In this document: positions 1-64,000 of the stretch, piece after piece
Layout: every line of letters starts with the position of its first letter
Position numbering within the stretch: the stretch's first letter is position 1
NCBI RefSeq assembly: GCF_052173895.1
Contig: NZ_JBQMXS010000004.1
Location: 3,960 to 67,959, forward strand
DNA: 64,000 nucleotides
Direction of reading: 5' to 3'
From: Catonella sp.
GTDB taxonomy: Bacteria > Bacillota > Clostridia > Lachnospirales > Lachnospiraceae
The notes under the pieces: model-generated
The model's input: only the letters and a program-made list of their open reading frames with translations
What the model was told of the DNA's origin: nothing
The model's database searches: none
Translations under genes and position numbers: made by a program

Positions 1-1
1 T

Positions 2-1393
2 TTTGATTTAAAGAAAGAAAGTTCTGAAGGTTCATTGTTTGTATGGAGCAGAGATAATGATGTAAAGAACAATTACTATTATTATGAAAAATTATTGAAG
101 GACTGCGACTACTTTAAAAATGTTAAGTTTAGCGAGTGGATTAAAAGTCGTCAGAGATGGAAAGTACTGACGGATGAGGAAATCAATAATCTTGAAGCAA
201 GTTTAAAAATACAGTATTATTTTAAAAAGGATATACCTAAAGAACCTAAAAAATATATTTGGAAGTATGCAACATTACCATTAATTAAGGAGAATGATAA
301 ATATCCTGCTATCATTGTTAATGCACCATTTGCAACTGATATTTCAAGAAATAATACGGAGGGTAGTGCCAAAAATAAAGAATATACTGAAGCTTTAGAT
401 TCAATTATAAAATCTCAGTTTGCTAATGCTGTAATGGAGGCATCCAACAAAGAGCAAAAGTATTTTAAGGAAAAAGAGGGAGGGATACTGTTTTATTTAA
501 TAGGACTTGATGAATATTTAGATGAGATAAAAGATAAGGAAATTTTCTCTTGTTATTGTAAGGATAATGAGAATCAGATAGTGGAGCTAAAAAAAGCGTT
601 AATGGATATAACCGTAATCAATGATCATTTAATATACTCACTCCTAGAAAATCTGGAAAAAGACAAATTTATAACAGCAATAAATAAAATATGTAGTTAT
701 GATAATAATGTAGATAAAAAACAAATCAGGGATAGTTTTATTTTATCTATTATGAAAGATAAAGCAGTTTTGAAGAAAACGGATATGGTTAATTATGATG
801 AAATTGATGAAATAGAAAACAAGATTAAGATTTATAACAAAGAAAATCAAAAGCTAAATACTTATAACCAAGAAAATCAAGAGCTAAATACTCAAAATTT
901 GATTGAGTCTTTTATTAAAGAGCTGAAATTACCTGATGAATGGATCGAGGTAGGTGATGAAAATGAGTTTATGAAGTTTCTTAAAAGTATTTGGAAAAAA
1001 ATCTATAAAGAATGGGGGGATTTTGACAGAACCTGCCCTATCTATCCTTTTATTGATAAAAATGATAATGGTGGGAAGGTTACAAAATTCGCTGAATTAA
1101 AAAAAGATTTTTGGTATTTTGACATAGAAATGAAACATTATTCTACTGATTACTATAAGATAATTGATTTGGACTGGCTATCTAAAAGGCAAAATGAATC
1201 AACTGATAGAAATGACGCATTAAAGGTTTTTGATACAACAAGAGATGAGGAAATAAAGAAGTATTCAAAAGAAGTCGAAAAGAAACATCTCGAGGAGCTT
1301 TTAGAGAAAGAACAAAAATATACTGATGAATTTTGGAAGATTCTAAAAAAAATTTATGACTTGAAGCAGGGAGGGGAATACGATTGGAAATAA
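2..1393 (+). CDS. 5'-truncated large protein, probable C-terminal part of a sacsin/HATPase-like (NOV-like) protein
   Basis: The frame is open from base 2 (ttt gat tta aag...), so the start lies outside the window. The segment 'YATLPL...IIVNAPFATDISR' resembles the xNAPFxTDxSR motif that follows the GHKL domain in bacterial sacsin-like proteins. Confidence 0.45.
   Translation, partial: FDLKKESSEGSLFVWSRDNDVKNNYYYYEKLLKDCDYFKNVKFSEWIKSRQRWKVLTDEEINNLEASLKIQYYFKKDIPKEPKKYIWKYATLPLIKENDKYPAIIVNAPFATDISRNNTEGSAKNKEYTEALDSIIKSQFANAVMEASNKEQKYFKEKEGGILFYLIGLDEYLDEIKDKEIFSCYCKDNENQIVELKKALMDITVINDHLIYSLLENLEKDKFITAINKICSYDNNVDKKQIRDSFILSIMKDKAVLKKTDMVNYDEIDEIENKIKIYNKENQKLNTYNQENQELNTQNLIESFIKELKLPDEWIEVGDENEFMKFLKSIWKKIYKEWGDFDRTCPIYPFIDKNDNGGKVTKFAELKKDFWYFDIEMKHYSTDYYKIIDLDWLSKRQNESTDRNDALKVFDTTRDEEIKKYSKEVEKKHLEELLEKEQKYTDEFWKILKKIYDLKQGGEYDWK
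832..891 (+). repeat. 30-bp in-frame tandem duplication (YNKENQKLNT / YNQENQELNT)
   Basis: ttataacaaagaaaatcaaaagctaaatac is followed by ttataaccaagaaaatcaagagctaaatac (2 mismatches). Confidence 0.9.
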
Positions 1394-3060
1394 ATAATAA
1401 TAGCTATAATTTGGTCAACTCATTGAAAGAGAAATTATTTTTAGAACCTAATTTTTTTGGAGCCGAAATCGAACTTGAAGAGAAATTAATATCAACAGGC
1501 ATTGTTGAACTTGAAGGTAAACCTTCATCTTTTGTGGAAGTCGAAGATGACGATTTTTATTCATTTATTATGGGACGTGGAATTCCTACGAATTTTGTTG
1601 GTATTGAAGATAAAGACTTTAATATAAGAACTAAAGAACTTTTGGACAGGTTAAACGAGCTAGATGACGAAGAAGAACAAAAGCTATTTGCTCGATTGAT
1701 TGAATATTTAATATATGACAAATACTGGTTGATACTTAATAGTGATGATGATAGAACAAATTTTTTAAATGTAATTAAAGAACACAAAAATGAGATTCCT
1801 ATTAAGAATATGGGGGGAGAATACACTAAAAATAATGATGATTCTGTGATTCTATTTGATGAAAAAAATGAAGATAGAGGTGAGTTTAAAAAGTTTTTCA
1901 TCGAACAAAAAGAAGATAAACATTATAATGAATATGTAGAGGCATTAGGAGTGAAGTCTCCTAAAGAATTTGTTCATAGTATTAAGTGGTTTGAGAAAAT
2001 TAATATTAATTTCGTGAAATATTTGTACCGGCGATATAAAGGGGAAGTGGATGAGAATGAATTGTTATCATATTTGAAGATAAAACTTGACTCAAAACTT
2101 GACTCAGAAGAGCGGAAATATGTTTTAGATTTTATTTTTGATTATGCTCTTTTAGAGAAGAAGCATGAATGGGAAGTTTATCTTCTTCTTAGACCTGACG
2201 AACTTATTAATTATGGAGAGAAGATAAACGATTTATATAGAGATAATGACCACAACAAAAATTGTATTGAGTTAGTTGGTTATATTGATAAAAATGGATA
2301 CAATGATATTATTTCAGAAATTATTAATGAAATTTTAGAGGAGTTAAAATTTGCTGATAATGAAAAAGTTGAAAGAATAAAGCATGACTTAAAAATAGAA
2401 AATATGGTTCTTTGTGTTTCAGAATCAAAACAGAAACCTGTTGGGTATACTGTATTGGCAGATGATAAAATATACTTATGGCATCAGTCAAACCACAGAA
2501 AATATAGAGAATGTATAATTAAGTATATTGTGGACAAATATGAAATTAAACTTGATACACGTTCATATTCTATGTCTGCAATCGATATGGATTCTTCTAT
2601 AGAAGTAGCAGATGTAGACCAAAATGATCTTGATGAATTATTAGCTCACGAAATTGAATGGAATAAAGAGGAAATTGATGTAAAAAAACGAATATTGATG
2701 GAACCATATTATTTCAAGAAGAAATTTTATCCGGGGTATGCAAAAACCTGCCCACTATGTAATAAGTTGGTTGTGACTGAAATTACATCGATGAGAATTA
2801 AGTCTATTTATATAAAAGAAGAAGAAACAAAATACAAGTATGATTTTATTTGTTGTAATACCTGTGCAGATTTATTTTATTATTGTGAAAATCAACCGGT
2901 TATAAAGGGATTAGATGAGATTGGGAATTTTAATTCGGAGATTCAGCTGGAGTTTTATTTTGAACCACATTATCGGTACACTCCTTATGAAATCAGCTTT
3001 AAACCAAGACCAGTTCATAGAAATGTTTTATTACGACAGAAGAAAGGGAGTAAAACTTAA
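1384..3060 (+). CDS. Hypothetical acidic protein with C-terminal CxxC...CxxC Zn finger (HNH-like arrangement)
   Basis: 558-aa ORF with a TTG start after a GGAGGGG SD. The C-terminus reads 'YPGYAKTCPLC...ICCNTCADLFYY'. Confidence 0.6.
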   Translation: MEINNNSYNLVNSLKEKLFLEPNFFGAEIELEEKLISTGIVELEGKPSSFVEVEDDDFYSFIMGRGIPTNFVGIEDKDFNIRTKELLDRLNELDDEEEQKLFARLIEYLIYDKYWLILNSDDDRTNFLNVIKEHKNEIPIKNMGGEYTKNNDDSVILFDEKNEDRGEFKKFFIEQKEDKHYNEYVEALGVKSPKEFVHSIKWFEKININFVKYLYRRYKGEVDENELLSYLKIKLDSKLDSEERKYVLDFIFDYALLEKKHEWEVYLLLRPDELINYGEKINDLYRDNDHNKNCIELVGYIDKNGYNDIISEIINEILEELKFADNEKVERIKHDLKIENMVLCVSESKQKPVGYTVLADDKIYLWHQSNHRKYRECIIKYIVDKYEIKLDTRSYSMSAIDMDSSIEVADVDQNDLDELLAHEIEWNKEEIDVKKRILMEPYYFKKKFYPGYAKTCPLCNKLVVTEITSMRIKSIYIKEEETKYKYDFICCNTCADLFYYCENQPVIKGLDEIGNFNSEIQLEFYFEPHYRYTPYEISFKPRPVHRNVLLRQKKGSKT

Positions 3061-5204
3061 TGAGAAGAGAAAAAGAGAAAATTCCATATGCCTTGTATAA
3101 TTGTCCATTGAGATTTAATCCTTTCCAGTACGAGCCTTTTTGGTTATGGAATAAACAAGATGATAAAAAAAGGATGTATATAGCTGATGAAGTTGGACTT
3201 GGTAAAACGATTGAAGTAGGAATAATCATTAAAGAAGAATTGATGAGAAAAGAAAATTGTGGGAAGTTTTTAATTGTGGCACCACGCTTTTTGTGTGAGC
3301 AATGGAAAGAACAATTATACGAACTATTCAATATAAAAAGTATTATATATCCTTCTAAGAAGAAAAATGAGGATATGTATGATGTTATTGTATTACCAAT
3401 ATCGCGTTTGAAGGATTTTAAAGACAATAAAGAGGAAATGTTGAAATGTGTTAGTACAATAATAGTGGATGAAGCTCATTATTTTAGAAATTGTTCAGAT
3501 ACTGCAAGATATGAGAATCTCAGAAAAATTATTAACCAAATCAGCAATAGGGTATTTATGTCTGCAACACCTATAAATAATTATTCGACTGATTGGGAAA
3601 ATCAAATAAAATTGTTGAGTCCAAACTCAAATAGTGAAGATTTTAACAATTTGACACATAGTAAAAAATCGGAAGCTTTTCCGTATTGTAAAATAAGAGA
3701 AATAAATACAATCTATTGTTCTTTGACTTACGAAGAGAAGGAATTTTATAATACTACTGATATGATTTCAGATACAGAGTTTGCAAAGACTATATTTAGG
3801 CATATAGGCGCCAGTAGTTTATATGCATTAGACTGTTGCTACAAAAATAATGGTTTTGATGAATTAGAGTGGGGAATGATAAAAGAATCATTTTCAGAAG
3901 ATTTGAATTGTGACCTGAAAGAGATTGGAGAAATAGAGACGGATAAAAAAACACCGGATAAAGATAGTAAAGCGGAAAAACTTTATGATATCCTTAATAA
4001 AAAAATGCTAAACGAAGAGACCAACAATAAAACAGTAATTTTTGCTCATTATCTTGCTACCTGTGAATATTTGGTTGAATATCTGGCGGGAAAAGATGAA
4101 TTTTATATTGACTCAAATAGGTCTTCTTGTAATGAAAAGATTAGAATATTTTCAATTAAAGGAAAGATGAGTCAAATAGAGCAACAAAGGATAGCAAAGC
4201 AGTTTAAGGAATATCCTGGGAAGGCTATCTTAATTTGTAGTGATGTTTGTAAGGAGGGTGTTAATCTCCAATGTGCCAACATATTAATTAATTATGATTT
4301 GCCGTTCAATCCGGCAATTATGGAACAAAGAATTGGTCGTGTGGATAGAGTAGGGCAATCTAAGGATATATATATTTATAATTTTGTAGTAGAGGACACA
4401 TATGATATTACAGTATACTATCAATTTATTCTAGGCAAGTTGGATACTATACATTATTTTTCTGAAAAATTAGGGTTGAATGAACTTAAAATTACTAGTG
4501 AAGATAGTAAAGATGATGAAGATAAAATTATTGGAGACTCTATAAATAAAGCATATGAATTTGCAAAAAATTACAAGCGCAATGTAAACGATGGAGATAT
4601 AGATTCAGAAAATAAAAAACTTAGTGAGTTAAAGGAATATCTAACTAATTACTTACTATCTGCAAAAAGTCTAAAACTTCAAGGGGTAGAAGAAAAACAA
4701 AGATATCTTTGTGAAAAGAAAAATCTGGAAGATAAAGAAATAATTGACAATATAGAATGGTGGATAACTGAAGTAATTAAAATTAAAAAAATTATGAAGA
4801 CAGAGGAAAATATTGATTCATTTAACGATAAGCTTGCTTGGTTTAATGAAACATATGGAGAGCCGGATAACAGAGATTATGAAATTACTATTAGTAAAGA
4901 TCAGATAATACAACTATTTCAGATAGGTGAAAATAGAAGATGGCTTAAGGGATTCTTAAATTTAGATGAGAAAAATGGTGGATTTGACGTATATAAATAT
5001 CTTGAAAATACTCAGGATATTGACGGGGCAAAAGAAAAACTTGTGGTAAAAGAAAGTCCGGTGACAATATCTTATGACTATCTTGATCCTGAAATAAATA
5101 AAACAGGAATGTGTGATAAAGATTGGGATGAGTATTTAGAGCAGTTTGTGCCATATGAGATAAAGGATTTAATAGAAAACCGGCAAATAAATAGTAACTG
5201 CTAA
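3060..5204 (+). CDS. SNF2-family (RapA/DrmD-like) helicase/ATPase
   Basis: Motifs IADEVGLGKT (I), IVAP..LCEQW (Ia), IIVDEAH (II), MSATP (III), EGVNLQ (V) and NYDLPFNP..EQRIGRVDRVGQ (VI). TAATG overlap with the upstream gene. Confidence 0.9.
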   Translation: MRREKEKIPYALYNCPLRFNPFQYEPFWLWNKQDDKKRMYIADEVGLGKTIEVGIIIKEELMRKENCGKFLIVAPRFLCEQWKEQLYELFNIKSIIYPSKKKNEDMYDVIVLPISRLKDFKDNKEEMLKCVSTIIVDEAHYFRNCSDTARYENLRKIINQISNRVFMSATPINNYSTDWENQIKLLSPNSNSEDFNNLTHSKKSEAFPYCKIREINTIYCSLTYEEKEFYNTTDMISDTEFAKTIFRHIGASSLYALDCCYKNNGFDELEWGMIKESFSEDLNCDLKEIGEIETDKKTPDKDSKAEKLYDILNKKMLNEETNNKTVIFAHYLATCEYLVEYLAGKDEFYIDSNRSSCNEKIRIFSIKGKMSQIEQQRIAKQFKEYPGKAILICSDVCKEGVNLQCANILINYDLPFNPAIMEQRIGRVDRVGQSKDIYIYNFVVEDTYDITVYYQFILGKLDTIHYFSEKLGLNELKITSEDSKDDEDKIIGDSINKAYEFAKNYKRNVNDGDIDSENKKLSELKEYLTNYLLSAKSLKLQGVEEKQRYLCEKKNLEDKEIIDNIEWWITEVIKIKKIMKTEENIDSFNDKLAWFNETYGEPDNRDYEITISKDQIIQLFQIGENRRWLKGFLNLDEKNGGFDVYKYLENTQDIDGAKEKLVVKESPVTISYDYLDPEINKTGMCDKDWDEYLEQFVPYEIKDLIENRQINSNC

Positions 5205-5281
5205 GGCATTGTGATAGAGGATTATGACACCTATATCATAAATTATATAAAAGATAAAATAAATTTAGGAGGTATGAGATT

Positions 5282-5572
5282 ATGTCAGAATATATGATAA
5301 CAAAATCATCAATCATCAACCGCTGTAACAAAGACGGTAAACTTCATCTCCTTTTTACTGAAAGAGAGCGACCTTGTAGTGAAGCGTATTTAAAAGAGTT
5401 ATATGACAACGATGGCAATAAATGTAGCAGATATTTTATTGATATTTCATCTATAGAAGAAGCTGATGAACTTGGTGATAAATATGATGTGGATGTTCTT
5501 ATTACAAGAAATCTTGACTTTGATGGGATTATATCCTTAGTATTATATGATGAGGAGATAAAGCAGAATTAG
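5282..5572 (+). CDS. Hypothetical protein (96 aa)
   Basis: Strong AGGAGG SD upstream. No recognised motif. Confidence 0.65.
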   Translation: MSEYMITKSSIINRCNKDGKLHLLFTERERPCSEAYLKELYDNDGNKCSRYFIDISSIEEADELGDKYDVDVLITRNLDFDGIISLVLYDEEIKQN

Positions 5573-5588
5573 GAATAGAGGTTCAACT

Positions 5589-6284
5589 ATGATAAAAAAA
5601 AGACCGAAATGTATTTTATTTGATTTTGATAGGACAATGGTTTTTCTTTATAGTGATCGGAATTTATTGTCCGAATTAGGAAGGCTGATGACAGAATTCT
5701 ATTGTGAGTATATTCCTCTAGAGTATGATTCTGTTAAAGATGGATATTTTGTTTGGCATGAAGCGCATAGAGAGGTTGAAAAAAAATATGATTCTGTTAA
5801 GGCATTGGAAATTAATAGAAAAGCAGAACAAATAGTAACAAGTTTCGAAATGAAATTGGTAAAAGAAAAGCAATTATTTGCAGATGTTGTTGATACGATA
5901 AAAAAAATGTATGATGAAGGTGTATGTCTAGGCATTGTTTCAAGTAATAGCACCAGTATTATAGAGGCAAAACTTCAATGCGAAGGAATTATAGATTGTT
6001 TTAAGGTGATATATGGAAGAGAGATTCCGTTTGATCCTGATAAATTAAAACCAAGTTCGTATCCACTTATTTCGGCAATAAATGAACTTGGATTCGACAA
6101 AACGGAAGTTTGGTATGTTGGGGATGATATTATTGATATTGATGCTGCAAGAAGAGCTGGAATATCAGTGGTTGGAATGGCAACAGGTAATTATACTATG
6201 GAAGAATTATGCGAAAGAGGGGCTGACATAACAGCTGATTCAATGAAATCACTATATAAATATTTTGAAATACTGGAGATATAA
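5589..6284 (+). CDS. HAD-family hydrolase (phosphoglycolate phosphatase-like)
   Basis: HAD motifs ILFDFDRT (I), IVSSN (II), KP (III) and YVGDDIIDIDAARRAG (IV). Confidence 0.9.
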   Translation: MIKKRPKCILFDFDRTMVFLYSDRNLLSELGRLMTEFYCEYIPLEYDSVKDGYFVWHEAHREVEKKYDSVKALEINRKAEQIVTSFEMKLVKEKQLFADVVDTIKKMYDEGVCLGIVSSNSTSIIEAKLQCEGIIDCFKVIYGREIPFDPDKLKPSSYPLISAINELGFDKTEVWYVGDDIIDIDAARRAGISVVGMATGNYTMEELCERGADITADSMKSLYKYFEILEI

Positions 6285-6290
6285 TATAAA

Positions 6291-6887
6291 ATGAATATTT
6301 ATTTAATTAGACATGCACAGACTACAATGAATGCAAAGGGGAAAGTCTTTTCAGGAATATCAGATGTTTCTTTATCAACTAATGGGATAGAATGTACGCA
6401 AAAAATTGCAAATAGTGGATTGTGGGATGAAATAGAACATATATATATATCTCCATTAATTCGCACCAGACAAACAGCAGATATTTTATTTGGGACAAAT
6501 AATACATATACAGTAGTTAATGAATTTGCTGAGATGGATTTTGGAGATTACGAAGGAAAAAGCATGCCTATTGATTATGTGTCAGACCCTATTTTCTTCA
6601 AATGGGTCAATGATCCCGAAAATTTGTCATTTCCTAATGGAGGAAATTTGAAAGTTCATGCAATGAACGCTTATAAAGCTTTGAAAAATATTGCTGAGAA
6701 TAAAGAATATACTAATGTGGCGATTGTATCTCATGCTACGACAATACGGTTGATTTTATCAATAATATTAACTGATAGTATTTTAAATTTTAGGAAAATT
6801 CCTTGTGATAATATTGGTGTTTCACTTATTACAGTGGATCAAGGATGTGCAAAGGTAAAATATATTAATGCACCTATTGGTATTTAG
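6291..6887 (+). CDS. Histidine phosphatase family protein (GpmB/CobC-like)
   Basis: IYLIRHAQT, SPLIRTRQTA, EMDFGDYEG and IVSHA motifs. Confidence 0.9.
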   Translation: MNIYLIRHAQTTMNAKGKVFSGISDVSLSTNGIECTQKIANSGLWDEIEHIYISPLIRTRQTADILFGTNNTYTVVNEFAEMDFGDYEGKSMPIDYVSDPIFFKWVNDPENLSFPNGGNLKVHAMNAYKALKNIAENKEYTNVAIVSHATTIRLILSIILTDSILNFRKIPCDNIGVSLITVDQGCAKVKYINAPIGI

Positions 6888-6905
6888 AGGAGGATATAAT
6901 ATTTT

Positions 6906-9506
6906 ATGGGAAAGAAAACAATTAGAAAGGATATTTTATCGATTGAGGAAGAACCCTTTTTTGACAGAGATGAGGCAAGAAAAGAATTTTGGAGATGTTA
7001 TGACGAAGTTAAAGAAACTGGTAACTTTCAAGTAATTATGTACTATGGGCTTGGTGGAATGGGGAAAAGTTCTCTTTTGCATCAACTTGAAAAGGAAGTT
7101 AAAGAAAGGGATAAAAAGTCTGTATATGTATATTATGATTTTAATGATGGTCAAGATTCAGTAGTTGTATTGAGGAGAATTGCAAAAGATTTACAAGATA
7201 ATTATAACATGAAATTTCCTATATTTTTATATGCAGTATATGCTTATATGGTTAAATGTGGTATAAATTCAGAACAAAATGAGATAAAAAGTGTGTTGGA
7301 CGACATCCCTGTTTTGAGAGAGGCATTTGAAGTTATGAATTTTTTGCCAGGTATCAGTACTTTTTCGCAACCTATTGAATGGCTGGTGGATAAAGTGTGT
7401 GGTACTGTTCAAAAGGTAAAAAAGTTTAAAGCTAAGGAAATGATTGAAATAATTAATAATGCTTCGAAGGAAAAACTGCATGATATCATATCAGGATTAT
7501 TTATTACTGAAATGAATGAGAATTTAAATGAATTAGGGAATCCTATCTTTGTATTAGTTTTGGATACATACGAGAGATTAGTTAATGAACTATCTGCAAT
7601 AGGGACACCATTAGAAAATGATTTGTGGCTTCGTGATGATAATGACGGTATTTTATTACATATAGAGAACCTAGTTTGCGTATTAGCAGGACGTGAAGAA
7701 TTAAAATGGAGAAATATAGATTCGGACTGGGATGATGAAGTTTTGTCGCAGATTGAGATTGATACACTTGATGAATATTACTCAGTTCAACTTCTGGAAA
7801 GACATAATATAAAAGAAGATAATATACAAAGAAAAATATTGGAGGTTACAAACGGTATGCCTCTATATTTGGATATTTGTGTCGATACTTATAAAAGTGT
7901 AAAGTCAAGAGAAGATAGTATAACTATTGATTTATTTGATAATAAAATTGAGAAAATGGCAAAGAGATTGCTTACATATATGTCAGATGAAGAAAAAGAT
8001 GTGTTGTATTTATTATCTTGTCTAGGACGTTGGGATGACGATGAGTTTTTTAAAATAAATGATATATTATACAGAGATGCAGTTAATACAAGGATATATC
8101 AAAAGATATTAGAATTAACATTTGTACGTCAAGATCCTGATGGCTATTATATTCATCAAACAATGCAAGAAATAATGATTCAATATTGTGAATTGAAAAA
8201 AATCTATAAGTTTGTGCAAGCTATCTATAATTGTGCAGATTTAGTTACAACAGAAGGATACAAGTATATTTATTTAGTTTCAAAAATATGTGCCATAAGA
8301 AAAGATAAAGAGTTGATAACCTGGTGGATGAATAATATTATTCCTGTACTGGAGTTATATATAGATACATTTTATTTAAGCCAATTTATAACAATATATG
8401 AGTTGTTATTTGAGATTATAGATGATTATAGTTTGAATTCGTTATATTTGAATTATTTGTTAAAAAAAGGAGATTATGTTAATTCTAATACTTACATTGA
8501 AAAAAATAAGAGAATTTTAGAGAAAAATGATAATTTGAATTCATTACAATTTATGCTAACTGCATCATATTATTATTACATAAAAGGAAGAGATTCTGAG
8601 GCTATGGAGTTGAGACAATATGTTTATGATAAAAGAATGGAAACTTTGGGAGCTAGTCATCGAGATACTGTAAGGACAGGATTAGCATTAGCAGCATCTC
8701 TTTCTAGAGTTGGAAAATATAGTGAATCTATTGTATTGGGTAATAGTTGTAGAGAACTATTAAAAGATAGTAATGGTGGGTATGATTCGATCATTTCAGT
8801 TGCAAAGAATCAGCTGGGTGACTCCTATTTTCGTTTAGGTAAATTTGATGATGCATTAACTGTATATGAAGAAGTTTATAGGAATAGAAAAGAATGGCTA
8901 GGAAAAAAGAATAATTCTACTATGATAGCATATAATCACATTGCAGATTGTTATGTATGCATTGGTAAACATGATGAAGCACTCAGGATATATAATGAGG
9001 TATTGAGTGTTCGTATTTCTGAGCTTAATATTGAGGAAGCCTATGAGTATTTTGTAGATGGAACTGCTTATATGTCACATGACCATGCTGATACTGTAAT
9101 TGTATATAATAATATGGCAGTATGCCTTATGTATTTAAATAAATGGAATGAAGCAAAAACAATTTTAAAAGAAGTTGTAGCCAAAAGAAGAGCTTTACTT
9201 GCTGACACTGCTCCTGCAACCTTGGGAGCTATGGAAAATTTAGCAATTTGTGAGTATTACTTAGGTGAATATGATAATGCTATTTTTCATATTCGATATG
9301 TAGTAGACTCCTTGAAAAATAGCATATCGGAAGACCATTATGACATGATTATAGCTAGGTATCATATGAGTTTGATAGAAAGTAATAATAAATGGGATTT
9401 TGAAAAAGAATTCGGAGAACATCTTTCATTTAATGTATTTTATAGTAAACTGATTAAAGAAGGCAGTTTTATCGGATACTTTAGTTTAGGGAGATATTAT
9501 GAGTAA
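6906..9506 (+). CDS. STAND-like P-loop NTPase with C-terminal TPR repeats
   Basis: FFDR, Walker A YGLGGMGKS, Walker B VLVLDTYE, sensor AGRE and GxP motif TNGMPLYL. The C-terminal kinesin-light-chain-like TPRs include 'LGASHRDT', 'HADTVIVYNNMA' and 'APATLGAMENLA'. Confidence 0.8.
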   Translation: MGKKTIRKDILSIEEEPFFDRDEARKEFWRCYDEVKETGNFQVIMYYGLGGMGKSSLLHQLEKEVKERDKKSVYVYYDFNDGQDSVVVLRRIAKDLQDNYNMKFPIFLYAVYAYMVKCGINSEQNEIKSVLDDIPVLREAFEVMNFLPGISTFSQPIEWLVDKVCGTVQKVKKFKAKEMIEIINNASKEKLHDIISGLFITEMNENLNELGNPIFVLVLDTYERLVNELSAIGTPLENDLWLRDDNDGILLHIENLVCVLAGREELKWRNIDSDWDDEVLSQIEIDTLDEYYSVQLLERHNIKEDNIQRKILEVTNGMPLYLDICVDTYKSVKSREDSITIDLFDNKIEKMAKRLLTYMSDEEKDVLYLLSCLGRWDDDEFFKINDILYRDAVNTRIYQKILELTFVRQDPDGYYIHQTMQEIMIQYCELKKIYKFVQAIYNCADLVTTEGYKYIYLVSKICAIRKDKELITWWMNNIIPVLELYIDTFYLSQFITIYELLFEIIDDYSLNSLYLNYLLKKGDYVNSNTYIEKNKRILEKNDNLNSLQFMLTASYYYYIKGRDSEAMELRQYVYDKRMETLGASHRDTVRTGLALAASLSRVGKYSESIVLGNSCRELLKDSNGGYDSIISVAKNQLGDSYFRLGKFDDALTVYEEVYRNRKEWLGKKNNSTMIAYNHIADCYVCIGKHDEALRIYNEVLSVRISELNIEEAYEYFVDGTAYMSHDHADTVIVYNNMAVCLMYLNKWNEAKTILKEVVAKRRALLADTAPATLGAMENLAICEYYLGEYDNAIFHIRYVVDSLKNSISEDHYDMIIARYHMSLIESNNKWDFEKEFGEHLSFNVFYSKLIKEGSFIGYFSLGRYYE

Positions 9507-10431
9507 AATTATAACGCTTACGCTCAATAGTGCAATAGAGGAAGTTGCTTTTATAGATGATAGAGAGGGAAAAGAAAAAATTCTAGATATGAAAAAATAT
9601 TATACAGGGAAAGCTGTAAATACTGGTTTAGCCCTCTCTAATGTAGGATGTAAATGTGAGATGGTCATAGTTTGTGGAGAAAATACATGTGAAGCATTTT
9701 CTGCTTTTTCTAATGTGACTAGATTGGTTTCAGTGTTTCCTGTTTTGGGGGACACAAGAATTAATAGAACTAATGTTTATATAGGTGATCGAGAAGAAAA
9801 AATCATTAATAAAGGCTATTGCATGAGTGATAATATTGCTCATAAAGTTTTTCAGTATGTTATTGAACATGCTGAAAAAGATGATTTAATAATGATTGCT
9901 GGTAGTTTACCTGAAGGGGTAACTGATTGTTGGTATTGTGAATTAATAGTTGCATTGAAGAAAATGGGAGCTAAAGTCCTTTTTGATGCAGCTGGTAGCA
10001 CACTTGTGGCAGGAGTGAAGAATTCGCCATTTTATATTAAACCAAATGAAGAGGAAATAAGAGCGTTGATTGGGAACTACAAACAAGAGAATCTGACTGA
10101 GTGTATTAAAAATATTTCCAAGAAGAATAATATAGAAAATGTTATAGTGTCATTAGGTAAAAAAGGAGTTATGGGGTATAATTCTAAGTGTAATGAATTG
10201 TATCAGGTATTTTCTGAGCAAGAGTTTGGTTCAAATACCATGACGACAGGCTGCGGAGATTCATTCAATGCAGGTTTCATATATGGAACTGTATTAACAA
10301 AATCTTTTTTGCAATCGCTCATCTATGGAGTTGCTTTTGCCAGTGCCAATCTTATTGCTGGATTTCCTGAAAAAATAAGTATGGATATTGTCGAAGAGTG
10401 TGTTCAACATATAAAATATCAAATGATGTGA
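9499..10431 (+). CDS. PfkB-family sugar kinase (1-phosphofructokinase/tagatose-6-P kinase-like)
   Basis: IITLTLNSA, GKAVN, TRIN, AGSLPEG, IKPNEEE, VSLGKKG and the anion-hole motif TTGCGDSFNAG. Overlaps the upstream stop by 8 nt. Confidence 0.9.
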   Translation: MSKIITLTLNSAIEEVAFIDDREGKEKILDMKKYYTGKAVNTGLALSNVGCKCEMVIVCGENTCEAFSAFSNVTRLVSVFPVLGDTRINRTNVYIGDREEKIINKGYCMSDNIAHKVFQYVIEHAEKDDLIMIAGSLPEGVTDCWYCELIVALKKMGAKVLFDAAGSTLVAGVKNSPFYIKPNEEEIRALIGNYKQENLTECIKNISKKNNIENVIVSLGKKGVMGYNSKCNELYQVFSEQEFGSNTMTTGCGDSFNAGFIYGTVLTKSFLQSLIYGVAFASANLIAGFPEKISMDIVEECVQHIKYQMM

Positions 10432-10542
10432 TATCAGTCAACTCAACTGACAGAAATAAGAAGATGTAGTTGGTAGCAGGATGCTTAGCATACTAGGAGA
10501 AAATGAAACAGTCCCGCTATTTGTGGAATATATAATTAACTC

Positions 10543-10580
10543 AATCTGAAGAAAGCAACTTTCTTCAGATTTTTTATTTT
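10543..10580 (+). terminator. Rho-independent terminator (copy 1 of duplicated cassette)
   Basis: AATCTGAAGAAAG-caa-CTTTCTTCAGATT forms a 13-bp stem, followed by TTTTATTTT. Confidence 0.85.
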
Positions 10581-10588
10581 CCCTCTCT

Positions 10589-10628
10589 ATCTGTCAAAAT
10601 TGACAGATGTTTTTCTTGAAACTATGTT
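10589..10628 (+). promoter_or_regulatory. Palindromic operator ATCTGTCAA-AA-TTGACAGAT overlapping a sigma-A promoter (TTGACA-17-TATGTT), copy 1
   Basis: Palindrome at 10589-10608, -35 at 10600-10605, -10 at 10623-10628. Confidence 0.75.
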
Positions 10629-10678
10629 AAACTAATTAAAATGAGAACGATGAATGAGCAGATAAGAGAGGTAAAAAT

Positions 10679-11533
10679 ATGGAAAAAGCAACGGTAAATA
10701 TGAAAAACTGGAAACTTAGAACTAGAGGCGAAGATTATAACTTATCAGGGACTGCAGACAGCCATCCGAGGCTTGGCAATAATACATATATAGGCTGCAC
10801 TTCATACTTAGTTAGCTATACATTAGAAGACGATATTTTAACTTATGAAACAAGAAATACTATTTATATCTGCCCATTAAAATATATGGTAGAAGCAGAT
10901 GAAGGCTCTAAAGCCAGCATCTTAAAAGAGTACTATGAGAGTCCCGAGCTTACAGAACACCTTAATGAGCTTATGCTGATTGGCCAGAGAGAAAGAGAAG
11001 AAGAAAAGAAAAAGTACGAAGAGCATCTGCTAGAAGTCGCAAAAGGGTATGAGGACTGTATTTATATTGAAATGAAAAGAATTACAAATGGAGATATGCT
11101 TGCTTATAATATAGGAGGCAAGGCAGGACTTGTTGAGCCACATAAGCATATTAGTGACAGGCAGGATAGTATTTTGTATATGAGATATCAGGAAGATGAT
11201 GAGGAAGCAAGCCTTGATTTTAGGTATTGGCCTATGGAAGATCCGGATGATATACCAGTGTTTGTGATGAACGATGAAGGTGAATTTGTTGAATTACCAA
11301 GAGAGCGTAAAGTGAAAGAAAAGCAAGAAGTTGTCACATATAGCTGGTCAGATAATATAAAAAGAGCAGTTATAAAAAATGACTCCCACATTCTTATAGA
11401 ATTTAATGGCGTAGATATAGCTATTGGTGAGACAAAGGTATTTGGGGCAGACCGTCATGTAGAGGGATTACTTAGTCCGGACTGCTATAATGGGAAATCC
11501 TGCTTAACTCCGGGAGAAAAGAGAAATGATTGA
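10679..11533 (+). CDS. Hypothetical protein (284 aa)
   Basis: GAGAGG SD, directly downstream of cassette promoter 1. No recognised domain. Confidence 0.7.
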   Translation: MEKATVNMKNWKLRTRGEDYNLSGTADSHPRLGNNTYIGCTSYLVSYTLEDDILTYETRNTIYICPLKYMVEADEGSKASILKEYYESPELTEHLNELMLIGQREREEEKKKYEEHLLEVAKGYEDCIYIEMKRITNGDMLAYNIGGKAGLVEPHKHISDRQDSILYMRYQEDDEEASLDFRYWPMEDPDDIPVFVMNDEGEFVELPRERKVKEKQEVVTYSWSDNIKRAVIKNDSHILIEFNGVDIAIGETKVFGADRHVEGLLSPDCYNGKSCLTPGEKRND

Positions 11534-11558
11534 TTAAGAGAAATGAATTATGTATAAT
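11530..11558 (+). promoter_or_regulatory. Putative sigma-A promoter (TTGATT-17-TATAAT) for the AAA/PD-(D/E)XK gene
   Basis: Near-consensus hexamers with 17-bp spacing. Confidence 0.5.
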
Positions 11559-11615
11559 ATATGTATAACGAAAGAATTTACATATATTTTCATTTAAGGC
11601 TCAAAGGAGAACTAA

Positions 11616-13295
11616 ATGGCGGACATCAATCTTCCGGTCGGCAACTCAAACTTTGCTGACATTATAGAGAATAATTACTACTATGTGGACAAAACCGGGC
11701 TTATAGAGGAGATCCTGCGTGATAGAGGAGTCCAGGTAACTTTGATTACCAGACCTAGGCGCTTTGGGAAGACTCTTGCAATGACTATGCTTGCTGAATT
11801 TTTTGATATTACCAAAAGCAGCAAGTCTGTTTTTGATGGGCTTAATATCGCTAAAAACAGTGAGCTTATGGAAAAATGGCTGAATAAGTGGCCGGTGGTA
11901 TATATTTCATTTAAAGATGTGGTAGGGATTGATTTTACAAAAAGTTATGGGATGCTAAAAAATACAATATCAGATTTATTTATAAAAAACTATTATCTCA
12001 AAGATAGCAGCAAAGTAAATGAAATAGATAAAAAAGTGTTTTTAGAAATAGCTGATAAAGTAGAGGGCAGGCCTACAGATGATCAGATTAAAACAAGTCT
12101 TGCACTGCTTATGAGGATGCTAAAAGCTCATTATGACAGGCCTGTAATTTTGCTTATAGATGAGTATGATGTTCCGCTTGCAAAGGCAAGCGAGGATAAG
12201 GAACACTATGAAAAAATGCTCGATATTGTAAAACCTATGCTTAGTTCTGCTATTAAGGACAATCAGGCATTGAAGCTGGGAGTGGTTACAGGCTGTCTTA
12301 GGATAGCTAAGGAAAGCATATTTACAGGAACCAATAATTTCGTTTCAGATACAATATCAGATATAAGGCTGAATGAGTATTTTGGGTTTACTCAAAATGA
12401 GGTTGACAAAATTTTAACAGAGTCAAAATTAGAATTTGCCGCTGGAGATATAAAAAAATGGTATGATGGATATCATTTTGGAGAAACCGATGTATATTGT
12501 CCTTGGAATGTTATGAATTATGTAAATAGCTTACAGAACAACCCTAAAGCGAAACCGGTAGGATATTGGAAAAACTCGAGTGACAATATGATAATTCGTT
12601 CATTCATTGATAGTGCAAAAGGAGCAATTACAGGGAAAATAGAGACTCTGCTTTCTGGAGGCAATATTATAGAGAATATCAATGAAGATTTGACATATCA
12701 GAATTTACACGAATCTGAAGACAATCTATGGAGCATACTATATCTTACAGGTTACTTGACTTTGGAAAAAAAAGAAGAGAGTTTTTGTGTATCTGAAAAT
12801 GGTTTTAGCTTAAAAATACCTAATTTAGAGGTGAAAACTATATTCGAAGATACGATAAAAAAATGGTTTGAAGACAGTGCTAAGTCGTGGGATAGAAATA
12901 AGCTTTTTCATGCAGTCTGGAATGGCGATGACAGAGTGATTACCGATGAAATGACAAAGCTGCTTAGGAAGACTATCAGTTATCATGATTACAAAGAAGA
13001 TTTTTATCATGCATTTTTGGCTGGAATATTTGCAGGAGCTGGATATGCAGTAGAGTCAAATAGGGAGCATGGAGAAGGCAGGAGTGATATTTTAATCAAA
13101 GATTTTGAAGAGAGTAAAGCTGTAATTTTTGAAGTAAAATGTTCAAAGCAGGTAAAAGACCTTGAGAGAGACTGTCAAAAGGCAAAAGAACAGATAGAAG
13201 ATAAAAATTATGGAACAGAAATGGATGATGAAGGCATTGATGTAAAAGCATATGGAATATCATTTTGGAAAAAAAGATGTATGGTAATTATATAG
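11616..13295 (+). CDS. AAA-ATPase-like protein with C-terminal PD-(D/E)XK nuclease (DUF1703-type)
   Basis: LPVG..F..I....YYVDKT, RPRRFGKT, LLIDEYD and WYDGY in the ATPase part. The C-terminus has SNREHGEGRSDILI...IFEVK. Confidence 0.9.
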   Translation: MADINLPVGNSNFADIIENNYYYVDKTGLIEEILRDRGVQVTLITRPRRFGKTLAMTMLAEFFDITKSSKSVFDGLNIAKNSELMEKWLNKWPVVYISFKDVVGIDFTKSYGMLKNTISDLFIKNYYLKDSSKVNEIDKKVFLEIADKVEGRPTDDQIKTSLALLMRMLKAHYDRPVILLIDEYDVPLAKASEDKEHYEKMLDIVKPMLSSAIKDNQALKLGVVTGCLRIAKESIFTGTNNFVSDTISDIRLNEYFGFTQNEVDKILTESKLEFAAGDIKKWYDGYHFGETDVYCPWNVMNYVNSLQNNPKAKPVGYWKNSSDNMIIRSFIDSAKGAITGKIETLLSGGNIIENINEDLTYQNLHESEDNLWSILYLTGYLTLEKKEESFCVSENGFSLKIPNLEVKTIFEDTIKKWFEDSAKSWDRNKLFHAVWNGDDRVITDEMTKLLRKTISYHDYKEDFYHAFLAGIFAGAGYAVESNREHGEGRSDILIKDFEESKAVIFEVKCSKQVKDLERDCQKAKEQIEDKNYGTEMDDEGIDVKAYGISFWKKRCMVII

Positions 13296-13302
13296 CAAAC
13301 TT

Positions 13303-13342
13303 AATCTGAAGAGAGACAAAACTTTCTTCAGATTTTTTATTT
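13303..13342 (+). terminator. Rho-independent terminator (copy 2)
   Basis: AATCTGAAGA...TCTTCAGATT stem followed by TTTTATTT, starting 7 nt after the stop at 13295. Confidence 0.8.
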
Positions 13343-13350
13343 CTACCCAA

Positions 13351-13390
13351 ATCTGTCAAATTTGACAGATGATTTCTTCTAAGCTATGTT
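13351..13390 (+). promoter_or_regulatory. Perfect 20-bp palindrome ATCTGTCAAATTTGACAGAT overlapping a sigma-A promoter (TTGACA-17-TATGTT), copy 2
   Basis: Palindrome at 13351-13370, -35 at 13362-13367, -10 at 13385-13390. Confidence 0.75.
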
Positions 13391-13425
13391 AAACTTATTA
13401 TGAGTAAATGATAAAAGGAGTAGCC

Positions 13426-15180
13426 ATGTCTTATTGTAAGAAGTTTTTGCCCTATAGCAGGGACAATGTACCCTTTGTGATATTAAAAGAGCGAATAGAA
13501 AATGTATCAGGAAATGAATGTCTTATAAAGAGAGCCTGCCTTGCACTGTCAGCAGGAGGGATACTGAAAAGACCGCCTTATGAAGAAGACCTGTTTAATA
13601 CATATGGTATAAGCTGCGATTATATTGATGAAGAGAGTATAGCTGAGATTTACGAAAATTGTCCTTTGATAGACAGAAACATCATCATAGTCACTGAGCA
13701 AGAGGAAGTAGGAGTAAAGGCAGGGGTACTTTTAGCAAATTATGTAAAAATACTGCAGAAAGTATATGTAGATGCAGAGCTTGAAGAAAATGGTTATGAC
13801 ATTTATGATGATGAAGATGAGGGAGAAGTCGAGGGTATACTTCATTATGACAACTTTGATGAAGGGTTTAGTGTGTTTAATTTTACTTCAAATAAAGGGC
13901 TGGTAGAAATTTGTGATGTGATAGACCTTTCATTTGTACCGGAAGATGTAAAGGGAGAGTATCATTATGGCGACAGATTTACAAAAAGCCTGACGCCTTT
14001 TGTAATTGTGACAGGGCTAAAGCCTGATAGATATCTTGAAGCAAGGCTCTCAGGCATAGCTACAAGCAGGAATGCGCTAAGAATAATGGTTATTAATCAT
14101 GATACATATTTTAAGCACGAAATGCAAGTTTACCTTATGGATAAGGACTGCACTACTGTTGTAGTGGATGCTGTAGAAGATTCATACTACGAAGGCGTAT
14201 TAAAAAGGCTTTTGGCATTGCAGGAGCTTAAAATAAAAGAAGAAAATATAAGCAGGTTCATATTTAGGACAAAGCGTATATTTGGAAAAAACTTTTCAGA
14301 AGAAATGCTTGTTAAAATTGTAACAGATGCTAAAAAATCTAAAGATAAAGCAAGAGATAAAGGCAATGGAGAGACAGATGAAAAATATTTTGGAAGATTT
14401 TTTGAAAAGGAAGACAGTGCGAGAGAAAAACTTAGCAAAATGAATGGCCTTACTGAATTCAAGGCTTTAGTTAAAGAATACTTGGCTGTCTTAAAAGCAG
14501 AGAGAGAAAATAAGAATCTTAAAACTATGCATAGAAACTTGATATTTACAGGAAGGCCGGGTACAGGCAAAACTACTTGTGCAAAGCTCCTTGCAGACAT
14601 TTTATCTGAAGAAGGTATGACCAATGCTACATTTAATATGGTGAGCAGAGCTGACATCATAGGAAAGTATATAGGCCAGACTGCGCCTAAGATTACAGAG
14701 CTTTTCAATAATTCAAGGAATGGCATTATTTTTGTGGATGAGGCCGGATTTTTTGCAAATGATGCAGAAAGTGCCAATAGCTTTGTAAAAGAGGCAATTA
14801 AAGAGTTTGTAAGGTATATGGAACTTTATCCTGATGTGATAGTTATCTTTGCTTTATATGATAATGAACTGCAAGACTTTTTGAGATTGGATAAGGGGCT
14901 TGAATCAAGGATAAGGAAGACTATATATTTTAAGGATTATAGTGTACCTGAGCTGGTGAGGATTTTTGAAGAAAAGCTTGATGAAAATGGATATAGTATG
15001 GCGAAAAATTTGGGAGAAAAGCTTGAAGAAATTTTTGAAAATGAAATAAAGTCAGAGAATTTTGCTAATGCAAGGACTGTAAGAAAGCTTGTAGAGGAAG
15101 CAATTACAAAGTTTGGCATAAGGACTTTTAGGGAAGAAAACCCTGAAAGAGTGATAATTTTAGAAGATATATCAAGATAG
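13426..15180 (+). CDS. CbbX/SpoVK-like AAA+ ATPase with an uncharacterised N-terminal region
   Basis: GLTEFK, NLIFTGRPGTGKTT.A, RADIIGKYIGQTAPK, GIIFVDEA, GLESRI, F.DYS..EL and NFANARTVRKLVE. Start moved to the ATG after the AAGGAG SD. Confidence 0.85.
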   Translation: MSYCKKFLPYSRDNVPFVILKERIENVSGNECLIKRACLALSAGGILKRPPYEEDLFNTYGISCDYIDEESIAEIYENCPLIDRNIIIVTEQEEVGVKAGVLLANYVKILQKVYVDAELEENGYDIYDDEDEGEVEGILHYDNFDEGFSVFNFTSNKGLVEICDVIDLSFVPEDVKGEYHYGDRFTKSLTPFVIVTGLKPDRYLEARLSGIATSRNALRIMVINHDTYFKHEMQVYLMDKDCTTVVVDAVEDSYYEGVLKRLLALQELKIKEENISRFIFRTKRIFGKNFSEEMLVKIVTDAKKSKDKARDKGNGETDEKYFGRFFEKEDSAREKLSKMNGLTEFKALVKEYLAVLKAERENKNLKTMHRNLIFTGRPGTGKTTCAKLLADILSEEGMTNATFNMVSRADIIGKYIGQTAPKITELFNNSRNGIIFVDEAGFFANDAESANSFVKEAIKEFVRYMELYPDVIVIFALYDNELQDFLRLDKGLESRIRKTIYFKDYSVPELVRIFEEKLDENGYSMAKNLGEKLEEIFENEIKSENFANARTVRKLVEEAITKFGIRTFREENPERVIILEDISR

Positions 15181-15191
15181 GCATAAGGAGT

Positions 15192-15719
15192 GTGAGCATG
15201 ATTTATTTTACATCAGATTTACATTTTTACCATAAAAATGTCATTAAGCATGCAAACAGGCCTTTTCAAAATGTGGAAGAGATGAATGAAAAGCTTATTA
15301 AAAACTGGAATAACCGGATAAAATCAGAGGATGAAGTTTATATTTTAGGAGACTTCACTATGAAAGGCACTGAGTATGCTGCAGAGATTTTAAGGAAACT
15401 TAAAGGAAAGAAATATCTGATTAAAGGAAATCATGATAACTTTGTAAATCAGGAAACTTTTGATAATTCGCTTTTTGAATGGGTAAAAGATTATTTCGAA
15501 CTGCAACATAATAACCAGAGCTTTATCATGTTTCATTATCCTATAGAAGAGTGGAATCATTTTTTTAGGGGAGCAATCCACTTACATGGACATCAGCACA
15601 ACAGCCCGGAATACAATATATTAAATGAAGAAAAGGGGCTTAAAAAGTATGATGTAGGAGTGGATGCCAATTATATGAAACCTGTGAGCATAGAGGAGAT
15701 AATAAAGTTTTTTGGCTAG
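15192..15719 (+). CDS. Calcineurin-like metallophosphoesterase (short, phage/COG4186-like)
   Basis: FTSDLHFYH, YILGDF, KGNHD, FHYP, HLHGHQH and DVGVDA motifs. Confidence 0.9.
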   Translation: MSMIYFTSDLHFYHKNVIKHANRPFQNVEEMNEKLIKNWNNRIKSEDEVYILGDFTMKGTEYAAEILRKLKGKKYLIKGNHDNFVNQETFDNSLFEWVKDYFELQHNNQSFIMFHYPIEEWNHFFRGAIHLHGHQHNSPEYNILNEEKGLKKYDVGVDANYMKPVSIEEIIKFFG

Positions 15720-15733
15720 AGAAGGGAGAAAAA

Positions 15734-17236
15734 ATGTTTTATAAGTTTGATGAGTGCATAGAATATATGAAGAAGGCGGGGCTAAAAGTAAAGTGGAGAG
15801 AAGAGGCTGAAGAAAGAGTAGACTTAGAAGAACTATCAGATATTCCAGGTTTTGAATGGATTGAAAAAGATAACTGTATTCATATGGAAAGAAATCCTTA
15901 TTTTAGGATGAGAGGAAAGAGAGTTACAAAGGAGCAGGCATTTGACATAATAAGCAGAGAGAGTGAACACAAGAGAGACTTTATGATAGAGAGGACTGAA
16001 AAGATAATAGAAGAAAGACCAGCTCTCCAGTTTGGCGAAATAAGGCTGCACTATACCCATGGTCTTGACCAAATACAGTCTTGGATAGATCCGGATGGAG
16101 CAGTAGGAGAAAATAATTACTGTGCATGGAAGTACCCTGAAGGCCTGAAACTTATAGAAGAACATATGCTAAATGCCAAAAGGTATCCTTATCTTAAATA
16201 TGTAATAATATATACCATACATGATGCAAGAATGCAGGATGACTTATATAATGCATATGGAATTTTTTATGACATTGAAGACAGGATGTTCTGGGGAGGG
16301 TTTGAGTATGCACTCTGGGTACATGATGGCGGAGTTGAAAGAGTGGATAAAGATAAAGCAAAAGAACTTTATGAAGAATATCAGTCAGAATATCCTTGTA
16401 ACGAAATGTTTATGCGAGATGATTGGAATAAGTACATAAAGCCATATTTAGATGAAGAGTATGTTAAGAGATTAAGTAAAGCTTGGAAACAGACAGAAAA
16501 AGAAAAGGCTGATATGCTTTCATTAAATATATATGACCGTCCAACATCAGAAGTAAATTTTGAGAATTATTATGAATCACTTATTAGACATAAAGAATAT
16601 TTAGAGATGGATTATTCAAAGGAATTTTGTGAAAAGGTTTACAGAGTTTTGGCGGCTGCTGCAAAGGAAGTTGAAAGATTTAGGGATGGAGAAGTAGAGC
16701 CAGGTGAATTAGACATGCAATTTTACTGGGATATTATGAGAGAGATTAGTAAAAATAAGGATGAACATACTATTGACGATGAGATTGAAACGACTGAGCT
16801 TGTGGTTAAAAGTTTTCTGGAAAAATTTTATGATGGAATGGAGATTGAGGCTTTAGTATATTTTAGGCTTGATGGAGAATACATGGCTAAGCTTAGGGAT
16901 TATGTAGGAAGTGGTGAAATTCATTTTGATAAGATTACCAGATTTTTAAAGGAGGATGAGGGGGAGACTGATGAGTCTATAAAAAAGTTTCTTGATGATA
17001 TAGAGTTATTTGGTGACGAGAACTTAAGGAAGATGGTGCTCTCTTATGTTGATTATAAGCAAAACGAACCAAACAAGCGTATACCTTGGGAAGACTTTGC
17101 AAAGGGATTAAAAGAATCATTGAAGAATACTGATATAAAAGTAGAGTGGAATGGCAAAAAGATATTTTTTATTAAGGGTGATTTAACTATATTTATTGAG
17201 AAAAAAGACATAAAGAAGTTCAATAGTGAAGATTAA
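15734..17236 (+). CDS. Hypothetical protein (500 aa)
   Basis: AGGGAG SD and operonic spacing. No confidently assigned domain. Confidence 0.7.
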   Translation: MFYKFDECIEYMKKAGLKVKWREEAEERVDLEELSDIPGFEWIEKDNCIHMERNPYFRMRGKRVTKEQAFDIISRESEHKRDFMIERTEKIIEERPALQFGEIRLHYTHGLDQIQSWIDPDGAVGENNYCAWKYPEGLKLIEEHMLNAKRYPYLKYVIIYTIHDARMQDDLYNAYGIFYDIEDRMFWGGFEYALWVHDGGVERVDKDKAKELYEEYQSEYPCNEMFMRDDWNKYIKPYLDEEYVKRLSKAWKQTEKEKADMLSLNIYDRPTSEVNFENYYESLIRHKEYLEMDYSKEFCEKVYRVLAAAAKEVERFRDGEVEPGELDMQFYWDIMREISKNKDEHTIDDEIETTELVVKSFLEKFYDGMEIEALVYFRLDGEYMAKLRDYVGSGEIHFDKITRFLKEDEGETDESIKKFLDDIELFGDENLRKMVLSYVDYKQNEPNKRIPWEDFAKGLKESLKNTDIKVEWNGKKIFFIKGDLTIFIEKKDIKKFNSED

Positions 17237-17257
17237 GCTGCTAGGGAGGGTATCAGT

Positions 17258-19093
17258 ATGAAGAAGTCAGAATATGAAAAAATTATGACAGAAGCAGAGG
17301 AGAAGGAAAGATTGGCAGAAATAGAAAGAAACAGACCAGTATTAGAAGAAGTTATAATTGGAGAAAATGTAAAGAGCCTTAAAGAAGTTCCAGAGGAGGT
17401 TTATGACAAAGCCAAAAAGATAATTGTTGCAGACAATATAAAAGAAATACCGGATGAGTTTTTTATGAATCATCACTACATGGAAGAAGTCTGCCTGCCT
17501 TTTGGACTTGAAAAAATTGGGGATAGGGCGTTTAGAGCGTGTGAGAAGCTTACATCCGTAAGGATACCGGATACAGTGACAAGTATAGGTAAATGGGTGT
17601 TTTCAGCTTGTGATAAACTTAACGAAATAATACTGCCTGATTCTCTTAGAGAAGCAGGAGACTATGCTTTTTATTGGAACAAAGTAAAGAAGATAAAGCT
17701 TCCTAAAACTGTAGAAAAGCTGGGAGCAAGATGTATAGCTTCAGATATTGAAGAAATAGAATTAGATGAAAATAATGAGAATTTTAAACTTGTAGGAAAT
17801 ACTATATTTAGCAGAGATGGCAAGAGCATAGTAATGGTGTTTAACAAAATTAAAAGGGAGAGAATATATGAGATACCTGAAGGTGTAGAACATATTGAAG
17901 AAGATGCTTTTGCTTTCTGCCGCTTTTCAAAGATTATTGTGCCAAAGAGCATGAAAAAAATAGGAAAAAGGGCATTTTATGAGGCTTTGGCTGATGAAAT
18001 TGTACTTCCTGAAGGGCTGAAAGAAATAGGAGAATATGCATTTTCAAGGAGTGAACTTCTGCGAATCAAGATTCCTGAGAGCATAAAAGAAATTAAGAAA
18101 GGTACTTTTGATACAGCAGAGATAAGAGAGATAATTTTACCAGACAGCATAGAAACTTTGGGATATAGGGCATTTAACAGTATAAGCCAGACAGAAGAGA
18201 TAAAACTGCCTAAGAATTTAAAAAGAATAGGAGCAACATGCTTTGAACACATTTATTTAAAAAAATTGGTAATTCCTGACAGCGTGGAGTTTATTGGAAG
18301 CTACGCAATAAGCAGCCTGGATCTTGAATATACCAATATTCCAAAGTCTTTAAGGGAAGTAGGAAACGAGGCTTATGGCTGGAAGAGAAAATATAAGGCA
18401 GATGAATTTCCAAAGAATCTTGAAGTAATTAAAAGTGATGCTTTTGATGCTTTTTCTTTTGGAAGGACAGCAACTTTTGGCAAAAAGCTTAGAGAAATAG
18501 GAGTATCATTACCAAAAGACATATATGATTTAACTCTTTATGACAATCTTTTAAAGGTAACAGGCAGAGCTTGGGATGAGAACGAGAAAAAGGAAATAGA
18601 ATTAGAATTTGGTAATAACATTTTTAAGCTTCGTAATCATAGGGATGATGGACATGGAGTCATAATAAATGTAAAATCTGCCAAAACCGATGAACTCAGA
18701 TATAGCATATATTTGCCTGAAAAACTAGATATTTCAGATACCTGGGGAGAAAACTTTGAACCAGATTTTGATGCTTATGACAGAGCTTTTGAAAAGTTAA
18801 CAGAGGAAGATGAAAAGCTTATCATGGCTTTTTCAAGGCTCGATTGTCCTTACAAGCTAAGTGATGAAGCGAGGAAAAGATATGAAGATTGCTTAAAAAA
18901 TGTAACAATGAGCATGTCAGGTACAGCTAAATTTATCAAGAACCTCATAGCTGCCAGAGGCATTCAGATAGTAGACAGGCTTAGTAAATACAACATTATT
19001 ACTAAAAAGGTTCTTGACAAACTTATAGAAAGAGCAGAGATTATGGATGAAAAGGAAGAAGCTGAATATTTTAAAGCTTATAAGCTTTCATAA
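17258..19093 (+). CDS. BspA-type leucine-rich repeat (LRR_5) protein, no signal peptide
   Basis: Repeated LPxGLxxIGxxAFxxC / IPDSVxxIG units. The N-terminus is charged. Confidence 0.9.
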   Translation: MKKSEYEKIMTEAEEKERLAEIERNRPVLEEVIIGENVKSLKEVPEEVYDKAKKIIVADNIKEIPDEFFMNHHYMEEVCLPFGLEKIGDRAFRACEKLTSVRIPDTVTSIGKWVFSACDKLNEIILPDSLREAGDYAFYWNKVKKIKLPKTVEKLGARCIASDIEEIELDENNENFKLVGNTIFSRDGKSIVMVFNKIKRERIYEIPEGVEHIEEDAFAFCRFSKIIVPKSMKKIGKRAFYEALADEIVLPEGLKEIGEYAFSRSELLRIKIPESIKEIKKGTFDTAEIREIILPDSIETLGYRAFNSISQTEEIKLPKNLKRIGATCFEHIYLKKLVIPDSVEFIGSYAISSLDLEYTNIPKSLREVGNEAYGWKRKYKADEFPKNLEVIKSDAFDAFSFGRTATFGKKLREIGVSLPKDIYDLTLYDNLLKVTGRAWDENEKKEIELEFGNNIFKLRNHRDDGHGVIINVKSAKTDELRYSIYLPEKLDISDTWGENFEPDFDAYDRAFEKLTEEDEKLIMAFSRLDCPYKLSDEARKRYEDCLKNVTMSMSGTAKFIKNLIAARGIQIVDRLSKYNIITKKVLDKLIERAEIMDEKEEAEYFKAYKLS

Positions 19094-20316
19094 TATGCTA
19101 ATGTCTCTTTAAGCTTTGTCTTTATATCATCAACCAGTTCTTTAGGGGCAAGAGCAACAATCCTTGGAAATGGGCTAAAAACTGAGGTCTGCTGCTGTAA
19201 ACAGAACATAAGTATGCTTTCGCGGCAGACTCTTTTAAGCTCTATCTTGCAAAATGATATGGATCTGCCATTAATTTCTGCCACTCTTTCAGAAGGATGA
19301 ATTTTTACTTTATGGCCAAAGTAGTCTATGATTACTGAAAGAGAGGAAACAGGGCATTCTAACACCACATCAGTTAGAAAGTTCTGGCTGTCTGAGGCTG
19401 CTATCATCAAAGGAAAAATGGAGGCATATCTATCTGCATCAAACTCATTGTTTTTATAAAAAAGTTTGAGTGAGCCGGGAATAGGGTTTCTTTTTTCAGG
19501 GACTAAATTGCCATTTTTATCCTGAGTCTTATGAAAAACAGCTTTTTTAATTCTGTCTATGCGGTAGTGTGACGGATTTTCATAATCATTAGCTGTAGCG
19601 ATCAGGTACTGGTGTCCGTTATTCCATAAAAGAGCATAAGGATTTATTATATAAGGACTTTCAGCATTTTTAACTTTTAATTTTGGCTTTATAGGTATCC
19701 TAGTGCGGTCTAAGGAATATTCGCCATAAGTAAGTTCAAGCTGATAGCCTTTTTTGATAGCCTCAAAAATAGTCTGTATGCTGTAGAACCAGTTGCTTAC
19801 CTGATAAGGATTTGTTTTATCTATAGAAACCGGCCGCTCAAGGTTAGAGGCTTTAGTAAGCTCTCTGCCAGCCTGCACAGGGCAAAGCAAATCTTCTACA
19901 GAGGTAAGATAGTCCTTTTCTTTGTCTGAAAGGTATTTATCAGAAATTATGGAACCTTTAATCATATTTAGATCGCTTGGATTAATGAAAGGCTCAAAAT
20001 AGTATTTTTTTGGTTTGCCATCTAGGACAATGAGCTTTCCGCCATAAACGGCAGATATTGTATCATAAACATTTTCTATATCTTTAATATCAAGTATGAT
20101 GTCAGTGAGCCTTCTGGCCTGCTTTTGGAAAGGTATTATCTGAACCAATTCGTTTTCAATCTCAGTAGCAGTCAATGGACTCTCGGCAGAAGATTTGGTC
20201 TGAAGTATATAGACCATGAGGTTAAACCAGATAGGCTGTGATAATGGGTCTTCAGTATACACTTTGCCAGCAGGCAAAGAATTGTATTGGGACTTTGCAG
20301 TAGTTTCGGCAGACAT
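19078..20316 (-). CDS. WYL-domain transcriptional regulator (N-terminal wHTH)
   Basis: N-terminal ILQTKSSAESPLTATEI (wHTH-like), then AIKKGYQLELTYGEY, INPYALLWNNGHQYLI and HYRIDRI (WYL), and C-terminal LAPKELVDDIK. Start set at the ATG after GGAGG. Confidence 0.85.
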   Translation of the reverse strand: MSAETTAKSQYNSLPAGKVYTEDPLSQPIWFNLMVYILQTKSSAESPLTATEIENELVQIIPFQKQARRLTDIILDIKDIENVYDTISAVYGGKLIVLDGKPKKYYFEPFINPSDLNMIKGSIISDKYLSDKEKDYLTSVEDLLCPVQAGRELTKASNLERPVSIDKTNPYQVSNWFYSIQTIFEAIKKGYQLELTYGEYSLDRTRIPIKPKLKVKNAESPYIINPYALLWNNGHQYLIATANDYENPSHYRIDRIKKAVFHKTQDKNGNLVPEKRNPIPGSLKLFYKNNEFDADRYASIFPLMIAASDSQNFLTDVVLECPVSSLSVIIDYFGHKVKIHPSERVAEINGRSISFCKIELKRVCRESILMFCLQQQTSVFSPFPRIVALAPKELVDDIKTKLKETLAYYESL

Positions 20317-20400
20317 AGGCCAGACCTCCAAAGAATAATATATAAGAACAGTTTAATGAGAATTTTGCAAAAATGCAAGCTATAATTAAAGGAGAAAACT

Positions 20401-20790
20401 ATGACAGTAAAACAATTTATAAATACAGAACTTTATAAAGAACTAAATTTAGGCAATTATACCGTACTTGTTGCAGATCCGCATATCAATGAATTCATTA
20501 GAGACAGGAGTAAAATATTTGTAGGCATTGGCGTAGGCAGGGGTGGAATGGATATTGAGGCTGCAACAAAAACGGCATTAGAGAATGTGAAGAATCAAGT
20601 TGGCGGCAAAACTTTTGACAGAAGAATAGTTTTTATAAAAGGAAACATATTGAAGTCTGACTTATATGTGGCAAGCAGTGCTTCATGGGACAATAATTTA
20701 TTCAGTGAAAATGGAGCGGAAACTCTGATGGGATTTGGATATACAGACAAAGATGAAGAGAAAATAGTTGTTTATGTAGCAGTTGTATAA
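20401..20790 (+). CDS. Stand-alone FtsZ C-terminal-domain-like protein, paralogue 1 (diverged)
   Basis: IFVGIGVGRG..IEAATKTALEN...IVFIKGNI...TLMGFGYTDKDEEKIVVYV matches the FtsZ C-domain pattern (MGIGxAxGxxRAxEAAxxA...IFG...DEIxVTVI). Confidence 0.55.
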   Translation: MTVKQFINTELYKELNLGNYTVLVADPHINEFIRDRSKIFVGIGVGRGGMDIEAATKTALENVKNQVGGKTFDRRIVFIKGNILKSDLYVASSASWDNNLFSENGAETLMGFGYTDKDEEKIVVYVAVV

Positions 20791-20861
20791 AATATAAAAA
20801 AGTACAGAAAATGTCCGTTTGATGCGATATAATGATTATAAATTAAATCTAGGAGGGAATT

Positions 20862-21245
20862 ATGAAGATAGAAGAATTTATGAAATCAGAGCTTTGCGCA
20901 AGGATATTAATGAAAGATAAAGATGTAGGGTTAGATAATCAAGACCTGGAAACTTTGTTTAGAGATAAGGAGGAGGTATCAGCATTTACCGGCATTGCTG
21001 ACGGAGAAAGAAATGTGCAGCTTGCAGTAGAAGCGGTACTGGAAAATATCAAGTTTAATGGAAAAGAAAAGAAATTTGAAAGAGCTATTTTAATGATTGA
21101 GGGAGACCTTACGATGCAGGATGTTTCAGAAGGTCTTGATATAATGAGAGAAGAAATGGTAACATCTGATGCAGATTTGATATTTGGCAGTAAATATGTA
21201 GAAAATAGTGAGAAGAGAGTAAGGGTTGATGCAATTATGGTATAG
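20862..21245 (+). CDS. Stand-alone FtsZ C-terminal-domain-like protein, paralogue 2
   Basis: VGLDNQDLETL (cf. T7 loop INLDFADVKT), TGIADGERNVQLAV, ILMIEGDLTMQDVSEG and DADLIFGSKYVEN...VRVDAI. Confidence 0.7.
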   Translation: MKIEEFMKSELCARILMKDKDVGLDNQDLETLFRDKEEVSAFTGIADGERNVQLAVEAVLENIKFNGKEKKFERAILMIEGDLTMQDVSEGLDIMREEMVTSDADLIFGSKYVENSEKRVRVDAIMV

Positions 21246-21257
21246 TGTGGAGGGTGT

Positions 21258-21884
21258 GTGATAACTAGAGAAGAAGCTATTGATTATGGATTAGCATTTC
21301 AGGATGCATATCTGGATATGCCTTTTAAGGATACAAACTGGCAGTTAATCAGAGTAAAAGGCAGTAAAAAAGCCTTTCTTTGGGTATATGAAAGAGAGGG
21401 CTGTATAAATCTCAATGTAAAAGTCTCTCCGGAGTGGAGAGATTTTTGGCGAAAAGCCTTTAAGTCGGTTATAGCAGGCTGGCATCAGAATAAAGAGCAT
21501 TGGAATACAATTATTTTAGATGGCTCTATTCCTGAAAAAGATATAAAAACTATGATAGCCGAGAGTTATAACTTAATTACAGATTCACCGACTAAGCGGA
21601 TATATGAAGCTGTAAAGAAGATTCCTAAAGGTAAGGTTGCTACTTATGCACAGATTGCAGAAATGGCAGGAGATAGGAAGATGGCAAGAGCTGTAGGAAA
21701 TGCTCTCCATAAGAATCCGGATCCTGAGAACATTCCATGTTTTAGGGTAGTAAATTCAAAAGGAGAATGCTCGGGTTCTTTCGCATTTGGAGGAAATGAA
21801 GAGCAGGCTAAGAGGTTGAGGAAAGATGGGATTGAGGTTATAGGCAATAAGGTTGATTTGTTAAAATATAGTATTAAGATTTAA
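21258..21884 (+). CDS. MmcQ/YjbR-domain + O6-alkylguanine alkyltransferase (MGMT) DNA-binding domain fusion
   Basis: The N-terminus has NLNVKV, AGWHQNKEHWNTIILDG and IAESYNL (YjbR). The C-terminus has IPKGKVATYAQIA, ARAVGNAL and IPCFRVVNSKG. Confidence 0.85.
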   Translation: MITREEAIDYGLAFQDAYLDMPFKDTNWQLIRVKGSKKAFLWVYEREGCINLNVKVSPEWRDFWRKAFKSVIAGWHQNKEHWNTIILDGSIPEKDIKTMIAESYNLITDSPTKRIYEAVKKIPKGKVATYAQIAEMAGDRKMARAVGNALHKNPDPENIPCFRVVNSKGECSGSFAFGGNEEQAKRLRKDGIEVIGNKVDLLKYSIKI

Positions 21885-21924
21885 TTCTTACTAATAAGGG
21901 TTTGTACAAGTTAAAGGAGTTTAC

Positions 21925-23082
21925 ATGAAGTTTTTTCATATTTCAGATTTGCATATCGGCTTAAAACTTGAAAATAAAGATTTAAGTGAAGATCAGCGAT
22001 ACATACTAAATGAAATAGTAAGAGAGGCTGAATTAAAAAGACCGGATGCCTTAGTTATAGCAGGGGATATTTATGATAAATCATTGCCGTCAAATGATGC
22101 AATAGAGATTTTTGATGAATTTATATTAAAATTGTCAAAGGCTGTACCTAAGATGAATATTATGATTATTAGTGGTAATCATGACAGTGCGGTAAGGATT
22201 AACCAGTTTAGAAAATTACTTTCAAGAAACAACATATATCTAATAGGACAACCACCAAGGACGGTTGATGAGTTTATTGAAAAAATTGAATTTAATGATG
22301 AGTTTGGAAAGATAAATTTTTATCTTTTACCCTTTGTTAAGCCATCTTATGTAAGAAATACATTAGGACTTGCTGAGAATGAAAACAGCCTTTCTTATGA
22401 TGAGACTTTGCACAGACTTATTGAGAGGGAAGATATAGATAAAAATGACAGGAATGTATTGGTGAGCCATCAATATTATGTTCCTGTGAATAAGAACCCT
22501 GAGGAAGTGGACAGGATGGAGTCAGAAATTATCTCGATAGGAAATATAGATATGGTAAGGGCAGATATACTCGAATACTTTGATTATTCTGCTCTTGGGC
22601 ATATACATAAACCATGGAAGGTAATGGGAGAATGTCATAGATATTCAGGTACTCCTCTAGCCTGTTCTGTAAGCGAAGCAGGGCAGGAAAAGGGAATAGT
22701 TATGGTAGAAATGTTTGAAAAGGGGAGGATAAATACAGAGGTTATTCCGTTAAAATCTTTGAGGAAAATAAGGGTTGTAAAAGGTAGTATTACAGAAGTT
22801 TTGCAAGAGGGTTCTAAAGATTATGTGAAAATTATAGTTGTCGGTGAGCATGTGTCAGATATCGACCTTGCAGATAGGATTAGAGATAAGTTTCCTAATT
22901 ACTTGGAGATTTGTAGGGAGAATTTTAGTAAAGGGGATGCTAACAGAGTGGCAGAAAGTTCAGATGAATTGAGTGAAATAGAAAATTGCAGACTATTTTT
23001 AAAAGAGTTAAGTGCTGAAGAGGAGGTGCTGTTGGCTAGCTTTATAAATGAGTTGAAAGAGAGGTTGGTAAATGAGGCCTAA
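21925..23082 (+). CDS. sbcD: Exonuclease SbcCD subunit D
   Basis: HISDLHIG, AGDIYD, SGNHDS, ALGHIH and YSGTP motifs. Confidence 0.95.
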   Translation: MKFFHISDLHIGLKLENKDLSEDQRYILNEIVREAELKRPDALVIAGDIYDKSLPSNDAIEIFDEFILKLSKAVPKMNIMIISGNHDSAVRINQFRKLLSRNNIYLIGQPPRTVDEFIEKIEFNDEFGKINFYLLPFVKPSYVRNTLGLAENENSLSYDETLHRLIEREDIDKNDRNVLVSHQYYVPVNKNPEEVDRMESEIISIGNIDMVRADILEYFDYSALGHIHKPWKVMGECHRYSGTPLACSVSEAGQEKGIVMVEMFEKGRINTEVIPLKSLRKIRVVKGSITEVLQEGSKDYVKIIVVGEHVSDIDLADRIRDKFPNYLEICRENFSKGDANRVAESSDELSEIENCRLFLKELSAEEEVLLASFINELKERLVNEA

Positions 23083-26000
23083 AAAACTGGTTATGCAGGC
23101 GTTTGGCTCTTATAGTAAAAAAACTGAAATTGATTTTACAAAACCTAAGCAGAATTTATTTTTGGTTACAGGGGATACGGGTGCAGGAAAAACAACAATT
23201 TTTGATGCCATTGTATTTGCACTTTATGGTGAAGCTAGTTCGGAAAGTAATAAAAAGTCCGGACAGGAACTTCAAAGTCAGTTTTCGGACTATGGCGATG
23301 AACCTTTCGTAGAGCTTACATTTACAGAAATGGATGGAGCTATTGAAAAGGAATTCAGGGTTCGCAGAGTCCCTAGACATATCAGGCCTCTTAAGAGAGG
23401 AAGTGGATATAAGTCAGAGAATGAAAAAGTTTCTCTTTTTTTAGAGGACAATAGTGAATGGTCTCAGAATATAAAGGAAACTAATGCCAAAATAGAGGAA
23501 TTAGTTAAACTTTCTAAAACTCAGTTTATGCAGGTATCAATGATAGCTCAGGGTGAGTTTATGAAGGTGCTTAAGGGAGATGATAAACAGGAGATTTTTA
23601 GAAAGTTATTTGGTACTGAGATATATCAGAAACTTATAGAAGGATTAAAAATTAAAAGTAGCCAAAAAAATGCTGAATTCAAAGACTTTGGTTTAAGATG
23701 TTTACAGTATATCAGAAGTATTAGAGTGTTAGAAGGTACAGAAAAAGACTATGGTTTTTCAGAGATAAAAAATGAGGCAGGTATAACAGAGATTGAAAAA
23801 ACGGTAGTTGCCTTGGAAAACCTTTGTACAGAATTAAAAGAAAATATAAAGATAAAAGAGATAGAAAATAGTGAAATTTTAGTTAAACGAGATACGAAAA
23901 AAGGGGAGCTGGCTGAGGGAAAACTCCTTTTACAGTCGTTTGTAGAACTTGAAAAGTCTGAGGAAAAGTTAAGGTATCTTGAGTCGCAAAAAGAAGAAAT
24001 AGAAAGTTTGACAAAATTAGTTAAAGATATTGAGCTGGCTTATGAATTAGAAACACTTTATAAGAATTTTTGTGAGGCAGGAGAAAGATTAAAAAAGAGT
24101 GAGCAGGAGTTAGAGGAAATTAAAACTAAAATTCCACAATATGCCTCAGCTTATGAAAAGTTTAGTAAAAAAGAGAGTGAAACAAGGGAAGAGTTTTCGT
24201 TAAAATCAGAGCAGTTTAATAAGATTTCTGAAAAAGTAGCTAAAGCATTAGAAAGTTTTTCCAAAATAAAAGCAAAGAAATCAGAACAGGTTATCAAAGA
24301 AGACGCTAGGGTAAGTGTTGCAAGAGATACTGATAATGCAAAAAGGGAACTTGAAAAATTTGAGGCAGATGAAAAAGAATGGAGAGAGACGGTAAAGGGG
24401 CTGTTGGTTCTTGAGAAGAAACAGATAGATGTAAAAAATCAAGTTCAGAACCTTAATAATATAGAAAATGAGCTTACTTTGTTGATGCAGACAGATAGAA
24501 AGCTAATTACTGAAAAAGAAGAATTAAAGAAGTTCACTATAACATTTAAGGATGATCTTGATAAGTTTAACTTCGTAGAAAAACTTGTTGCTGATAAAAG
24601 AAAAACTCTGTATGAGCAGAGAGCCGGTGTTCTTGCAAAAAATTTAGAAGAAGGAAAGCCTTGTCCTGTATGTGGCTCGACATCTCATCCGTCACCCTGC
24701 ATGGCTGTAGATGGTGTGCAGGAAGTGACAGAAGAGGAAATAGAAGAACTTGCAGAAAAATCTAACAGGCTTAAAGTGAGTGTTGATGAGAAACTATATG
24801 AACTTGAAAGAAACAAGGCTATGTTATCAGAACGAGATAGGCATTTGGAAGAAAATAAGGGTAAATTACTCCAAGTTATAAAAGAAAATTTTTTTGAAAT
24901 TGAAGATAGTGCAAATCTAGAAAGTATTACCGGGAAGATAACGTCGTTTTTAAGTGAAAAAAATATTGAATTAAATAAGATAAATAAAGAAATAAAAGAA
25001 GTTAGGGTGATAGAAAGTAAACTTTCTATTGCTGAAGAAAATGAGATTATATTAAGGAAGTTAGTTGAAGATGCTAAAGAAAAAGAACTGAAATTAGATA
25101 GAGAACTTTCAGGAATAAGCTCGGCAATAAAAGAACTGGAAGATGGACTTGAATATCTTACAGAAGAAGAGGCAAATAATGCTATAAGAGATGAAAAAAA
25201 GAAGAAAATAGAAGTAGAGGGGAGGTATGAGGAGGTTGTTAAAAATTGCAGAGAGGCAAAAAGCATCAAAGAACAGGCGGAGACCTTGATTTCAAGGCTA
25301 GAAGTAGACATACCTTTACTAAGAGCTGAAGAAGAGAATAAGAAAAATGAATATATGACTGCATTATCAGAAGATAGCTTTTATGAAGAAAATTGGAAAA
25401 AACTGGTACAATCATATAAAAAGTTTGAAAAAGATGAAAAACAGAGTATAATTAATAAGTATATATCTGATAAAAATACAGAAGAAAAAATTGTGGATAG
25501 ATTAAAAGAAGTTACTAGAGAAAGACAGAAACCTGATATATCCTTATTACAGGAAGAGGTAAGAAAGTTTGAAGAATTATATTCAAGTCTGAATTTGGAA
25601 TTAGAAAAATTAAAAACTGTTTATAGCATAGATGAAGATGTATTAAAAAACTTAAAGATAGAGCTGGCAGGCAGAGAAGAAAAAGCAAAAGAATATGCAC
25701 TCATTACCGGACTTGCCAAAAAGATGTCCGGTACTACTACCGGTTTAAGAATGGATATTGAAACCTTTGTACAGAGGCAGTATCTAGAGAAAATACTTGT
25801 TTCAGCTAATAAGAGGTTTAATGATATGTCTGCAGGCCAGTTTGAGTTAAGGACTTATGAGCTTGATAAGGCAAGTGAAGGTAAAAATAGAGGATTATCA
25901 CTTATGGTGTATTCTCATATTACGGGAAAAAGCAGGGATGTAGGTACACTTTCAGGTGGAGAATCGTTTATGGCAGCCTTATCATTGGCACTTGGTATGG

Positions 26001-26242
26001 CGGATCAAATTCAGGAAAAAAGTGGTGCTATAAATCTTGAAATGATGTTTGTAGACGAAGGTTTTGGCACGCTTGATGATAATTCCAGAAATAAGGCAAT
26101 AAGAATATTAAAAACTATGGCAAATGGGTCAAAACTGATAGGAATTATTTCACATGTGAATGAGTTAAAGCAGGAAATAGATGAACAACTTATTGTAACT
26201 AAAGATGAGAACGGAAGCAAGGTGAGATGGCAGTTAAACTAA
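23072..26242 (+). CDS. sbcC: Exonuclease SbcCD subunit C (SMC-like)
   Basis: GDTGAGKTT, Zn-hook PCPVCGS, LSGGE, FVDEGFGTLD and IISHV, with long coiled coils. Confidence 0.95.
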   Translation: MRPKKLVMQAFGSYSKKTEIDFTKPKQNLFLVTGDTGAGKTTIFDAIVFALYGEASSESNKKSGQELQSQFSDYGDEPFVELTFTEMDGAIEKEFRVRRVPRHIRPLKRGSGYKSENEKVSLFLEDNSEWSQNIKETNAKIEELVKLSKTQFMQVSMIAQGEFMKVLKGDDKQEIFRKLFGTEIYQKLIEGLKIKSSQKNAEFKDFGLRCLQYIRSIRVLEGTEKDYGFSEIKNEAGITEIEKTVVALENLCTELKENIKIKEIENSEILVKRDTKKGELAEGKLLLQSFVELEKSEEKLRYLESQKEEIESLTKLVKDIELAYELETLYKNFCEAGERLKKSEQELEEIKTKIPQYASAYEKFSKKESETREEFSLKSEQFNKISEKVAKALESFSKIKAKKSEQVIKEDARVSVARDTDNAKRELEKFEADEKEWRETVKGLLVLEKKQIDVKNQVQNLNNIENELTLLMQTDRKLITEKEELKKFTITFKDDLDKFNFVEKLVADKRKTLYEQRAGVLAKNLEEGKPCPVCGSTSHPSPCMAVDGVQEVTEEEIEELAEKSNRLKVSVDEKLYELERNKAMLSERDRHLEENKGKLLQVIKENFFEIEDSANLESITGKITSFLSEKNIELNKINKEIKEVRVIESKLSIAEENEIILRKLVEDAKEKELKLDRELSGISSAIKELEDGLEYLTEEEANNAIRDEKKKKIEVEGRYEEVVKNCREAKSIKEQAETLISRLEVDIPLLRAEEENKKNEYMTALSEDSFYEENWKKLVQSYKKFEKDEKQSIINKYISDKNTEEKIVDRLKEVTRERQKPDISLLQEEVRKFEELYSSLNLELEKLKTVYSIDEDVLKNLKIELAGREEKAKEYALITGLAKKMSGTTTGLRMDIETFVQRQYLEKILVSANKRFNDMSAGQFELRTYELDKASEGKNRGLSLMVYSHITGKSRDVGTLSGGESFMAALSLALGMADQIQEKSGAINLEMMFVDEGFGTLDDNSRNKAIRILKTMANGSKLIGIISHVNELKQEIDEQLIVTKDENGSKVRWQLN

Positions 26243-27751
<1,509 letters not shown>

Positions 27752-27801
27752 AATAAATATTTACGAATATATATTATTTTACAAAATAAGGAAATTAAGG
27801 T

Positions 27802-28428
27802 ATGAAGAGATTAGGAGTGCTTACAGTAATATCGGGTTTTTCAGGGGTAGGTAAGGGAACTATTGTAAAAAAACTGGTAGCAGAACAGGGATATGCTTTA
27901 TCTATTTCTGCTACTTCGAGGTCTCCGAGAGAGGGAGAAGTACATGGAAGAGAATATTTCTTTTTGACAAGGGATGAGTTTCATAGTATAATAGAGAGTA
28001 ACGGTTTTATAGAGTGGGCTGAATATGTAAGTAATTTTTATGGTACTCCTAAATCATATGTGGAAGAAAGACTTGCAAAAGGGCAGGATGTAATACTTGA
28101 AATAGAGCCTCAGGGAGCATTGAAAGTGAAAGAACAATACCCTGAAGCAGTGCTTATCTTTGTTGTTCCTCCTACTGCAAAGGAGCTTAAAAATAGGCTT
28201 ATAGGAAGGGGTACTGAAGAAATAGGAGTAATAGCTAAGAGACTTAAAAGGGCAGCAGAAGAGACGGAGTATATTAATAACTATGAATATATAGTAGTAA
28301 ATGATGATTTGAATGATGCTATAAATGATATTCACTGCATTATTCAATCGTCTTCTCACAAGAGAGAAAGAACAGTGGATTTCTTGAATGTTTTGAAAGA
28401 GGATTTAAAAAATAGTTTTAATGAGTAA
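27802..28428 (+). CDS. gmk: Guanylate kinase
   Basis: SGFSGVGKGT, SATSRSPREGEVHGREYFF and YGTP motifs. Confidence 0.97.
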   Translation: MKRLGVLTVISGFSGVGKGTIVKKLVAEQGYALSISATSRSPREGEVHGREYFFLTRDEFHSIIESNGFIEWAEYVSNFYGTPKSYVEERLAKGQDVILEIEPQGALKVKEQYPEAVLIFVVPPTAKELKNRLIGRGTEEIGVIAKRLKRAAEETEYINNYEYIVVNDDLNDAINDIHCIIQSSSHKRERTVDFLNVLKEDLKNSFNE

Positions 28429-28520
28429 TTTTATGATACAAGTGTTAAAAGTATAAAAATTCGATGCAAGCTTGCTTGTAAGAGAATCTATTTTATTTAT
28501 AGAAAGGAAGAATAATAATT

Positions 28521-28775
28521 ATGATGTTACATCCATCTTATTCAGACCTTATGAAAGTTGCCAATAAAGATGTGGAAGAGGGCGAAAACAAATTAGTTAA
28601 TAGCCGTTATTCTATAGTGCTTGCTACGGCAAGAAGGGCAAGACAGATTATATCAGGTTCGGAGCCGTATGTGGCTGCCGATGAGAAGAGCAAACCGCTT
28701 TCGATAGCTGTTGAAGAACTTCATCGTGCAAGAGTAAAGATTGTTGGTGGAGAAGAGGCAGAAGCAGAAAAATAA
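28521..28775 (+). CDS. rpoZ: RNA polymerase omega subunit
   Basis: MLHPSY, SRYSIVLATARRARQI and KPLSIAVEE. Follows gmk. Confidence 0.95.
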   Translation: MMLHPSYSDLMKVANKDVEEGENKLVNSRYSIVLATARRARQIISGSEPYVAADEKSKPLSIAVEELHRARVKIVGGEEAEAEK

Positions 28776-28804
28776 GATTTAATGCAAAATAATTGCATAC
28801 AATT

Positions 28805-28847
28805 AAGGGCTGTTGCAGAAAAGGATTATCCAAATGCGACTGCCCTT
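28805..28847. repeat. Imperfect inverted repeat (terminator or REP/IS-end-like element)
   Basis: AAGGGCTGTTGCA...TGCGACTGCCCTT with an internal GGAT-T-ATCC palindrome. Confidence 0.6.
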
Positions 28848-28879
28848 TACCTTTATATGGAGTTAGGAAGGAGCCTATA

Positions 28880-31105
28880 GTGTTTGCAGATGTCATAATT
28901 GGAATTTCAGTAGACAAATTAGATAGGACTTTTAGCTATAGGGTACCAGAAAGTTTAGAAGAGTTTGAGAGTCTTATAGGAACTGAAGTAATAGTGCCTT
29001 TTGGAAGAGGGAATCGAGAAACCAAAGCCTTTATAGTGGATTTAAAAGAGGAAGTCGGTGTAGATGAAAGTCTTATAAAAGATATTTTGAGAAAATCTGA
29101 AGATGGCATTAAGATGGAAACAGGCCTTATTGAACTTGCTTATTGGCTAAAAAGTAATTATGGAGGAACTGTGAATGAGGCTCTACGCTCTGTGTTGCAA
29201 GTACCAAAGAAAATAGAAAGGATTAAGGAAAGAACGGTATCTCTCATAATTGATAGAGAATTGGCATCAATAAAATTAGAAGAGTTTAAGAGAAAGAAAT
29301 ATGTGGCAAAGGCGAGAATTCTTGAAAAGGCGATAGAAGGGGAATTTAATTATGAAGCATTAATAAGGGATAAAACGGCATCATATGTTACCTTTAATTC
29401 GCTGGTAAAAGACGGAATTATTACAATAAAAGAGGAATTATTATATCGAAAACCTATCAAAACAAGTGAAAAAAACATAGAAAAGGTAGAGCTTAATGAT
29501 GAGCAGAAAAATGCAGCAAGTAAAATTATAAATGATTATAATTCTGGAATTTTAGGAAGATACCTATTGTTTGGAGTAACTGGTAGTGGCAAGACAGAAG
29601 TGTATATGGAAATAATGGAAGAGATTATTAGATCAGGTAGGCAGGTAATCTTCCTTATTCCTGAGATTGCGCTTAGTTTTCAAATGGTGGAGAGGCTGTC
29701 TGCGAGATTTGGTGAAAGAATATCAATTATGAATTCAAGGATGTCACAAGGAGAAAGGTATGATCAGTATCTTAGGGCGAAAAATGGTGATATTGATATA
29801 ATTGTAGGGCCAAGATCTGCACTTTTCACTCCATTTAGCAATTTAGGGCTTATAATAGTAGATGAGGAGCATGAGGGAAGTTATAAAAGTTCTAAAACAC
29901 CGAGGTATCATGCCAGGGAAGTGGCGATGTACAGAGCAGAGAAGGAAAATGCCTCTTTAATACTGGGTTCTGCGACACCGAGCCTTGAAGCCGTAAAAAT
30001 GGCAGCAGATAAGAAACTTGAGGTGCTTATGCTGACTGCAAGACCTGCTGGAGCTATGCCGCCGAATATAGAGGTGGTAGATCTTAGGAAAGAGCTTAAA
30101 AATGGAAATAAATCTATCATAAGTATCAGGCTGGCTGAACTTATAAAGGACAGGCTTAATAAAAAGGAGCAGATTATCCTTTTTATTAATAGAAGAGGGT
30201 ATGCAGGTTTTATTTCTTGCAGGAGCTGTGGGGAGGTTGTGAAATGTCCACACTGTGATGTTACATTAACTTTTCACAAACCGGACAGGCTTATTTGTCA
30301 TTATTGTGGTTATGAAAAAACAATGATGGAGAACTGCCCTAAGTGTAGTTCACCCTACATAGGTAAGTTTGGACTTGGAACTGAAAAGGTAGAGGAAGTA
30401 GTAAAGACATCCTTTCCGACTGCAAGGGTGCTTAGGATGGATGGGGACACGACTGCGAAGAAACATAGTCATGAGGAGATTCTTGAGCAATTTAAGAGGG
30501 AAGAAGCAGATATACTTATAGGTACCCAGATGATAGTTAAGGGACATGACTTTGAAAAAGTAACTTTAGTCGGAATTTTGGCAGCTGATTTGTCACTTTT
30601 TATGGGAGACTTTAGGGCGACAGAAACCACATACGAACTTTTGGTACAGGCAGCAGGGAGGGCAGGACGAGGACGGTATAGAGGTGATGTAATTATTCAA
30701 ACCTATAAGCCTGAGCATTATGTGATAAAGGCAGTAGAAACAGGTAATTATAAGGACTTTTACACTAAAGAAATACGGTATAGGAAGTTGGCACAATACC
30801 CTCCGTATAAACATCTGCTTGGAATAATTTTGCTGTCATTAAAGGAGTCGGAAGTAAATAAGGGAAGTGAACTGGTATATAATTTTCTTGCTGAAAACAA
30901 CGAAAATAACTTTTATCTAAGTCGCCCGATTTGGGCAGTTATTCCAAAGATAAAAGATACATATAGGAAGATTATATACTTAAAGTCAGAAGATAGGGAA
31001 GCGCTTGTGAGGGCAAAAGATTTGGTAGAAAAATATATAAAGGAGAGTACGGAATTTAGTAAAGTAGGTTTACAATTTGATTTTGAGCCACATGGTAATC
31101 CATAA
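28880..31105 (+). CDS. priA: Primosomal protein N'
   Basis: GVTGSGKTEVY, IIVDEEHE, GSATPS, Cys-rich CRSC..CPHC..CHYC..CPKC and GTQMIVKGHDF. GTG start after AGGAAGGAG. Confidence 0.97.
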   Translation: MFADVIIGISVDKLDRTFSYRVPESLEEFESLIGTEVIVPFGRGNRETKAFIVDLKEEVGVDESLIKDILRKSEDGIKMETGLIELAYWLKSNYGGTVNEALRSVLQVPKKIERIKERTVSLIIDRELASIKLEEFKRKKYVAKARILEKAIEGEFNYEALIRDKTASYVTFNSLVKDGIITIKEELLYRKPIKTSEKNIEKVELNDEQKNAASKIINDYNSGILGRYLLFGVTGSGKTEVYMEIMEEIIRSGRQVIFLIPEIALSFQMVERLSARFGERISIMNSRMSQGERYDQYLRAKNGDIDIIVGPRSALFTPFSNLGLIIVDEEHEGSYKSSKTPRYHAREVAMYRAEKENASLILGSATPSLEAVKMAADKKLEVLMLTARPAGAMPPNIEVVDLRKELKNGNKSIISIRLAELIKDRLNKKEQIILFINRRGYAGFISCRSCGEVVKCPHCDVTLTFHKPDRLICHYCGYEKTMMENCPKCSSPYIGKFGLGTEKVEEVVKTSFPTARVLRMDGDTTAKKHSHEEILEQFKREEADILIGTQMIVKGHDFEKVTLVGILAADLSLFMGDFRATETTYELLVQAAGRAGRGRYRGDVIIQTYKPEHYVIKAVETGNYKDFYTKEIRYRKLAQYPPYKHLLGIILLSLKESEVNKGSELVYNFLAENNENNFYLSRPIWAVIPKIKDTYRKIIYLKSEDREALVRAKDLVEKYIKESTEFSKVGLQFDFEPHGNP

Positions 31106-31262
31106 ACTTTACAGAGGCTATGCTTGATGGTATAATATTAAGTATATGAAAAATAGAGTATGTACAGTATGTATAGGCTGATTTTGATATTTTAAAAGAA
31201 TTTTAATAAATTTTTTAAGTTTAGTTGAAAGTAAAATAATAAATTTAAGATATAATGGAGGA

Positions 31263-31793
31263 ATGATGGCACTTAGAAATATTAGAACTGTTGGGGATGA
31301 TATACTTAATAAAAGAGCTAGAGAGATAAAGGAAAATTCAGATAAAATACAGACATTAATAGATGATATGCTTGAAACTATGTACGATGCTGATGGAGTA
31401 GGGCTTGCAGCACCTCAGGTAGGAGTGCTTAAAAGGATTTTTGTAATTGACTGCTCAGAAGAGAGAAACGAGCCTTTTGTTTTTATTAATCCTGAAATTC
31501 TTGAAACAAAGGGAGAGCAGACGGGAAGTGAAGGCTGTTTGAGCGTTCCTGGAAAAGCAGGGATAGTTACAAGGCCTGATTATGTTAAAATGAAGGCGTT
31601 AAACAGAAACTTTGAAGAGTTTATAGTTGAGGGCGAGGGACTTTTTGCAAGAGCTATGATACATGAGAATGAGCATTTGGATGGACATATATATACAGAA
31701 AAAGTCATAGGAAACACATACAATGTAGGAGATGATGAGGCGGAAAGAGCTGCGGAGATAGCAGCAGGGCTTGCAGTAGAAGAGGAGAAATAA
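31263..31793 (+). CDS. def: Peptide deformylase
   Basis: GVGLAAPQVG, EGCLSVP and HENEHLDG motifs. Confidence 0.97.
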   Translation: MMALRNIRTVGDDILNKRAREIKENSDKIQTLIDDMLETMYDADGVGLAAPQVGVLKRIFVIDCSEERNEPFVFINPEILETKGEQTGSEGCLSVPGKAGIVTRPDYVKMKALNRNFEEFIVEGEGLFARAMIHENEHLDGHIYTEKVIGNTYNVGDDEAERAAEIAAGLAVEEEK

Positions 31794-32734
31794 TGAAAAT
31801 AATTTTTATGGGTACGCCCGATTTTGCAGAGACTTCTCTTGCAGCACTTATTAGCTCAGAACATGAAGTACTTGCTGTTGTAACTCAGCCTGATAAGCCA
31901 AAGGGAAGGAAGGGTGAGCTTACACCCTCTCCGGTTAAGGTTTTGGCAATGAAACATAACTTAACGGTTCATCAGCCTGTAAAGGTTAGAGAACCTGAGT
32001 TTGTAGAAATGCTTAAGGAATATAATCCAGATGTAATAGTAGTAGTTGCATTTGGACAGATTATACCTGAAAGTATACTTAAGATACCTAAATATGGTTG
32101 TGTGAACATACATGGCTCTTTACTTCCTAAGTATAGAGGGGCAGCTCCTATTCAGTGGGCGGTGCTTGATGGTGAAAAAGAAACAGGCATTACATCTATG
32201 CTGATGGATAAAGGGCTTGATACAGGAGATATACTTCTTAAAAAGGTCATTCCTATTGCAGAAGATGAAACTTCAGGTAGCCTTTTTGAAAAGATGATGT
32301 GTTTGGGAGCAGATACTCTTTTAGAAACCCTTAACGGTATTGAAAAAGGTGAGATAAAGCCTGAAAAACAGGGAGAGAGTCCTACTGAATATGCGAAAAT
32401 GCTTACTAAGAGCATGGGACTTATAGATTTTACAAAGTCGGCTTTTGAACTTGACTGCTTTGTAAGGGGAATGAATCCTTGGCCAAGTGCATACACTATA
32501 TTTGAGGGGAAAACACTAAAAATTTGGAAAGCAAAAGTTGTAGAGGAAAAAGGAAAGGCAGGAAGTATAGCGAGAGTTAATAAGGACAGCTTTATGGTAT
32601 ATTGTGGCAGAGATGCCCTTGAAGTTTTTGAAGTACAGCTTGAAGGTAAGAAGAGAATGTCTGCCGGTGACTTCCTTAAAGGAACACATCTTGAAGTAGG
32701 GCAGGAATTTGGAGGCGAATTTGGCGGTAAATGA
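31793..32734 (+). CDS. fmt: Methionyl-tRNA formyltransferase
   Basis: FMGTPDFA, VTQPD and NIHGSLLPKYRGAAPIQW motifs. Confidence 0.97.
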   Translation: MKIIFMGTPDFAETSLAALISSEHEVLAVVTQPDKPKGRKGELTPSPVKVLAMKHNLTVHQPVKVREPEFVEMLKEYNPDVIVVVAFGQIIPESILKIPKYGCVNIHGSLLPKYRGAAPIQWAVLDGEKETGITSMLMDKGLDTGDILLKKVIPIAEDETSGSLFEKMMCLGADTLLETLNGIEKGEIKPEKQGESPTEYAKMLTKSMGLIDFTKSAFELDCFVRGMNPWPSAYTIFEGKTLKIWKAKVVEEKGKAGSIARVNKDSFMVYCGRDALEVFEVQLEGKKRMSAGDFLKGTHLEVGQEFGGEFGGK

Positions 32735-34088
32735 AAGAGAAATTGTGCTTGATATGTTTCTCATGTTAGCAGAGGGCAAGCCGGGACATCTTGTACTTAA
32801 GGATGTACTGGATGGATATTTGTATCTGGAAAAGTCTTCAAGAGGCTTTATTACGAGGCTGTATGAAGGGACAATAGAAAAAAGGATATACCTTGATTAT
32901 ATTATTGACAGTTTTTCTAAAACTCCGGTTACGAAGATGAAACCCATTATTAAGATATTGATTGAGAACGCAGTGTATCAGCTGTTTTTTATGGATAGAG
33001 TTCCGGACAGTGCAGCTATAAATGAGGCAGTGAAGTTGGCTAAGAAAAGAGGGCTTTCAGGGCTTTCGGGTTTTGTAAATGGAGTGCTTAGAAATATAGC
33101 CAGAAATAAAGACAGCATAAGCTTACCGAATAAAGATGAGGATTTAGTTAAATATTTTGAGATAAAATATTCTATGCCGACTGAACTTGTTAAACATTTC
33201 ATAGGGGAATATGGTGAGGTTAAGGCGGTAGAAATATTTGAAACATTCGAGAAAAAGCAGCCTATAACAGCAAGGGTGAATATTTATAAAAATTCAAGAG
33301 AAGAGATTGTTAAAAAACTAACAAAAGAAGAAGTTAAGGTAAGCACAGATACAGTTTTTCCGGAAAGCATTAAGATACTTGAACTTGACAGCTTGAGTTT
33401 TTTGGAAAGCTTTGAAGATGGGGACTTTGTTATTCAGGATGAAAGTTCGCAGTTTATAGGTAAGATAGGTGAACTTTCTGATAATGCCTCAGTACTTGAC
33501 CTTTGTGCAGCTCCGGGAGGAAAAAGCCTTTTAATTGCTGAACAATCTGAATCAAAAGAAGTTATATCTTGTGATTTGTCAGAGGAAAAAATAGCTCTAA
33601 TAGAAGATAATATAAATCGTACAAAAGCAGGTAAGATTAAGACTGTAATAAATGATGCAACAGTATTTAATCCTGATTTTAAGGAGGGGTTTGATTTGGT
33701 TATCTGTGACCTGCCTTGTTCAGGACTGGGAGTTATTGGCAGAAAGAGGGATATAAAATACAATATTACAAGAGAGAAGATGATAGCGCTTGCAAAATTA
33801 CAGAGAAGTATTTTAGAAAATGCAAGGCAGTATGTGAAAAAGGGTGGCTATCTGATATTTTCTACCTGTACTATGAGTAAGATAGAAAATGAGGAAAATT
33901 TTAAATTTATTTCAGAATTTGATGGCTTTTCACCGATGGATTTTTCAGATAAAATAAGAGAGTATATAGCAAGATACAAAGTTTGTGACAGGCTTTTGGA
34001 AGAGGCTAAGAGAGGTTATATAAGGTTGATTCCAGGTGAACTGGGAACAGATGGTTTTTTTATTTCAGAATTTATGAGGGAAGAATAA
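32721..34088 (+). CDS. rsmB: 16S rRNA m5C967 methyltransferase (Sun)
   Basis: NusB-like N-terminus (FVNGVLRNI), DLCAAPGGKS, DLPCSGLG and STCT. Likely TTG start after GGAGG. Confidence 0.95.
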   Translation: MAVNEREIVLDMFLMLAEGKPGHLVLKDVLDGYLYLEKSSRGFITRLYEGTIEKRIYLDYIIDSFSKTPVTKMKPIIKILIENAVYQLFFMDRVPDSAAINEAVKLAKKRGLSGLSGFVNGVLRNIARNKDSISLPNKDEDLVKYFEIKYSMPTELVKHFIGEYGEVKAVEIFETFEKKQPITARVNIYKNSREEIVKKLTKEEVKVSTDTVFPESIKILELDSLSFLESFEDGDFVIQDESSQFIGKIGELSDNASVLDLCAAPGGKSLLIAEQSESKEVISCDLSEEKIALIEDNINRTKAGKIKTVINDATVFNPDFKEGFDLVICDLPCSGLGVIGRKRDIKYNITREKMIALAKLQRSILENARQYVKKGGYLIFSTCTMSKIENEENFKFISEFDGFSPMDFSDKIREYIARYKVCDRLLEEAKRGYIRLIPGELGTDGFFISEFMREE

Positions 34089-34089
34089 G

Positions 34090-35133
34090 TTGACTAATGC
34101 AAGAGATGATATTGTAAGCCTGAATTTTCAAGAAGTTAAAGACTTGATAAAGGAACTTGGAGAGCCTGCATTTAGGGCAAAGCAAATTTATGAGTGGATA
34201 CATAAAAAGCTGGTAAGAGACTATGATGAGATGACAAATGTTCCACAGAAACTTAAGGCTATGCTTATGGAGAGATTGCCTTTTCCTGAAATTGAGGAAG
34301 TGGCAAGAAGAGATTCAGCTTCAGGAGATACCTCTAAGTTTGTATTCAAACTTTATGATGGCTATGTGATTGAAAGTGTACTCATGAAATACAGATATGG
34401 TAATTCAGTCTGTATCTCCTCGCAGGTGGGTTGTAGGATGGGATGTACATTTTGTGCATCAACCCTTATGGGACTTTCAAGACAGCTTGCACCCTCCGAA
34501 ATGCTTTCTCAGATATATACTATACAAAGGGAAACAGGTGAACGGGTAAGCAATGTAGTAGTTATGGGTACAGGAGAACCGCTTGATAATTTTGATAATC
34601 TTATAAAATTTATAGAACTTTTGACAGATGAAAATGGGTTAAATATAAGTCAGAGGAACATTACGGTTTCTACCTGTGGGCTTACAGAAAATATAAAAAA
34701 ATTGGCTGATAAAAAATTGGGAATTACATTGGCAATTTCTTTACACGCACCTACGGATGATGAAAGAAAGAGAATAATGCCGATAGCTAACAAATATACT
34801 ATATCTGAAATTTTGGAGGCGACAGATTATTATTTTGAAAAGACAGGAAGAAGAATTTCTTATGAATATGGCTTGATTGATGGAGAAAATGACAGTACAA
34901 TTAATGCAGAAAAGCTGTCAGCTTTATTAAAGGGAAAAAACTGCCATGTGAATTTAATTCCAATCAACCCTATAAAAGAGAGAACTTATAAAAGTTCAAC
35001 TCCTAAAGGAGTAATAAGATTTAAAAAAGTACTTGAAAATAAGGGGATAAATGTTACTATTAGGGAAGAGATGGGACGTGATATAGATGCTGCATGTGGG
35101 CAGCTACGCAAGGAATATATGGATAGGCAGTAA
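34090..35133 (+). CDS. rlmN: Dual-specificity RNA methyltransferase RlmN (radical SAM)
   Basis: CISSQVGCRMGCTFCAS, MGTGEPL and DIDAACGQL motifs. Confidence 0.97.
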   Translation: MTNARDDIVSLNFQEVKDLIKELGEPAFRAKQIYEWIHKKLVRDYDEMTNVPQKLKAMLMERLPFPEIEEVARRDSASGDTSKFVFKLYDGYVIESVLMKYRYGNSVCISSQVGCRMGCTFCASTLMGLSRQLAPSEMLSQIYTIQRETGERVSNVVVMGTGEPLDNFDNLIKFIELLTDENGLNISQRNITVSTCGLTENIKKLADKKLGITLAISLHAPTDDERKRIMPIANKYTISEILEATDYYFEKTGRRISYEYGLIDGENDSTINAEKLSALLKGKNCHVNLIPINPIKERTYKSSTPKGVIRFKKVLENKGINVTIREEMGRDIDAACGQLRKEYMDRQ

Positions 35134-35160
35134 TAAATGTATAGAAGGGAGAGCACATAG

Positions 35161-35883
35161 ATGAAAACATTTTCTGAAACTAGGGCTGGAATAAACAGAA
35201 AAGTGAATCAGGATTGTTTTTTATGTGAAGAAGAGGCAGTAGGTGACTTGCCAAATCTGTTCATAGTGGCAGATGGAATGGGGGGCTACAATGGGGGAGA
35301 CTTTGCCTCAAAATTTTGCATAGAAAATGTAAAAAATCATATTGTTAATGGTAAGGGAAATTCTATAATTTCTTCTATTAGGTCAGCTATAAAGGCTGCA
35401 AATGAAGGAATTAGAGAAAAAAGTAGGATGGATGAAGGGCTTAGAGGATGTGGTACTACAGCTGTACTGGCTACCATTAAAGATGATATTTTATATATTG
35501 CAAATGTAGGAGATTCAAGACTGTATGTACTTCAAAAGGGCAGATTATCTCAGATTACGGAAGATCATTCTGTAGTTGAGGAGATGATTAAGAGAGGGAT
35601 ATTAAGAAGAGAAGAGGCAAGATTTAATTCTAATAAGAATAAGGTGACAAGGGCGCTTGGTGCAGAACCTGAAATTGAAATAGACTTTTTTGAGGTTAAG
35701 CTTGAAAAAGGAGACAGAGTAATGCTGTGTTCTGATGGAGTTTCTAATATGATGGATGAAAGGACTCTGGAAGAGATAATAGGTGATGACAAGGAATTGT
35801 CAGAAATTTGTAGGATACTAATAGAAACTGCTGTGAATAATGGTGGCAAAGATGATGCAACAGTAGTGATGATAGAGGTGTGA
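35161..35883 (+). CDS. stp1: PP2C-type Ser/Thr phosphatase (Stp1/PrpC)
   Basis: R..NQD, VADGMGG, GTT, NVGDSR, CSDG and GGKDD motifs. Confidence 0.93.
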   Translation: MKTFSETRAGINRKVNQDCFLCEEEAVGDLPNLFIVADGMGGYNGGDFASKFCIENVKNHIVNGKGNSIISSIRSAIKAANEGIREKSRMDEGLRGCGTTAVLATIKDDILYIANVGDSRLYVLQKGRLSQITEDHSVVEEMIKRGILRREEARFNSNKNKVTRALGAEPEIEIDFFEVKLEKGDRVMLCSDGVSNMMDERTLEEIIGDDKELSEICRILIETAVNNGGKDDATVVMIEV

Positions 35884-35884
35884 T

Positions 35885-37984
35885 ATGTTAAATAAAGGCA
35901 GACTGATAGGTGAAAGATATGAGATAATCAGCATAGTTGGTTCAGGTGGTATGGCTGATGTTTATAATGCTACAGACAACAGGTTGAACAGGCAGGTAGC
36001 AATAAAAGTTCTTAAAGAGGAGTATGGCTCAGATAAGAATTTCGTGCTAAAGTTTATGGCTGAAGCACAGTCGGCAGCAGGACTTTCCCATCCTAACATT
36101 GTAAATGTGTATGATGTAGGAGAAGATGAAGGACTTCATTATATTGTAATGGAATTGGTTGAGGGTATAACTCTTAAGAAATTCATAGAGAGAAAGGGTA
36201 AGCTGGAGCTTAAAGAAGCGGTAGGAATAGCCATTCAAATAGCACAGGGAATGGAAGCTGCTCATGCAAACCATATTATTCATAGGGATATAAAACCACA
36301 GAACATTATTATTTCAAAAGAAGGTAAGGTAAAGGTTACTGATTTTGGAATAGCTAAAGCGGCTACTTCAAATACCATAGCGGCCGGACAGGCAGTAGGC
36401 TCAGTTCATTATATTTCTCCGGAGCAGGCAAGGGGGGGCTATTCAGATGAAAAGAGTGATATATATTCGCTTGGAGTTACTCTTTATGAGATGATATCCG
36501 GTAAGATGCCATTTGCAGCTGATAATATGGTTTCGGTTGCACTTTTACATATAAACGAAGAAGCTGTCCCTTTGAGGGAGATAGATGCTGATATTCCTGT
36601 AAGCATCGAGAAAATAGTTCAGAAGTGTATGCAGAAAAAACCTGAGCGAAGATATATGACTGCTACAGAACTAATATCAGATTTACGAAAGGCAGTGGCT
36701 GAGCCGGAAGGAGATTATGTAAGCTTTAATCAAGCAGTTGTTACTGATTCACCTACGATTAATATTTCTGGAGAGGAGTTGGAGGCTATTAGAAAAGGAA
36801 GATTTAATAGTGAAAATAATAAGATGAAAGAAAATGTAAAAAAACATGAGCCTCGTGAAATTAGAGAACTTCCAGAGGATGAAGAAGAGGCAATGGATCC
36901 TAAAATTGAAAAGCTGATTCTTTTTGGAGGAATAGCTGCTATAGTAATACTTGCCGCTGTGGTTATAGCACTTTTAGTAAAAGGATTTAACTTGTTTGGT
37001 AAGAGTGATGACAGTTCAAAACTTCCATCTAGTTCAGTGGTGTCAAGCAAAATTATATCAGGTTCATCAGTGGTGTCTGAAGTTCCATCTAAGTCCTCTG
37101 TGATAGTTGTGCCTGCAGTTAAGGGTCATACTCTTGCTGAGGCAATTACAATGCTTTCTGAGGCAGGCATTACTAATTATAGATTTGAATATAAGAATTC
37201 AAGAGAATTTAAGAAAGAAGATGTAATGGATGTAATTCCGGCAGAAGGTTCTGAAATCAGTAGAGATGATGAGGTTGTAGTATCTGTAAGTAAGGGCGAT
37301 GATAGTCAAGTTGTTCCTGAAATAAGAAATACTTCTAAGGAAACTGCTGTTGCAACTCTTGAAGGAATGAAGTTTGTAGTAAAGACGCAGGAAAAGCCAA
37401 GTGATACGGTGGAAGAAGGCAAGGTTATTGAAACTATTCCTGCTATCGGAACTGAGGTTAAGGAAGGAGATACCATAACAGTGGTAGTAAGTACAGGTCC
37501 GGAGAACAAGAATAAGTTGGTTCCAAATGTGATTGAGAAAACTGAAGAGGAAGCAACAAAAGCTCTTAATGAAGCCGGATTTAAGGTATCTATTGCTTAT
37601 AAAGAAGACGATAGGATAGAAAAGGGAAAGGTTATAAGCCAAAGTATAGCAGGTGGTAATGAGGCTGAAACAGGAAAAACGATAGTTTTAAGTATAAGTA
37701 AAGGGCCTAAGCCTGTAACTTACACATACTCTACATCGCTCACCATAGATGAGAATCCATTTGCAGACAGTGATGAGAGTGGAGATATAGAAGTGAAAAT
37801 GGATCAGGATGGCAAAACAAAGACGATTTACTCAGATAATTTAACTTATGATGATTTTCCACTTCATATTGACGACATAACAGGGACAAGTGATAGTGAG
37901 GCTGTATGCTACATGGTAGTGGATGGTCAGGTTTATGATGGAAAAGTATGGCGTATAACCAATTGGAATAAGGCTGAAAATTGA
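35885..37984 (+). CDS. pknB: PASTA-domain Ser/Thr kinase (PknB/PrkC)
   Basis: GSGGMADVY, VAIK, HRDIKPQN, DFGIA and YISPEQ, then a TM helix and about 3 PASTA repeats (VP.V.G...A...L...G). Confidence 0.95.
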   Translation: MLNKGRLIGERYEIISIVGSGGMADVYNATDNRLNRQVAIKVLKEEYGSDKNFVLKFMAEAQSAAGLSHPNIVNVYDVGEDEGLHYIVMELVEGITLKKFIERKGKLELKEAVGIAIQIAQGMEAAHANHIIHRDIKPQNIIISKEGKVKVTDFGIAKAATSNTIAAGQAVGSVHYISPEQARGGYSDEKSDIYSLGVTLYEMISGKMPFAADNMVSVALLHINEEAVPLREIDADIPVSIEKIVQKCMQKKPERRYMTATELISDLRKAVAEPEGDYVSFNQAVVTDSPTINISGEELEAIRKGRFNSENNKMKENVKKHEPREIRELPEDEEEAMDPKIEKLILFGGIAAIVILAAVVIALLVKGFNLFGKSDDSSKLPSSSVVSSKIISGSSVVSEVPSKSSVIVVPAVKGHTLAEAITMLSEAGITNYRFEYKNSREFKKEDVMDVIPAEGSEISRDDEVVVSVSKGDDSQVVPEIRNTSKETAVATLEGMKFVVKTQEKPSDTVEEGKVIETIPAIGTEVKEGDTITVVVSTGPENKNKLVPNVIEKTEEEATKALNEAGFKVSIAYKEDDRIEKGKVISQSIAGGNEAETGKTIVLSISKGPKPVTYTYSTSLTIDENPFADSDESGDIEVKMDQDGKTKTIYSDNLTYDDFPLHIDDITGTSDSEAVCYMVVDGQVYDGKVWRITNWNKAEN

Positions 37985-38856
37985 TGAGAGGCAGAATAAT
38001 AAAGGCAATTGCAGGTTTCTATTATGTACATAATGAAGCCGGCATCTATGAATGTAGAGCCAGGGGAATATTTCGTAATAAAGGAATAAAGCCCCTGGTA
38101 GGTGATATTGTTGAAATTGAAGTTTTGGACGATGAGAATAAGAAAGGAAATCTTGTAGGTATAGTAGATAGAAAGTCTTTTCTCATCCGTCCTGCTGTTG
38201 CCAATCCTGATCAGGTACTCATAGTATTTGCGGGAGCAAAGCCGGAGCCGAACCTTAATTTACTTGATAAATTTTTAGCAATGATGGAAATTAAGGGAGT
38301 ACCGGTTGCCATTGCCATAAGTAAAAGTGATATTACAGCTGAAGAGAAATTAGAAGAGTTAAAAAGGATATATTCAAAGCATTATAAGCTCATTGAAATA
38401 AGTACTAAAGAAGAAAAAGGGTTGAATGAACTTAAAAAATATTTAGAAGGTAAGTTTACTGTACTTGCAGGACCTTCAGGAGTTGGTAAGTCAACCCTTA
38501 CCAATTACCTTGCTCCCGATGCCAATATGGAAACAGGTGAAATAAGCCGAAAGATTGAGAGAGGTAAGCAGACCACAAGGCATACAGAACTTTTTTATAT
38601 AGGAGAGGGTGGATATATCTGTGATACTCCCGGTTTTGGAAGCCTTGAGCTGTTTGATGTAGATAAAAGAGAGCTTAAGGATTATTTTCCGGAATTTATA
38701 GAATATACTAAAAATTGTAAATTCAATGGTTGTATCCACTTGGGTGAAAGAGAGTGTGGTGTGAAGAAGGCTTTAGAAAATGGTGAAATTTCTGAAAGCA
38801 GATATAGAAATTATCAGTTAATTTATGAGGAATTAGCAAGTAAGAGGGAATACTAA
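37984..38856 (+). CDS. rsgA: Ribosome small subunit-dependent GTPase A
   Basis: GPSGVGKST, RGKQTTRH, DTPGF and Zn site CKFNGCIH..E.EC. Confidence 0.97.
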   Translation: MRGRIIKAIAGFYYVHNEAGIYECRARGIFRNKGIKPLVGDIVEIEVLDDENKKGNLVGIVDRKSFLIRPAVANPDQVLIVFAGAKPEPNLNLLDKFLAMMEIKGVPVAIAISKSDITAEEKLEELKRIYSKHYKLIEISTKEEKGLNELKKYLEGKFTVLAGPSGVGKSTLTNYLAPDANMETGEISRKIERGKQTTRHTELFYIGEGGYICDTPGFGSLELFDVDKRELKDYFPEFIEYTKNCKFNGCIHLGERECGVKKALENGEISESRYRNYQLIYEELASKREY

Positions 38857-39531
38857 ATGGAATATATACTTTCGCCGTCAATACTGGCGGCAGACTTTGG
38901 AATATTAGCTAATCAAATAAAGATTACAGAAGAAAGCGGTGCAAAATATCTTCACTTGGATGTGATGGATGGGAGTTTTGTACCAAGTATTTCTTTTGGA
39001 ATGCCGGTTATTAAGAGTTTAAGGAAATATAGCAAGCAGGTTTTTGATGTACATCTTATGATAGATGCTCCTGAGAGATACTTGGAAGATTTCAAAGAGG
39101 CAGGGGCGGATATAATTACAGTCCATGTAGAATCAACTAAGCATTTACATAGAACTGTTACTAAGATTAAAGAATTGGGACTTAAGGCAGGAGTATCACT
39201 TAATCCTGCCACACCGCTTTCATCTCTTGAATGGATACTGCCGGAGCTTGATATGGTGCTTATAATGAGTGTGAATCCCGGATTTGGAGGACAGAAGTTC
39301 ATACCGTTTTCTTTGGAAAAAATTAAAAAATTACGAGAGCTTGCTCCTGATCTTGATATAGAAGTGGATGGAGGAGTAAATAAAGAGAATATTGGTGAAC
39401 TGATAAGAGCAGGTGCTAATATTTTAGTTGCAGGTACTGCAGTATTTGGTGGAAATATAGCAGAAAATACAAGACAGCTGTTGGAGAAAATGTATGAAGA
39501 AGGTACTGATTATAACAGGCGGACAGACTGA
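38857..39531 (+). CDS. rpe: Ribulose-phosphate 3-epimerase
   Basis: SPSILAADF, HLDVMDG, DVHLM, MSVNPGFGGQ and VDGG motifs. Confidence 0.97.
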   Translation: MEYILSPSILAADFGILANQIKITEESGAKYLHLDVMDGSFVPSISFGMPVIKSLRKYSKQVFDVHLMIDAPERYLEDFKEAGADIITVHVESTKHLHRTVTKIKELGLKAGVSLNPATPLSSLEWILPELDMVLIMSVNPGFGGQKFIPFSLEKIKKLRELAPDLDIEVDGGVNKENIGELIRAGANILVAGTAVFGGNIAENTRQLLEKMYEEGTDYNRRTD

Positions 39532-40183
39532 TATAGATTTTGCAGAAGAAGTTTACAAAGAATATAGACCAAACTTAGTGATTACAGCAGATAGTGGGCT
39601 TTTGACGGCGAATAAACTTGGTATAATTCCTGACTATGCAGTTGGAGATTTTGACAGTAGTGATACAGCTGCCGTAGAAAATCTTAAATCTAAGTTTGAA
39701 ATCTATGGTAAACCGATAATAAGGAAATTTAATCCTGAAAAGGATGAAACGGATACAGAAATTGCTATATCACTTTCACTTTCACTTAATCCTACCGAAA
39801 TAGTGATATTAGGAGCGACAGGTACAAGGCTTGACCATACTATGGCGAATATAGGTCTTTTATACAAGATTATGCAAAGTGGAATAAAGGCAAGGATTAT
39901 GGATAAGCATAATGTGATAAGTCTTCATGATAAAGATATTGTACTCAAAAAAGATGAGGCTTTTGGAGAGTATTTTTCTTTGTTGCCTTTTACGGAAGAT
40001 GTAACTGGACTTAAAATAAAGGGAGCTAAGTATGAACTTGATGGCTATGTTTTAAAAGCAGGCAGCAGTCTTGGAATAAGTAATGAGATTGTGGAAAGTA
40101 AAGTTTTTATCGGTTTTGATAAAGGAATTCTGCTGGTGTATCAGACTAGCGATGTAGGAATTGCACTTGATGGAAAAATGTAA
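39494..40183 (+). CDS. thiN: Thiamine diphosphokinase
   Basis: ADSG, GDFDS, EKDETD, GATGTRLDH and LGISNE. Canonical position after rpe. Confidence 0.93.
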   Translation: MKKVLIITGGQTDIDFAEEVYKEYRPNLVITADSGLLTANKLGIIPDYAVGDFDSSDTAAVENLKSKFEIYGKPIIRKFNPEKDETDTEIAISLSLSLNPTEIVILGATGTRLDHTMANIGLLYKIMQSGIKARIMDKHNVISLHDKDIVLKKDEAFGEYFSLLPFTEDVTGLKIKGAKYELDGYVLKAGSSLGISNEIVESKVFIGFDKGILLVYQTSDVGIALDGKM

Positions 40184-40317
40184 AGGGAGGGATTATGAAG
40201 AACTTTTGTTTGCAATAGCGAGGCAGATGGTCGTAGAACATACTTCTACATTGGAAGTATGCATGGGGATAAGATAACAAGGATAGAAGTGATTAAGTCA
40301 GTGTAAAGGGAAAAAAT

Positions 40318-42570
40318 ATGAATATTTTAGATAATTTAAACCCTGAACAAAGAAAAGCAGTGGTGCATGAAAATGGGCCACTGCTCATTTTAGCAGGGGC
40401 AGGTTCCGGTAAAACTAGGGTACTTACAAGGAGGATAGCATACCTTATTAAAGAATATGGAGTGAATCCATGGAATATTTTGGCACTTACCTTTACCAAT
40501 AAGGCTGCTAAGGAAATGAGAGAGAGGGTAAATCAACTCTTGGATGAAGAGGCGGAAGATATCTGGGTTTCAACCTTTCATTCAGCCTGTGTCAAGATTT
40601 TGAGGAGGTTTATAGATAAGATAGGATATGACAGGAAATTTAACATATATGATACTGATGATACCAAGGCAGTAATAAAACAAGTGCTTAAATCACTCAA
40701 TATTGATAGTAAGAAGTTTTCTGAAAAGACCTGTCTAAATATCATATCCAATGCAAAAAATGACTTTATAGATGCTGAAAAATTTGCAGCAAACTCTTCA
40801 TTTGGAGCAGATAAGGATATTTTTGCAAGGGTTTATTTGGAATATGAAAAGAGGATGAAAAATAACAATGCCTTAGATTTTGATGATATTTTGGTGAAGA
40901 CGGTAGAGCTTTTTCAAACAGATGTGGAAACCTTAGAATATTATCAGAGAAGATTCCGTTATATCCTTGTAGATGAGTATCAGGATACTAACATTGTTCA
41001 GTTTAAATTATTAAAAATGCTTGCCAACTTTGTGAATGAAGATGGTGAAATAGAAAATAATCTCTGTGTAGTAGGAGATGATGATCAGTCAATCTATAAA
41101 TTTAGAGGAGCGGATATAAGAAATATATTGAATTTTGAAAAAATATATCCGTCTTGCCTAGTTATTAAGTTGGAAGAAAATTACCGTTCAACAGGTAATA
41201 TTCTTGAAGCTGCAAATGGAGTGATTAGCAATAATACTATGAGAAAGGATAAGAAGTTATGGACAAATAAAGAAGGTGGAGCATCTATTTCTTATAAAAC
41301 TTATGATACAGGTGATAGAGAGGCAGAGGGAGTAACAAATATTATAAGGCGTACTGTTGAGGCAGGAAAAGTAGATTATTCAGATATTGCAGTTTTATAT
41401 CGTACAAATGCACAGTCTCGTGCAGTAGAAGAAAAACTTGTATATGATAATATTCCGTACAAGCTCTATGGAGGGACAAACTTTTACAGCAGAAGAGAAA
41501 TAAAAGATATATTGGCATATTTAAAGGTAATAAATAATCCTAAAGATGATACTCAGGTAAGGAGGATACTTAATGTACCCAAAAGAGGTATAGGAAGTAC
41601 AACAGAAGATAGGATTGCTGATTATGCGATAGAAAAAGATATTTCATTCTTTGAGGCTTGTATGAGGGTAAGTGCAATACCGGGACTTAGCAGGGCAGTG
41701 GCAAAAGTAGAGAAGTTTGTAGCTTATGTTGAAGCTAAAATAAGGGAATTTAATGATGCTAAAAATTTAAAAAATGAGATAGAGATACTTATAGAAGAAA
41801 TTGAATATATTGAAGGATTAAGGCTTGAAAATACTGATGAGGCAAGGGGAAGAATTGACAATATTTATGAACTTATAAATAAAGTTGCAGTGTTTGAGCT
41901 TGGAAAACAGGATGAGGGTAGTGCAAAATTGGCAGATTTTCTTGCAGAAGTATCTCTTTTAACTGATGCAGACAATAAGGACAGTGATAATAAAGATAAA
42001 GTTACCCTTATGACACTTCATTCGGCAAAGGGACTTGAGTTTAAGATAGTATTTATTGTAGGTATGGAGGAAGGACTTTTTCCGGGGCGAATGAGTTTGT
42101 ATGCAGAGGATGAGAGTGAACTTGAGGAAGAAAGAAGGCTATGTTATGTAGGAATTACAAGAGCTATGGAAAAGTTATATCTCTCTAATGCAAAGATGAG
42201 GATGATTAGGGGAGATAGGCAGTGGAACAGGCCATCTAGGTTTATAAGTGAAATTCCAGAGCACCTTTTGTCAAGGGCGAAACTTCAAAATAATGAGGGG
42301 CTTGTAAGTATTTTTAGGGAGGCATCATCAGAATCTGAAAAACATGGACTTTTTGCTGAAAATCCATATATCAGCAAGGGATTTAAGCAGGTACCTAGTA
42401 AATCGGATGCAGTAGGAATTGGAGATATGGTAAGCCATGTTAAGTTTGGAGAAGGAGAGATAATAGATATATCTAATGAAGTTGGAATAGTGTCTGTAAG
42501 ATTTAAAAATGATACTTATGGAGTGAGAAAATTAAAATTAGGTATGGCAGGATTAAAAAAAATAAACTGA
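40318..42570 (+). CDS. pcrA: ATP-dependent DNA helicase PcrA/UvrD
   Basis: LAGAGSGKTRVL, TFTNKAA, VDEYQDTN, VGDDDQSIY, TLHSAKGLEF and EERRLCYVGITRA motifs. Confidence 0.97.
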   Translation: MNILDNLNPEQRKAVVHENGPLLILAGAGSGKTRVLTRRIAYLIKEYGVNPWNILALTFTNKAAKEMRERVNQLLDEEAEDIWVSTFHSACVKILRRFIDKIGYDRKFNIYDTDDTKAVIKQVLKSLNIDSKKFSEKTCLNIISNAKNDFIDAEKFAANSSFGADKDIFARVYLEYEKRMKNNNALDFDDILVKTVELFQTDVETLEYYQRRFRYILVDEYQDTNIVQFKLLKMLANFVNEDGEIENNLCVVGDDDQSIYKFRGADIRNILNFEKIYPSCLVIKLEENYRSTGNILEAANGVISNNTMRKDKKLWTNKEGGASISYKTYDTGDREAEGVTNIIRRTVEAGKVDYSDIAVLYRTNAQSRAVEEKLVYDNIPYKLYGGTNFYSRREIKDILAYLKVINNPKDDTQVRRILNVPKRGIGSTTEDRIADYAIEKDISFFEACMRVSAIPGLSRAVAKVEKFVAYVEAKIREFNDAKNLKNEIEILIEEIEYIEGLRLENTDEARGRIDNIYELINKVAVFELGKQDEGSAKLADFLAEVSLLTDADNKDSDNKDKVTLMTLHSAKGLEFKIVFIVGMEEGLFPGRMSLYAEDESELEEERRLCYVGITRAMEKLYLSNAKMRMIRGDRQWNRPSRFISEIPEHLLSRAKLQNNEGLVSIFREASSESEKHGLFAENPYISKGFKQVPSKSDAVGIGDMVSHVKFGEGEIIDISNEVGIVSVRFKNDTYGVRKLKLGMAGLKKIN

Positions 42571-42633
42571 TAATAGTATTATTAAACAAAGTGTGTTATA
42601 CTAATTTTATTAAATTTAATAAAGGAGTAGACT

Positions 42634-42906
42634 ATGGATAAGAAAATTGAAGAGTTATTGAATGTAGCAAAAATGAATTCACTACTTCATCCTATAAAGG
42701 AGAGTGAATCTAAAAAGGACAATCCTTATGTAGTTGCCCTTGTTATAGTGGGAGCAATTGCACTTATTGCAGGTATCGCTTACGCTGTATACTACTTTTT
42801 TGTTCCGGATAAGCTTGTGGATTTTGAGGATGATTTTGATGATGTTTATGGAGATGAAGTATTTGCCGAGCCAGAAGTAGAAGAAATAGTAGAGGAAACC
42901 AAATAA
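42634..42906 (+). CDS. Small single-TM protein with acidic tail (DUF4366-like)
   Basis: One hydrophobic helix (VVALVIVGAIALIAGIAYAVYYFF) followed by PDKLVDFEDDFDD. AAGGAG SD. Confidence 0.7.
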   Translation: MDKKIEELLNVAKMNSLLHPIKESESKKDNPYVVALVIVGAIALIAGIAYAVYYFFVPDKLVDFEDDFDDVYGDEVFAEPEVEEIVEETK

Positions 42907-42912
42907 CCTACA

Positions 42913-43554
42913 ATGGATAAGGAAAACAAGAAAGAATTTGTGGAGGAAGTAGCTGATAGGATAAGGTCTCTTGATTATATTAAAATTGATGAGATTCCTG
43001 ATATTGAGCTATATATGGATCAGGTTATTAAGTTTATGGATGATCATTTTGCATCTCTTAAAAGATATGAGGGGGACAAAATGCTAACTAAGGCCATGAT
43101 TAATAATTATACTAAGAATAAGCTACTTCCTTCGCCTGAAAAGAAAAAGTATGGCAAGGATCATATGCTACTTTTGATTTTCATATATTATTTTAAGAAT
43201 GTATTGTCAATAAAAGATATTAATAGCATTCTGACTCCGCTTACGGAGAATTTTTTTGGTAAAAATGAAGATGATTTTTCATTGGGCAATATTTATGATG
43301 AGATTTTTGAGACTTGCAAGAGTGCAACCACTGATATTTCAAGGTCAGTTTTGAAAGCATTTAATAGATCGAAAGAAAGCTTTGAAGATGAAGAAGACGA
43401 GAAGAAGAAAAAATATCTCAATAACTTTGCTTTTATAGCATCATTATGTTTTGATGTCCATGTGAAGAAAACTATAGTTGAAAATATGATAGACAGAGGT
43501 CTGTTAGATTTTAAGGATGATGTTATTAAAGGGAGTAGGAAAGATAAAAGATGA
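42913..43554 (+). CDS. DUF1836 domain protein
   Basis: IPDIELYMDQV and LTKAMINNYTK..LLPSPEKKKY signature. Confidence 0.9.
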   Translation: MDKENKKEFVEEVADRIRSLDYIKIDEIPDIELYMDQVIKFMDDHFASLKRYEGDKMLTKAMINNYTKNKLLPSPEKKKYGKDHMLLLIFIYYFKNVLSIKDINSILTPLTENFFGKNEDDFSLGNIYDEIFETCKSATTDISRSVLKAFNRSKESFEDEEDEKKKKYLNNFAFIASLCFDVHVKKTIVENMIDRGLLDFKDDVIKGSRKDKR

Positions 43555-44624
43555 GTAGAACTGCTAAAATTTGTATAAAAGGATTTCTGTGGACAATACT
43601 GGCTCTTGTAGTGGGGGCTGGAGTATTGATTACAGTATTGACAGTTACAGAATATAAGCCAGGTAATGTTGAGAAACTATTATTAACAGGACAGGCTATG
43701 GATGAGGCAGGTTTTTCTAAAGAAATTAAGCTTATAAGCTGGAATATTGGATATTGTAATCTAGGGGCTACAGCAGATTTTTTTATGGATGGTGGTAAAA
43801 AAGTTGTAAGCCAAACTGAGGAAGAGCTGGATAATAATATTAAAAATATAGTTGAAAAATTAAATGAATTTGATGCTGACATATATTTTTTACAGGAAGT
43901 AGACAGAAAATCTTATCGCAGTTATAATGCTAATGAGGAAAAAATAATTTCTAATCAATTTTCTGATAGGCTTTCAGCTTTTGCAATTAATTTTAAATCC
44001 TTATTTGTACCTTTTCCCTTTCCACCATTAAGAAATGTGGAGGCAGGAATAATGTCTTTAAGTAGGTTTAAAGTGGAAAGTGCTGAAAGAGTGAGTCTTC
44101 CGGTGCCGTTTACGTGGCCGGTTAGTACCTGCAATCTAAAAAGATGCCTATTAGTGGATAAAATTCCGATAAGTGGAAGTGACAAGAAACTTGTAGCTAT
44201 TAATCTCCATTTGGAGGCATATGATTCCGGTGCAGGTAAGATAGCTCAGACTCAGGCTTTGCTTGATGAAATGAAGAAAGAGTATGAAGCCGGAAACTAT
44301 GTAATAGCAGGTGGAGATTTTAACCAAGTATTTTCTACTGAAGATGTATCAAAGTTTGAAGTTGGAAATATCGGCTTATGGAAACCGGGAAAACTGGATG
44401 CAGAGCCTTTTTTAAAGAATTTTAACCTTTATATGGATGAAACTGTACCTACTTGTCGCTCGCTTGATAGGGCTTATGATAAAAATGATAGTAAGTTTCA
44501 ATACTATGTAATTGATGGTTTCATTGTATCGAAAAACATTGAGGTGCTTTCACAAAGGACAATCGGACTTGATTTTGAGAATTCAGACCATAATCCTGTT
44601 GAGATGATAATTAAATTAAAGTAA
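43551..44624 (+). CDS. Membrane-anchored endonuclease/exonuclease/phosphatase (EEP) family protein
   Basis: N-terminal TM, then WNIGY, LQEVD, NLHLEAY, GGDFNQ, IDGF and SDHNPV. Confidence 0.9.
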   Translation: MSRTAKICIKGFLWTILALVVGAGVLITVLTVTEYKPGNVEKLLLTGQAMDEAGFSKEIKLISWNIGYCNLGATADFFMDGGKKVVSQTEEELDNNIKNIVEKLNEFDADIYFLQEVDRKSYRSYNANEEKIISNQFSDRLSAFAINFKSLFVPFPFPPLRNVEAGIMSLSRFKVESAERVSLPVPFTWPVSTCNLKRCLLVDKIPISGSDKKLVAINLHLEAYDSGAGKIAQTQALLDEMKKEYEAGNYVIAGGDFNQVFSTEDVSKFEVGNIGLWKPGKLDAEPFLKNFNLYMDETVPTCRSLDRAYDKNDSKFQYYVIDGFIVSKNIEVLSQRTIGLDFENSDHNPVEMIIKLK

Positions 44625-44630
44625 AGATAA

Positions 44631-44666
44631 AACCACAGAAAGCTGTTAATTCAGTATTCTGTGGTT
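44631..44666. terminator. Bidirectional terminator between convergent genes
   Basis: AACCACAGAA...TTCTGTGGTT stem. Confidence 0.75.
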
Positions 44667-44671
44667 CTTAT

Positions 44672-45544
44672 TTATTTTATAATATCCTTATAACACTCCG
44701 GACGCCTGTCTCTCATAAGCCCCCATTCAAGTCTTGCAGAGTTGATTTCATCTAAATCAAAGGTATGAGTAAGAATAATTTCTTCAGTTCTTCCAGCCTG
44801 TTCAATGATGTCTCCTGTCATATCGGTAATAAAAGAAGAACCATAGAAAGTAAGTGATGAAGACTGATTGTTATTTTTTTCACAAGGATCTACAGCCTCA
44901 GTGCCAATTCGGTTAGCAGCCACTACAGGTATAATATTAGCTGCCGAATGTCCCTGCATAGTTCTCTGCCAATGTCCACAGCTATCGGTATTTAACACAG
45001 GTTCAGAGCCTATTGCTGTAGGATAAAGCAATATCTCTGCACCGTTAATAGCAAGACTTCTTGCTGTTTCAGGAAACCACTGATCCCAGCAGATGCCTAT
45101 GCCGACTTTACCAACACTGGTGTCCCATACTTTAAATCCGGTATTTCCGGGAGTGAAATAGAATTTTTCTTGGTAAAAATGGTCATCAGGTATATGAGTT
45201 TTTCTATATATGCCAAGAAAATTTCCACAGTCTAATACGGCAGCCGAATTATAAAGTACATTTCCATCTTTCTCATAAAAACTGATAGGGATTACGGTTT
45301 CCGTTTTTCTGCTTACTTCAATAAAATGCTTAACAGCATCATTTTCTAATGCCGGTTTTGCAAAAGAATAATAATCATATCTTCGTTCTTGACAAAAGTA
45401 CTGTCTTTCAAAAAGTTCTGGAAGTAAAATTAACTTTGCACCTTTATTTACAGCTTGAAGTAGAAGGCTTTCAGCTTTTTCTATACTTTCCTTTGGATTA
45501 GGAAAGCAGTTCATCTGAATTGCACTAACTGTTATGTTTCTCAT
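44672..45544 (-). CDS. aguB: N-carbamoylputrescine amidase
   Basis: Nitrilase triad (PELF, YRKTHIP, ICWDQWFPE) plus YPTAIGSEP. Confidence 0.95.
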   Translation of the reverse strand: MRNITVSAIQMNCFPNPKESIEKAESLLLQAVNKGAKLILLPELFERQYFCQERRYDYYSFAKPALENDAVKHFIEVSRKTETVIPISFYEKDGNVLYNSAAVLDCGNFLGIYRKTHIPDDHFYQEKFYFTPGNTGFKVWDTSVGKVGIGICWDQWFPETARSLAINGAEILLYPTAIGSEPVLNTDSCGHWQRTMQGHSAANIIPVVAANRIGTEAVDPCEKNNNQSSSLTFYGSSFITDMTGDIIEQAGRTEEIILTHTFDLDEINSARLEWGLMRDRRPECYKDIIK

Positions 45545-46680
45545 TATTTTTCCTTTCTTTCACCGGTGAGGGGGACTTGGCCTGTAATACAGTGAATGTT
45601 TCCACCACCTGCCAAGATGCTCCTAGACCTTATTTGTACAACTTCTCTTTCAGGAAATAGCTTAGAAAGAATATTCATAGCAATTTCATCATTTTCGTCA
45701 TCAAAAGCAGGCACAATTACACTTCCGTTTGTAATATAAAAATTTATATAGCTTGCAGCAAGGCGTTCTCCGACATCACGCATGGCCTCACCCTCTTCAA
45801 AGTTATATCCGTTCAGGTCTTCATCTGTTACTAAAATTGGTTTCTTAGGTATAGGGAGCTTATGGATGATAAAGTTTCTACCCAGTGCATCTGTTTCGTT
45901 TTGGAGTAATTGTAAGTCAGCAAGGCTCATTTTATATTGAGGGTCGGTTTCGCCATCAGTCCAAGCCAGTACAACTTCGCCAGGTTTTACAAAGGTACAT
46001 ACATTATCTATATGCTCGTTAGTTTCATCATTATATATGCCGTATGGAAGCCAGATTATTTTTTTTGCACCGAGATAATTAAGCAAAACATCCTCTATTT
46101 CCTTTTTGGAAAGCTGAGGATTTCTTCCTTTACTTAATAAGCAGGATTCAGTAACAAGTATTGTACCTTCACCATCAGAATGGATAGAGCCTCCCTCCAG
46201 TACAAATCCTGTTTTATGCAGGTCATAATAGTCATACCCGTATTTATTACAAAAAGTAGAGGCTAACATATCGTCATTTTCGTAGGTTGGAAACAATCCG
46301 TCAACTTCTCCTCCCCAAGCATTGAAAACCCAGTCAATGCCCCTTACCTCGTATTTGTTTGTGACAAAGGTTGGTGAGGTATCTCTAGCCCAGGCATCAT
46401 CTGTTTCAGCTATGACTAACTCAATATTTCCGTTTGGTGTAAAGTCGGTATCAGTAAAATATGTAGTAAGTTCTTCTTTATTGTTTTCATCACAGACTAA
46501 AAATAATTTTTCATACTTGATAATATTTTTTATGATTTGAGCAAAAGCAGGCTTTGCATCTTTTCCGTTATAAGGAAAACTTCCAGGGCGAGTTGGCCAG
46601 ACCATGATAGTTCCGAGGTGAGGTTCAAATTCTCCCGGCATATAAAAGCCATCAGAAGATGGTAGACTTGATAGTATCAT
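45544..46680 (-). CDS. aguA: Agmatine deiminase
   Basis: [35 protein letters not shown] and GGGNIHCIT. Start set at the ATG after AGGAG. Confidence 0.95.
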
Positions 46681-46837
46681 AAACACTCCTTAAGTTTGGT
46701 TGAATTTTAGAAATATTTTAACACCTAAGTGGTATTATTTCTAGCCCAAATGGATAAGAAATTTTGTAGAAATACTTGAATAATATTGATTTTAAGTGTA
46801 TATTTATTAGCAATAGCTGTGTTATGGAGGCGGCAAA

Positions 46838-48187
46838 ATGGAATTTAAAAAGTTCGAGAAACGGATATGGCTTTCTTCACCGACAATGCATGGAGATGAA
46901 CAGGAGTTTGTGAAGGAGGCGTTTGATACAAACTGGGTCTCTACCATTGGAAAGAACTTGGATGAACTTGAAAGTGGAGTCTGTAAGTATCTTGGAGGTG
47001 GACTTCATAGTGTGGGACTTGCATCCGGAACTGCTGCTTTGCATTTGGCATATAAGTTGGCAGGTATTAAAGAGGGGGACAGGGTATTTTGCTCTGATTT
47101 AACCTTTGATGCGACAGTGAACCCTGTGTCTTATGAAAAAGGAGAACAGGTATTTATTGACAGTGAGTATGAAAGCTGGAATATTAGTCCTAAGGCACTT
47201 AGAGAGGCGTTTATTAAATATCCCGATACAAAATGTGTAGTAGCAGTTAATCTTTATGGAATACCGGCAAAACTGGATGAAATAAGGGCTATTTGTGATG
47301 AGCATCAGGCTGTGCTTATAGAGGATGCAGCAGAGTCATTTGGAGCATCATATAAAGGGAAGAAGACAGGAACTTTTGGTCATTACAATGTAATTAGTTT
47401 TAATGGAAATAAAATAATAACAACCTCAGGTGGAGGAATGTTAATTTCAGAAGATGGTAAGGCAATAGATAAGGCTAAGTTTTGGGCTACTCAGGCGAGA
47501 GAACCTTATCCTTGGTATCAGCATGAGGAACTTGGTTATAACTACAGGTTGTCAAATATACTTGCCGGCATAGGTAGGGGACAGCTATTACATTTGGATG
47601 AGCATAAGGCAAGGAAGAGAGAAATATATGAGCGGTATAGAGAGGGATTTAAAAATCTTCCACTTAAAATGAATCCTATACTTCCTGAGGCAGACCCTAA
47701 TTATTGGCTTTCCTGCATTATAATAGATAAGGATGCTATGGCTCCTCAGGACAGAAGTCGATTTATACCAAATTATGAAGGAGATAAGACGGGGGGGACA
47801 AATTTCTTTGCGGTGAGAGATAAAAAAATTATTGATAAGGCATTAAGCCCTATTGAAATTTTTAAGAGAGAAAAGTATAATAATCTAAATTTTAGTGATA
47901 GACTTTATATAAGTGAATGTGGAAAGACATCACCGGAGGAAATAAGGGAGGTGCTTGCAAGGCATAATGTAGAAAGTAGGCCAATATGGAAACCTATGCA
48001 TTTACAGCCGTATTTCAGAGATAAAGACTTTATTACTGAAAAAGGAAGTATAAGAGAACTTGAAGAAAATTTTGTTGATACCGGTTCTGATATCTTTGAC
48101 AGGGGGTTGTGCCTGCCGAGTGATATTAAAATGATCAAAGAGGAACAGGACATAATTATAGAGCTGATAAAGAGCTGTTTTATCTAA
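46838..48187 (+). CDS. DegT/DnrJ/EryC1/StrS PLP-dependent sugar aminotransferase (EpsN/PglE-like)
   Basis: SGTAALHLA, IEDAAES, SFNGNKIITTSGGG, GYNYRLSN, RPIWKPMHLQP and GLCLPS motifs. Confidence 0.93.
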   Translation: MEFKKFEKRIWLSSPTMHGDEQEFVKEAFDTNWVSTIGKNLDELESGVCKYLGGGLHSVGLASGTAALHLAYKLAGIKEGDRVFCSDLTFDATVNPVSYEKGEQVFIDSEYESWNISPKALREAFIKYPDTKCVVAVNLYGIPAKLDEIRAICDEHQAVLIEDAAESFGASYKGKKTGTFGHYNVISFNGNKIITTSGGGMLISEDGKAIDKAKFWATQAREPYPWYQHEELGYNYRLSNILAGIGRGQLLHLDEHKARKREIYERYREGFKNLPLKMNPILPEADPNYWLSCIIIDKDAMAPQDRSRFIPNYEGDKTGGTNFFAVRDKKIIDKALSPIEIFKREKYNNLNFSDRLYISECGKTSPEEIREVLARHNVESRPIWKPMHLQPYFRDKDFITEKGSIRELEENFVDTGSDIFDRGLCLPSDIKMIKEEQDIIIELIKSCFI

Positions 48188-48458
48188 AGAAAATCATTTA
48201 AGAATAAGGCCAAGTTGGTATTTGCTTGTTGCCATAATTGCACTGTTGTATATTATGACGAATAAAGTGATAAATAAAGTGCAATTAATAAGTAAGATTA
48301 ATATTGACTTTATAAGAATTAATGATAATCTAAAGCTAGATATATGTACTCGGATCTAATTCTTTAAAATTAACTTAATCTAAAATACCTATTAGCAGAC
48401 AGTATTTCTAAGTATAGGAAATATGGGCAACTTTGAAACCTAAGATTAAGTAAAAGAG

Positions 48459-48707
48459 GTGATTATTATAATTAGTTATGATGGATTTTGGGAGGTTTTA
48501 AAGGAGAGAGGGATTTCGCAGTACAAACTGATAATGCAATATGGAGTTAGTAACTCACAGCTTAACCACATAAGAAAAGGCGGACATATAACCACTGCAA
48601 CAATAAATAAGTTATGTAAGCTATTGGATTGTGAAATAAGTGATATTGTAGCCTACATTCCTGATGGGGATGAAAGGGAACTTGATAATAAACAGGGGAT
48701 GGAATAA
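48459..48707 (+). CDS. Cro/C1-type HTH transcriptional regulator
   Basis: ISYDGFWEVLKERGISQYKL...TINKLCKLLDCEISDIV. The start codon is uncertain. Confidence 0.85.
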   Translation: MIIIISYDGFWEVLKERGISQYKLIMQYGVSNSQLNHIRKGGHITTATINKLCKLLDCEISDIVAYIPDGDERELDNKQGME

Positions 48708-48815
48708 AACCATCCCTTGTTTTCTTTATAAAATAGTACTCTTGAAATCTATTATTCAAAGAGTTATACTATTTATATTTAAAGTAGAACCTATTATTGA
48801 AGAAGAGGATTTAAA

Positions 48816-50252
48816 ATGGCAGAAGAAATTTGTTATATATGTAGAAGGACTGAAAGTAAGGTGGGTAGTATGCTCCATTTACCACCAAACATAACTATAT
48901 GTAATGACTGTATGCAGAAAACACTTAATGCGTTTAATACATCTCCTATGTCGGATTATTTTAATATGAACGGATTTCAACCGGACAATCAGAAAACAGA
49001 AAAACCTGTACAGAAAGAGCAGGAGAAAGAAGACGCTGAAGATAAGGAAAAGGAAGAAAAAGATACAAAGGCAGAAAGCAGTAGACAGAATCCGCCTATG
49101 TTTAGTTTTGGATTTTTGCCGGAGATGTTTCAAGGGCAGAGTAATTTAAAAAAGAAGAATAAGAAGAAAAAGAAAAAGGCGGAAATAGATTTTAATAATA
49201 TTCCTGCGCCACATATAATAAAGGAAAAACTTGATGAGTATGTTATAGGTCAGGAAGTAGCTAAGAAACAGATGGCTGTTGCTGTTTACAACCATTACAA
49301 GAGGGTGGCTGCTGAAAAGGAAAGAAAAGAAGAGGATATAGAAATAGAGAAGTCCAATATGCTTATGCTTGGCCCTACAGGAAGTGGCAAAACTTATTTA
49401 GTTAAAAATCTTGCCAGACTCTTGCAAGTGCCTATTGCGATTACAGATGCTACAACTCTTACAGAGGCAGGATATATAGGTGATGATGTAGAAAGTGTAC
49501 TTAGCAAGCTGCTTGCAGATGCAGATAATGATGTGGAGGCTGCAGAGCATGGCATAGTATTTATAGATGAAATAGATAAGATTGCGAAGAAGAAGAATAC
49601 ACATAGCAGGGACGTGAGTGGTGAGGCGGTACAGCAGGGACTTCTTAAGCTTTTGGAAGGTTCGGAGGTAGAGATACCTGTAGGGGCGACAAGTAAAAAT
49701 GCTATGGTGCCTATGGCTACTATAAATACAAGAAATATACTCTTTATATGCGGAGGAGCTTTTCCGGATCTAAGTGATATAGTGAAAAGGAGACTGAATA
49801 ATCAAGCTGCAATAGGGTTTAAGGCCGACCTTAAGGATAAGTATGATAATGATAAGAATATACTCAGTAAGACGAGTACGGAAGATTTGAGGAAGTATGG
49901 CATGATTCCTGAGTTTTTAGGAAGACTTCCTATAGTGTTTGCAGTAGAGGAACTTGATAAAGATATGCTTATTAGAGTACTTTCAGAGCCTAAGAATGCA
50001 ATTTTAAAACAGTATGAAAAATTGTTGGAACTAGATGAAGTTAAACTGGAATTTTCAGAAGATGCTAAAGATATTATTGCTGAGAGGGCTCTTGAGAGGA
50101 AGACAGGAGCAAGGGCTCTTAGGGCAATAATAGAGGAATTTATGTTGGATATAATGTATGAAATACCTAAAGACAATAATATAGGTAAAGTAATAATTAC
50201 TAGGGATTATATAGAAGGCAAGGGGAGTCCTATAATAGAATTAAGAATTTAA
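48816..50252 (+). CDS. clpX: ATP-dependent Clp protease ATP-binding subunit ClpX
   Basis: N-terminal CYIC...CNDC Zn domain, KSNMLMLGPTGSGKT, DATTLTEAGYIG, IDEIDKI, RDVSGEAVQQ, IGF loop and TGARALR. Confidence 0.95.
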   Translation: MAEEICYICRRTESKVGSMLHLPPNITICNDCMQKTLNAFNTSPMSDYFNMNGFQPDNQKTEKPVQKEQEKEDAEDKEKEEKDTKAESSRQNPPMFSFGFLPEMFQGQSNLKKKNKKKKKKAEIDFNNIPAPHIIKEKLDEYVIGQEVAKKQMAVAVYNHYKRVAAEKERKEEDIEIEKSNMLMLGPTGSGKTYLVKNLARLLQVPIAITDATTLTEAGYIGDDVESVLSKLLADADNDVEAAEHGIVFIDEIDKIAKKKNTHSRDVSGEAVQQGLLKLLEGSEVEIPVGATSKNAMVPMATINTRNILFICGGAFPDLSDIVKRRLNNQAAIGFKADLKDKYDNDKNILSKTSTEDLRKYGMIPEFLGRLPIVFAVEELDKDMLIRVLSEPKNAILKQYEKLLELDEVKLEFSEDAKDIIAERALERKTGARALRAIIEEFMLDIMYEIPKDNNIGKVIITRDYIEGKGSPIIELRI

Positions 50253-50263
50253 TGGAGGAGTTT

Positions 50264-50740
50264 ATGAGAGATATTAGTACGAAAAAGATATATATTTCGG
50301 AAGAGTTTAGAACAAGTGTAATAGCAGTTGATGATTATAGTAGTGCAGATTTTTCGGGAAAACTTTATAATCCCTTTTATACTCAGTGTGTTCAGATAAG
50401 GAGTTTTCAACAACTCATAAAAGAACTGGATTCACTTATGGATGAAATAGGTTGTCCAATGAGTGGAATGGAAAAAAGAAGTTTTACAAAATATTCACAT
50501 GCCGATTCCAGAGCTATATTTTTTACAGATAAAGATCATGCATCTAAAGGAAAGGTAGCCACTTTTGCAATAAGAATACAATATAGAAATAATGCGAGCT
50601 GGCAGGGAACGGTTAAATGGATTGAAGGAGATGCAGAGGAATATTTTAGGAGTGTGCTTGAACTTTTTTGGCTGATTGATAGTGCAATGAGTGCTGACTG
50701 CAGTAGACGTTCTGAGTTAGAAGTAGTATCTTGCAAATAA
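50264..50740 (+). CDS. Conserved hypothetical protein
   Basis: GGAGGAG SD before the ATG at 50264. C-terminal ATFAIRIQYRNNASWQG..W....F.S.LE pattern. Confidence 0.7.
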   Translation: MRDISTKKIYISEEFRTSVIAVDDYSSADFSGKLYNPFYTQCVQIRSFQQLIKELDSLMDEIGCPMSGMEKRSFTKYSHADSRAIFFTDKDHASKGKVATFAIRIQYRNNASWQGTVKWIEGDAEEYFRSVLELFWLIDSAMSADCSRRSELEVVSCK

Positions 50741-50825
50741 GAGGTATCTGTGTTATAATGATAAAGTTGTTTATATTAAATAGATTGGCAAAATCCAATC
50801 AGACTAGTGAGGAAGGTGAATAATT

Positions 50826-51032
50826 ATGAGAGAAGGAATCCATCCAGAGTATCATGAGTGCAAGGTAGTATGTAACTGCGGTAATGAATTTACTACAGGT
50901 TCAACAAAAGATTCAATTCATGTTGAAGTATGCTCAAAGTGCCATCCATTTTACACAGGACAGCAGAGAGCTGCATCAGCTCGTGGTGCTATTGACAAGT
51001 TCAATCGTAGATACGGAATCAAGCAGGACTAA
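50826..51032 (+). CDS. rpmE: 50S ribosomal protein L31 (Zn-binding type)
   Basis: [24 protein letters not shown] and KFNRRYG. Confidence 0.97.
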
Positions 51033-51044
51033 TACAGGAAAAGA

Positions 51045-51131
51045 GAGACTGTCGCAGGAAGACGAGAGCGTCAACATAGCAGAAATTGTTATGAAAAGAC
51101 GGAATCACCAATGCGATGGTCTTATTTTTTT
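51045..51131 (+). terminator. Multi-stem structured element/terminator after rpmE
   Basis: Outer stem AGACTGTCGCA/TGCGATGGTCT (two G-U pairs) encloses two small hairpins and is followed by a T-tract. Confidence 0.55.
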
Positions 51132-51142
51132 AGGAGGACTTT

Positions 51143-52225
51143 ATGGGAACTTTTGGGATGAGCGGACAGGCTGTTCTTGAAGGTGTACTGATGAAAAATG
51201 CAGATAAATATGCAGTAGCAGTTCGCAAACCTGATAATGACATCGAAGTGACAGTAGAGAGACTTAATAATGTTTTAAAAGAAAAAGGATTTTTAGCAAT
51301 GCCTTTTATAAGAGGTATTGTGAGTTTTATAGAGGAATTATATCTTGGGATAAAAAATTTTTCTGTTCTTGGTAAATTTTATGAAGAACAGGAAAATAAG
51401 GAAAAGATTGCTGAAAAAAAAGGTACTCTACAGCTATTGATTGCAATAACATTAATCTCACTTGCAATAGGACTTTTCGTTGTTTTGCCTTATGGAATCA
51501 ATGCTATTTGTGGAAGTATAATGGGAACAGGTTTTGTTCGGATATTCATTGAGGGGATAATAAGGCTAGTATTGTTAATTTTATATGTAATTTTAATTTC
51601 GATATTTCCCGAAATTAAAAGAATGTATATGTATCTTGGAGCAGGGCATAAGGCTTTAAATTGCTTTAAGAAAGGAATTCCACTGACAGTTTCTAATGTA
51701 AGGAGAATGAGCAGGAATTACTATAGATGTGGTACTGTATATGTTTTTACGGTAATTATTGTAAGTTTAATCTTGTTTATGTTTGTAAGGGTTGAAAATA
51801 ATCTGCTTAGAATTTTGATAAGACTGTGTATTATTCCTTTTGTAGCTGCTGCTGTTTATGAAAGCAGGGAAATCTTATTAAATGATAGAAATATTGTTTC
51901 AGTTTTTCTTAATATTCCTCTTCTGTTAGTACATGGGATAGTTTCCAGTGAACCTGGGGAGGAGATGATAGAAGTTGCTATAAGGGCAGCAACAGTTCTT
52001 GATAATAAACAGGAGATTGAAAAAGAAGAAACAGAAAAAGTAGCAACAAAAGAGAATGAAGATAAGTGGTATAAGAATAATAAGCCTTTGCTTGTTGAAA
52101 CAAGTGTGAAGAATGATAAAGACAGTAGAATACAAAACTCATCTGAAGATGACGAAATAATGAATGCATTTAATCATTTTTTTAACAGTAAAACGGGTAG
52201 TAAAAATAAAGGTAAACGAAAATAA
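51143..52225 (+). CDS. DUF1385 membrane protein (YqhQ-like)
   Basis: GQAVLEGVLMK, PFIRG, EGIIRL, YLGAGHK, RCGT and EP...IEVAI. Usual position between rpmE and prmC. Confidence 0.9.
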   Translation: MGTFGMSGQAVLEGVLMKNADKYAVAVRKPDNDIEVTVERLNNVLKEKGFLAMPFIRGIVSFIEELYLGIKNFSVLGKFYEEQENKEKIAEKKGTLQLLIAITLISLAIGLFVVLPYGINAICGSIMGTGFVRIFIEGIIRLVLLILYVILISIFPEIKRMYMYLGAGHKALNCFKKGIPLTVSNVRRMSRNYYRCGTVYVFTVIIVSLILFMFVRVENNLLRILIRLCIIPFVAAAVYESREILLNDRNIVSVFLNIPLLLVHGIVSSEPGEEMIEVAIRAATVLDNKQEIEKEETEKVATKENEDKWYKNNKPLLVETSVKNDKDSRIQNSSEDDEIMNAFNHFFNSKTGSKNKGKRK

Positions 52226-53073
52226 TGGATGCTGAAAAATTTAGTTATAGAGAACTTTTAAAAACTGGAACTGATAAACTAAAAGGAGCGAATATAGAGG
52301 AGGCAGAAATAGATGCTTGGTATTTGCTTGAAGTAGTTTCAGGACTTAGTAGAGCAGAGTATTTTTTGCATCCTGAATATGTAGCAGATATTGATAAGGC
52401 AGAGGAATTCTTAAGGCTTATAGAAAGAAGGAGCAAGAGAATCCCTCTTTCTTATGTACTTGGAAATAGAGATTTTATGGGGTTTAGCTTTAAGGTGAAT
52501 GAAAATGTGCTGATACCGGAACAGGAAACTGAACTTTTGGTTGAAGAAGTGTTGAAGTGGTGTGATGGTAAAAGTGTACTGGACTTATGTACAGGCTCAG
52601 GATGTATTGCTATTTCAATAAGCTTGCTAGGTAAGCCGGGTAAAGTAGTTGGGGCAGATATTTCTAAGAGAGCTTTAGAGGTAGCAAAGGAAAATGCCTT
52701 GCTGTTAAAAGCCCAAAATGTGAAGTTCTTGCAGAGTGATTTATTTGATAAGATAAATGAAAAATTTGATATAATAGTTTCCAATCCTCCATATATAGAA
52801 ACAGAGGTGATTGAGAAACTCCAGCCTGAAGTTCGGGAGTATATTCCAAGACTTGCTTTAGATGGTGATAAAGACGGATTGAAATTTTATAGAAAAATTA
52901 CTGAATATGCTCCTAAATATTTAAATAAAAATGCTGTAATTTTCTATGAAATAGGATATAATCAAGGCAGTGAAGTTTCTGATATTTTATATGGCAATGG
53001 GTTTACGGATATTAGGATAATTAAGGACTACTCAGGTTTAGACAGGATAGTTATGGCGAATTTTAAGGGATGA
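52225..53073 (+). CDS. prmC: Release factor glutamine methyltransferase
   Basis: VLIPEQETE, DLCTGSGCIA, SNPPY and ALDG..DGL motifs. Confidence 0.96.
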   Translation: MDAEKFSYRELLKTGTDKLKGANIEEAEIDAWYLLEVVSGLSRAEYFLHPEYVADIDKAEEFLRLIERRSKRIPLSYVLGNRDFMGFSFKVNENVLIPEQETELLVEEVLKWCDGKSVLDLCTGSGCIAISISLLGKPGKVVGADISKRALEVAKENALLLKAQNVKFLQSDLFDKINEKFDIIVSNPPYIETEVIEKLQPEVREYIPRLALDGDKDGLKFYRKITEYAPKYLNKNAVIFYEIGYNQGSEVSDILYGNGFTDIRIIKDYSGLDRIVMANFKG

Positions 53074-53088
53074 AAATAGGAGGATGCC

Positions 53089-54453
53089 ATGAGGTATAGG
53101 ATTGAAAGAGATTCTATGGGAGAAGTAAATGTTCCTGAAAAAGCTTTATGGGGAGCACAGACAGAACGCTCACATATTAATTTTAATATAGGGACAGAAC
53201 TAATGCCGTTGCCGGTGATTAAGGCTTTTGCAATTTTGAAGAAAGCATCTGCAGAGGTTAACCTTGAACTGGGGAGACTTTCAGAAGAAAAATATTTACT
53301 TATTAAAAAAGTTTGTGACGAGATTTATAAAGGAGAACTTGATAAAGAATTTCCATTAAAAGTATGGCAGACAGGCTCAGGAACTCAGAGCAACATGAAT
53401 GTGAATGAAGTAATTTCAGGTAGGGGAAATATGCTTTCAGGGAAAAGACTGCTTCACCCAAATGATGATGTCAATATGTCACAGAGTTCAAATGACACTT
53501 TTCCGACAGCAATGCATATAGCGGCAGTAATGGAAATAAAAGCACTACTTTTACCCGCAATAGAAAAGTTAATTTATACATTTGAAAGACTTGAAAAAGA
53601 AAATGATGATATAGTTAAGAGTGGAAGAACCCATCTTCAGGATGCTACACCTATTAAGTTTTCTCAGGAGATAAGCGGATGGAGATTTATGCTTATTAAC
53701 AGTCTTGAAGAAATAAAATTGTCTATGAAGGGGATTTATAAGCTGGCTTTAGGCGGAACAGCCGTCGGAACAGGTATCAATGCACCTAAGAATTTTGATA
53801 AGATGGTGGCGAAGAAAATTGCCGTTCTTACAGATGAGCCTTTTATTACAGCAGAGAACAAGTTTCATGCTCTTACAGCAAAAGATGCACTTGTAGTCTG
53901 CCATGGGGCTATAAAGGGGCTAGCAGCCAATATGATGAAGATTGCAAATGATGTAAGGTGGCTTGCTTCAGGACCGAGGTTAGGGATTTCAGAAATTTTT
54001 ATACCGGAAAATGAGCCGGGAAGTTCTATTATGCCTGGAAAGGTTAATCCTACACAATGTGAGGCAGTAACCATGGTCGCTGTTCAGGTTATGGGTAACG
54101 ATGTGGCTGTAGGCATGGCAGCATCACAGGGGAATTTTGAACTAAATGTATTTATGCCGGTGCTGATATATAATTTTTTACAGTCTGTAAGACTGCTTGG
54201 TGATTCTATTAATTCTTTCAATTGTAACTGTGCAGTGGGAATACGTCCAAATAGAGAAAAAATGTACGATAATTTGCATAATTCACTGATGTTAGTTACC
54301 TGTATATCACCTTATATAGGTTATGATAATGCAGCTGCGGTAGCTAAGAAAGCATATAAAGAAGGAATAAGTCTAAAAAAGGCCTGCCTTGAGCTTGGTT
54401 ATATGGACGAAAATAGTTTTGATGAGGTATTTAAGCCGGAAGAACTTGTCTAA
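53089..54453 (+). CDS. fumC: Class II fumarate hydratase
   Basis: WQTGSGTQSNMNVNEV, HPNDDVN.SQSSND, GRTHLQDATP and GSSIMPGKVNP motifs. Confidence 0.96.
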   Translation: MRYRIERDSMGEVNVPEKALWGAQTERSHINFNIGTELMPLPVIKAFAILKKASAEVNLELGRLSEEKYLLIKKVCDEIYKGELDKEFPLKVWQTGSGTQSNMNVNEVISGRGNMLSGKRLLHPNDDVNMSQSSNDTFPTAMHIAAVMEIKALLLPAIEKLIYTFERLEKENDDIVKSGRTHLQDATPIKFSQEISGWRFMLINSLEEIKLSMKGIYKLALGGTAVGTGINAPKNFDKMVAKKIAVLTDEPFITAENKFHALTAKDALVVCHGAIKGLAANMMKIANDVRWLASGPRLGISEIFIPENEPGSSIMPGKVNPTQCEAVTMVAVQVMGNDVAVGMAASQGNFELNVFMPVLIYNFLQSVRLLGDSINSFNCNCAVGIRPNREKMYDNLHNSLMLVTCISPYIGYDNAAAVAKKAYKEGISLKKACLELGYMDENSFDEVFKPEELV

Positions 54454-54467
54454 GTAAGGAGAAAATT

Positions 54468-55640
54468 ATGGATTATGGAAAAGTTTCATTAGAAAAACAC
54501 ATGGAATGGAAGGGTAAGATTGAAGTTAAGGTAAGGGCAGAGGTAGACAGTTCGGAGGCGCTTAGTCTTGCATATACTCCGGGGGTAGCTTCTCCCTGCC
54601 TTGAGATACAAAATGACGTGAGTAAATCCTTTGATTTGACAAGAAGGTGGAATACGGTTGCAGTAGTTACAGATGGTACAGCTGTGCTTGGACTTGGTGA
54701 TATAGGACCTGAGGCAGGTATGCCAGTAATGGAAGGAAAGTGTGCATTATTTAAAGCATTTGGAGATGTGGATGCGATTCCACTTTGCATAAGAAGTAAA
54801 GATGTAGATGAAATAGTAAAGACAGTGGCTCTGCTTGCAGGCTCTTTTGGTGGAGTAAATCTTGAGGATATTTCTGCGCCAAGGTGTTTTGAAATAGAAG
54901 AAAAACTTAAAAAATGTACAGATATTCCTATTTTTCACGATGATCAGCATGGAACTGCAGTTGTCACACTTGCAGGGATTATCAATGCACTAAAACTTGT
55001 CGATAAAAAAATTGAGGATGTCAGAATAGTGACATCAGGGGCAGGAGCAGCTGGAATAGCTATAATTAAACTACTAATGGCAATGGGGCTTAAAAATGTA
55101 ATTATGACAGATAGAATAGGGGCTATTTATAAGGGAAGAGAAGGATTAAATCCAATTAAAGAGGAGATGGCGGCTATAACCAATTTCAACATGGAAAAGG
55201 GCAGTCTTACTGATGTAATTAAGGGAGCGGATGTATTTATTGGAGTATCTGCACCGGGTATACTTACTAAGGAAATGGTTACCTCAATGGCCAAAGATGC
55301 AGTTATTTTTGCTTGTGCCAATCCAACGCCTGAAATTTTTCCAGAGGAGGCTAAGGCCGCAGGTGCTAGGGTTGTATCTACGGGACGGTCAGATTTTCCA
55401 AATCAGGTTAATAATGTTTTATGTTTTCCGGGTATTTTTAGGGGAGCTCTCGATGTAAGGGCAAGTGAAATAAATGATGAAATGAAGATAGCGGCTGCAA
55501 AGGCTATAGCAGGACTTGTATCAGAAGATGAACTGAATGAGGAATATATATTGCCTAGGGCCTTTGATAAAAGGGTGAAGGATGCAGTGGCAAAAGCCAC
55601 AGCTGAGGCAGCAAAAAAGACAGGTGTAACCGGACTGTAA
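54468..55640 (+). CDS. NAD(P)-dependent malic enzyme (small type)
   Basis: AYTPGVA, TDGTAVLGLGDIG, NLEDISAPRCF, FHDDQHGTA, GAGAAG and NPTPEI motifs. Confidence 0.95.
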   Translation: MDYGKVSLEKHMEWKGKIEVKVRAEVDSSEALSLAYTPGVASPCLEIQNDVSKSFDLTRRWNTVAVVTDGTAVLGLGDIGPEAGMPVMEGKCALFKAFGDVDAIPLCIRSKDVDEIVKTVALLAGSFGGVNLEDISAPRCFEIEEKLKKCTDIPIFHDDQHGTAVVTLAGIINALKLVDKKIEDVRIVTSGAGAAGIAIIKLLMAMGLKNVIMTDRIGAIYKGREGLNPIKEEMAAITNFNMEKGSLTDVIKGADVFIGVSAPGILTKEMVTSMAKDAVIFACANPTPEIFPEEAKAAGARVVSTGRSDFPNQVNNVLCFPGIFRGALDVRASEINDEMKIAAAKAIAGLVSEDELNEEYILPRAFDKRVKDAVAKATAEAAKKTGVTGL

Positions 55641-55723
55641 CAGTTTTTGTGTAAAATATATATTGGTTTCGTAGTAATGTAAGAAAATTATATTATTATT
55701 TTAATGATTAGGAAGGAAAATAA

Positions 55724-56797
55724 ATGTTTGAGAGTATTGAAACGCTCGCAGGAAGATATAAAGAAATAACTGATGAGCTTGCTTCAGGGATGGCAGCTTC
55801 TGATCCGAATAAGTTTAGAAGTCTTATGAAGGAGCAGGCAGACCTTCAGCCTATAGTTGAAAAGTATAAAGAATATAAGGCTAATAATGAGCAGATTGAA
55901 GACTGTCTTAGGATGATAGCAGAGGAAAGTGATCCTGAGATGAAGGAGCTTGCAAGGGAAGAACTCGCAGAGGCAAAGGCGGCTTTGCCTGTTTTTGAAC
56001 AGGAACTGAAGGTGCTTTTGATTCCAAAAGATAAGAACGATGATAAGAATGTTATCGTTGAGATAAGGGCAGGTACAGGTGGTGATGAGGCGGCTATATT
56101 TGCGTCTGAACTTTACCGTATGTATTGTAAATATGCAGAAAATAATCGCTGGAAACCGGAGATTTTGAGCTTTAATGAAAATGGGCTTGGTGGTTTTAAG
56201 GAAGTGACCTTTCTTATAAATGGAAAGGGGGCATTTTCTAAGCTTAAATATGAGAGTGGAACTCACAGGGTGCAGAGAGTTCCAGTTACAGAATCTAATG
56301 GTAAGTTACAGACTTCTGCTGCCACAGTAGCTATTTTACCTGAGGCAGAGGAGGTAGATGTTACCATAGATCCTAATGATATTAAGTTTGATGTATTCAG
56401 GGCGTCAGGAAATGGTGGACAGTGTGTAAATACTACTGATTCAGCTGTAAGACTTACACATATACCTACAGGTATAGTTATTTCCTGTCAGGATGAGAAG
56501 TCGCAGCTTAAGAATAAGGATAAGGCCATGAAGGTACTTCGTTCTAGGCTATATGAACTTGAGTGTGAAAAGGCACATGCTGCAGAAGCTGCTGATAGAA
56601 AGAGTCAGGTAGGAAGTGGAGATCGTTCTGAAAAAATCCGTACTTATAATTTTCCTCAAGGAAGGGTGACAGACCATAGAATCAAGTTTACTACACATAA
56701 TATAGATGGAGTTATGGGAGGAGATTTAACGGAAATAATTGAAAATCTAATAGTTGCAGACCAGACTGAGAAACTTGCGGCTATGGGCGAAATGTAA
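55724..56797 (+). CDS. prfA: Peptide chain release factor 1
   Basis: [21 protein letters not shown] (PxT), GGQ and [16 protein letters not shown] motifs. Confidence 0.97.
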
Positions 56798-56832
56798 ATT
56801 TTTAATAAAAAGCTTAAGGGAGTAAGGTTGTT

Positions 56833-59565
56833 ATGAGTAAAGAAGGACTGAATTTAAAAGATACTTCCCCTATTACTGAGTATTTAGGCAAACTATTGTG
56901 GGATTCATTGACTGATGGTTCAAATATCAATATTGATGATTTGATGAAATTTTTAGGTGAAATCTGCCACTGTGAAAGAACATATGTTTTTGAAATAGAC
57001 TACGGTAATGGGACGATAAGCAATACATATGAATGGTGTGCTGACGGAATAATTCCTCAGCAGGAATTACTTCAGAATGAGAGCATTTCAGTAGTAGATT
57101 ATTGGATTGAGATGTTTAAACAAAAAAAGCCTATAATAATACCGGATGTAGAGACAATAAAGGCTGAATATCCGCAAATGTATGCTACACTGAAACCTCA
57201 GGATATACATTCACTTATATCAGTACCGATCTATCTTCATAAAAAACTGGTGGGATTTTTAGGAATAGATAATCCTGAAAATTTATGGGAAGAAGAACTG
57301 ATACCTCTTTTGCATAAGATAGGTTCGCTCTTTTCTTATGTCATAAGACATAGAAATCTTGAGGAAAGAGTGGAATATGATAAGTATCATGACCCTCTTA
57401 CTCTGGCACTTAATAAAAAAGCACTGAAACTTGATTTTAAGAAAAGTGAAGTTTGGAAACAGTTGGGAATAGTTTACTGCGATCTTTCTGAACTTAAAAC
57501 TACCAATGATGAGCATGGTTTTGAAGAAGGCGATGTAATGATATGTCGCTGTAATGACTTTTTAAAAGAAATTTTTAATACTTACAGCATTTACAGAATA
57601 GCAGGAGAAAGATTTGTAGTTGTATGTGTAGATATAAATAGTGCATATTTTGAAGAACTTATATCGCAGTTTGAGGGTGAAATCAATAAGAGAAAATATA
57701 GGATGGTATTTGGTTCATATTGGACAAATGATTTTCCACTTAATCCATATGAGGCTTTGGCTGAGGCAGAGAGCATATTACATAAAAATAAGGCAATATA
57801 TTTTAGTAAGCCTGATCCTCGCTCAGGTAAAATACGTGACAGGAGAGTGGGTGGAAACGATAATTTTTTAGATAACTTTAATGATACACACACCAGTCTG
57901 CTTTACCGCTTTATAGAAAATAATTATTTCAGTTTGGATGTATTCTTCAAGTCAATGGCAATGGGTGAGAACTATCCATATTTTGGAGATTTGCAAAAAG
58001 ATGCATGGTATCTTTCGGATAGTATTAAGGAGAACTGGGGTTTTGAAAACAATGTAGTACATGACCTTTTGAACAGATGGAAGAAGTTTATCCCGTATAA
58101 AGAAGACTTGGAGCTTTATGAAAATGATATAGAAGAGTTGCTTAAGCTGAGGAAAAATGTGCATGACCTTATATACAGGGTTGTGGATAAGGGCGGAGAA
58201 GAATTTTGGATTCGCTGTTTCGGCTATATAAAGTGGGATGATGCCGGTGAAAAACCTTTATTTTTCTGCGGACATGTATCAAGGTTAAATCATGCCTTTG
58301 ATACCGACCCTATTACAAATTTTCCAAGAGAAAAGGCAGCAATGCGTGACATAAGTACTATATTTTATAACAAGAAAAAGGCTTTCTTCTTATGTTTTCG
58401 CCTGAATGGATTTGGAGAGATTAATGAGATAAGGGGCAGAAACATAGGAAACAACCTATTAAAAGATATAGCTACAGGTCTTTTAAAGAACTTTGATAGT
58501 AATATACAGTTTTATAGGCTTGATGGATTACGTTTCCTACTTATGGTTTCTGAAAAATGTGAAAAGGGAGTGAAGGAAATATCTAAAGAGATAAAGAAAA
58601 TAATAGGTGATTTATATTCTGAATATAACCTCCCTATACGCTATCCATGTGGAGTAGGAATCTTAGGAGAATTAGACTCAAATATGTCGGTAATTGAGAT
58701 AATGACAGATGTTAGCAGCGTGTTAGACATAGCTAAAAATAAGCCTGAAATAGATATAATATATTCGGAGCAGACTTTAAGTGATCATCGTGAACAGAAA
58801 CAGATGGTGCTTGAAATAGGCAGGGATGTTGCCAATAATATGAATAATTTTAGGGTAGTTATGCAGCCTATAGTTTCGTCTAAAACCCATCAAATAGTGG
58901 GAGGAGAGATGTTACTTCGCTGGAAGTATCTTGGACAAAATATTTCGCCAATGATATTTGTGCCTATACTTGAAGAGAATAATCTGATGCCTGCTGTAGG
59001 TAAGTGGATATTCAGGCAAGCTGCTAAACTTTGTAAGAGGATAAATTCATATCTTCCTGATTTTTACTTAGACTTTAATGTGAGCTATTATCAGATAAAA
59101 GATGAAACCTTACTTCCTTATATGGAGAAAATACTTAAAGACTATGGTATAGATGGAAACAGGTTGGTAATGGAACTTACAGAAACACATTACAATGATG
59201 ACCCTGTAAAGCTTTTGGAATTTGTTGAAAGCTGTAAGAGAATGAATATAAGGATGGCACTTGATGACTTTGGTGTGGGATATTCTTCTTTAGAAATGTT
59301 GCTTAAATATCCGGCAGATATTGTTAAGCTGGATCGTAGCATTATGAAGAAAATGTCGGATTCATCGGACAGCAAGATATTTATGGAAACTATAGTTTCT
59401 GCTTGCCATAACTTTGATAAGCTGGTTTGTGTAGAAGGAGTTGAAACAGAAGCAGAGCTTAAGATAGTTACTGAGGCAGGATGTGATACAATTCAAGGTT
59501 TCTATTTCTATAAACCATTAGAAATACAGGATGTATATAATAGTTTGGTAAATTTGGATAAATAA
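56833..59565 (+). CDS. GAF - degenerate GGDEF - PAS - degenerate GGDEF - EAL signalling protein
   Basis: GAF (NTYEWCADG, GFLGIDNP), RIAGERF and RLDGLRF in place of GGDEF, and an EAL domain (QP, GEMLLRW, ELTE, DDFGVGYSS, KLDRS, EGVET, QGF). Confidence 0.9.
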   Translation: MSKEGLNLKDTSPITEYLGKLLWDSLTDGSNINIDDLMKFLGEICHCERTYVFEIDYGNGTISNTYEWCADGIIPQQELLQNESISVVDYWIEMFKQKKPIIIPDVETIKAEYPQMYATLKPQDIHSLISVPIYLHKKLVGFLGIDNPENLWEEELIPLLHKIGSLFSYVIRHRNLEERVEYDKYHDPLTLALNKKALKLDFKKSEVWKQLGIVYCDLSELKTTNDEHGFEEGDVMICRCNDFLKEIFNTYSIYRIAGERFVVVCVDINSAYFEELISQFEGEINKRKYRMVFGSYWTNDFPLNPYEALAEAESILHKNKAIYFSKPDPRSGKIRDRRVGGNDNFLDNFNDTHTSLLYRFIENNYFSLDVFFKSMAMGENYPYFGDLQKDAWYLSDSIKENWGFENNVVHDLLNRWKKFIPYKEDLELYENDIEELLKLRKNVHDLIYRVVDKGGEEFWIRCFGYIKWDDAGEKPLFFCGHVSRLNHAFDTDPITNFPREKAAMRDISTIFYNKKKAFFLCFRLNGFGEINEIRGRNIGNNLLKDIATGLLKNFDSNIQFYRLDGLRFLLMVSEKCEKGVKEISKEIKKIIGDLYSEYNLPIRYPCGVGILGELDSNMSVIEIMTDVSSVLDIAKNKPEIDIIYSEQTLSDHREQKQMVLEIGRDVANNMNNFRVVMQPIVSSKTHQIVGGEMLLRWKYLGQNISPMIFVPILEENNLMPAVGKWIFRQAAKLCKRINSYLPDFYLDFNVSYYQIKDETLLPYMEKILKDYGIDGNRLVMELTETHYNDDPVKLLEFVESCKRMNIRMALDDFGVGYSSLEMLLKYPADIVKLDRSIMKKMSDSSDSKIFMETIVSACHNFDKLVCVEGVETEAELKIVTEAGCDTIQGFYFYKPLEIQDVYNSLVNLDK

Positions 59566-59572
59566 AAGATTA

Positions 59573-59610
59573 AGGCTGGCAAGTAAATAATGTACTTGCC
59601 AGCCTGTTTT
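59573..59610. terminator. Rho-independent terminator between convergent genes
   Basis: AGGCTGGCAAGTA-7-TACTTGCCAGCCT 13-bp stem followed by GTTTT. Confidence 0.85.
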
Positions 59611-59639
59611 ATAAAAATAAAATATTAAATAATTTAGAA

Positions 59640-60095
59640 TTATGCCTGAAGTTCTGTGAAAGTAAATTCTTTATTCTTGGCATCAAAGCCTAAACTATAT
59701 TTTTTGCGTGGCTCTACTTCAACTTCAAGTTTAGCAGGTCCAAAGACTTCGTTTACAGTTTTATGAAGGATTCCGGGTCTTGAAGTAGTTGCAGTTGATT
59801 CTACAGTATGTGTTCCGGCAGTTACAGCATATACAAGTTTCATACCTTCATTAAACCAGTCAGCATGCTTAACACCATCAATAGTGTTTACTTGAAGTTG
59901 TACAGTCTTTATTCCCGACTGAGTAGTTCCGCAATATATAAGAGCGGCATCAGGATTTTGAGTTAAGAGTTGTTTCTTCCTATTTTTTGCATATTTTGAG
60001 TAAAAGATAATCATTAACAGATAAAAAAGTAATAATCCTGCTACGATGTAGCTCCAAGTAGGTAGTCCTTTTAACGTAGTAATTAATTCGTTCAT
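59640..60095 (-). CDS. Hypothetical protein with N-terminal TM helix
   Basis: AGAGGAG SD and a hydrophobic segment at residues ~13-32. Confidence 0.75.
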   Translation of the reverse strand: MNELITTLKGLPTWSYIVAGLLLFYLLMIIFYSKYAKNRKKQLLTQNPDAALIYCGTTQSGIKTVQLQVNTIDGVKHADWFNEGMKLVYAVTAGTHTVESTATTSRPGILHKTVNEVFGPAKLEVEVEPRKKYSLGFDAKNKEFTFTELQA

Positions 60096-60113
60096 TCGGT
60101 TCTCCTCTTTTCA

Positions 60114-60551
60114 TTATTTTGTTTTGGTTTCAAGTTTTATAGCTTTTTGCTCGGCTCCGATAATCTTCAAGTCTTCCAAAAGTTCCATATACTTAGTGTA
60201 GCCTAAAAATGAGCAGTCATAATATTCTGTCTTTACTCCATCAGTTACAGTAAGATTCAAATCATCATTATTAACTATTTTTGATGAGAATCCACATTCA
60301 TCTATATTGTACTTGGCAGAGCTTTTCTTTGTTATGAATTCAACGGTATCACCATCTACTATTATTTTCATCTTCATCTGTGAAAGAAATGAAAACAACA
60401 TAAACAAAAATACTGCACCGGAAATACCTAAAGAGATTTTTAGGTTTCCGGATGTAGCTATCCAAGAAATAACAAGAACGGCTGCCACACCAAATAGATA
60501 TATAAAAGCGTTGTAAATGAGTGCAAAGGGCTTGCTTTTGTAAATCTTCAT
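60114..60551 (-). CDS. Hypothetical 2-TM membrane protein (possible bacterial PH-like domain)
   Basis: AAGGAGGAG SD. Two hydrophobic helices are followed by a beta-rich tail. Confidence 0.75.
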   Translation of the reverse strand: MKIYKSKPFALIYNAFIYLFGVAAVLVISWIATSGNLKISLGISGAVFLFMLFSFLSQMKMKIIVDGDTVEFITKKSSAKYNIDECGFSSKIVNNDDLNLTVTDGVKTEYYDCSFLGYTKYMELLEDLKIIGAEQKAIKLETKTK

Positions 60552-60650
60552 TATTATAACTCCTCCTTTTTCTAGGAGATTTTAGCATAAATATGCATTT
60601 TATGCAATAAAATAGATAAAAATTAATACAAAATCTAAGAGTAAATTTGT

Positions 60651-60674
60651 AATTAGTTATGCGTTTAACTTATT
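60651..60674. promoter_or_regulatory. Candidate LacI-type operator AGTTAtgCGttTAACT
   Basis: Imperfect palindrome with a central CG, just upstream of the LacI-family gene. Confidence 0.5.
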
Positions 60675-60730
60675 GTAAATAAAGGAAAATAGGAGTATGA
60701 TTTTATATATAAATAATTTGAGGAGATAAG

Positions 60731-61747
60731 ATGTCAGATAGAATAAGAATTAAAGATATTGCAGATGAATTAGGACTTAGTACGGCTACTATTTCAAATG
60801 TAATTCATGGTAAAGATAGTAAGGTATCACAAGAAACTATAAAGAGAGTTCAAGAATTGATTGAGGAGAGAGGATACATACCCAGTATGGCAGGGATACT
60901 GCTTGCAAGAAATAATTCGAGAATTATAGGGATTGTAATTAACAGACATACTAAATATGAGGATGAAATTTTTTCGGATAATTTTATAAGCTCTTCATTA
61001 AATGAATTATCGCAAGAAATAGAACGATCAGGATATTTTATGATGGTTAAGACGGCAGCTTTTTATGAAGAGATTGTTAAATTTGCATCAATGTGGAACA
61101 TGGATGGGCTTATAATAATGGGATTTTGTGAAAGTGATTACAAAAAACTGAGAGATAGTATGCATATACCATGTGTAGTATATGATGGTTATATGAAAAA
61201 TACAGAAAAAATTTGTAATATTATTATAGATAACTACGATGGAGGCTTTCAGATGGGGAAATATATCTACAAGATGGGGCATAGAAGAGCAGTATGCTTA
61301 TCAGATAATTTTATTTGCATGGATAAAGAGAGGATAGAAGGATTTAGAAAAGGCTTTGCTGATGGTAAGGCAGATTTTTTAAAGATACCGGTTCATAAAA
61401 CAGAAAGGTATATTTTTTATGAGCAGAATTACAAACAAATTGTAAAAGATTATACAGTGGGTTTTGCTGTATCTGATGAATATGCAATAGAATTTATGCA
61501 CTTTTTGCAAAAGAAGAAGTTAGATATACCAAAAGAGTTTTCGATAGCAGGTTTTGATGGTACTGTAATGGGGGAGAAAGTTTGCCCTGAGCTAACTTCT
61601 GTGAAACAGGATACGAAAGAACGGGCAAAAAAGGCAATGGAGGCATTGATTGCGTTGAAAGAGGGGAAGAATATACAAATGGAGCAGAAGTTAAAGGTAT
61701 TGTTAGTGGTGCGTGACAGTGTGAATTGTATAGGAGTAGAACAATGA
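60731..61747 (+). CDS. LacI-family transcriptional regulator
   Basis: IKDIADELGLSTATISNVIHG HTH, plus SIAGFDG and LTSVKQD. Confidence 0.95.
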   Translation: MSDRIRIKDIADELGLSTATISNVIHGKDSKVSQETIKRVQELIEERGYIPSMAGILLARNNSRIIGIVINRHTKYEDEIFSDNFISSSLNELSQEIERSGYFMMVKTAAFYEEIVKFASMWNMDGLIIMGFCESDYKKLRDSMHIPCVVYDGYMKNTEKICNIIIDNYDGGFQMGKYIYKMGHRRAVCLSDNFICMDKERIEGFRKGFADGKADFLKIPVHKTERYIFYEQNYKQIVKDYTVGFAVSDEYAIEFMHFLQKKKLDIPKEFSIAGFDGTVMGEKVCPELTSVKQDTKERAKKAMEALIALKEGKNIQMEQKLKVLLVVRDSVNCIGVEQ

Positions 61748-63087
61748 AAAAGTATAGCGAAAATTTATATAAGAACATATTAAAAATAGCATTACCCGTT
61801 ACTTTACACGCCTTATTACAGGCCTCATTCAGTGTAGTAGACCAGCTTATGATAGGGCATTTAGGAGGACAGAGCATAGCTGCCATAGGGCTTGCTGGGA
61901 AATTCATATCTATATATACGGTGCTTTTGGGAGCAATAGCTACAACGGCAGGAATAATGCTCTCTCAGTATTTGGGACAGAAAAATGAGGAGAACATAAA
62001 CAAAAGTTTTTATATGAATCTTTTGTATAGCTTAATTTTGGGCATCATCTTTACCGGAGTATGTATTTTTTGGGGTAAAGAAATCATTTACATCTATAAT
62101 AAAGATGTCGATATAATTGCTAATGCAGTTGATTATTTAAAAATATTTTCAATAGCACTGCTTCCGATGGCTTTAGGAGGAATTATAGCAGTTATGTTGA
62201 GGTGTATGGAGGAAACCGTGTATCCGCTGATTGCAGGGATAGTAGGTATAGTATTGAACACCGGACTTAATTATCTGCTTATTTCCGGTAATTTAGGGTT
62301 TCCGGCACTTGGTGTAAAAGGGGCATCTCTTGCAAGTGTAATATCTCAGATTGTATGGCTTATTATTTTGTCAGCGTATCTGATAAAAGGGCTTAAGAAA
62401 CATGGTATAAGGCTGAAAATTGATTTAGGATTTGATAAAAAGATGAGAAAGCTGTATGTGAGTATTATAGCACCGGTGGTAATCTGTGAGTTTTTGTGGA
62501 GTCTTGGAGAAAATGTATATGGTGGAGTTTATGGTAATATGGGGACAGAGTCTTTGGTTGCGATGACTCTTACATTTTCAATTCAGGCATTGATGATAGG
62601 AGCACTTAGTGGTCTTTCTCAGGCATCTGGGATAATTGTAGGCAGGCTTTTGGGACAAGGAGAGTATGATGAGGCGTATAGTGTTTCTAAGACAATCATG
62701 AAAATGGGATTCGCAGGTTCGATATTACTATCAGCCTTACTTGTACTCTTAGGGCGTTATTACACAGGACTATATAATGTGAGTGATGAAACAAGGCAGA
62801 CAGCTTATATGATTTTGATAGTTTTTGCAATAGTCTCTCCGGTAAAGGTTCAGAACATGATTTTAGGAGGAGGCATTGTAAGAAGTGGTGGAAAGACAAA
62901 GTATATAATGTGGGTTGACATAATAGGCACTTGGCTATTTGGAGTTCCACTTGCATTTTTATCTGCTTTTGTATTAAAAATTTCAATTCCTTATGTCTAT
63001 TTCATATTGTCTCTTGAAGAAGTTATCAGACTCATTATTACACTTGTGATATTCAAGAAGAAGGGATGGATGCATAAGTTGGAATAA
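61744..63087 (+). CDS. MATE-family efflux transporter
   Basis: IALP, VDQLMIGHLG, SQYLG, LNTGLNYLLI.G..G.PALGV.GA.LA and about 12 TM helices. ATGA overlap with the LacI gene. Confidence 0.95.
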   Translation: MKKYSENLYKNILKIALPVTLHALLQASFSVVDQLMIGHLGGQSIAAIGLAGKFISIYTVLLGAIATTAGIMLSQYLGQKNEENINKSFYMNLLYSLILGIIFTGVCIFWGKEIIYIYNKDVDIIANAVDYLKIFSIALLPMALGGIIAVMLRCMEETVYPLIAGIVGIVLNTGLNYLLISGNLGFPALGVKGASLASVISQIVWLIILSAYLIKGLKKHGIRLKIDLGFDKKMRKLYVSIIAPVVICEFLWSLGENVYGGVYGNMGTESLVAMTLTFSIQALMIGALSGLSQASGIIVGRLLGQGEYDEAYSVSKTIMKMGFAGSILLSALLVLLGRYYTGLYNVSDETRQTAYMILIVFAIVSPVKVQNMILGGGIVRSGGKTKYIMWVDIIGTWLFGVPLAFLSAFVLKISIPYVYFILSLEEVIRLIITLVIFKKKGWMHKLE

Positions 63088-63116
63088 AGCCTATTTTAAG
63101 CTTTTTATAAAAAATT

Positions 63117-63145
63117 TTGACTTTTAAATTTGTATGTGTTAGAAT
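63117..63145 (+). promoter_or_regulatory. Putative sigma-A promoter (TTGACT-17-TAGAAT)
   Basis: Near-consensus hexamers upstream of the chemoreceptor gene. Confidence 0.55.
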
Positions 63146-63278
63146 CGCATGGTAGGCATAATGACCGGATGATTAGAGTGATGTGGCTAAGCCTATACTG
63201 TAGATTTAAGCAGGTTTATTTTTTTAAATCTGCTTTTGATTTAAAGGTATGACCAATAATTATTTAGAGGGGGAACCT

Positions 63279-64000
63279 ATGAATAAAGAGACACAGTCAG
63301 CTAAGAACCGGAGATTGAGTAGAAAGACGATTATTAGTGTAATAATAGTAATGGTAATTGTTGCGAGCCTTTATATTACCAAATTTTTTGAATATAAAAT
63401 AGAACACCGTAGAAATGAAATGACAAATTATGCCGTAGAGATGAGACAGGGTTCGCAGTATCTTGCAACAGAGATGAGAGCGTATGCCGCTACCGGCAAT
63501 ACTTCACACTATGATAATTATCAGAATGAAAATAATAATGTGCAAAGAGTTGCCAAATCTCTTGCAGCATTAAAGTCGGCAGGACTTACAGCAGAGGAAA
63601 CAAGGCTTGCAGAAACAGTTGCATCTACTTCGGAAAGCTTGGTACCGATAGAACAGAAGGTTTTAGAGGCAACGAAGAATGCAGGTGGTGGTCAGAGTGA
63701 AGAAGCAATGGCTTTAGCTTTTGGTGCAGAACATGAGGCAGGAGTTACTAAGATTGCAGAGCTTTCTGTGCAGCTCATAAGTTCTATTACTTCAAGGATG
63801 GCAATGGCAGCTAATGTGATTTTGGGAATTAGCGTTATTGTTCAGCTTATAGCACTTATATCACTAGTATATGTAATAAAAATACAGAGACAGTATGTGG
63901 TCTTTGTAAAGGATGAAATGCTTGCTCCTACGCTTGAAATTGAGCATGAACTTTCTTATTTATCTCAAGGGATTCTTGATAATGAGTTTATGCTTAAAGA
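63279..64000 (+). CDS. 3'-truncated methyl-accepting chemotaxis protein (N-terminal TM-sensor-TM)
   Basis: Not in the ORF track because it runs off the edge. ATG after GAGGGGG gives MNKETQSAKNRRLSRKTIISVIIVMVIVASLY...GSQYLATEMRAYAATGNTSHYDNY..., then a second TM near 63810-63880. Confidence 0.7.
   Translation, partial: MNKETQSAKNRRLSRKTIISVIIVMVIVASLYITKFFEYKIEHRRNEMTNYAVEMRQGSQYLATEMRAYAATGNTSHYDNYQNENNNVQRVAKSLAALKSAGLTAEETRLAETVASTSESLVPIEQKVLEATKNAGGGQSEEAMALAFGAEHEAGVTKIAELSVQLISSITSRMAMAANVILGISVIVQLIALISLVYVIKIQRQYVVFVKDEMLAPTLEIEHELSYLSQGILDNEFMLK

Follow-up and report, generated by a model that had tools for sequence, protein, structure and literature searches.

A rare accessory cassette that joins an effector-less STAND NTPase-TPR protein to a PfkB-family kinase and phosphatases: a possible conflict module

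MalT-, GutR- and LAL-type transcription activators of sugar operons combine a STAND NTPase and a sensor made of helical repeats, and their genes neighbour those of sugar-metabolizing enzymes; in RADAR a large ATPase works with a separate small-molecule enzyme. STAND/Avs proteins are described in a survey (PMC13581612) as following a logic in which ligand binding leads to oligomerization; the terms "phosphatase", "sugar kinase" and "in trans" have no occurrences in the main text of that survey. A HAD phosphatase is already part of the validated defence system DS-9, according to PMC13092281, and another belongs to the validated defence system PUA-Cal-HAD.

The window analyzed here was a stretch of 64,000 nt from a Catonella sp. 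genome (contig NZ_JBQMXS010000004.1, positions 3,960 to 67,959). The first-pass annotation had placed four plus-strand genes at 5589-10431, encoding a HAD phosphatase, a histidine phosphatase, a STAND NTPase-TPR protein and a PfkB kinase, with gaps of 6, 18 and -8 nt, and both the ORF coordinates and the Pfam domains agreed with it. Together with their surroundings, these genes are arranged as follows:

2-1393, plus strand: C-terminus of a Tiamat (TmtA)-like protein (PADLOC TmtA 3.6e-48; whole gene 1648 aa, G000:C4:406-5352)
1384-3060, plus strand: 558-aa protein, function not assigned
3060-5204, plus strand: SNF2 helicase with partial DrmD/BrxH-type matches
5282..5572, plus strand: ORF without family match, 96 aa, with an AGGAGG ribosome site
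5589..6284, plus strand: HAD-IA phosphatase, 231 aa (Pfam HAD_2 1.4e-23)
6291..6887, plus strand: histidine phosphatase, branch 1 (CobC/PspA/PhoE-like), 198 aa (Pfam His_Phos_1 8.4e-36)
6906..9506, plus strand: STAND NTPase-TPR protein, 866 aa (Pfam TPR_12 1e-29)
9499..10431, plus strand: PfkB-family kinase, 310 aa (Pfam PfkB 4.9e-29)
10543..10609, plus strand: two terminator-like hairpins with T-runs (13-bp stem at 10543-10571, 9-bp stem at 10588-10609)

The sensor proved to be a genuine STAND NTPase-TPR protein without a fused effector or DNA-binding domain. Its nucleotide-binding, helical and winged-helix domains occupy residues ~18-445, followed by kinesin-light-chain-type helical/TPR repeats at ~446-866. 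Residues 18-104 gave weak P-loop STAND-type matches to ATPase_2, NPHP3_N, NB-ARC and AAA_16, all under the Pfam cut-off, and the Walker A motif is GLGGMGKS (residues 48-55). Since the NTPase domain begins at about residue 18, there is no space for an N-terminal effector, just as the first-pass annotation had claimed. Neither an effector domain nor an HTH or other DNA-binding domain was found by Pfam or in the AlphaFold2 model (mean pLDDT 75, with a good TPR part and a poor nucleotide-binding domain), whose best Foldseek match was 6mfv (E 1.6e-9). Among eight distant relatives scanned, an effector was likewise absent in six (25-28% identical) aligning over most of the protein. The orthologues formed 11 full-length clusters, all of 867-875 aa, in which G48/G50/G51/G53/K54, D220..E223, R263, G317-x-P319, H417 and the C-terminal tail IGY.SLGRYYE are invariant. 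The invariant fraction was 0.30 in the TPR part versus 0.27 in the NTPase part, so that the TPR part is conserved as much as the NTPase part and gives no sign of a diversifying sensor.

Judged by alignment identity, the NTPase-TPR, PfkB and histidine phosphatase proteins fall into three small subfamilies, one for each, with sharp boundaries. The PfkB subfamily comprised 13 clusters at ≥44% identity, with further matches at ≤33%, and the histidine phosphatase subfamily 35 clusters at ≥44%, with the next relatives at 34%; some long contigs of the latter (21830, 52002, 26803, 46702 and 50869 nt) were absent from the NTPase and PfkB lists. With equal contig size in nucleotides taken as the fingerprint of a shared contig, which is a proxy and no proof, the NTPase-TPR and PfkB clusters had sizes of 4390, 235137, 18872, 4629, 32165, 6038 and 7424 nt in common, so that, of the 12 PfkB subfamily clusters other than the window's own, 7 were covered. 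The sizes common to the NTPase-TPR and histidine phosphatase clusters were 18872, 3720, 39487, 6038, 4629, 235137 and 32165 nt, and all three proteins occurred together on five such sizes, in at least five mutually divergent lineages. On the 4629-nt contig, the trio leaves little space for anything else. NTPase identity among six loci was 50-57%, with one pair at 72%, and a more distant, 27% identical NTPase-TPR protein (P0019) had a 4432-nt size in common with a subfamily PfkB. In the window the last 8 nt of the NTPase gene are also the first 8 nt of PfkB, and in a metagenome locus (L011) the NTPase gene is again followed by PfkB with an 8-nt overlap; deoC, encoding deoxyribose-phosphate aldolase, lies 18 nt 3′ of PfkB there.

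The gene arrangement goes beyond chance, given that divergent lineages have three of the four genes in common as a set, and since the pairing recurs in several distant bacteria, the STAND protein, the sugar-phosphate kinase and the phosphatases are probably one undescribed functional unit. The co-occurrence that the first-pass annotation had proposed to look for was seen for the NTPase-TPR, PfkB and histidine phosphatase genes; for HAD, linkage to the cassette was seen in a single further case outside the window. We therefore regard 6291-10431 as one conserved accessory cassette, to which the HAD gene (5589-6284) and, perhaps, the 96-aa gene are added here. That a solo STAND sensor has merely hitch-hiked beside an unrelated small enzyme operon is extremely improbable and was already disfavoured. 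In all four loci examined, distant STAND relatives (24-31% identical) do occur on their own with none of these enzymes beside them, and the histidine phosphatase subfamily has more clusters than the NTPase family (35 vs 11). However, at least five lineages diverged to ~50% identity have this trio, the 8-nt overlap is retained in L011, and the PfkB subfamily, with 13 clusters, is similar in size to the small NTPase family and lies mostly on contigs shared with it.

All four cassette starts are preceded by a Shine-Dalgarno-like purine run. The cassette may begin with the 96-aa gene, which ends 16 nt before the HAD start and whose product had zero matches in Pfam, NCBIfam, PADLOC and PHROG, and the hairpins at 10543-10609 are likely the 3′ end of the transcription unit. 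No terminator-like site was seen between 5204 and 5282, nor, with 5204-10431 scanned, anywhere before 10543. The GC content was 0.28-0.33 from the window start through PfkB vs 0.36 in the core region; the upstream genes (1..5204) share the low-GC block and direction of the cassette and possibly its operon. The cassette might even be the tail of an eight-gene system (Tiamat-like, 558-aa, SNF2, 96-aa, HAD, histidine phosphatase, STAND, PfkB), in which the upstream nucleic-acid enzymes would be the effectors and the STAND protein and enzymes would sense or condition, but we consider this improbable. Such a system would accord with eight co-directional genes separated by overlaps or short gaps, the terminator-free stretch, the uniform GC of the block, and the TmtA-like and SNF2 matches, Tiamat being reported as an antiphage ATPase plus DNase. 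It fits poorly with the 77-nt gap 5′ of the 96-aa gene, where a separate, strong ribosome site and a weak match to a promoter lie, with orthologue contigs so short (4629, 3720 and 4390 nt) that little space remains beyond the trio, and with L011, where NTPase and PfkB are without these neighbours downstream.

The cassette is rare, accessory and horizontally acquired, and it ends the low-GC block within a ~21-kb strain-specific island, behind the Tiamat-like and SNF2 genes. No orthologues were found in ~860 related genomes (60 relatives plus 400 genomes each from the family and the order) or in GTDB representatives, and no relatives on phage, plasmid or viral contigs; the histidine phosphatase was matched at E ≤ 1e-30 in 0 of 400 family genomes. 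DNA of window positions 1-20000 had no counterpart in five same-genus genomes except pieces of one repeated gene, and the window is syntenic with genome G005 from ~21181 on, at 87% identity. The defence-type neighbours comprise the TmtA-like protein (3.6e-48), a WYL regulator, an AAA protein with weak similarity to IetA, and the SNF2 protein, parts of which are DrmD/BrxH-like; this context is documented in one genome only. The defence-like surroundings noted at first pass were borne out by the island and its defence-type genes. The SNF2 gene gave only partial matches to the DrmD/BrxH-type models of PADLOC and NCBIfam, under the curated cut-offs. PADLOC models gave no meaningful match to any of the four cassette proteins, the outcome that had been named beforehand as support for novelty; it fits novelty and fits non-defence equally well.

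The catalytic motifs of the three enzymes, initially described as intact, were all invariant within their subfamilies: T249-T-G-C-G-D254 and N183-x-x-E186 in PfkB, R7-H8, R58, E81/E88 and H148 in the histidine phosphatase, and D12-x-D14, S118, K154 and D179/D180/D183 in HAD, where the DxD nucleophile motif is intact and the cap motif DGYxAWHxLH conserved. By sequence, the kinase belongs to the 1-phosphofructokinase/tagatose-6-P kinase/Pfk-2 clade of the PfkB family, its closest PDB relatives being 1-phosphofructokinases and Lin2199. It scored under all NCBIfam equivalog cut-offs (TIGR03168: 156.5 bits, cut-off 216.4), shows 22-27% identity with the family's usual FruK, and has altered yet invariant sugar-binding motifs (GGKGxN to TGKAVN, and Glu14 as the counterpart of Asp14). 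In Pfk-2, Lys27, Arg90, Asp14 and Asp256 have roles in phosphosugar holding or transfer, as given in PMC6429617; by motif position in alignments, on which the equivalence rests, K38, R87, D254 and NxxE would be the counterparts of the phosphosugar-holding and catalytic residues.

The histidine phosphatase reached 99.9 bits against NCBIfam ribazole_cobC (cut-off 162.9). The HAD protein, whose best NCBIfam match reached 72.5 bits (cut-off 225), is phosphoglycolate-phosphatase-like but the equivalog of no named enzyme. It had 15 relatives at E ≤ 1e-30 in the representative library, and the second-closest representative (P0163, 45% identical, on 28 contigs) is a HAD fused to 1-phosphofructokinase. 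The kinase part of P0163 shares 50-67% identity with the usual FruK present in 222 of the 400 family genomes, and through this fusion to a canonical 1-phosphofructokinase the HAD clade is tied to the ordinary metabolism of fructose phosphates. In another member of the HAD subfamily (P0167, 40% identical), the HAD is preceded by 395 N-terminal residues that were nearest TIR-domain clusters in a protein-language-model search (score 0.94, 158 shared features).

We tentatively propose, with somewhat less than even confidence, that the cassette is a STAND-gated phosphosugar kinase/phosphatase conflict module (anti-phage, abortive-type) with an enzymatic output instead of a fused toxin; no recognizable toxic effector is present in the cassette. 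The TPR arm would bind a trigger, upon which the STAND protein would oligomerize in an ATP-dependent manner and activate or scaffold the co-translated kinase. The kinase would then turn a phosphosugar into a bisphosphate, spending ATP, and the two phosphatases would either close an ATP-wasting cycle or hold the product low before and after activation. The first-pass reading of an undescribed sensor-plus-enzyme defence or signalling system gained from the effector-less STAND protein, the co-conservation and the island, but was weakened by the single further case of HAD linkage, the HAD-FruK fusion, deoC in L011 and the evenly conserved TPR part. The lack of relatives on phage, plasmid and viral contigs, and the histidine phosphatase members on long contigs outside the NTPase and PfkB lists, also count against a conflict module.

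A metabolic or stress module is a somewhat less probable reading, in which the kinase and two phosphatases would tune one sugar phosphate and the STAND protein would serve as a non-DNA-binding ligand/ATP-sensing regulator or scaffold, filling the place that MalT has for the maltose regulon, though at the post-translational level. It would act in ketohexose-phosphate or pentose/deoxypentose-phosphate salvage, or in sugar-phosphate stress relief; fructose-1-phosphate stress can be relieved by HAD phosphatases such as Streptococcus mutans SppA, albeit of type HAD-IIB (10.1101/342170). The clade of the kinase, the P0163 fusion and the position of deoC in L011 favour this reading, as does the even TPR conservation, which is expected for a constant ligand. 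In addition, the window's genome (G000) has no canonical FruK and no other FruK-type kinase, so the cassette kinase could fill a metabolic gap. By contrast, the operon and island lack, within the window, any transporter, regulator of transcription or enzyme of a downstream pathway; Pfam found no transporter, aldolase or sugar regulator at 1-20400, in line with the first-pass annotation. The sensor lacks an HTH, and we know of no STAND protein that regulates enzymes without a DNA-binding domain. The extremely sparse and patchy distribution, the low-GC island adjoining defence genes, and the invariant TGKAVN and Glu14 changes also speak against it.

It is quite improbable that the enzymes process nucleotide-derived pentoses, acting on ribose or deoxyribose phosphates or an ADP-ribose-like signal, and make or erase a messenger read by the STAND protein or tied to NAD/TIR-type immunity. 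The kinases weakly resemble ribose-1-phosphate kinase (NCBIfam 6.3e-6 in the window, 4.9e-11 in L011) and HAD weakly resembles ribulose-1,5-bisphosphate 5-phosphatase (NCBIfam 1.4e-8); PfkB adjoins deoC in L011, and the TIR-like neighbourhood of the P0167 N-terminal part is a lead only. That N-terminus, however, has no Pfam or PADLOC match and no BLAST similarity to a TIR protein, its fold prediction reached a pLDDT of 31, hexose-phosphate kinases are the best kinase matches by a wide margin, and the cassette has no cyclase, TIR or Nudix gene.

The cassette resembles Avs and other bacterial NLR-like systems in its STAND NTPase with a C-terminal TPR-like sensor, whose gene is accessory and lies in a variable island. 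Described Avs members carry a fused N-terminal effector (PMC13581612), whereas the cassette STAND protein does not. No PADLOC or NCBIfam Avs model matches it, and its close coupling is to a kinase and phosphatases instead. The 6mfv STAND-TPR protein has the same effector-less NTPase-TPR layout and is the best structural match over NTPase and TPR, but at only 13% identity and a TM of ~0.34-0.44, with a poor nucleotide-binding domain in the cassette model. We know of no link of the 6mfv protein to PfkB or phosphatase genes. By analogy, metabolite and ATP sensing as in MalT-type activators would be plausible, although MalT-, GutR- and LAL-type proteins need an HTH or LuxR-type DNA-binding domain, of which the cassette STAND protein has none by Pfam or in the model. 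With FruK, LacC and Pfk-2 the cassette kinase shares the fold, clade, GxGD Asp, NxxE, and phosphosugar-holding Lys and Arg, but it falls below equivalog cut-offs, carries TGKAVN and Glu14, and lies outside a fru or lac operon. RADAR, DS-9 and PUA-Cal-HAD are precedents only, with no sequence relation to the cassette (PADLOC negative); they act on nucleotides, whereas the cassette kinase resembles a hexose-phosphate kinase.

The ORF calls placed four genes on the forward strand at the positions reported in the first-pass annotation, separated by the same gaps of 6, 18 and −8 nt. The genes are listed below.

5589-6284, + strand, HAD phosphatase (Pfam HAD_2, 1.4e-23)
6291-6887, + strand, histidine phosphatase (Pfam His_Phos_1, 8.4e-36)
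6906-9506, + strand, STAND NTPase-TPR of 866 aa, TPR-rich, with weak STAND-type P-loop Pfam matches at residues 18-104
9499-10431, + strand, PfkB kinase (Pfam PfkB, 4.9e-29)

Each of the four ORFs is preceded by a Shine-Dalgarno-like site. The catalytic motifs that had been described as intact, DxD in the HAD phosphatase, RH..H in the histidine phosphatase, and GCGD in the PfkB kinase, were found again in the alignments and are invariant within the subfamily of each protein. Directly 3′ of the PfkB gene there are two terminator-like hairpins (10543-10609). At the other end, a gene for a 96-aa protein (5282-5572), preceded by a strong ribosome site, lies 16 nt 5′ of the HAD gene, and the 77-nt gap between it and the SNF2 helicase gene yielded no terminator-like site. 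The gene u284 (10679-11533) was rejected as a member of the cassette, since it is located behind the terminators and belongs to a second block duplicated on another contig of the same genome (C56). No public sequencing run carrying 5282-10431 was found, and neither was an RNA run. With a size of about 5 kb, the cassette is small and readily testable.

Among 5.8 billion proteins, the full-length orthologues of the NTPase-TPR make up only 11 clusters, with 51-96% identity and lengths of 867-875 aa, as well as one truncated form, and beyond these the identity falls to 25-35%. For the PfkB kinase, 13 clusters reach ≥44% identity, followed by matches of ≤33%, and for the histidine phosphatase 35 clusters do so, followed by a match at 34%. 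The length of the longest contig given for each protein cluster was used as a fingerprint of shared loci, whereby an equal length suggests a shared contig but does not prove it. The NTPase and PfkB lists have the lengths 4390, 235137, 18872, 4629, 32165, 6038, and 7424 nt in common, the last of which derives from a cluster member, while the NTPase and histidine phosphatase lists share 18872, 3720, 39487, 6038, 4629, 235137, and 32165 nt. All three proteins are present on five of the lengths, including a 4629-nt contig with little space beyond the three genes themselves (~4150 nt). Judged by these lengths, it is not plausible that chance produced seven exact agreements between lists of 12-35 entries. 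In pairwise comparisons of the six three-protein loci, the identity was 50-57% for the NTPase, 45-51% for the kinase, and 52-64% for the phosphatase, with the exception of one closer pair. The loci therefore stand for at least five lineages that separated long ago. The association of NTPase and kinase was also seen for P0019, a distant NTPase-TPR (27% identical) that shares the length 4432 with a kinase of the subfamily, and in L011, a metagenome contig and the one related locus that was read directly, on which the NTPase gene is followed by the PfkB gene with the same 8-nt overlap as in the window.

The HAD phosphatase had 15 relatives at E ≤ 1e-30 in the representative library. The fingerprint of 1 of 20 representatives, that of the closest relative P0162 (51% identical, 2523 nt), matched a histidine phosphatase of the subfamily (P0131), which is a weak negative result given that this library holds one protein per 50% cluster. 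The gene combination is not described in the portion of the literature consulted, which included main texts of STAND surveys, and the terms PfkB, ribokinase, sugar kinase, and phosphoglycerate mutase do not occur in the main text of the consulted comparative-genomics surveys of STAND conflict systems. The first-pass observation is confirmed and strengthened, and the genes make up a conserved, hitherto undescribed cassette that centres on a STAND protein lacking an effector.

The 866-aa protein belongs to the STAND NTPase superfamily by its Walker A and B motifs, sensor-1 arginine, GxP motif, and winged-helix histidine. Its Walker A motif reads GLGGMGKS (residues 48-55), and G48xGGxGK54, D220..E223 (Walker B), R263, G317-M-P319, and H417 (winged-helix part) are invariant in the 12 aligned NTPase sequences. 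The Pfam matches to NB-ARC, NPHP3_N, ATPase_2, and AAA_16 are weak and below the cut-off. The AlphaFold2 model had a mean pLDDT of 75, with a good TPR part and a poor nucleotide-binding domain, and its top fold match in the PDB was 6mfv, a STAND protein with a TPR domain. The lack of an N-terminal effector proposed earlier was borne out, as the NTPase begins at about residue 18 with nothing before it in the model. The model showed no HTH, the only winged-helix domain in it being that of the STAND core, together with helical repeats. Correspondingly, no HTH family was detected with Pfam at E ≤ 0.01. The protein matched 0 PADLOC families, curated Avs and defence models included, its only NCBIfam matches were one at the TPR level to FxsT (110.9 bits vs. 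a cut-off of 300) and a PPR repeat, and an ESM Atlas search returned only generic TPR/NB-ARC clusters. A complex prediction for residues 300-866 with the PfkB kinase gave a score of 0.01 (mark 0.32) and was counted neither for nor against an interaction.

The kinase is a member of the PfkB family (PF00294, 102.1 bits vs. a gathering threshold of 25.8) from the clade of 1-phosphofructokinase, tagatose-6-phosphate kinase, and Pfk-2, and it stays under all equivalog cut-offs, including those of 1-phosphofructokinase (TIGR03828, 157.1 vs. 292 bits) and hexose kinase (TIGR03168, 156.5 vs. 216.4 bits). The orthologue on L011 is likewise under the latter two, and the closest solved relatives are FruK and Lin2199. 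In E. coli Pfk-2, fructose-6-phosphate is held by Asp14 and Arg90, Lys27 touches the phosphoryl groups, and Asp256 in the GXGD motif acts as catalytic base, according to an excerpt of the published account (PMC6429617). The subfamily retains K38, R87, and D254, whose equivalence was taken from motif position within alignments to FruK and Lin2199, and T-G-C-G-D254 and N183xxE186 are invariant across its 13 sequences. Asp14 is replaced by Glu and GGKGxN by TGKAVN, and these changes are invariant, as are the retained K38, R87, and D254. We infer from sequence that the kinase would convert a phosphosugar into a bisphosphate, the sugar being other than the usual one. The histidine phosphatase is a His_Phos_1 protein (123.9 vs. 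21.7 bits) below the CobC cut-off (TIGR03162, 99.9 vs. 162.9 bits). The HAD phosphatase is a HAD_2 protein (84.3 vs. 23.8 bits) under the equivalog cut-offs of phosphoglycolate phosphatase and other named HAD-IA enzymes (best 72.5 vs. 225 bits), and no relative was found in the PDB at E ≤ 1e-8.

Several of the observations bear on a metabolic or regulatory role of the cassette. P0163 (537 aa, 28 contigs) is a natural fusion of a PfkB kinase with a HAD domain 45% identical to that of the window, and its kinase half shares 50-67% identity with ordinary 1-phosphofructokinase, an enzyme that 222 of 400 other family genomes encode as an unfused gene. This FruK-HAD fusion links the HAD clade to ordinary sugar metabolism, and ordinary FruK was not found in the source genome. 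On L011, a deoC gene lies 18 nt 3′ of the PfkB gene (TIGR00126, 206 bits vs. a cut-off of 117.3), which also favours a metabolic role. Three further points argue for such a role or against one in conflict: the TPR arm is conserved as strongly as the NTPase part, members of the phosphatase subfamily are also found on long contigs that do not feature among those of the NTPase or the kinase, and a toxic effector is absent. The earlier statement that the locus does not resemble a catabolic operon was upheld, since Pfam revealed no transporter, specific transcription regulator, or downstream pathway enzyme in window 1-20400. We consider a metabolic or regulatory module possible, if somewhat less likely than the conflict module discussed below.

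The NTPase-TPR copy on L011 (433-2812) breaks off at residue 298 and continues in frame into 223 aa of unrelated sequence, and there is a frameshift close to the 3′ end of the copy. At the junction the GC content jumps from ~0.32 to 0.43-0.48, and the contig has a coverage of 1.4-fold. This copy is either decayed or an assembly chimera. A solute-binding-protein fragment was rejected as an operon partner because it lies beyond the GC-jump junction of this 1.4-fold coverage contig. In a separate protein, P0167 (623 aa), a HAD of the window subfamily (40% identical) is joined to a 395-aa N-terminal part whose nearest clusters in a language-model search were TIR-domain proteins. The TIR reading is a language-model lead that was not confirmed by Pfam (E ≤ 5), PADLOC, or BLAST against a TIR protein, and a single-sequence fold reached a pLDDT of only 31.

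The cassette is rare. Searches for NTPase-TPR orthologues were negative in 60 relatives, in 400 family genomes (one per genus), and in 400 genomes of the order. These samples overlap, and only four distant relatives (24-31% identical) surfaced in them, with none of the three enzymes nearby by tblastn. The histidine phosphatase subfamily was found in 0 of the 400 family genomes at E ≤ 1e-30. When the GTDB representative genomes were scanned for alignment-derived patterns, the NTPase gave 14 matches and the PfkB kinase 18, none of which was confirmed. For viral contigs, the confirmed matches with the four alignments were 0/65, 1/102, 0/86, and 0/41, and the single confirmed one was 27% identical and outside the subfamily. 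Among plasmids, 84 records matched with none covering 80% of the query, and the phage matches were 4 Wolbachia WO records with the TPR alone. None of the four genes had a paralogue elsewhere in the source genome.

When five genomes of the same genus were compared at the DNA level, window 1-20000 found no match except for pieces of an AAA-ATPase_like gene at 12153-12527. From ~21181 onwards the window is syntenic with the same-genus genome G005 (87% identical), with the core genes sbcCD, glpK, gmk, priA, def, and fmt past ~21900. The cassette is therefore part of a strain-specific island, which is at least 21 kb in size and extends as far as the end of the contig. The GC content is 0.28-0.33 from the gene of a 1648-aa protein upstream through PfkB, 0.35-0.37 in the following genes, and 0.36 in the core region. 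The 1648-aa protein (G000:C4:406-5352 in the source genome, equal to L018:406-5352, its end at window 2-1393) matched PADLOC TmtA (Tiamat) at 3.6e-48 over residues 90-559, further TmtA models matched residues 1027-1497, and there was no Pfam family. It is followed by a 558-aa unknown protein and the SNF2 helicase, with overlapping stops and starts, and the three genes may form a composite Tiamat-like/SNF2 system. The defence-type neighbours seen in this one genome are the TmtA-like and SNF2 genes upstream and a weakly IetA-like AAA gene and a WYL gene downstream.

Other features of the region were recorded as well. A four-gene block (SpoVK-like AAA ATPase, the 284-aa u284, a small metallophosphatase, and a 500-aa unknown protein) is present at 10679-17236 and at G000:C56:396-4784 with 77-92% protein identity. 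In the window copy, u284 comes first and is split from the rest by an AAA-ATPase_like/PDDEXK_9 gene (11616-13295). This gene is the sole part of the island with same-genus DNA matches, has several copies in G008, another genome of the genus, and looks like a multi-copy gene family. On the core-genome side, the island ends with a BspA-type leucine-rich-repeat protein (611 aa) and a convergent WYL-domain regulator (17258-20331). Just past gmk (~28416-28498), a stretch of ~70 nt matches more than 20 places in G005 and several in a further genome, G003, at 80-96% identity and looks like a small dispersed repeat.

We tentatively read the cassette as a STAND-gated kinase/phosphatase conflict module, which is possible rather than probable. 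The reading is based on a sensor with neither effector nor HTH, on the rare, patchy, and low-GC occurrence of the cassette, and on an island that also carries Tiamat-like, SNF2, weakly IetA-like AAA, and WYL genes. In addition, HAD phosphatases have precedent in defence systems, as stated in excerpts of the respective reports (DS-9, PMC13092281; PUA-Cal-HAD). The probability that remains beside the conflict and metabolic readings goes to a larger Tiamat/SNF2 system, pentose or nucleotide signal processing, and hitch-hiking. A more specific proposal, which we regard as doubtful, is an NLR-like immune sensor with a metabolic output, in which sugar-phosphate stress would serve as the abortive-infection effector. 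Upon sensing infection, a STAND oligomer would turn on the dedicated phosphosugar kinase. The kinase and the two phosphatases would then burn ATP in a futile cycle, or a toxic sugar bisphosphate would flood the cell, and either the loss of ATP or the flood of bisphosphate would lead to host arrest.

To our knowledge, the effector of the described bacterial STAND/NLR-like immune proteins is either part of the same chain or a recognisable toxin that they recruit. By contrast, an effector-less STAND protein is conserved here and translationally coupled beside a small-molecule kinase and phosphatases. If the cassette is a defence system, killing or arrest would be metabolic, via ATP or phosphosugar levels. 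Should it turn out to be a metabolic device, its STAND protein would be the first to control enzymes without binding DNA. Either outcome would widen the known repertoire of STAND switches. Avs proteins have a fused N-terminal effector (nuclease, protease, Sir2, TIR, etc.), whereas the window protein has none and 11 of 11 full-length orthologue clusters keep to 867-875 aa. Similarly, the STAND regulators of the MalT/LAL type have a fused HTH (LuxR, OmpR, or similar), which is absent from the window protein.

What the first reader, a model, noticed from the sequence alone, without database searches (positions are those of the whole stretch)
20401..21245. Tandem stand-alone FtsZ C-terminal domains: a candidate filament-capping division inhibitor next to a WYL regulator and DNA-repair genes
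Seen: two ~128-aa paralogues with similar N-termini (MTVKQFINTELYKEL / MKIEEFMKSELCARI). They align by eye to the FtsZ region from the T7 loop to the last beta strand. For example, VGLDNQDLETLFRDKEEVSAFTGIADGERNVQLAV...DLTMQDVSEG...DADLIFGSKYVEN matches the FtsZ pattern INLDFADVKTxMxxKGxAxxGIGxAxGExRAxEA...LSLxEVxEA...DxNxIFG. Both lack the N-terminal GTP-binding domain (no GGGTGTG) and the C-terminal tail. Paralogue 2 keeps both T7-loop aspartates, while paralogue 1 has lost the motif. Established: the FtsZ T7 loop/C-domain docks on the GTP face of the neighbouring subunit and triggers hydrolysis, and WYL regulators such as DriD and PafBC control LexA-independent DNA-damage responses. Inference: a C-domain-only protein could bind one filament end, stimulate hydrolysis and block elongation. 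Its position divergent from a WYL gene and upstream of YjbR-MGMT and sbcDC suggests a DNA-damage or phage-triggered division checkpoint built from FtsZ's own domain.
Basis: partly seen in the sequence, partly recalled or inferred. Interest (0 to 1): 0.82.

Follow-up and report, generated by a model that had tools for sequence, protein, structure and literature searches.

The report
Half-FtsZ genes in WYL stress islands
This bacterium carries small genes that copy only the back half of its own cell-division protein FtsZ, inside a mobile island run by a stress-sensing (WYL) regulator; similar half-copies recur in unrelated bacteria and probably slow division or bait phage proteins, which nobody seems to have tested.

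Summary
Both ORFs are FtsZ C-terminal domains (models match FtsZ 188-311, Z 15.3 and 13.6) without GTP domain or tail. Paralogue 2 keeps both T7 aspartates but has lost the T7 asparagine; paralogue 1 has lost the motif. The genome holds two more copies, and both of its WYL genes sit beside one. The family groups with the host genus's own ftsZ and shows dN/dS 0.3-0.5. The WYL link is general: 9 of 20 eroded or half ftsZ genes in other Clostridia and Campylobacterota lie within 4 kb of a WYL-type gene. Many follow a PafBC-like promoter (TGTC-N12-TAnnnT), which also precedes paralogue 2. The DNA-repair link is not supported: yjbR-MGMT-sbcDC is the resident block the island inserted beside; other neighbours are defence-type genes. 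A growing-end cap is unlikely, because a C-domain can only bind FtsZ's GTP face and FtsZ grows at the other end. Best reading: an inducible FtsZ GTP-face binder that slows division (0.40); main rival: a decoy for FtsZ-targeting proteins (0.28). Binding was not modelled or shown. My searches found no description in print; unchecked notes of this scan report the same theme elsewhere.

The parts
20401..20790 (+). Paralogue 1 (P0001, 129 aa): diverged stand-alone FtsZ C-domain, T7 motif lost; divergent from the WYL gene; no WYL-type site seen in front
   Evidence: dN/dS 0.30 against its orthologue
20803..20833 (+). Candidate WYL-activated promoter of paralogue 2: TACA-N5-TGTC-N12-TATAAT (TGTCCG-N10-TATAAT, against PafBC tGTCgg-N10-tA-N3-T)
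   Evidence: kept in orthologous locus L038 while the spacer changed; inferred, not shown
20862..21245 (+). Paralogue 2 (P0002, 127 aa): stand-alone FtsZ C-domain from the end of helix H7 to the last strand; T7 D-x-x-D kept, Asn lost
   Evidence: dN/dS 0.47
19078..20316 (-). WYL-domain regulator (412 aa from the ATG); one of two in the genome, both beside an FtsZ-C gene
10591..10606 (+). Palindrome CTGTCA-N4-TGACAG at fixed distance before an extended -10; candidate WYL operator of the 284-aa gene
   Evidence: 2 matches in the window, 0.06 expected
13353..13368 (+). Second copy of the palindrome, before the AAA+ gene
10679..11533 (+). Cassette gene, 284 aa, no family; 77% identical copy in the second cassette (G000:C56)
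11616..13295 (+). AAA-ATPase-like / PD-(D/E)XK nuclease gene inside the island
13408..15180 (+). Cassette gene, SpoVK/CbbX-like AAA+ ATPase; 92% identical copy on C56
15192..15719 (+). Cassette gene, calcineurin-like phosphoesterase; decayed copies on C56
15734..17236 (+). Cassette gene, 500 aa, no family; 80% identical copy on C56
17258..19093 (+). Cassette gene, BspA-type leucine-rich repeat protein; about 49% identical copy on C56
21258..21884 (+). YjbR-MGMT fusion: resident gene whose 5' end marks the island's border, not part of the cassette
21925..26242 (+). sbcD and sbcC: resident genes, conserved behind yjbR-MGMT in relatives that lack the cassette

Best explanation
Paralogue 2 is an inducible, FtsZ-derived protein of a mobile WYL-controlled stress/defence cassette. 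Shown: fold, ancestry in FtsZ, purifying selection, cassette membership. Inferred: when the WYL protein senses single-stranded DNA (phage attack or DNA damage), it activates the PafBC-like promoter; the protein then docks with its T7-loop/H8 face on the GTP face of host FtsZ, the only tubulin GTP domain in this genome. It mimics the growing end of a filament, so it would capture FtsZ-GTP monomers or sit on the shrinking end and jam treadmilling. It needs near-stoichiometric amounts and gives a reversible delay of division, not a growing-end cap. Paralogue 1 is a further-diverged copy that no longer does this by the same surface (partner or modulator; role open).
For: Fold and homology. Among 25 short copies the T7 Asp equal to host D216 is kept in 24, more than any other residue invariant in 34 true FtsZs (next best 19 of 25), and D213 in 18. 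The family groups with the host genus's FtsZ at 100/100, and P0002's six best FtsZ matches include five from its own genus, as expected for a protein that must fit the host's FtsZ. dN/dS 0.30, 0.47, 0.33, each below 1 (Fisher p 6e-4, 0.01, 1e-3). Only one tubulin N-domain in the genome. WYL within 4 kb at 9 of 20 loci elsewhere, with 1-3 WYL genes per genome in the 10 genomes counted. PafBC-like promoter before P0002 and before or at the head of the operon in 8 of 18 Campylobacterota loci. Precedent for a WYL-induced division block: DriD-DidA (PMC9186387 passages).
Against: Top-face binders made by mutation are reported not to block division. The T7 Asn is kept in only 8 of 25 short copies and not in P0002; N208L abolishes assembly in S. 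aureus FtsZ, and D213 also shapes the loop, so Asp conservation may be structural. The copies were found with profiles that carry these residues. Only 33% identity to host FtsZ. P0001 has lost the motif yet is under selection. The promoter motif is not enriched genome-wide (8 of 1820 genes, 14.3 expected) and was first picked by eye. The AU test does not reject one clade of all stand-alone copies (p 0.216), so repeated origin is favoured, not proven. In three Campylobacterota loci a separate N-domain gene lies upstream, which offers another partner there.
Confidence: 0.4

Rival explanations
1. Decoy. The domain displays FtsZ's bottom face, the surface bound by SulA and MciZ, and serves as bait that soaks up or reports phage- or rival-encoded FtsZ inhibitors; it does not act on FtsZ itself. 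The WYL islands would be arrays of baits made from pieces of essential proteins.
For: The retained half is the non-toxic class and carries the face that SulA and MciZ bind. The same islands hold other stand-alone pieces of essential proteins: sigma-70 region 4 (53-87 aa; intact in 3 loci, broken in 1), FtsK gamma (48 aa, 1 locus), a DnaA ATPase piece (248 aa, 1 locus). Neighbours are defence-type: McrBC, GmrSD, Sir2, Macro, cREC, Fic, toxin-antitoxin pairs. Fast evolution and paralogue expansion. The decoy idea for inactive conflict domains is in PMC7159879 (passages).
Against: The surface has drifted far from host FtsZ (33% identity), which weakens mimicry. No PADLOC model matches P0001, P0002 or P0056. 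No coupled effector is identified in this cassette, and no such fragments were found in it. The same fragments fit a dominant-negative shutdown equally well.
Confidence: 0.28
2. Other partner or new job. The domain acts on a different tubulin-family GTP domain (a separately encoded N-domain, or a phage tubulin), or the fold has been repurposed within the cassette, for example as a P1-P2 pair.
For: Split N-domain and C-domain genes in G281, G379 and probably G470. P0001 is conserved without the T7 motif. The fold also exists as a stand-alone protein of unknown function (3c8l, Z 7.1, 8% identity) and in Rid/chorismate-mutase enzymes.
Against: No second N-domain in this genome, with Pfam or with a profile of degenerate N-domains. 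No stand-alone copy found in the phage or plasmid collections. The strongest conservation is still at the FtsZ catalytic Asp.
Confidence: 0.14
3. Harmless remnants. Extra ftsZ copies get caught in islands and erode; versions that keep the GTP face would be toxic and are purged, so only C-domain pieces survive.
For: A graded series from near-full-length (326 aa) through eroded N-domain (240-271 aa) to C-domain only (108-172 aa), with broken copies in G281, G328 and G005. Patchy: intact in 1 of 10 genus genomes. dN/dS is higher than for yjbR (0.09).
Against: dN/dS below 1 in all three orthologue pairs; ribosome-binding sites and promoter kept; intact frames in dozens of sequences (48 and 6 homologues); the T7 Asp is kept although losing it could not make a C-domain toxic; repeated placement behind WYL-type promoters.
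Confidence: 0.1
4. One reading: a filament cap that stimulates hydrolysis and blocks elongation, forming a DNA-damage checkpoint operon with MGMT and sbcDC.
For: Both T7 Asp kept; P0002, yjbR-MGMT and sbcD are co-directional with gaps of 12 and 40 bases and no + strand terminator-like site between them, so read-through is possible.
Against: Wrong filament end by published polarity; T7 Asn lost; repair genes are resident neighbours; no motif-defined repair regulon.
Confidence: 0.08

Closest known systems
FtsZ (TIGR00065; Pfam Tubulin + FtsZ_C)
   Same: C-domain fold and sequence from the end of H7 to the last strand; T7 aspartates in P0002; nearest true FtsZs are from the host genus.
   Different: No GTP-binding domain, no linker or tail peptide, T7 Asn lost; cannot polymerise by the known interface; island-borne and patchy.
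DriD-DidA of Caulobacter (PMC9186387, passages) and PafBC regulon of mycobacteria (PMC8635444, PMC11804915, passages)
   Same: WYL regulator, promoter of the type tGTCgg-N10-tA-N3-T, small target gene bearing on division.
   Different: DidA targets FtsN and is not FtsZ-derived. Here the candidate regulon is confined to a mobile cassette, with no genome-wide repair regulon.
SulA and MciZ (as described in bioRxiv 2020.02.25.965095, passages)
   Same: Small proteins that act on the FtsZ polymerisation interface.
   Different: They bind FtsZ's bottom face; a C-domain copy is that face and could bind only the GTP (top) face. No sequence or fold relation was reported.
BrxR/CapW WYL regulators of defence islands (PMC9122601, PMC11662680; search listing and abstract start only)
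   Same: WYL gene heading a cluster of defence-type genes; G763 has WYL-type regulator, eroded ftsZ, mcrB, mcrC in one row.
   Different: Those are described as repressors; the promoters here look activator-type (inferred). No FtsZ-derived cargo appears in what I saw of these papers.
Npun_R1471 (PDB 3c8l), 'FtsZ-like protein of unknown function'
   Same: Stand-alone protein of about 120 aa with the FtsZ C-domain fold (Z 7.1 and 6.7).
   Different: 8-12% identity, lacks the first 25-30 residues of the models, and scores far below FtsZ itself; a separate lineage.

Membership tests
FtsZ (full protein) | N-terminal GTPase domain with GGGTGTG | tested here: not met
   Absent from both ORFs; the single Tubulin match in the genome is the true ftsZ on C7.
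FtsZ (full protein) | T7 loop N-x-D-x-x-D | tested here: not met
   P0002 G-L-D-N-Q-D (Asn lost, both Asp kept); P0001 no motif.
FtsZ (full protein) | C-terminal linker and conserved tail peptide | tested here: not met
   Both proteins end at the last strand.
FtsZ C-terminal domain (PF12327) | Homology and fold | tested here: met
   P0002 E 0.0013 (19.5 bits, under the cut-off of 27); third copy 27.2 bits, 26.4; 16 of 16 PDB hits FtsZ; Z 15.3 and 13.6. P0001 only by paralogy and model.
DriD/PafBC-type WYL regulon | WYL-domain regulator | tested here: met
   PF13280 E 1e-9; no Pfam HTH or WCX match at E<=1, so the full architecture is not confirmed.
DriD/PafBC-type WYL regulon | Activator motif tGTCgg-N10-tA-N3-T before the target | tested here: inconclusive
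   TGTCCG-N10-TATAAT before P0002, conserved in L038, same spacing as 21 sites in Campylobacterota loci; none before P0001; not enriched genome-wide.
DriD/PafBC-type WYL regulon | Genome-wide regulon of DNA-repair genes | tested here: not met
   The palindrome occurs 4 times, all in the two cassettes; TGTC-N12-TAnnnT precedes 8 of 1820 genes, 14.3 expected, none yjbR or sbcD.
DriD/PafBC-type WYL regulon | Activation by ssDNA and induction of a division inhibitor | not testable with these tools
   Needs experiments.
SulA/MciZ-type FtsZ inhibitors | Direct binding to FtsZ with inhibition of assembly | not tested
Catalogued anti-phage systems (PADLOC-DB 2.0.0) | Match to a system protein model | tested here: not met
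   0 families at E<=0.001 for P0001, P0002, P0056 and five FtsZ-derived genes of other loci.
Npun_R1471 (3c8l)-type stand-alone fold | Closer to that family than to FtsZ | tested here: not met
   Z 7.1 and 8% identity against Z 15.3 and 20% for FtsZ; sequence profile finds only FtsZ in the PDB.

The most novel reading that the evidence does not exclude
Bacteria of several phyla repeatedly cut pieces out of their own essential genes (FtsZ C-domain, sigma-70 region 4, FtsK gamma, DnaA ATPase) and put them under an ssDNA-sensing WYL activator. The pieces act as dominant-negative brakes on division, transcription and replication, or as baits for phage inhibitors of these machines: an undescribed class of inducible self-mimic effectors, of which P0002 is one.
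Probability: 0.3. Interest if true: 0.88.

Novelty: new variant of a known kind. Interest (0 to 1): 0.68.

Why it matters
All FtsZ inhibitors I compared (SulA, MciZ) bind the bottom face, and engineered top-face binders are reported to be harmless. A natural, selected, repeatedly evolved top-face binder would test the polarity model of FtsZ treadmilling in vivo and give a new handle on division. If the proteins are baits instead, they would point to phage proteins that attack FtsZ and to a bacterial decoy strategy. The proteins are small, fold confidently and have a predicted promoter, so both readings can be tested at once.

Tried and rejected
Complex prediction of P0002 with host FtsZ: tool not available, no verdict. 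Phage or plasmid origin: the one phage-collection hit of P0002 is a chromosomal division-gene cluster with a full ftsZ; no plasmid match; searches with two distant copies listed ftsZ-annotated or unannotated records that I did not open; viral contigs were not scanned; Foldseek on viral models gave one match at E<=0.001, a full-length FtsZ. Fragment-of-a-broken-ftsZ artefact: rejected, both ORFs have own starts and stops, the genome has an intact ftsZ, and orthologues keep the frames. A hidden N-domain partner in the cassette: not found. First tree (LG+G4, 45 rows) joined the family to other long branches; the mixture-model tree left out 11 long-branch rows, including P0001. Generic promoter scan: 8 sites against 5.6 expected, uninformative. 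ESM Atlas: 28-30 unnamed look-alike clusters of 118-142 aa, some Bacteroidota or Campylobacterota, one labelled FtsZ_C; a lead only, sequences not retrievable. The primary polarity papers (Redick 2005, Du 2018) were not held; I rely on how two papers cite them. Papers on isolated FtsZ domains were not found in the library.

Full report
1. Observation. Both ORFs are as described: 20401-20790 (P0001, 129 aa) and 20862-21245 (P0002, 127 aa), each with a ribosome-binding site. They align end to end at 22% identity, E 2e-11. P0002 matches residues 203-314 of the genome's own FtsZ at 33%, E 6e-12, and Pfam FtsZ_C at E 0.0013. A profile of ten family members finds 16 PDB sequences at E<=0.1, all FtsZ. 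The models (pLDDT 88.6 and 82.3) match FtsZ 188-311 best of 48,161 chains: Z 15.3 and 13.6. P0001's model leaned on an alignment of FtsZ-C-like relatives. There is no GTP domain and no tail. Of the T7 motif N-x-D-x-x-D (host N211, D213, D216), P0002 keeps both Asp and has Gly for Asn; P0001 has lost it.

2. The genes belong to a mobile cassette. The genome (Lachnospiraceae-like; a 71% identical homologue is labelled Catonella sp. by its source) has an intact ftsZ in its division cluster, a third stand-alone copy on contig C56 and a partial fourth at the start of C4. C56 carries a diverged copy of the whole cassette: AAA+ (92%), 284-aa gene (77%), 500-aa gene (80%), LRR (49%), WYL (67%), FtsZ-C (56%). 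The genome's two WYL genes are the two cassette genes. Of nine other genomes of the genus, none has an intact stand-alone copy (one has a remnant, one genome is 76% complete) and none has this WYL gene (one distant WYL). yjbR-MGMT was found in six of the nine. In four of them (G004-G007) it is followed by sbcD, directly or after a small insert, with unrelated genes or a deletion scar in front. So the repair genes are the resident block at whose 5' end the island sits. A metagenome contig shows the same order WYL, P1, P2, yjbR in a relative (L038).

3. Selection. Orthologue pairs give dN/dS 0.30 (P1), 0.47 (P2) and 0.33 (third copy), against 0.09 for 86 codons of yjbR; each is below neutrality (Fisher p 6e-4, 0.01, 1e-3). 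There are 48 and 6 close homologues in the protein collection. These are working genes that evolve fast.

4. The family elsewhere. The search of cluster representatives gave 73 hits, among them full FtsZs, 117-167-aa C-domain-only proteins, and 265-290-aa FtsZs without the GTP loop. In 91 + 111 Campylobacterota genomes (about 194 distinct, overlap counted by eye) I fetched every second match but one weak one (G311). After dropping one full-length copy (G282) and one contig-edge piece of the true ftsZ (G334), 18 eroded or half copies in 17 genomes remain. Among 250 Lachnospiraceae and 299 other Clostridia genomes scored, 16 had two matches and all 16 were checked. Two are eroded copies of 240-241 aa (G171, G763); none is C-domain-only. 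The match tables were cut (110 and 158 rows unlisted) and the first look can miss distant copies, so these counts are floors.

5. The WYL link is real. A WYL-type gene lies within 4 kb at 9 of these 20 loci (7 of 18 and 2 of 2), and within 16 kb at 12 of 20. G763's gene is called WYL-type from HTH_PafC and my own profile. Three of the eight without lie on contigs of 5 kb or less; five have none nearby, one of them a plain tandem duplicate of ftsZ. The ten genomes counted have 1-3 WYL genes each, so chance closeness is about 1% per locus. As a control, 0 of 10 Clostridia loci with a full-length ftsZ hit the WYL profile. Related genomes are not independent. The other neighbours are double AAA ATPases, cREC, Macro, Sir2, PD-(D/E)XK nucleases, GmrSD, McrBC, Fic, LRR and toxin-antitoxin genes, not MGMT or sbcDC. 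cREC is described as tied to NAD-processing and WYL conflict systems (PMC7824862, passages).

6. Promoters. In 257 kb of Campylobacterota loci, [G/C]ACA-N6-TGTC-N12-TAnnnT occurs 21 times (shuffled mean 0.17, maximum 2 in 30), mostly 40-76 bases before a gene start. It lies directly before the FtsZ-derived gene in four loci, 220 bases before it in one, and at the head of its operon in three. I picked the pattern by eye from these same loci, so the count is not an independent test. Its 3' part has the spacing of the PafBC consensus tGTCgg(N10)tA(N3)T (PMC8635444, passages). P0002 is preceded by TACA-N5-TGTCCG-N10-TATAAT (20803-20833). The orthologous locus L038 keeps GACA-N5-TGTC and TATAAT while the spacer between them has changed, and G328 uses the same N5 form three times. 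Against this: the pattern is not enriched genome-wide (8 of 1820 genes, 14.3 expected), and P0001 has no such site. A second form, TGTC-N6-GACA before an extended -10, occurs four times in the genome, all in the two cassettes, one of them before the third FtsZ-C copy. I saw it first on C56; it then gave two window matches where 0.06 were expected. WYL control is therefore likely for P2 and the third copy, unshown for P1, and the regulon looks local.

7. Origin. P0002's six best matches among 34 FtsZ C-domains include five from its own genus, about 5-10 bits above other Lachnospiraceae; 14 Campylobacterota copies placed in genomes all score higher against Campylobacterota FtsZ. A mixture-model tree of 34 rows (11 long-branch rows left out, P0001 among them) joins the family to the genus's FtsZ at 100/100 on a very long stem and puts the Campylobacterota copies with their hosts' FtsZ. 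The AU test does not reject one clade of all copies (p 0.216), and a simpler model joined the long branches. Repeated birth from the host's own ftsZ is favoured, not proven.

8. Mechanism. In filaments the T7 loop of one subunit enters the GTP site of the next. In S. aureus FtsZ, D210 and D213 hold the catalytic water, and N208L, D210N and D213N each abolish assembly; the end exposing T7 is the growing end, and incoming monomers join by their GTP face (PMC8936486, passages). Bottom-face mutants are toxic, top-face mutants are not, and SulA and MciZ bind the bottom face (bioRxiv 2020.02.25.965095, passages citing Redick 2005 and Du 2018; originals not seen). A C-domain-only protein has only the bottom face. 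It cannot cap the growing end; it can bind the GTP face of monomers or of the shrinking end. Among 25 short copies (17 without genomic context, so some may be gene-call fragments) D216 is kept in 24, D213 in 18 and N211 in 8, while other residues invariant in true FtsZ are kept in 4 to 19. This points to continued use of the T7/H8 face, with doubtful catalysis; the profiles used for the search favour these residues, and D213 of S. aureus also shapes the loop. The only tubulin GTP domain in this genome is FtsZ itself. I therefore put 0.40 on an inducible binder of FtsZ's GTP face that slows division by sequestration or by jamming treadmilling, 0.28 on a decoy for FtsZ-targeting proteins, 0.14 on another partner or job, 0.10 on harmless remnants and 0.08 on the strict growing-end-cap and repair-operon reading. 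The decoy reading gains from other stand-alone pieces of essential proteins in the same islands (sigma-70 region 4, FtsK gamma, DnaA ATPase), though these fit a dominant-negative shutdown as well.

9. Comparison with what is known. It is not FtsZ: three defining features fail. It is an FtsZ_C domain. It works, by inference, like DriD-DidA (PMC9186387, passages), but with an FtsZ-derived effector and a cassette-sized regulon. No PADLOC model matches; NCBIfam gives only weak ftsZ matches far below the cut-off. Ten literature searches found no paper that describes stand-alone FtsZ C-domains or eroded ftsZ genes under WYL control. Of 22 papers listed as holding both WYL and FtsZ I read passages of six and saw only the listing and abstract start of the rest. 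PMC7159879 mentions rare FtsZ/tubulin effector domains in other conflict systems. PMC11804915 and PMC12392091 were read in passages. Subscription journals and supplements were not searched; gene-neighbourhood tables in supplements could list such genes. After my analysis I found eight unchecked notes of this scan on other genomes with the same theme: half, eroded or intact extra ftsZ, or an FtsZ tail mimic, beside WYL. They are leads, not support; one was later marked as partly fallen, and three report intact copies beside WYL, which my Clostridia control did not show. They make this window one more instance of a recurring theme, notable here for four copies, two cassettes and a traceable origin.

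10. Verdict. Real feature; first reading partly supported; new variant of a known kind (WYL stress/defence regulon with an undescribed FtsZ-derived effector); interest 0.68. E. coli-style names of FtsZ elements (T7, H7, H8) follow the cited papers and general knowledge.

Noticed in passing
G000:C56:8191-8568 and G000:C4:1-132 (4 kb before the window): A third intact and a fourth partial FtsZ-C copy, each followed by only the first codons of yjbR. This suggests repeated insertion at the yjbR 5' end and a tandem array of diverged cassettes; C56 probably lies just upstream of C4 (inferred from G005).
   Followed up: partly
L094 (G005:C158): Deletion scar: the cassette's first promoter is joined to the last ~40 codons of an FtsZ-C gene before yjbR, so this species appears to have lost the cassette.
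   Followed up: partly
L071:403-9160 (G000:C4, mostly overlapping the window's first 5 kb): A 1649-aa gene with partial matches to PADLOC TmtA models and an SNF2 helicase gene in the left part of the island.
   Followed up: no
L048:6777-6935, L053:7943-8203, L065:2314-2547, L054:6620-6763, L067:9872-10615: Stand-alone sigma-70 region 4, FtsK gamma and DnaA ATPase pieces in the same Campylobacterota WYL islands as the FtsZ pieces.
   Followed up: partly
L048:5941-7473, L065:819-2309, L067:7204-8120: FtsZ split into a separate N-domain gene and C-domain gene.
   Followed up: partly
L048-L069, L083: A strong Campylobacterota WYL promoter motif, GACA-N6-TGTC-N12-TAnnnT (21 sites against 0.17 expected), with the spacing of the mycobacterial PafBC motif.
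   Followed up: partly
L072:2984-7987 (G763): Co-directional row: WYL-type regulator, eroded 240-aa ftsZ, mcrB, mcrC.
   Followed up: partly
P0115 (862 aa, no locus): Fusion TIR - tubulin/FtsZ - FtsZ_C - FtsK.
   Followed up: no
G000:C9:37161-39191 (-): A perfect TGTCGG-N10-TA-N3-T match 61 bases before a gene whose start looks like GyrB/ParE (recalled motif); may be chance, as the pattern is not enriched genome-wide.
   Followed up: no
G000:C56:8042-8133: A short dispersed repeat, found on at least eight other contigs, lies between the operator and the third FtsZ-C copy.
   Followed up: no
L040 (MT835561.1): A record filed as a bacteriophage is a stretch of chromosome with the division gene cluster.
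   Followed up: yes
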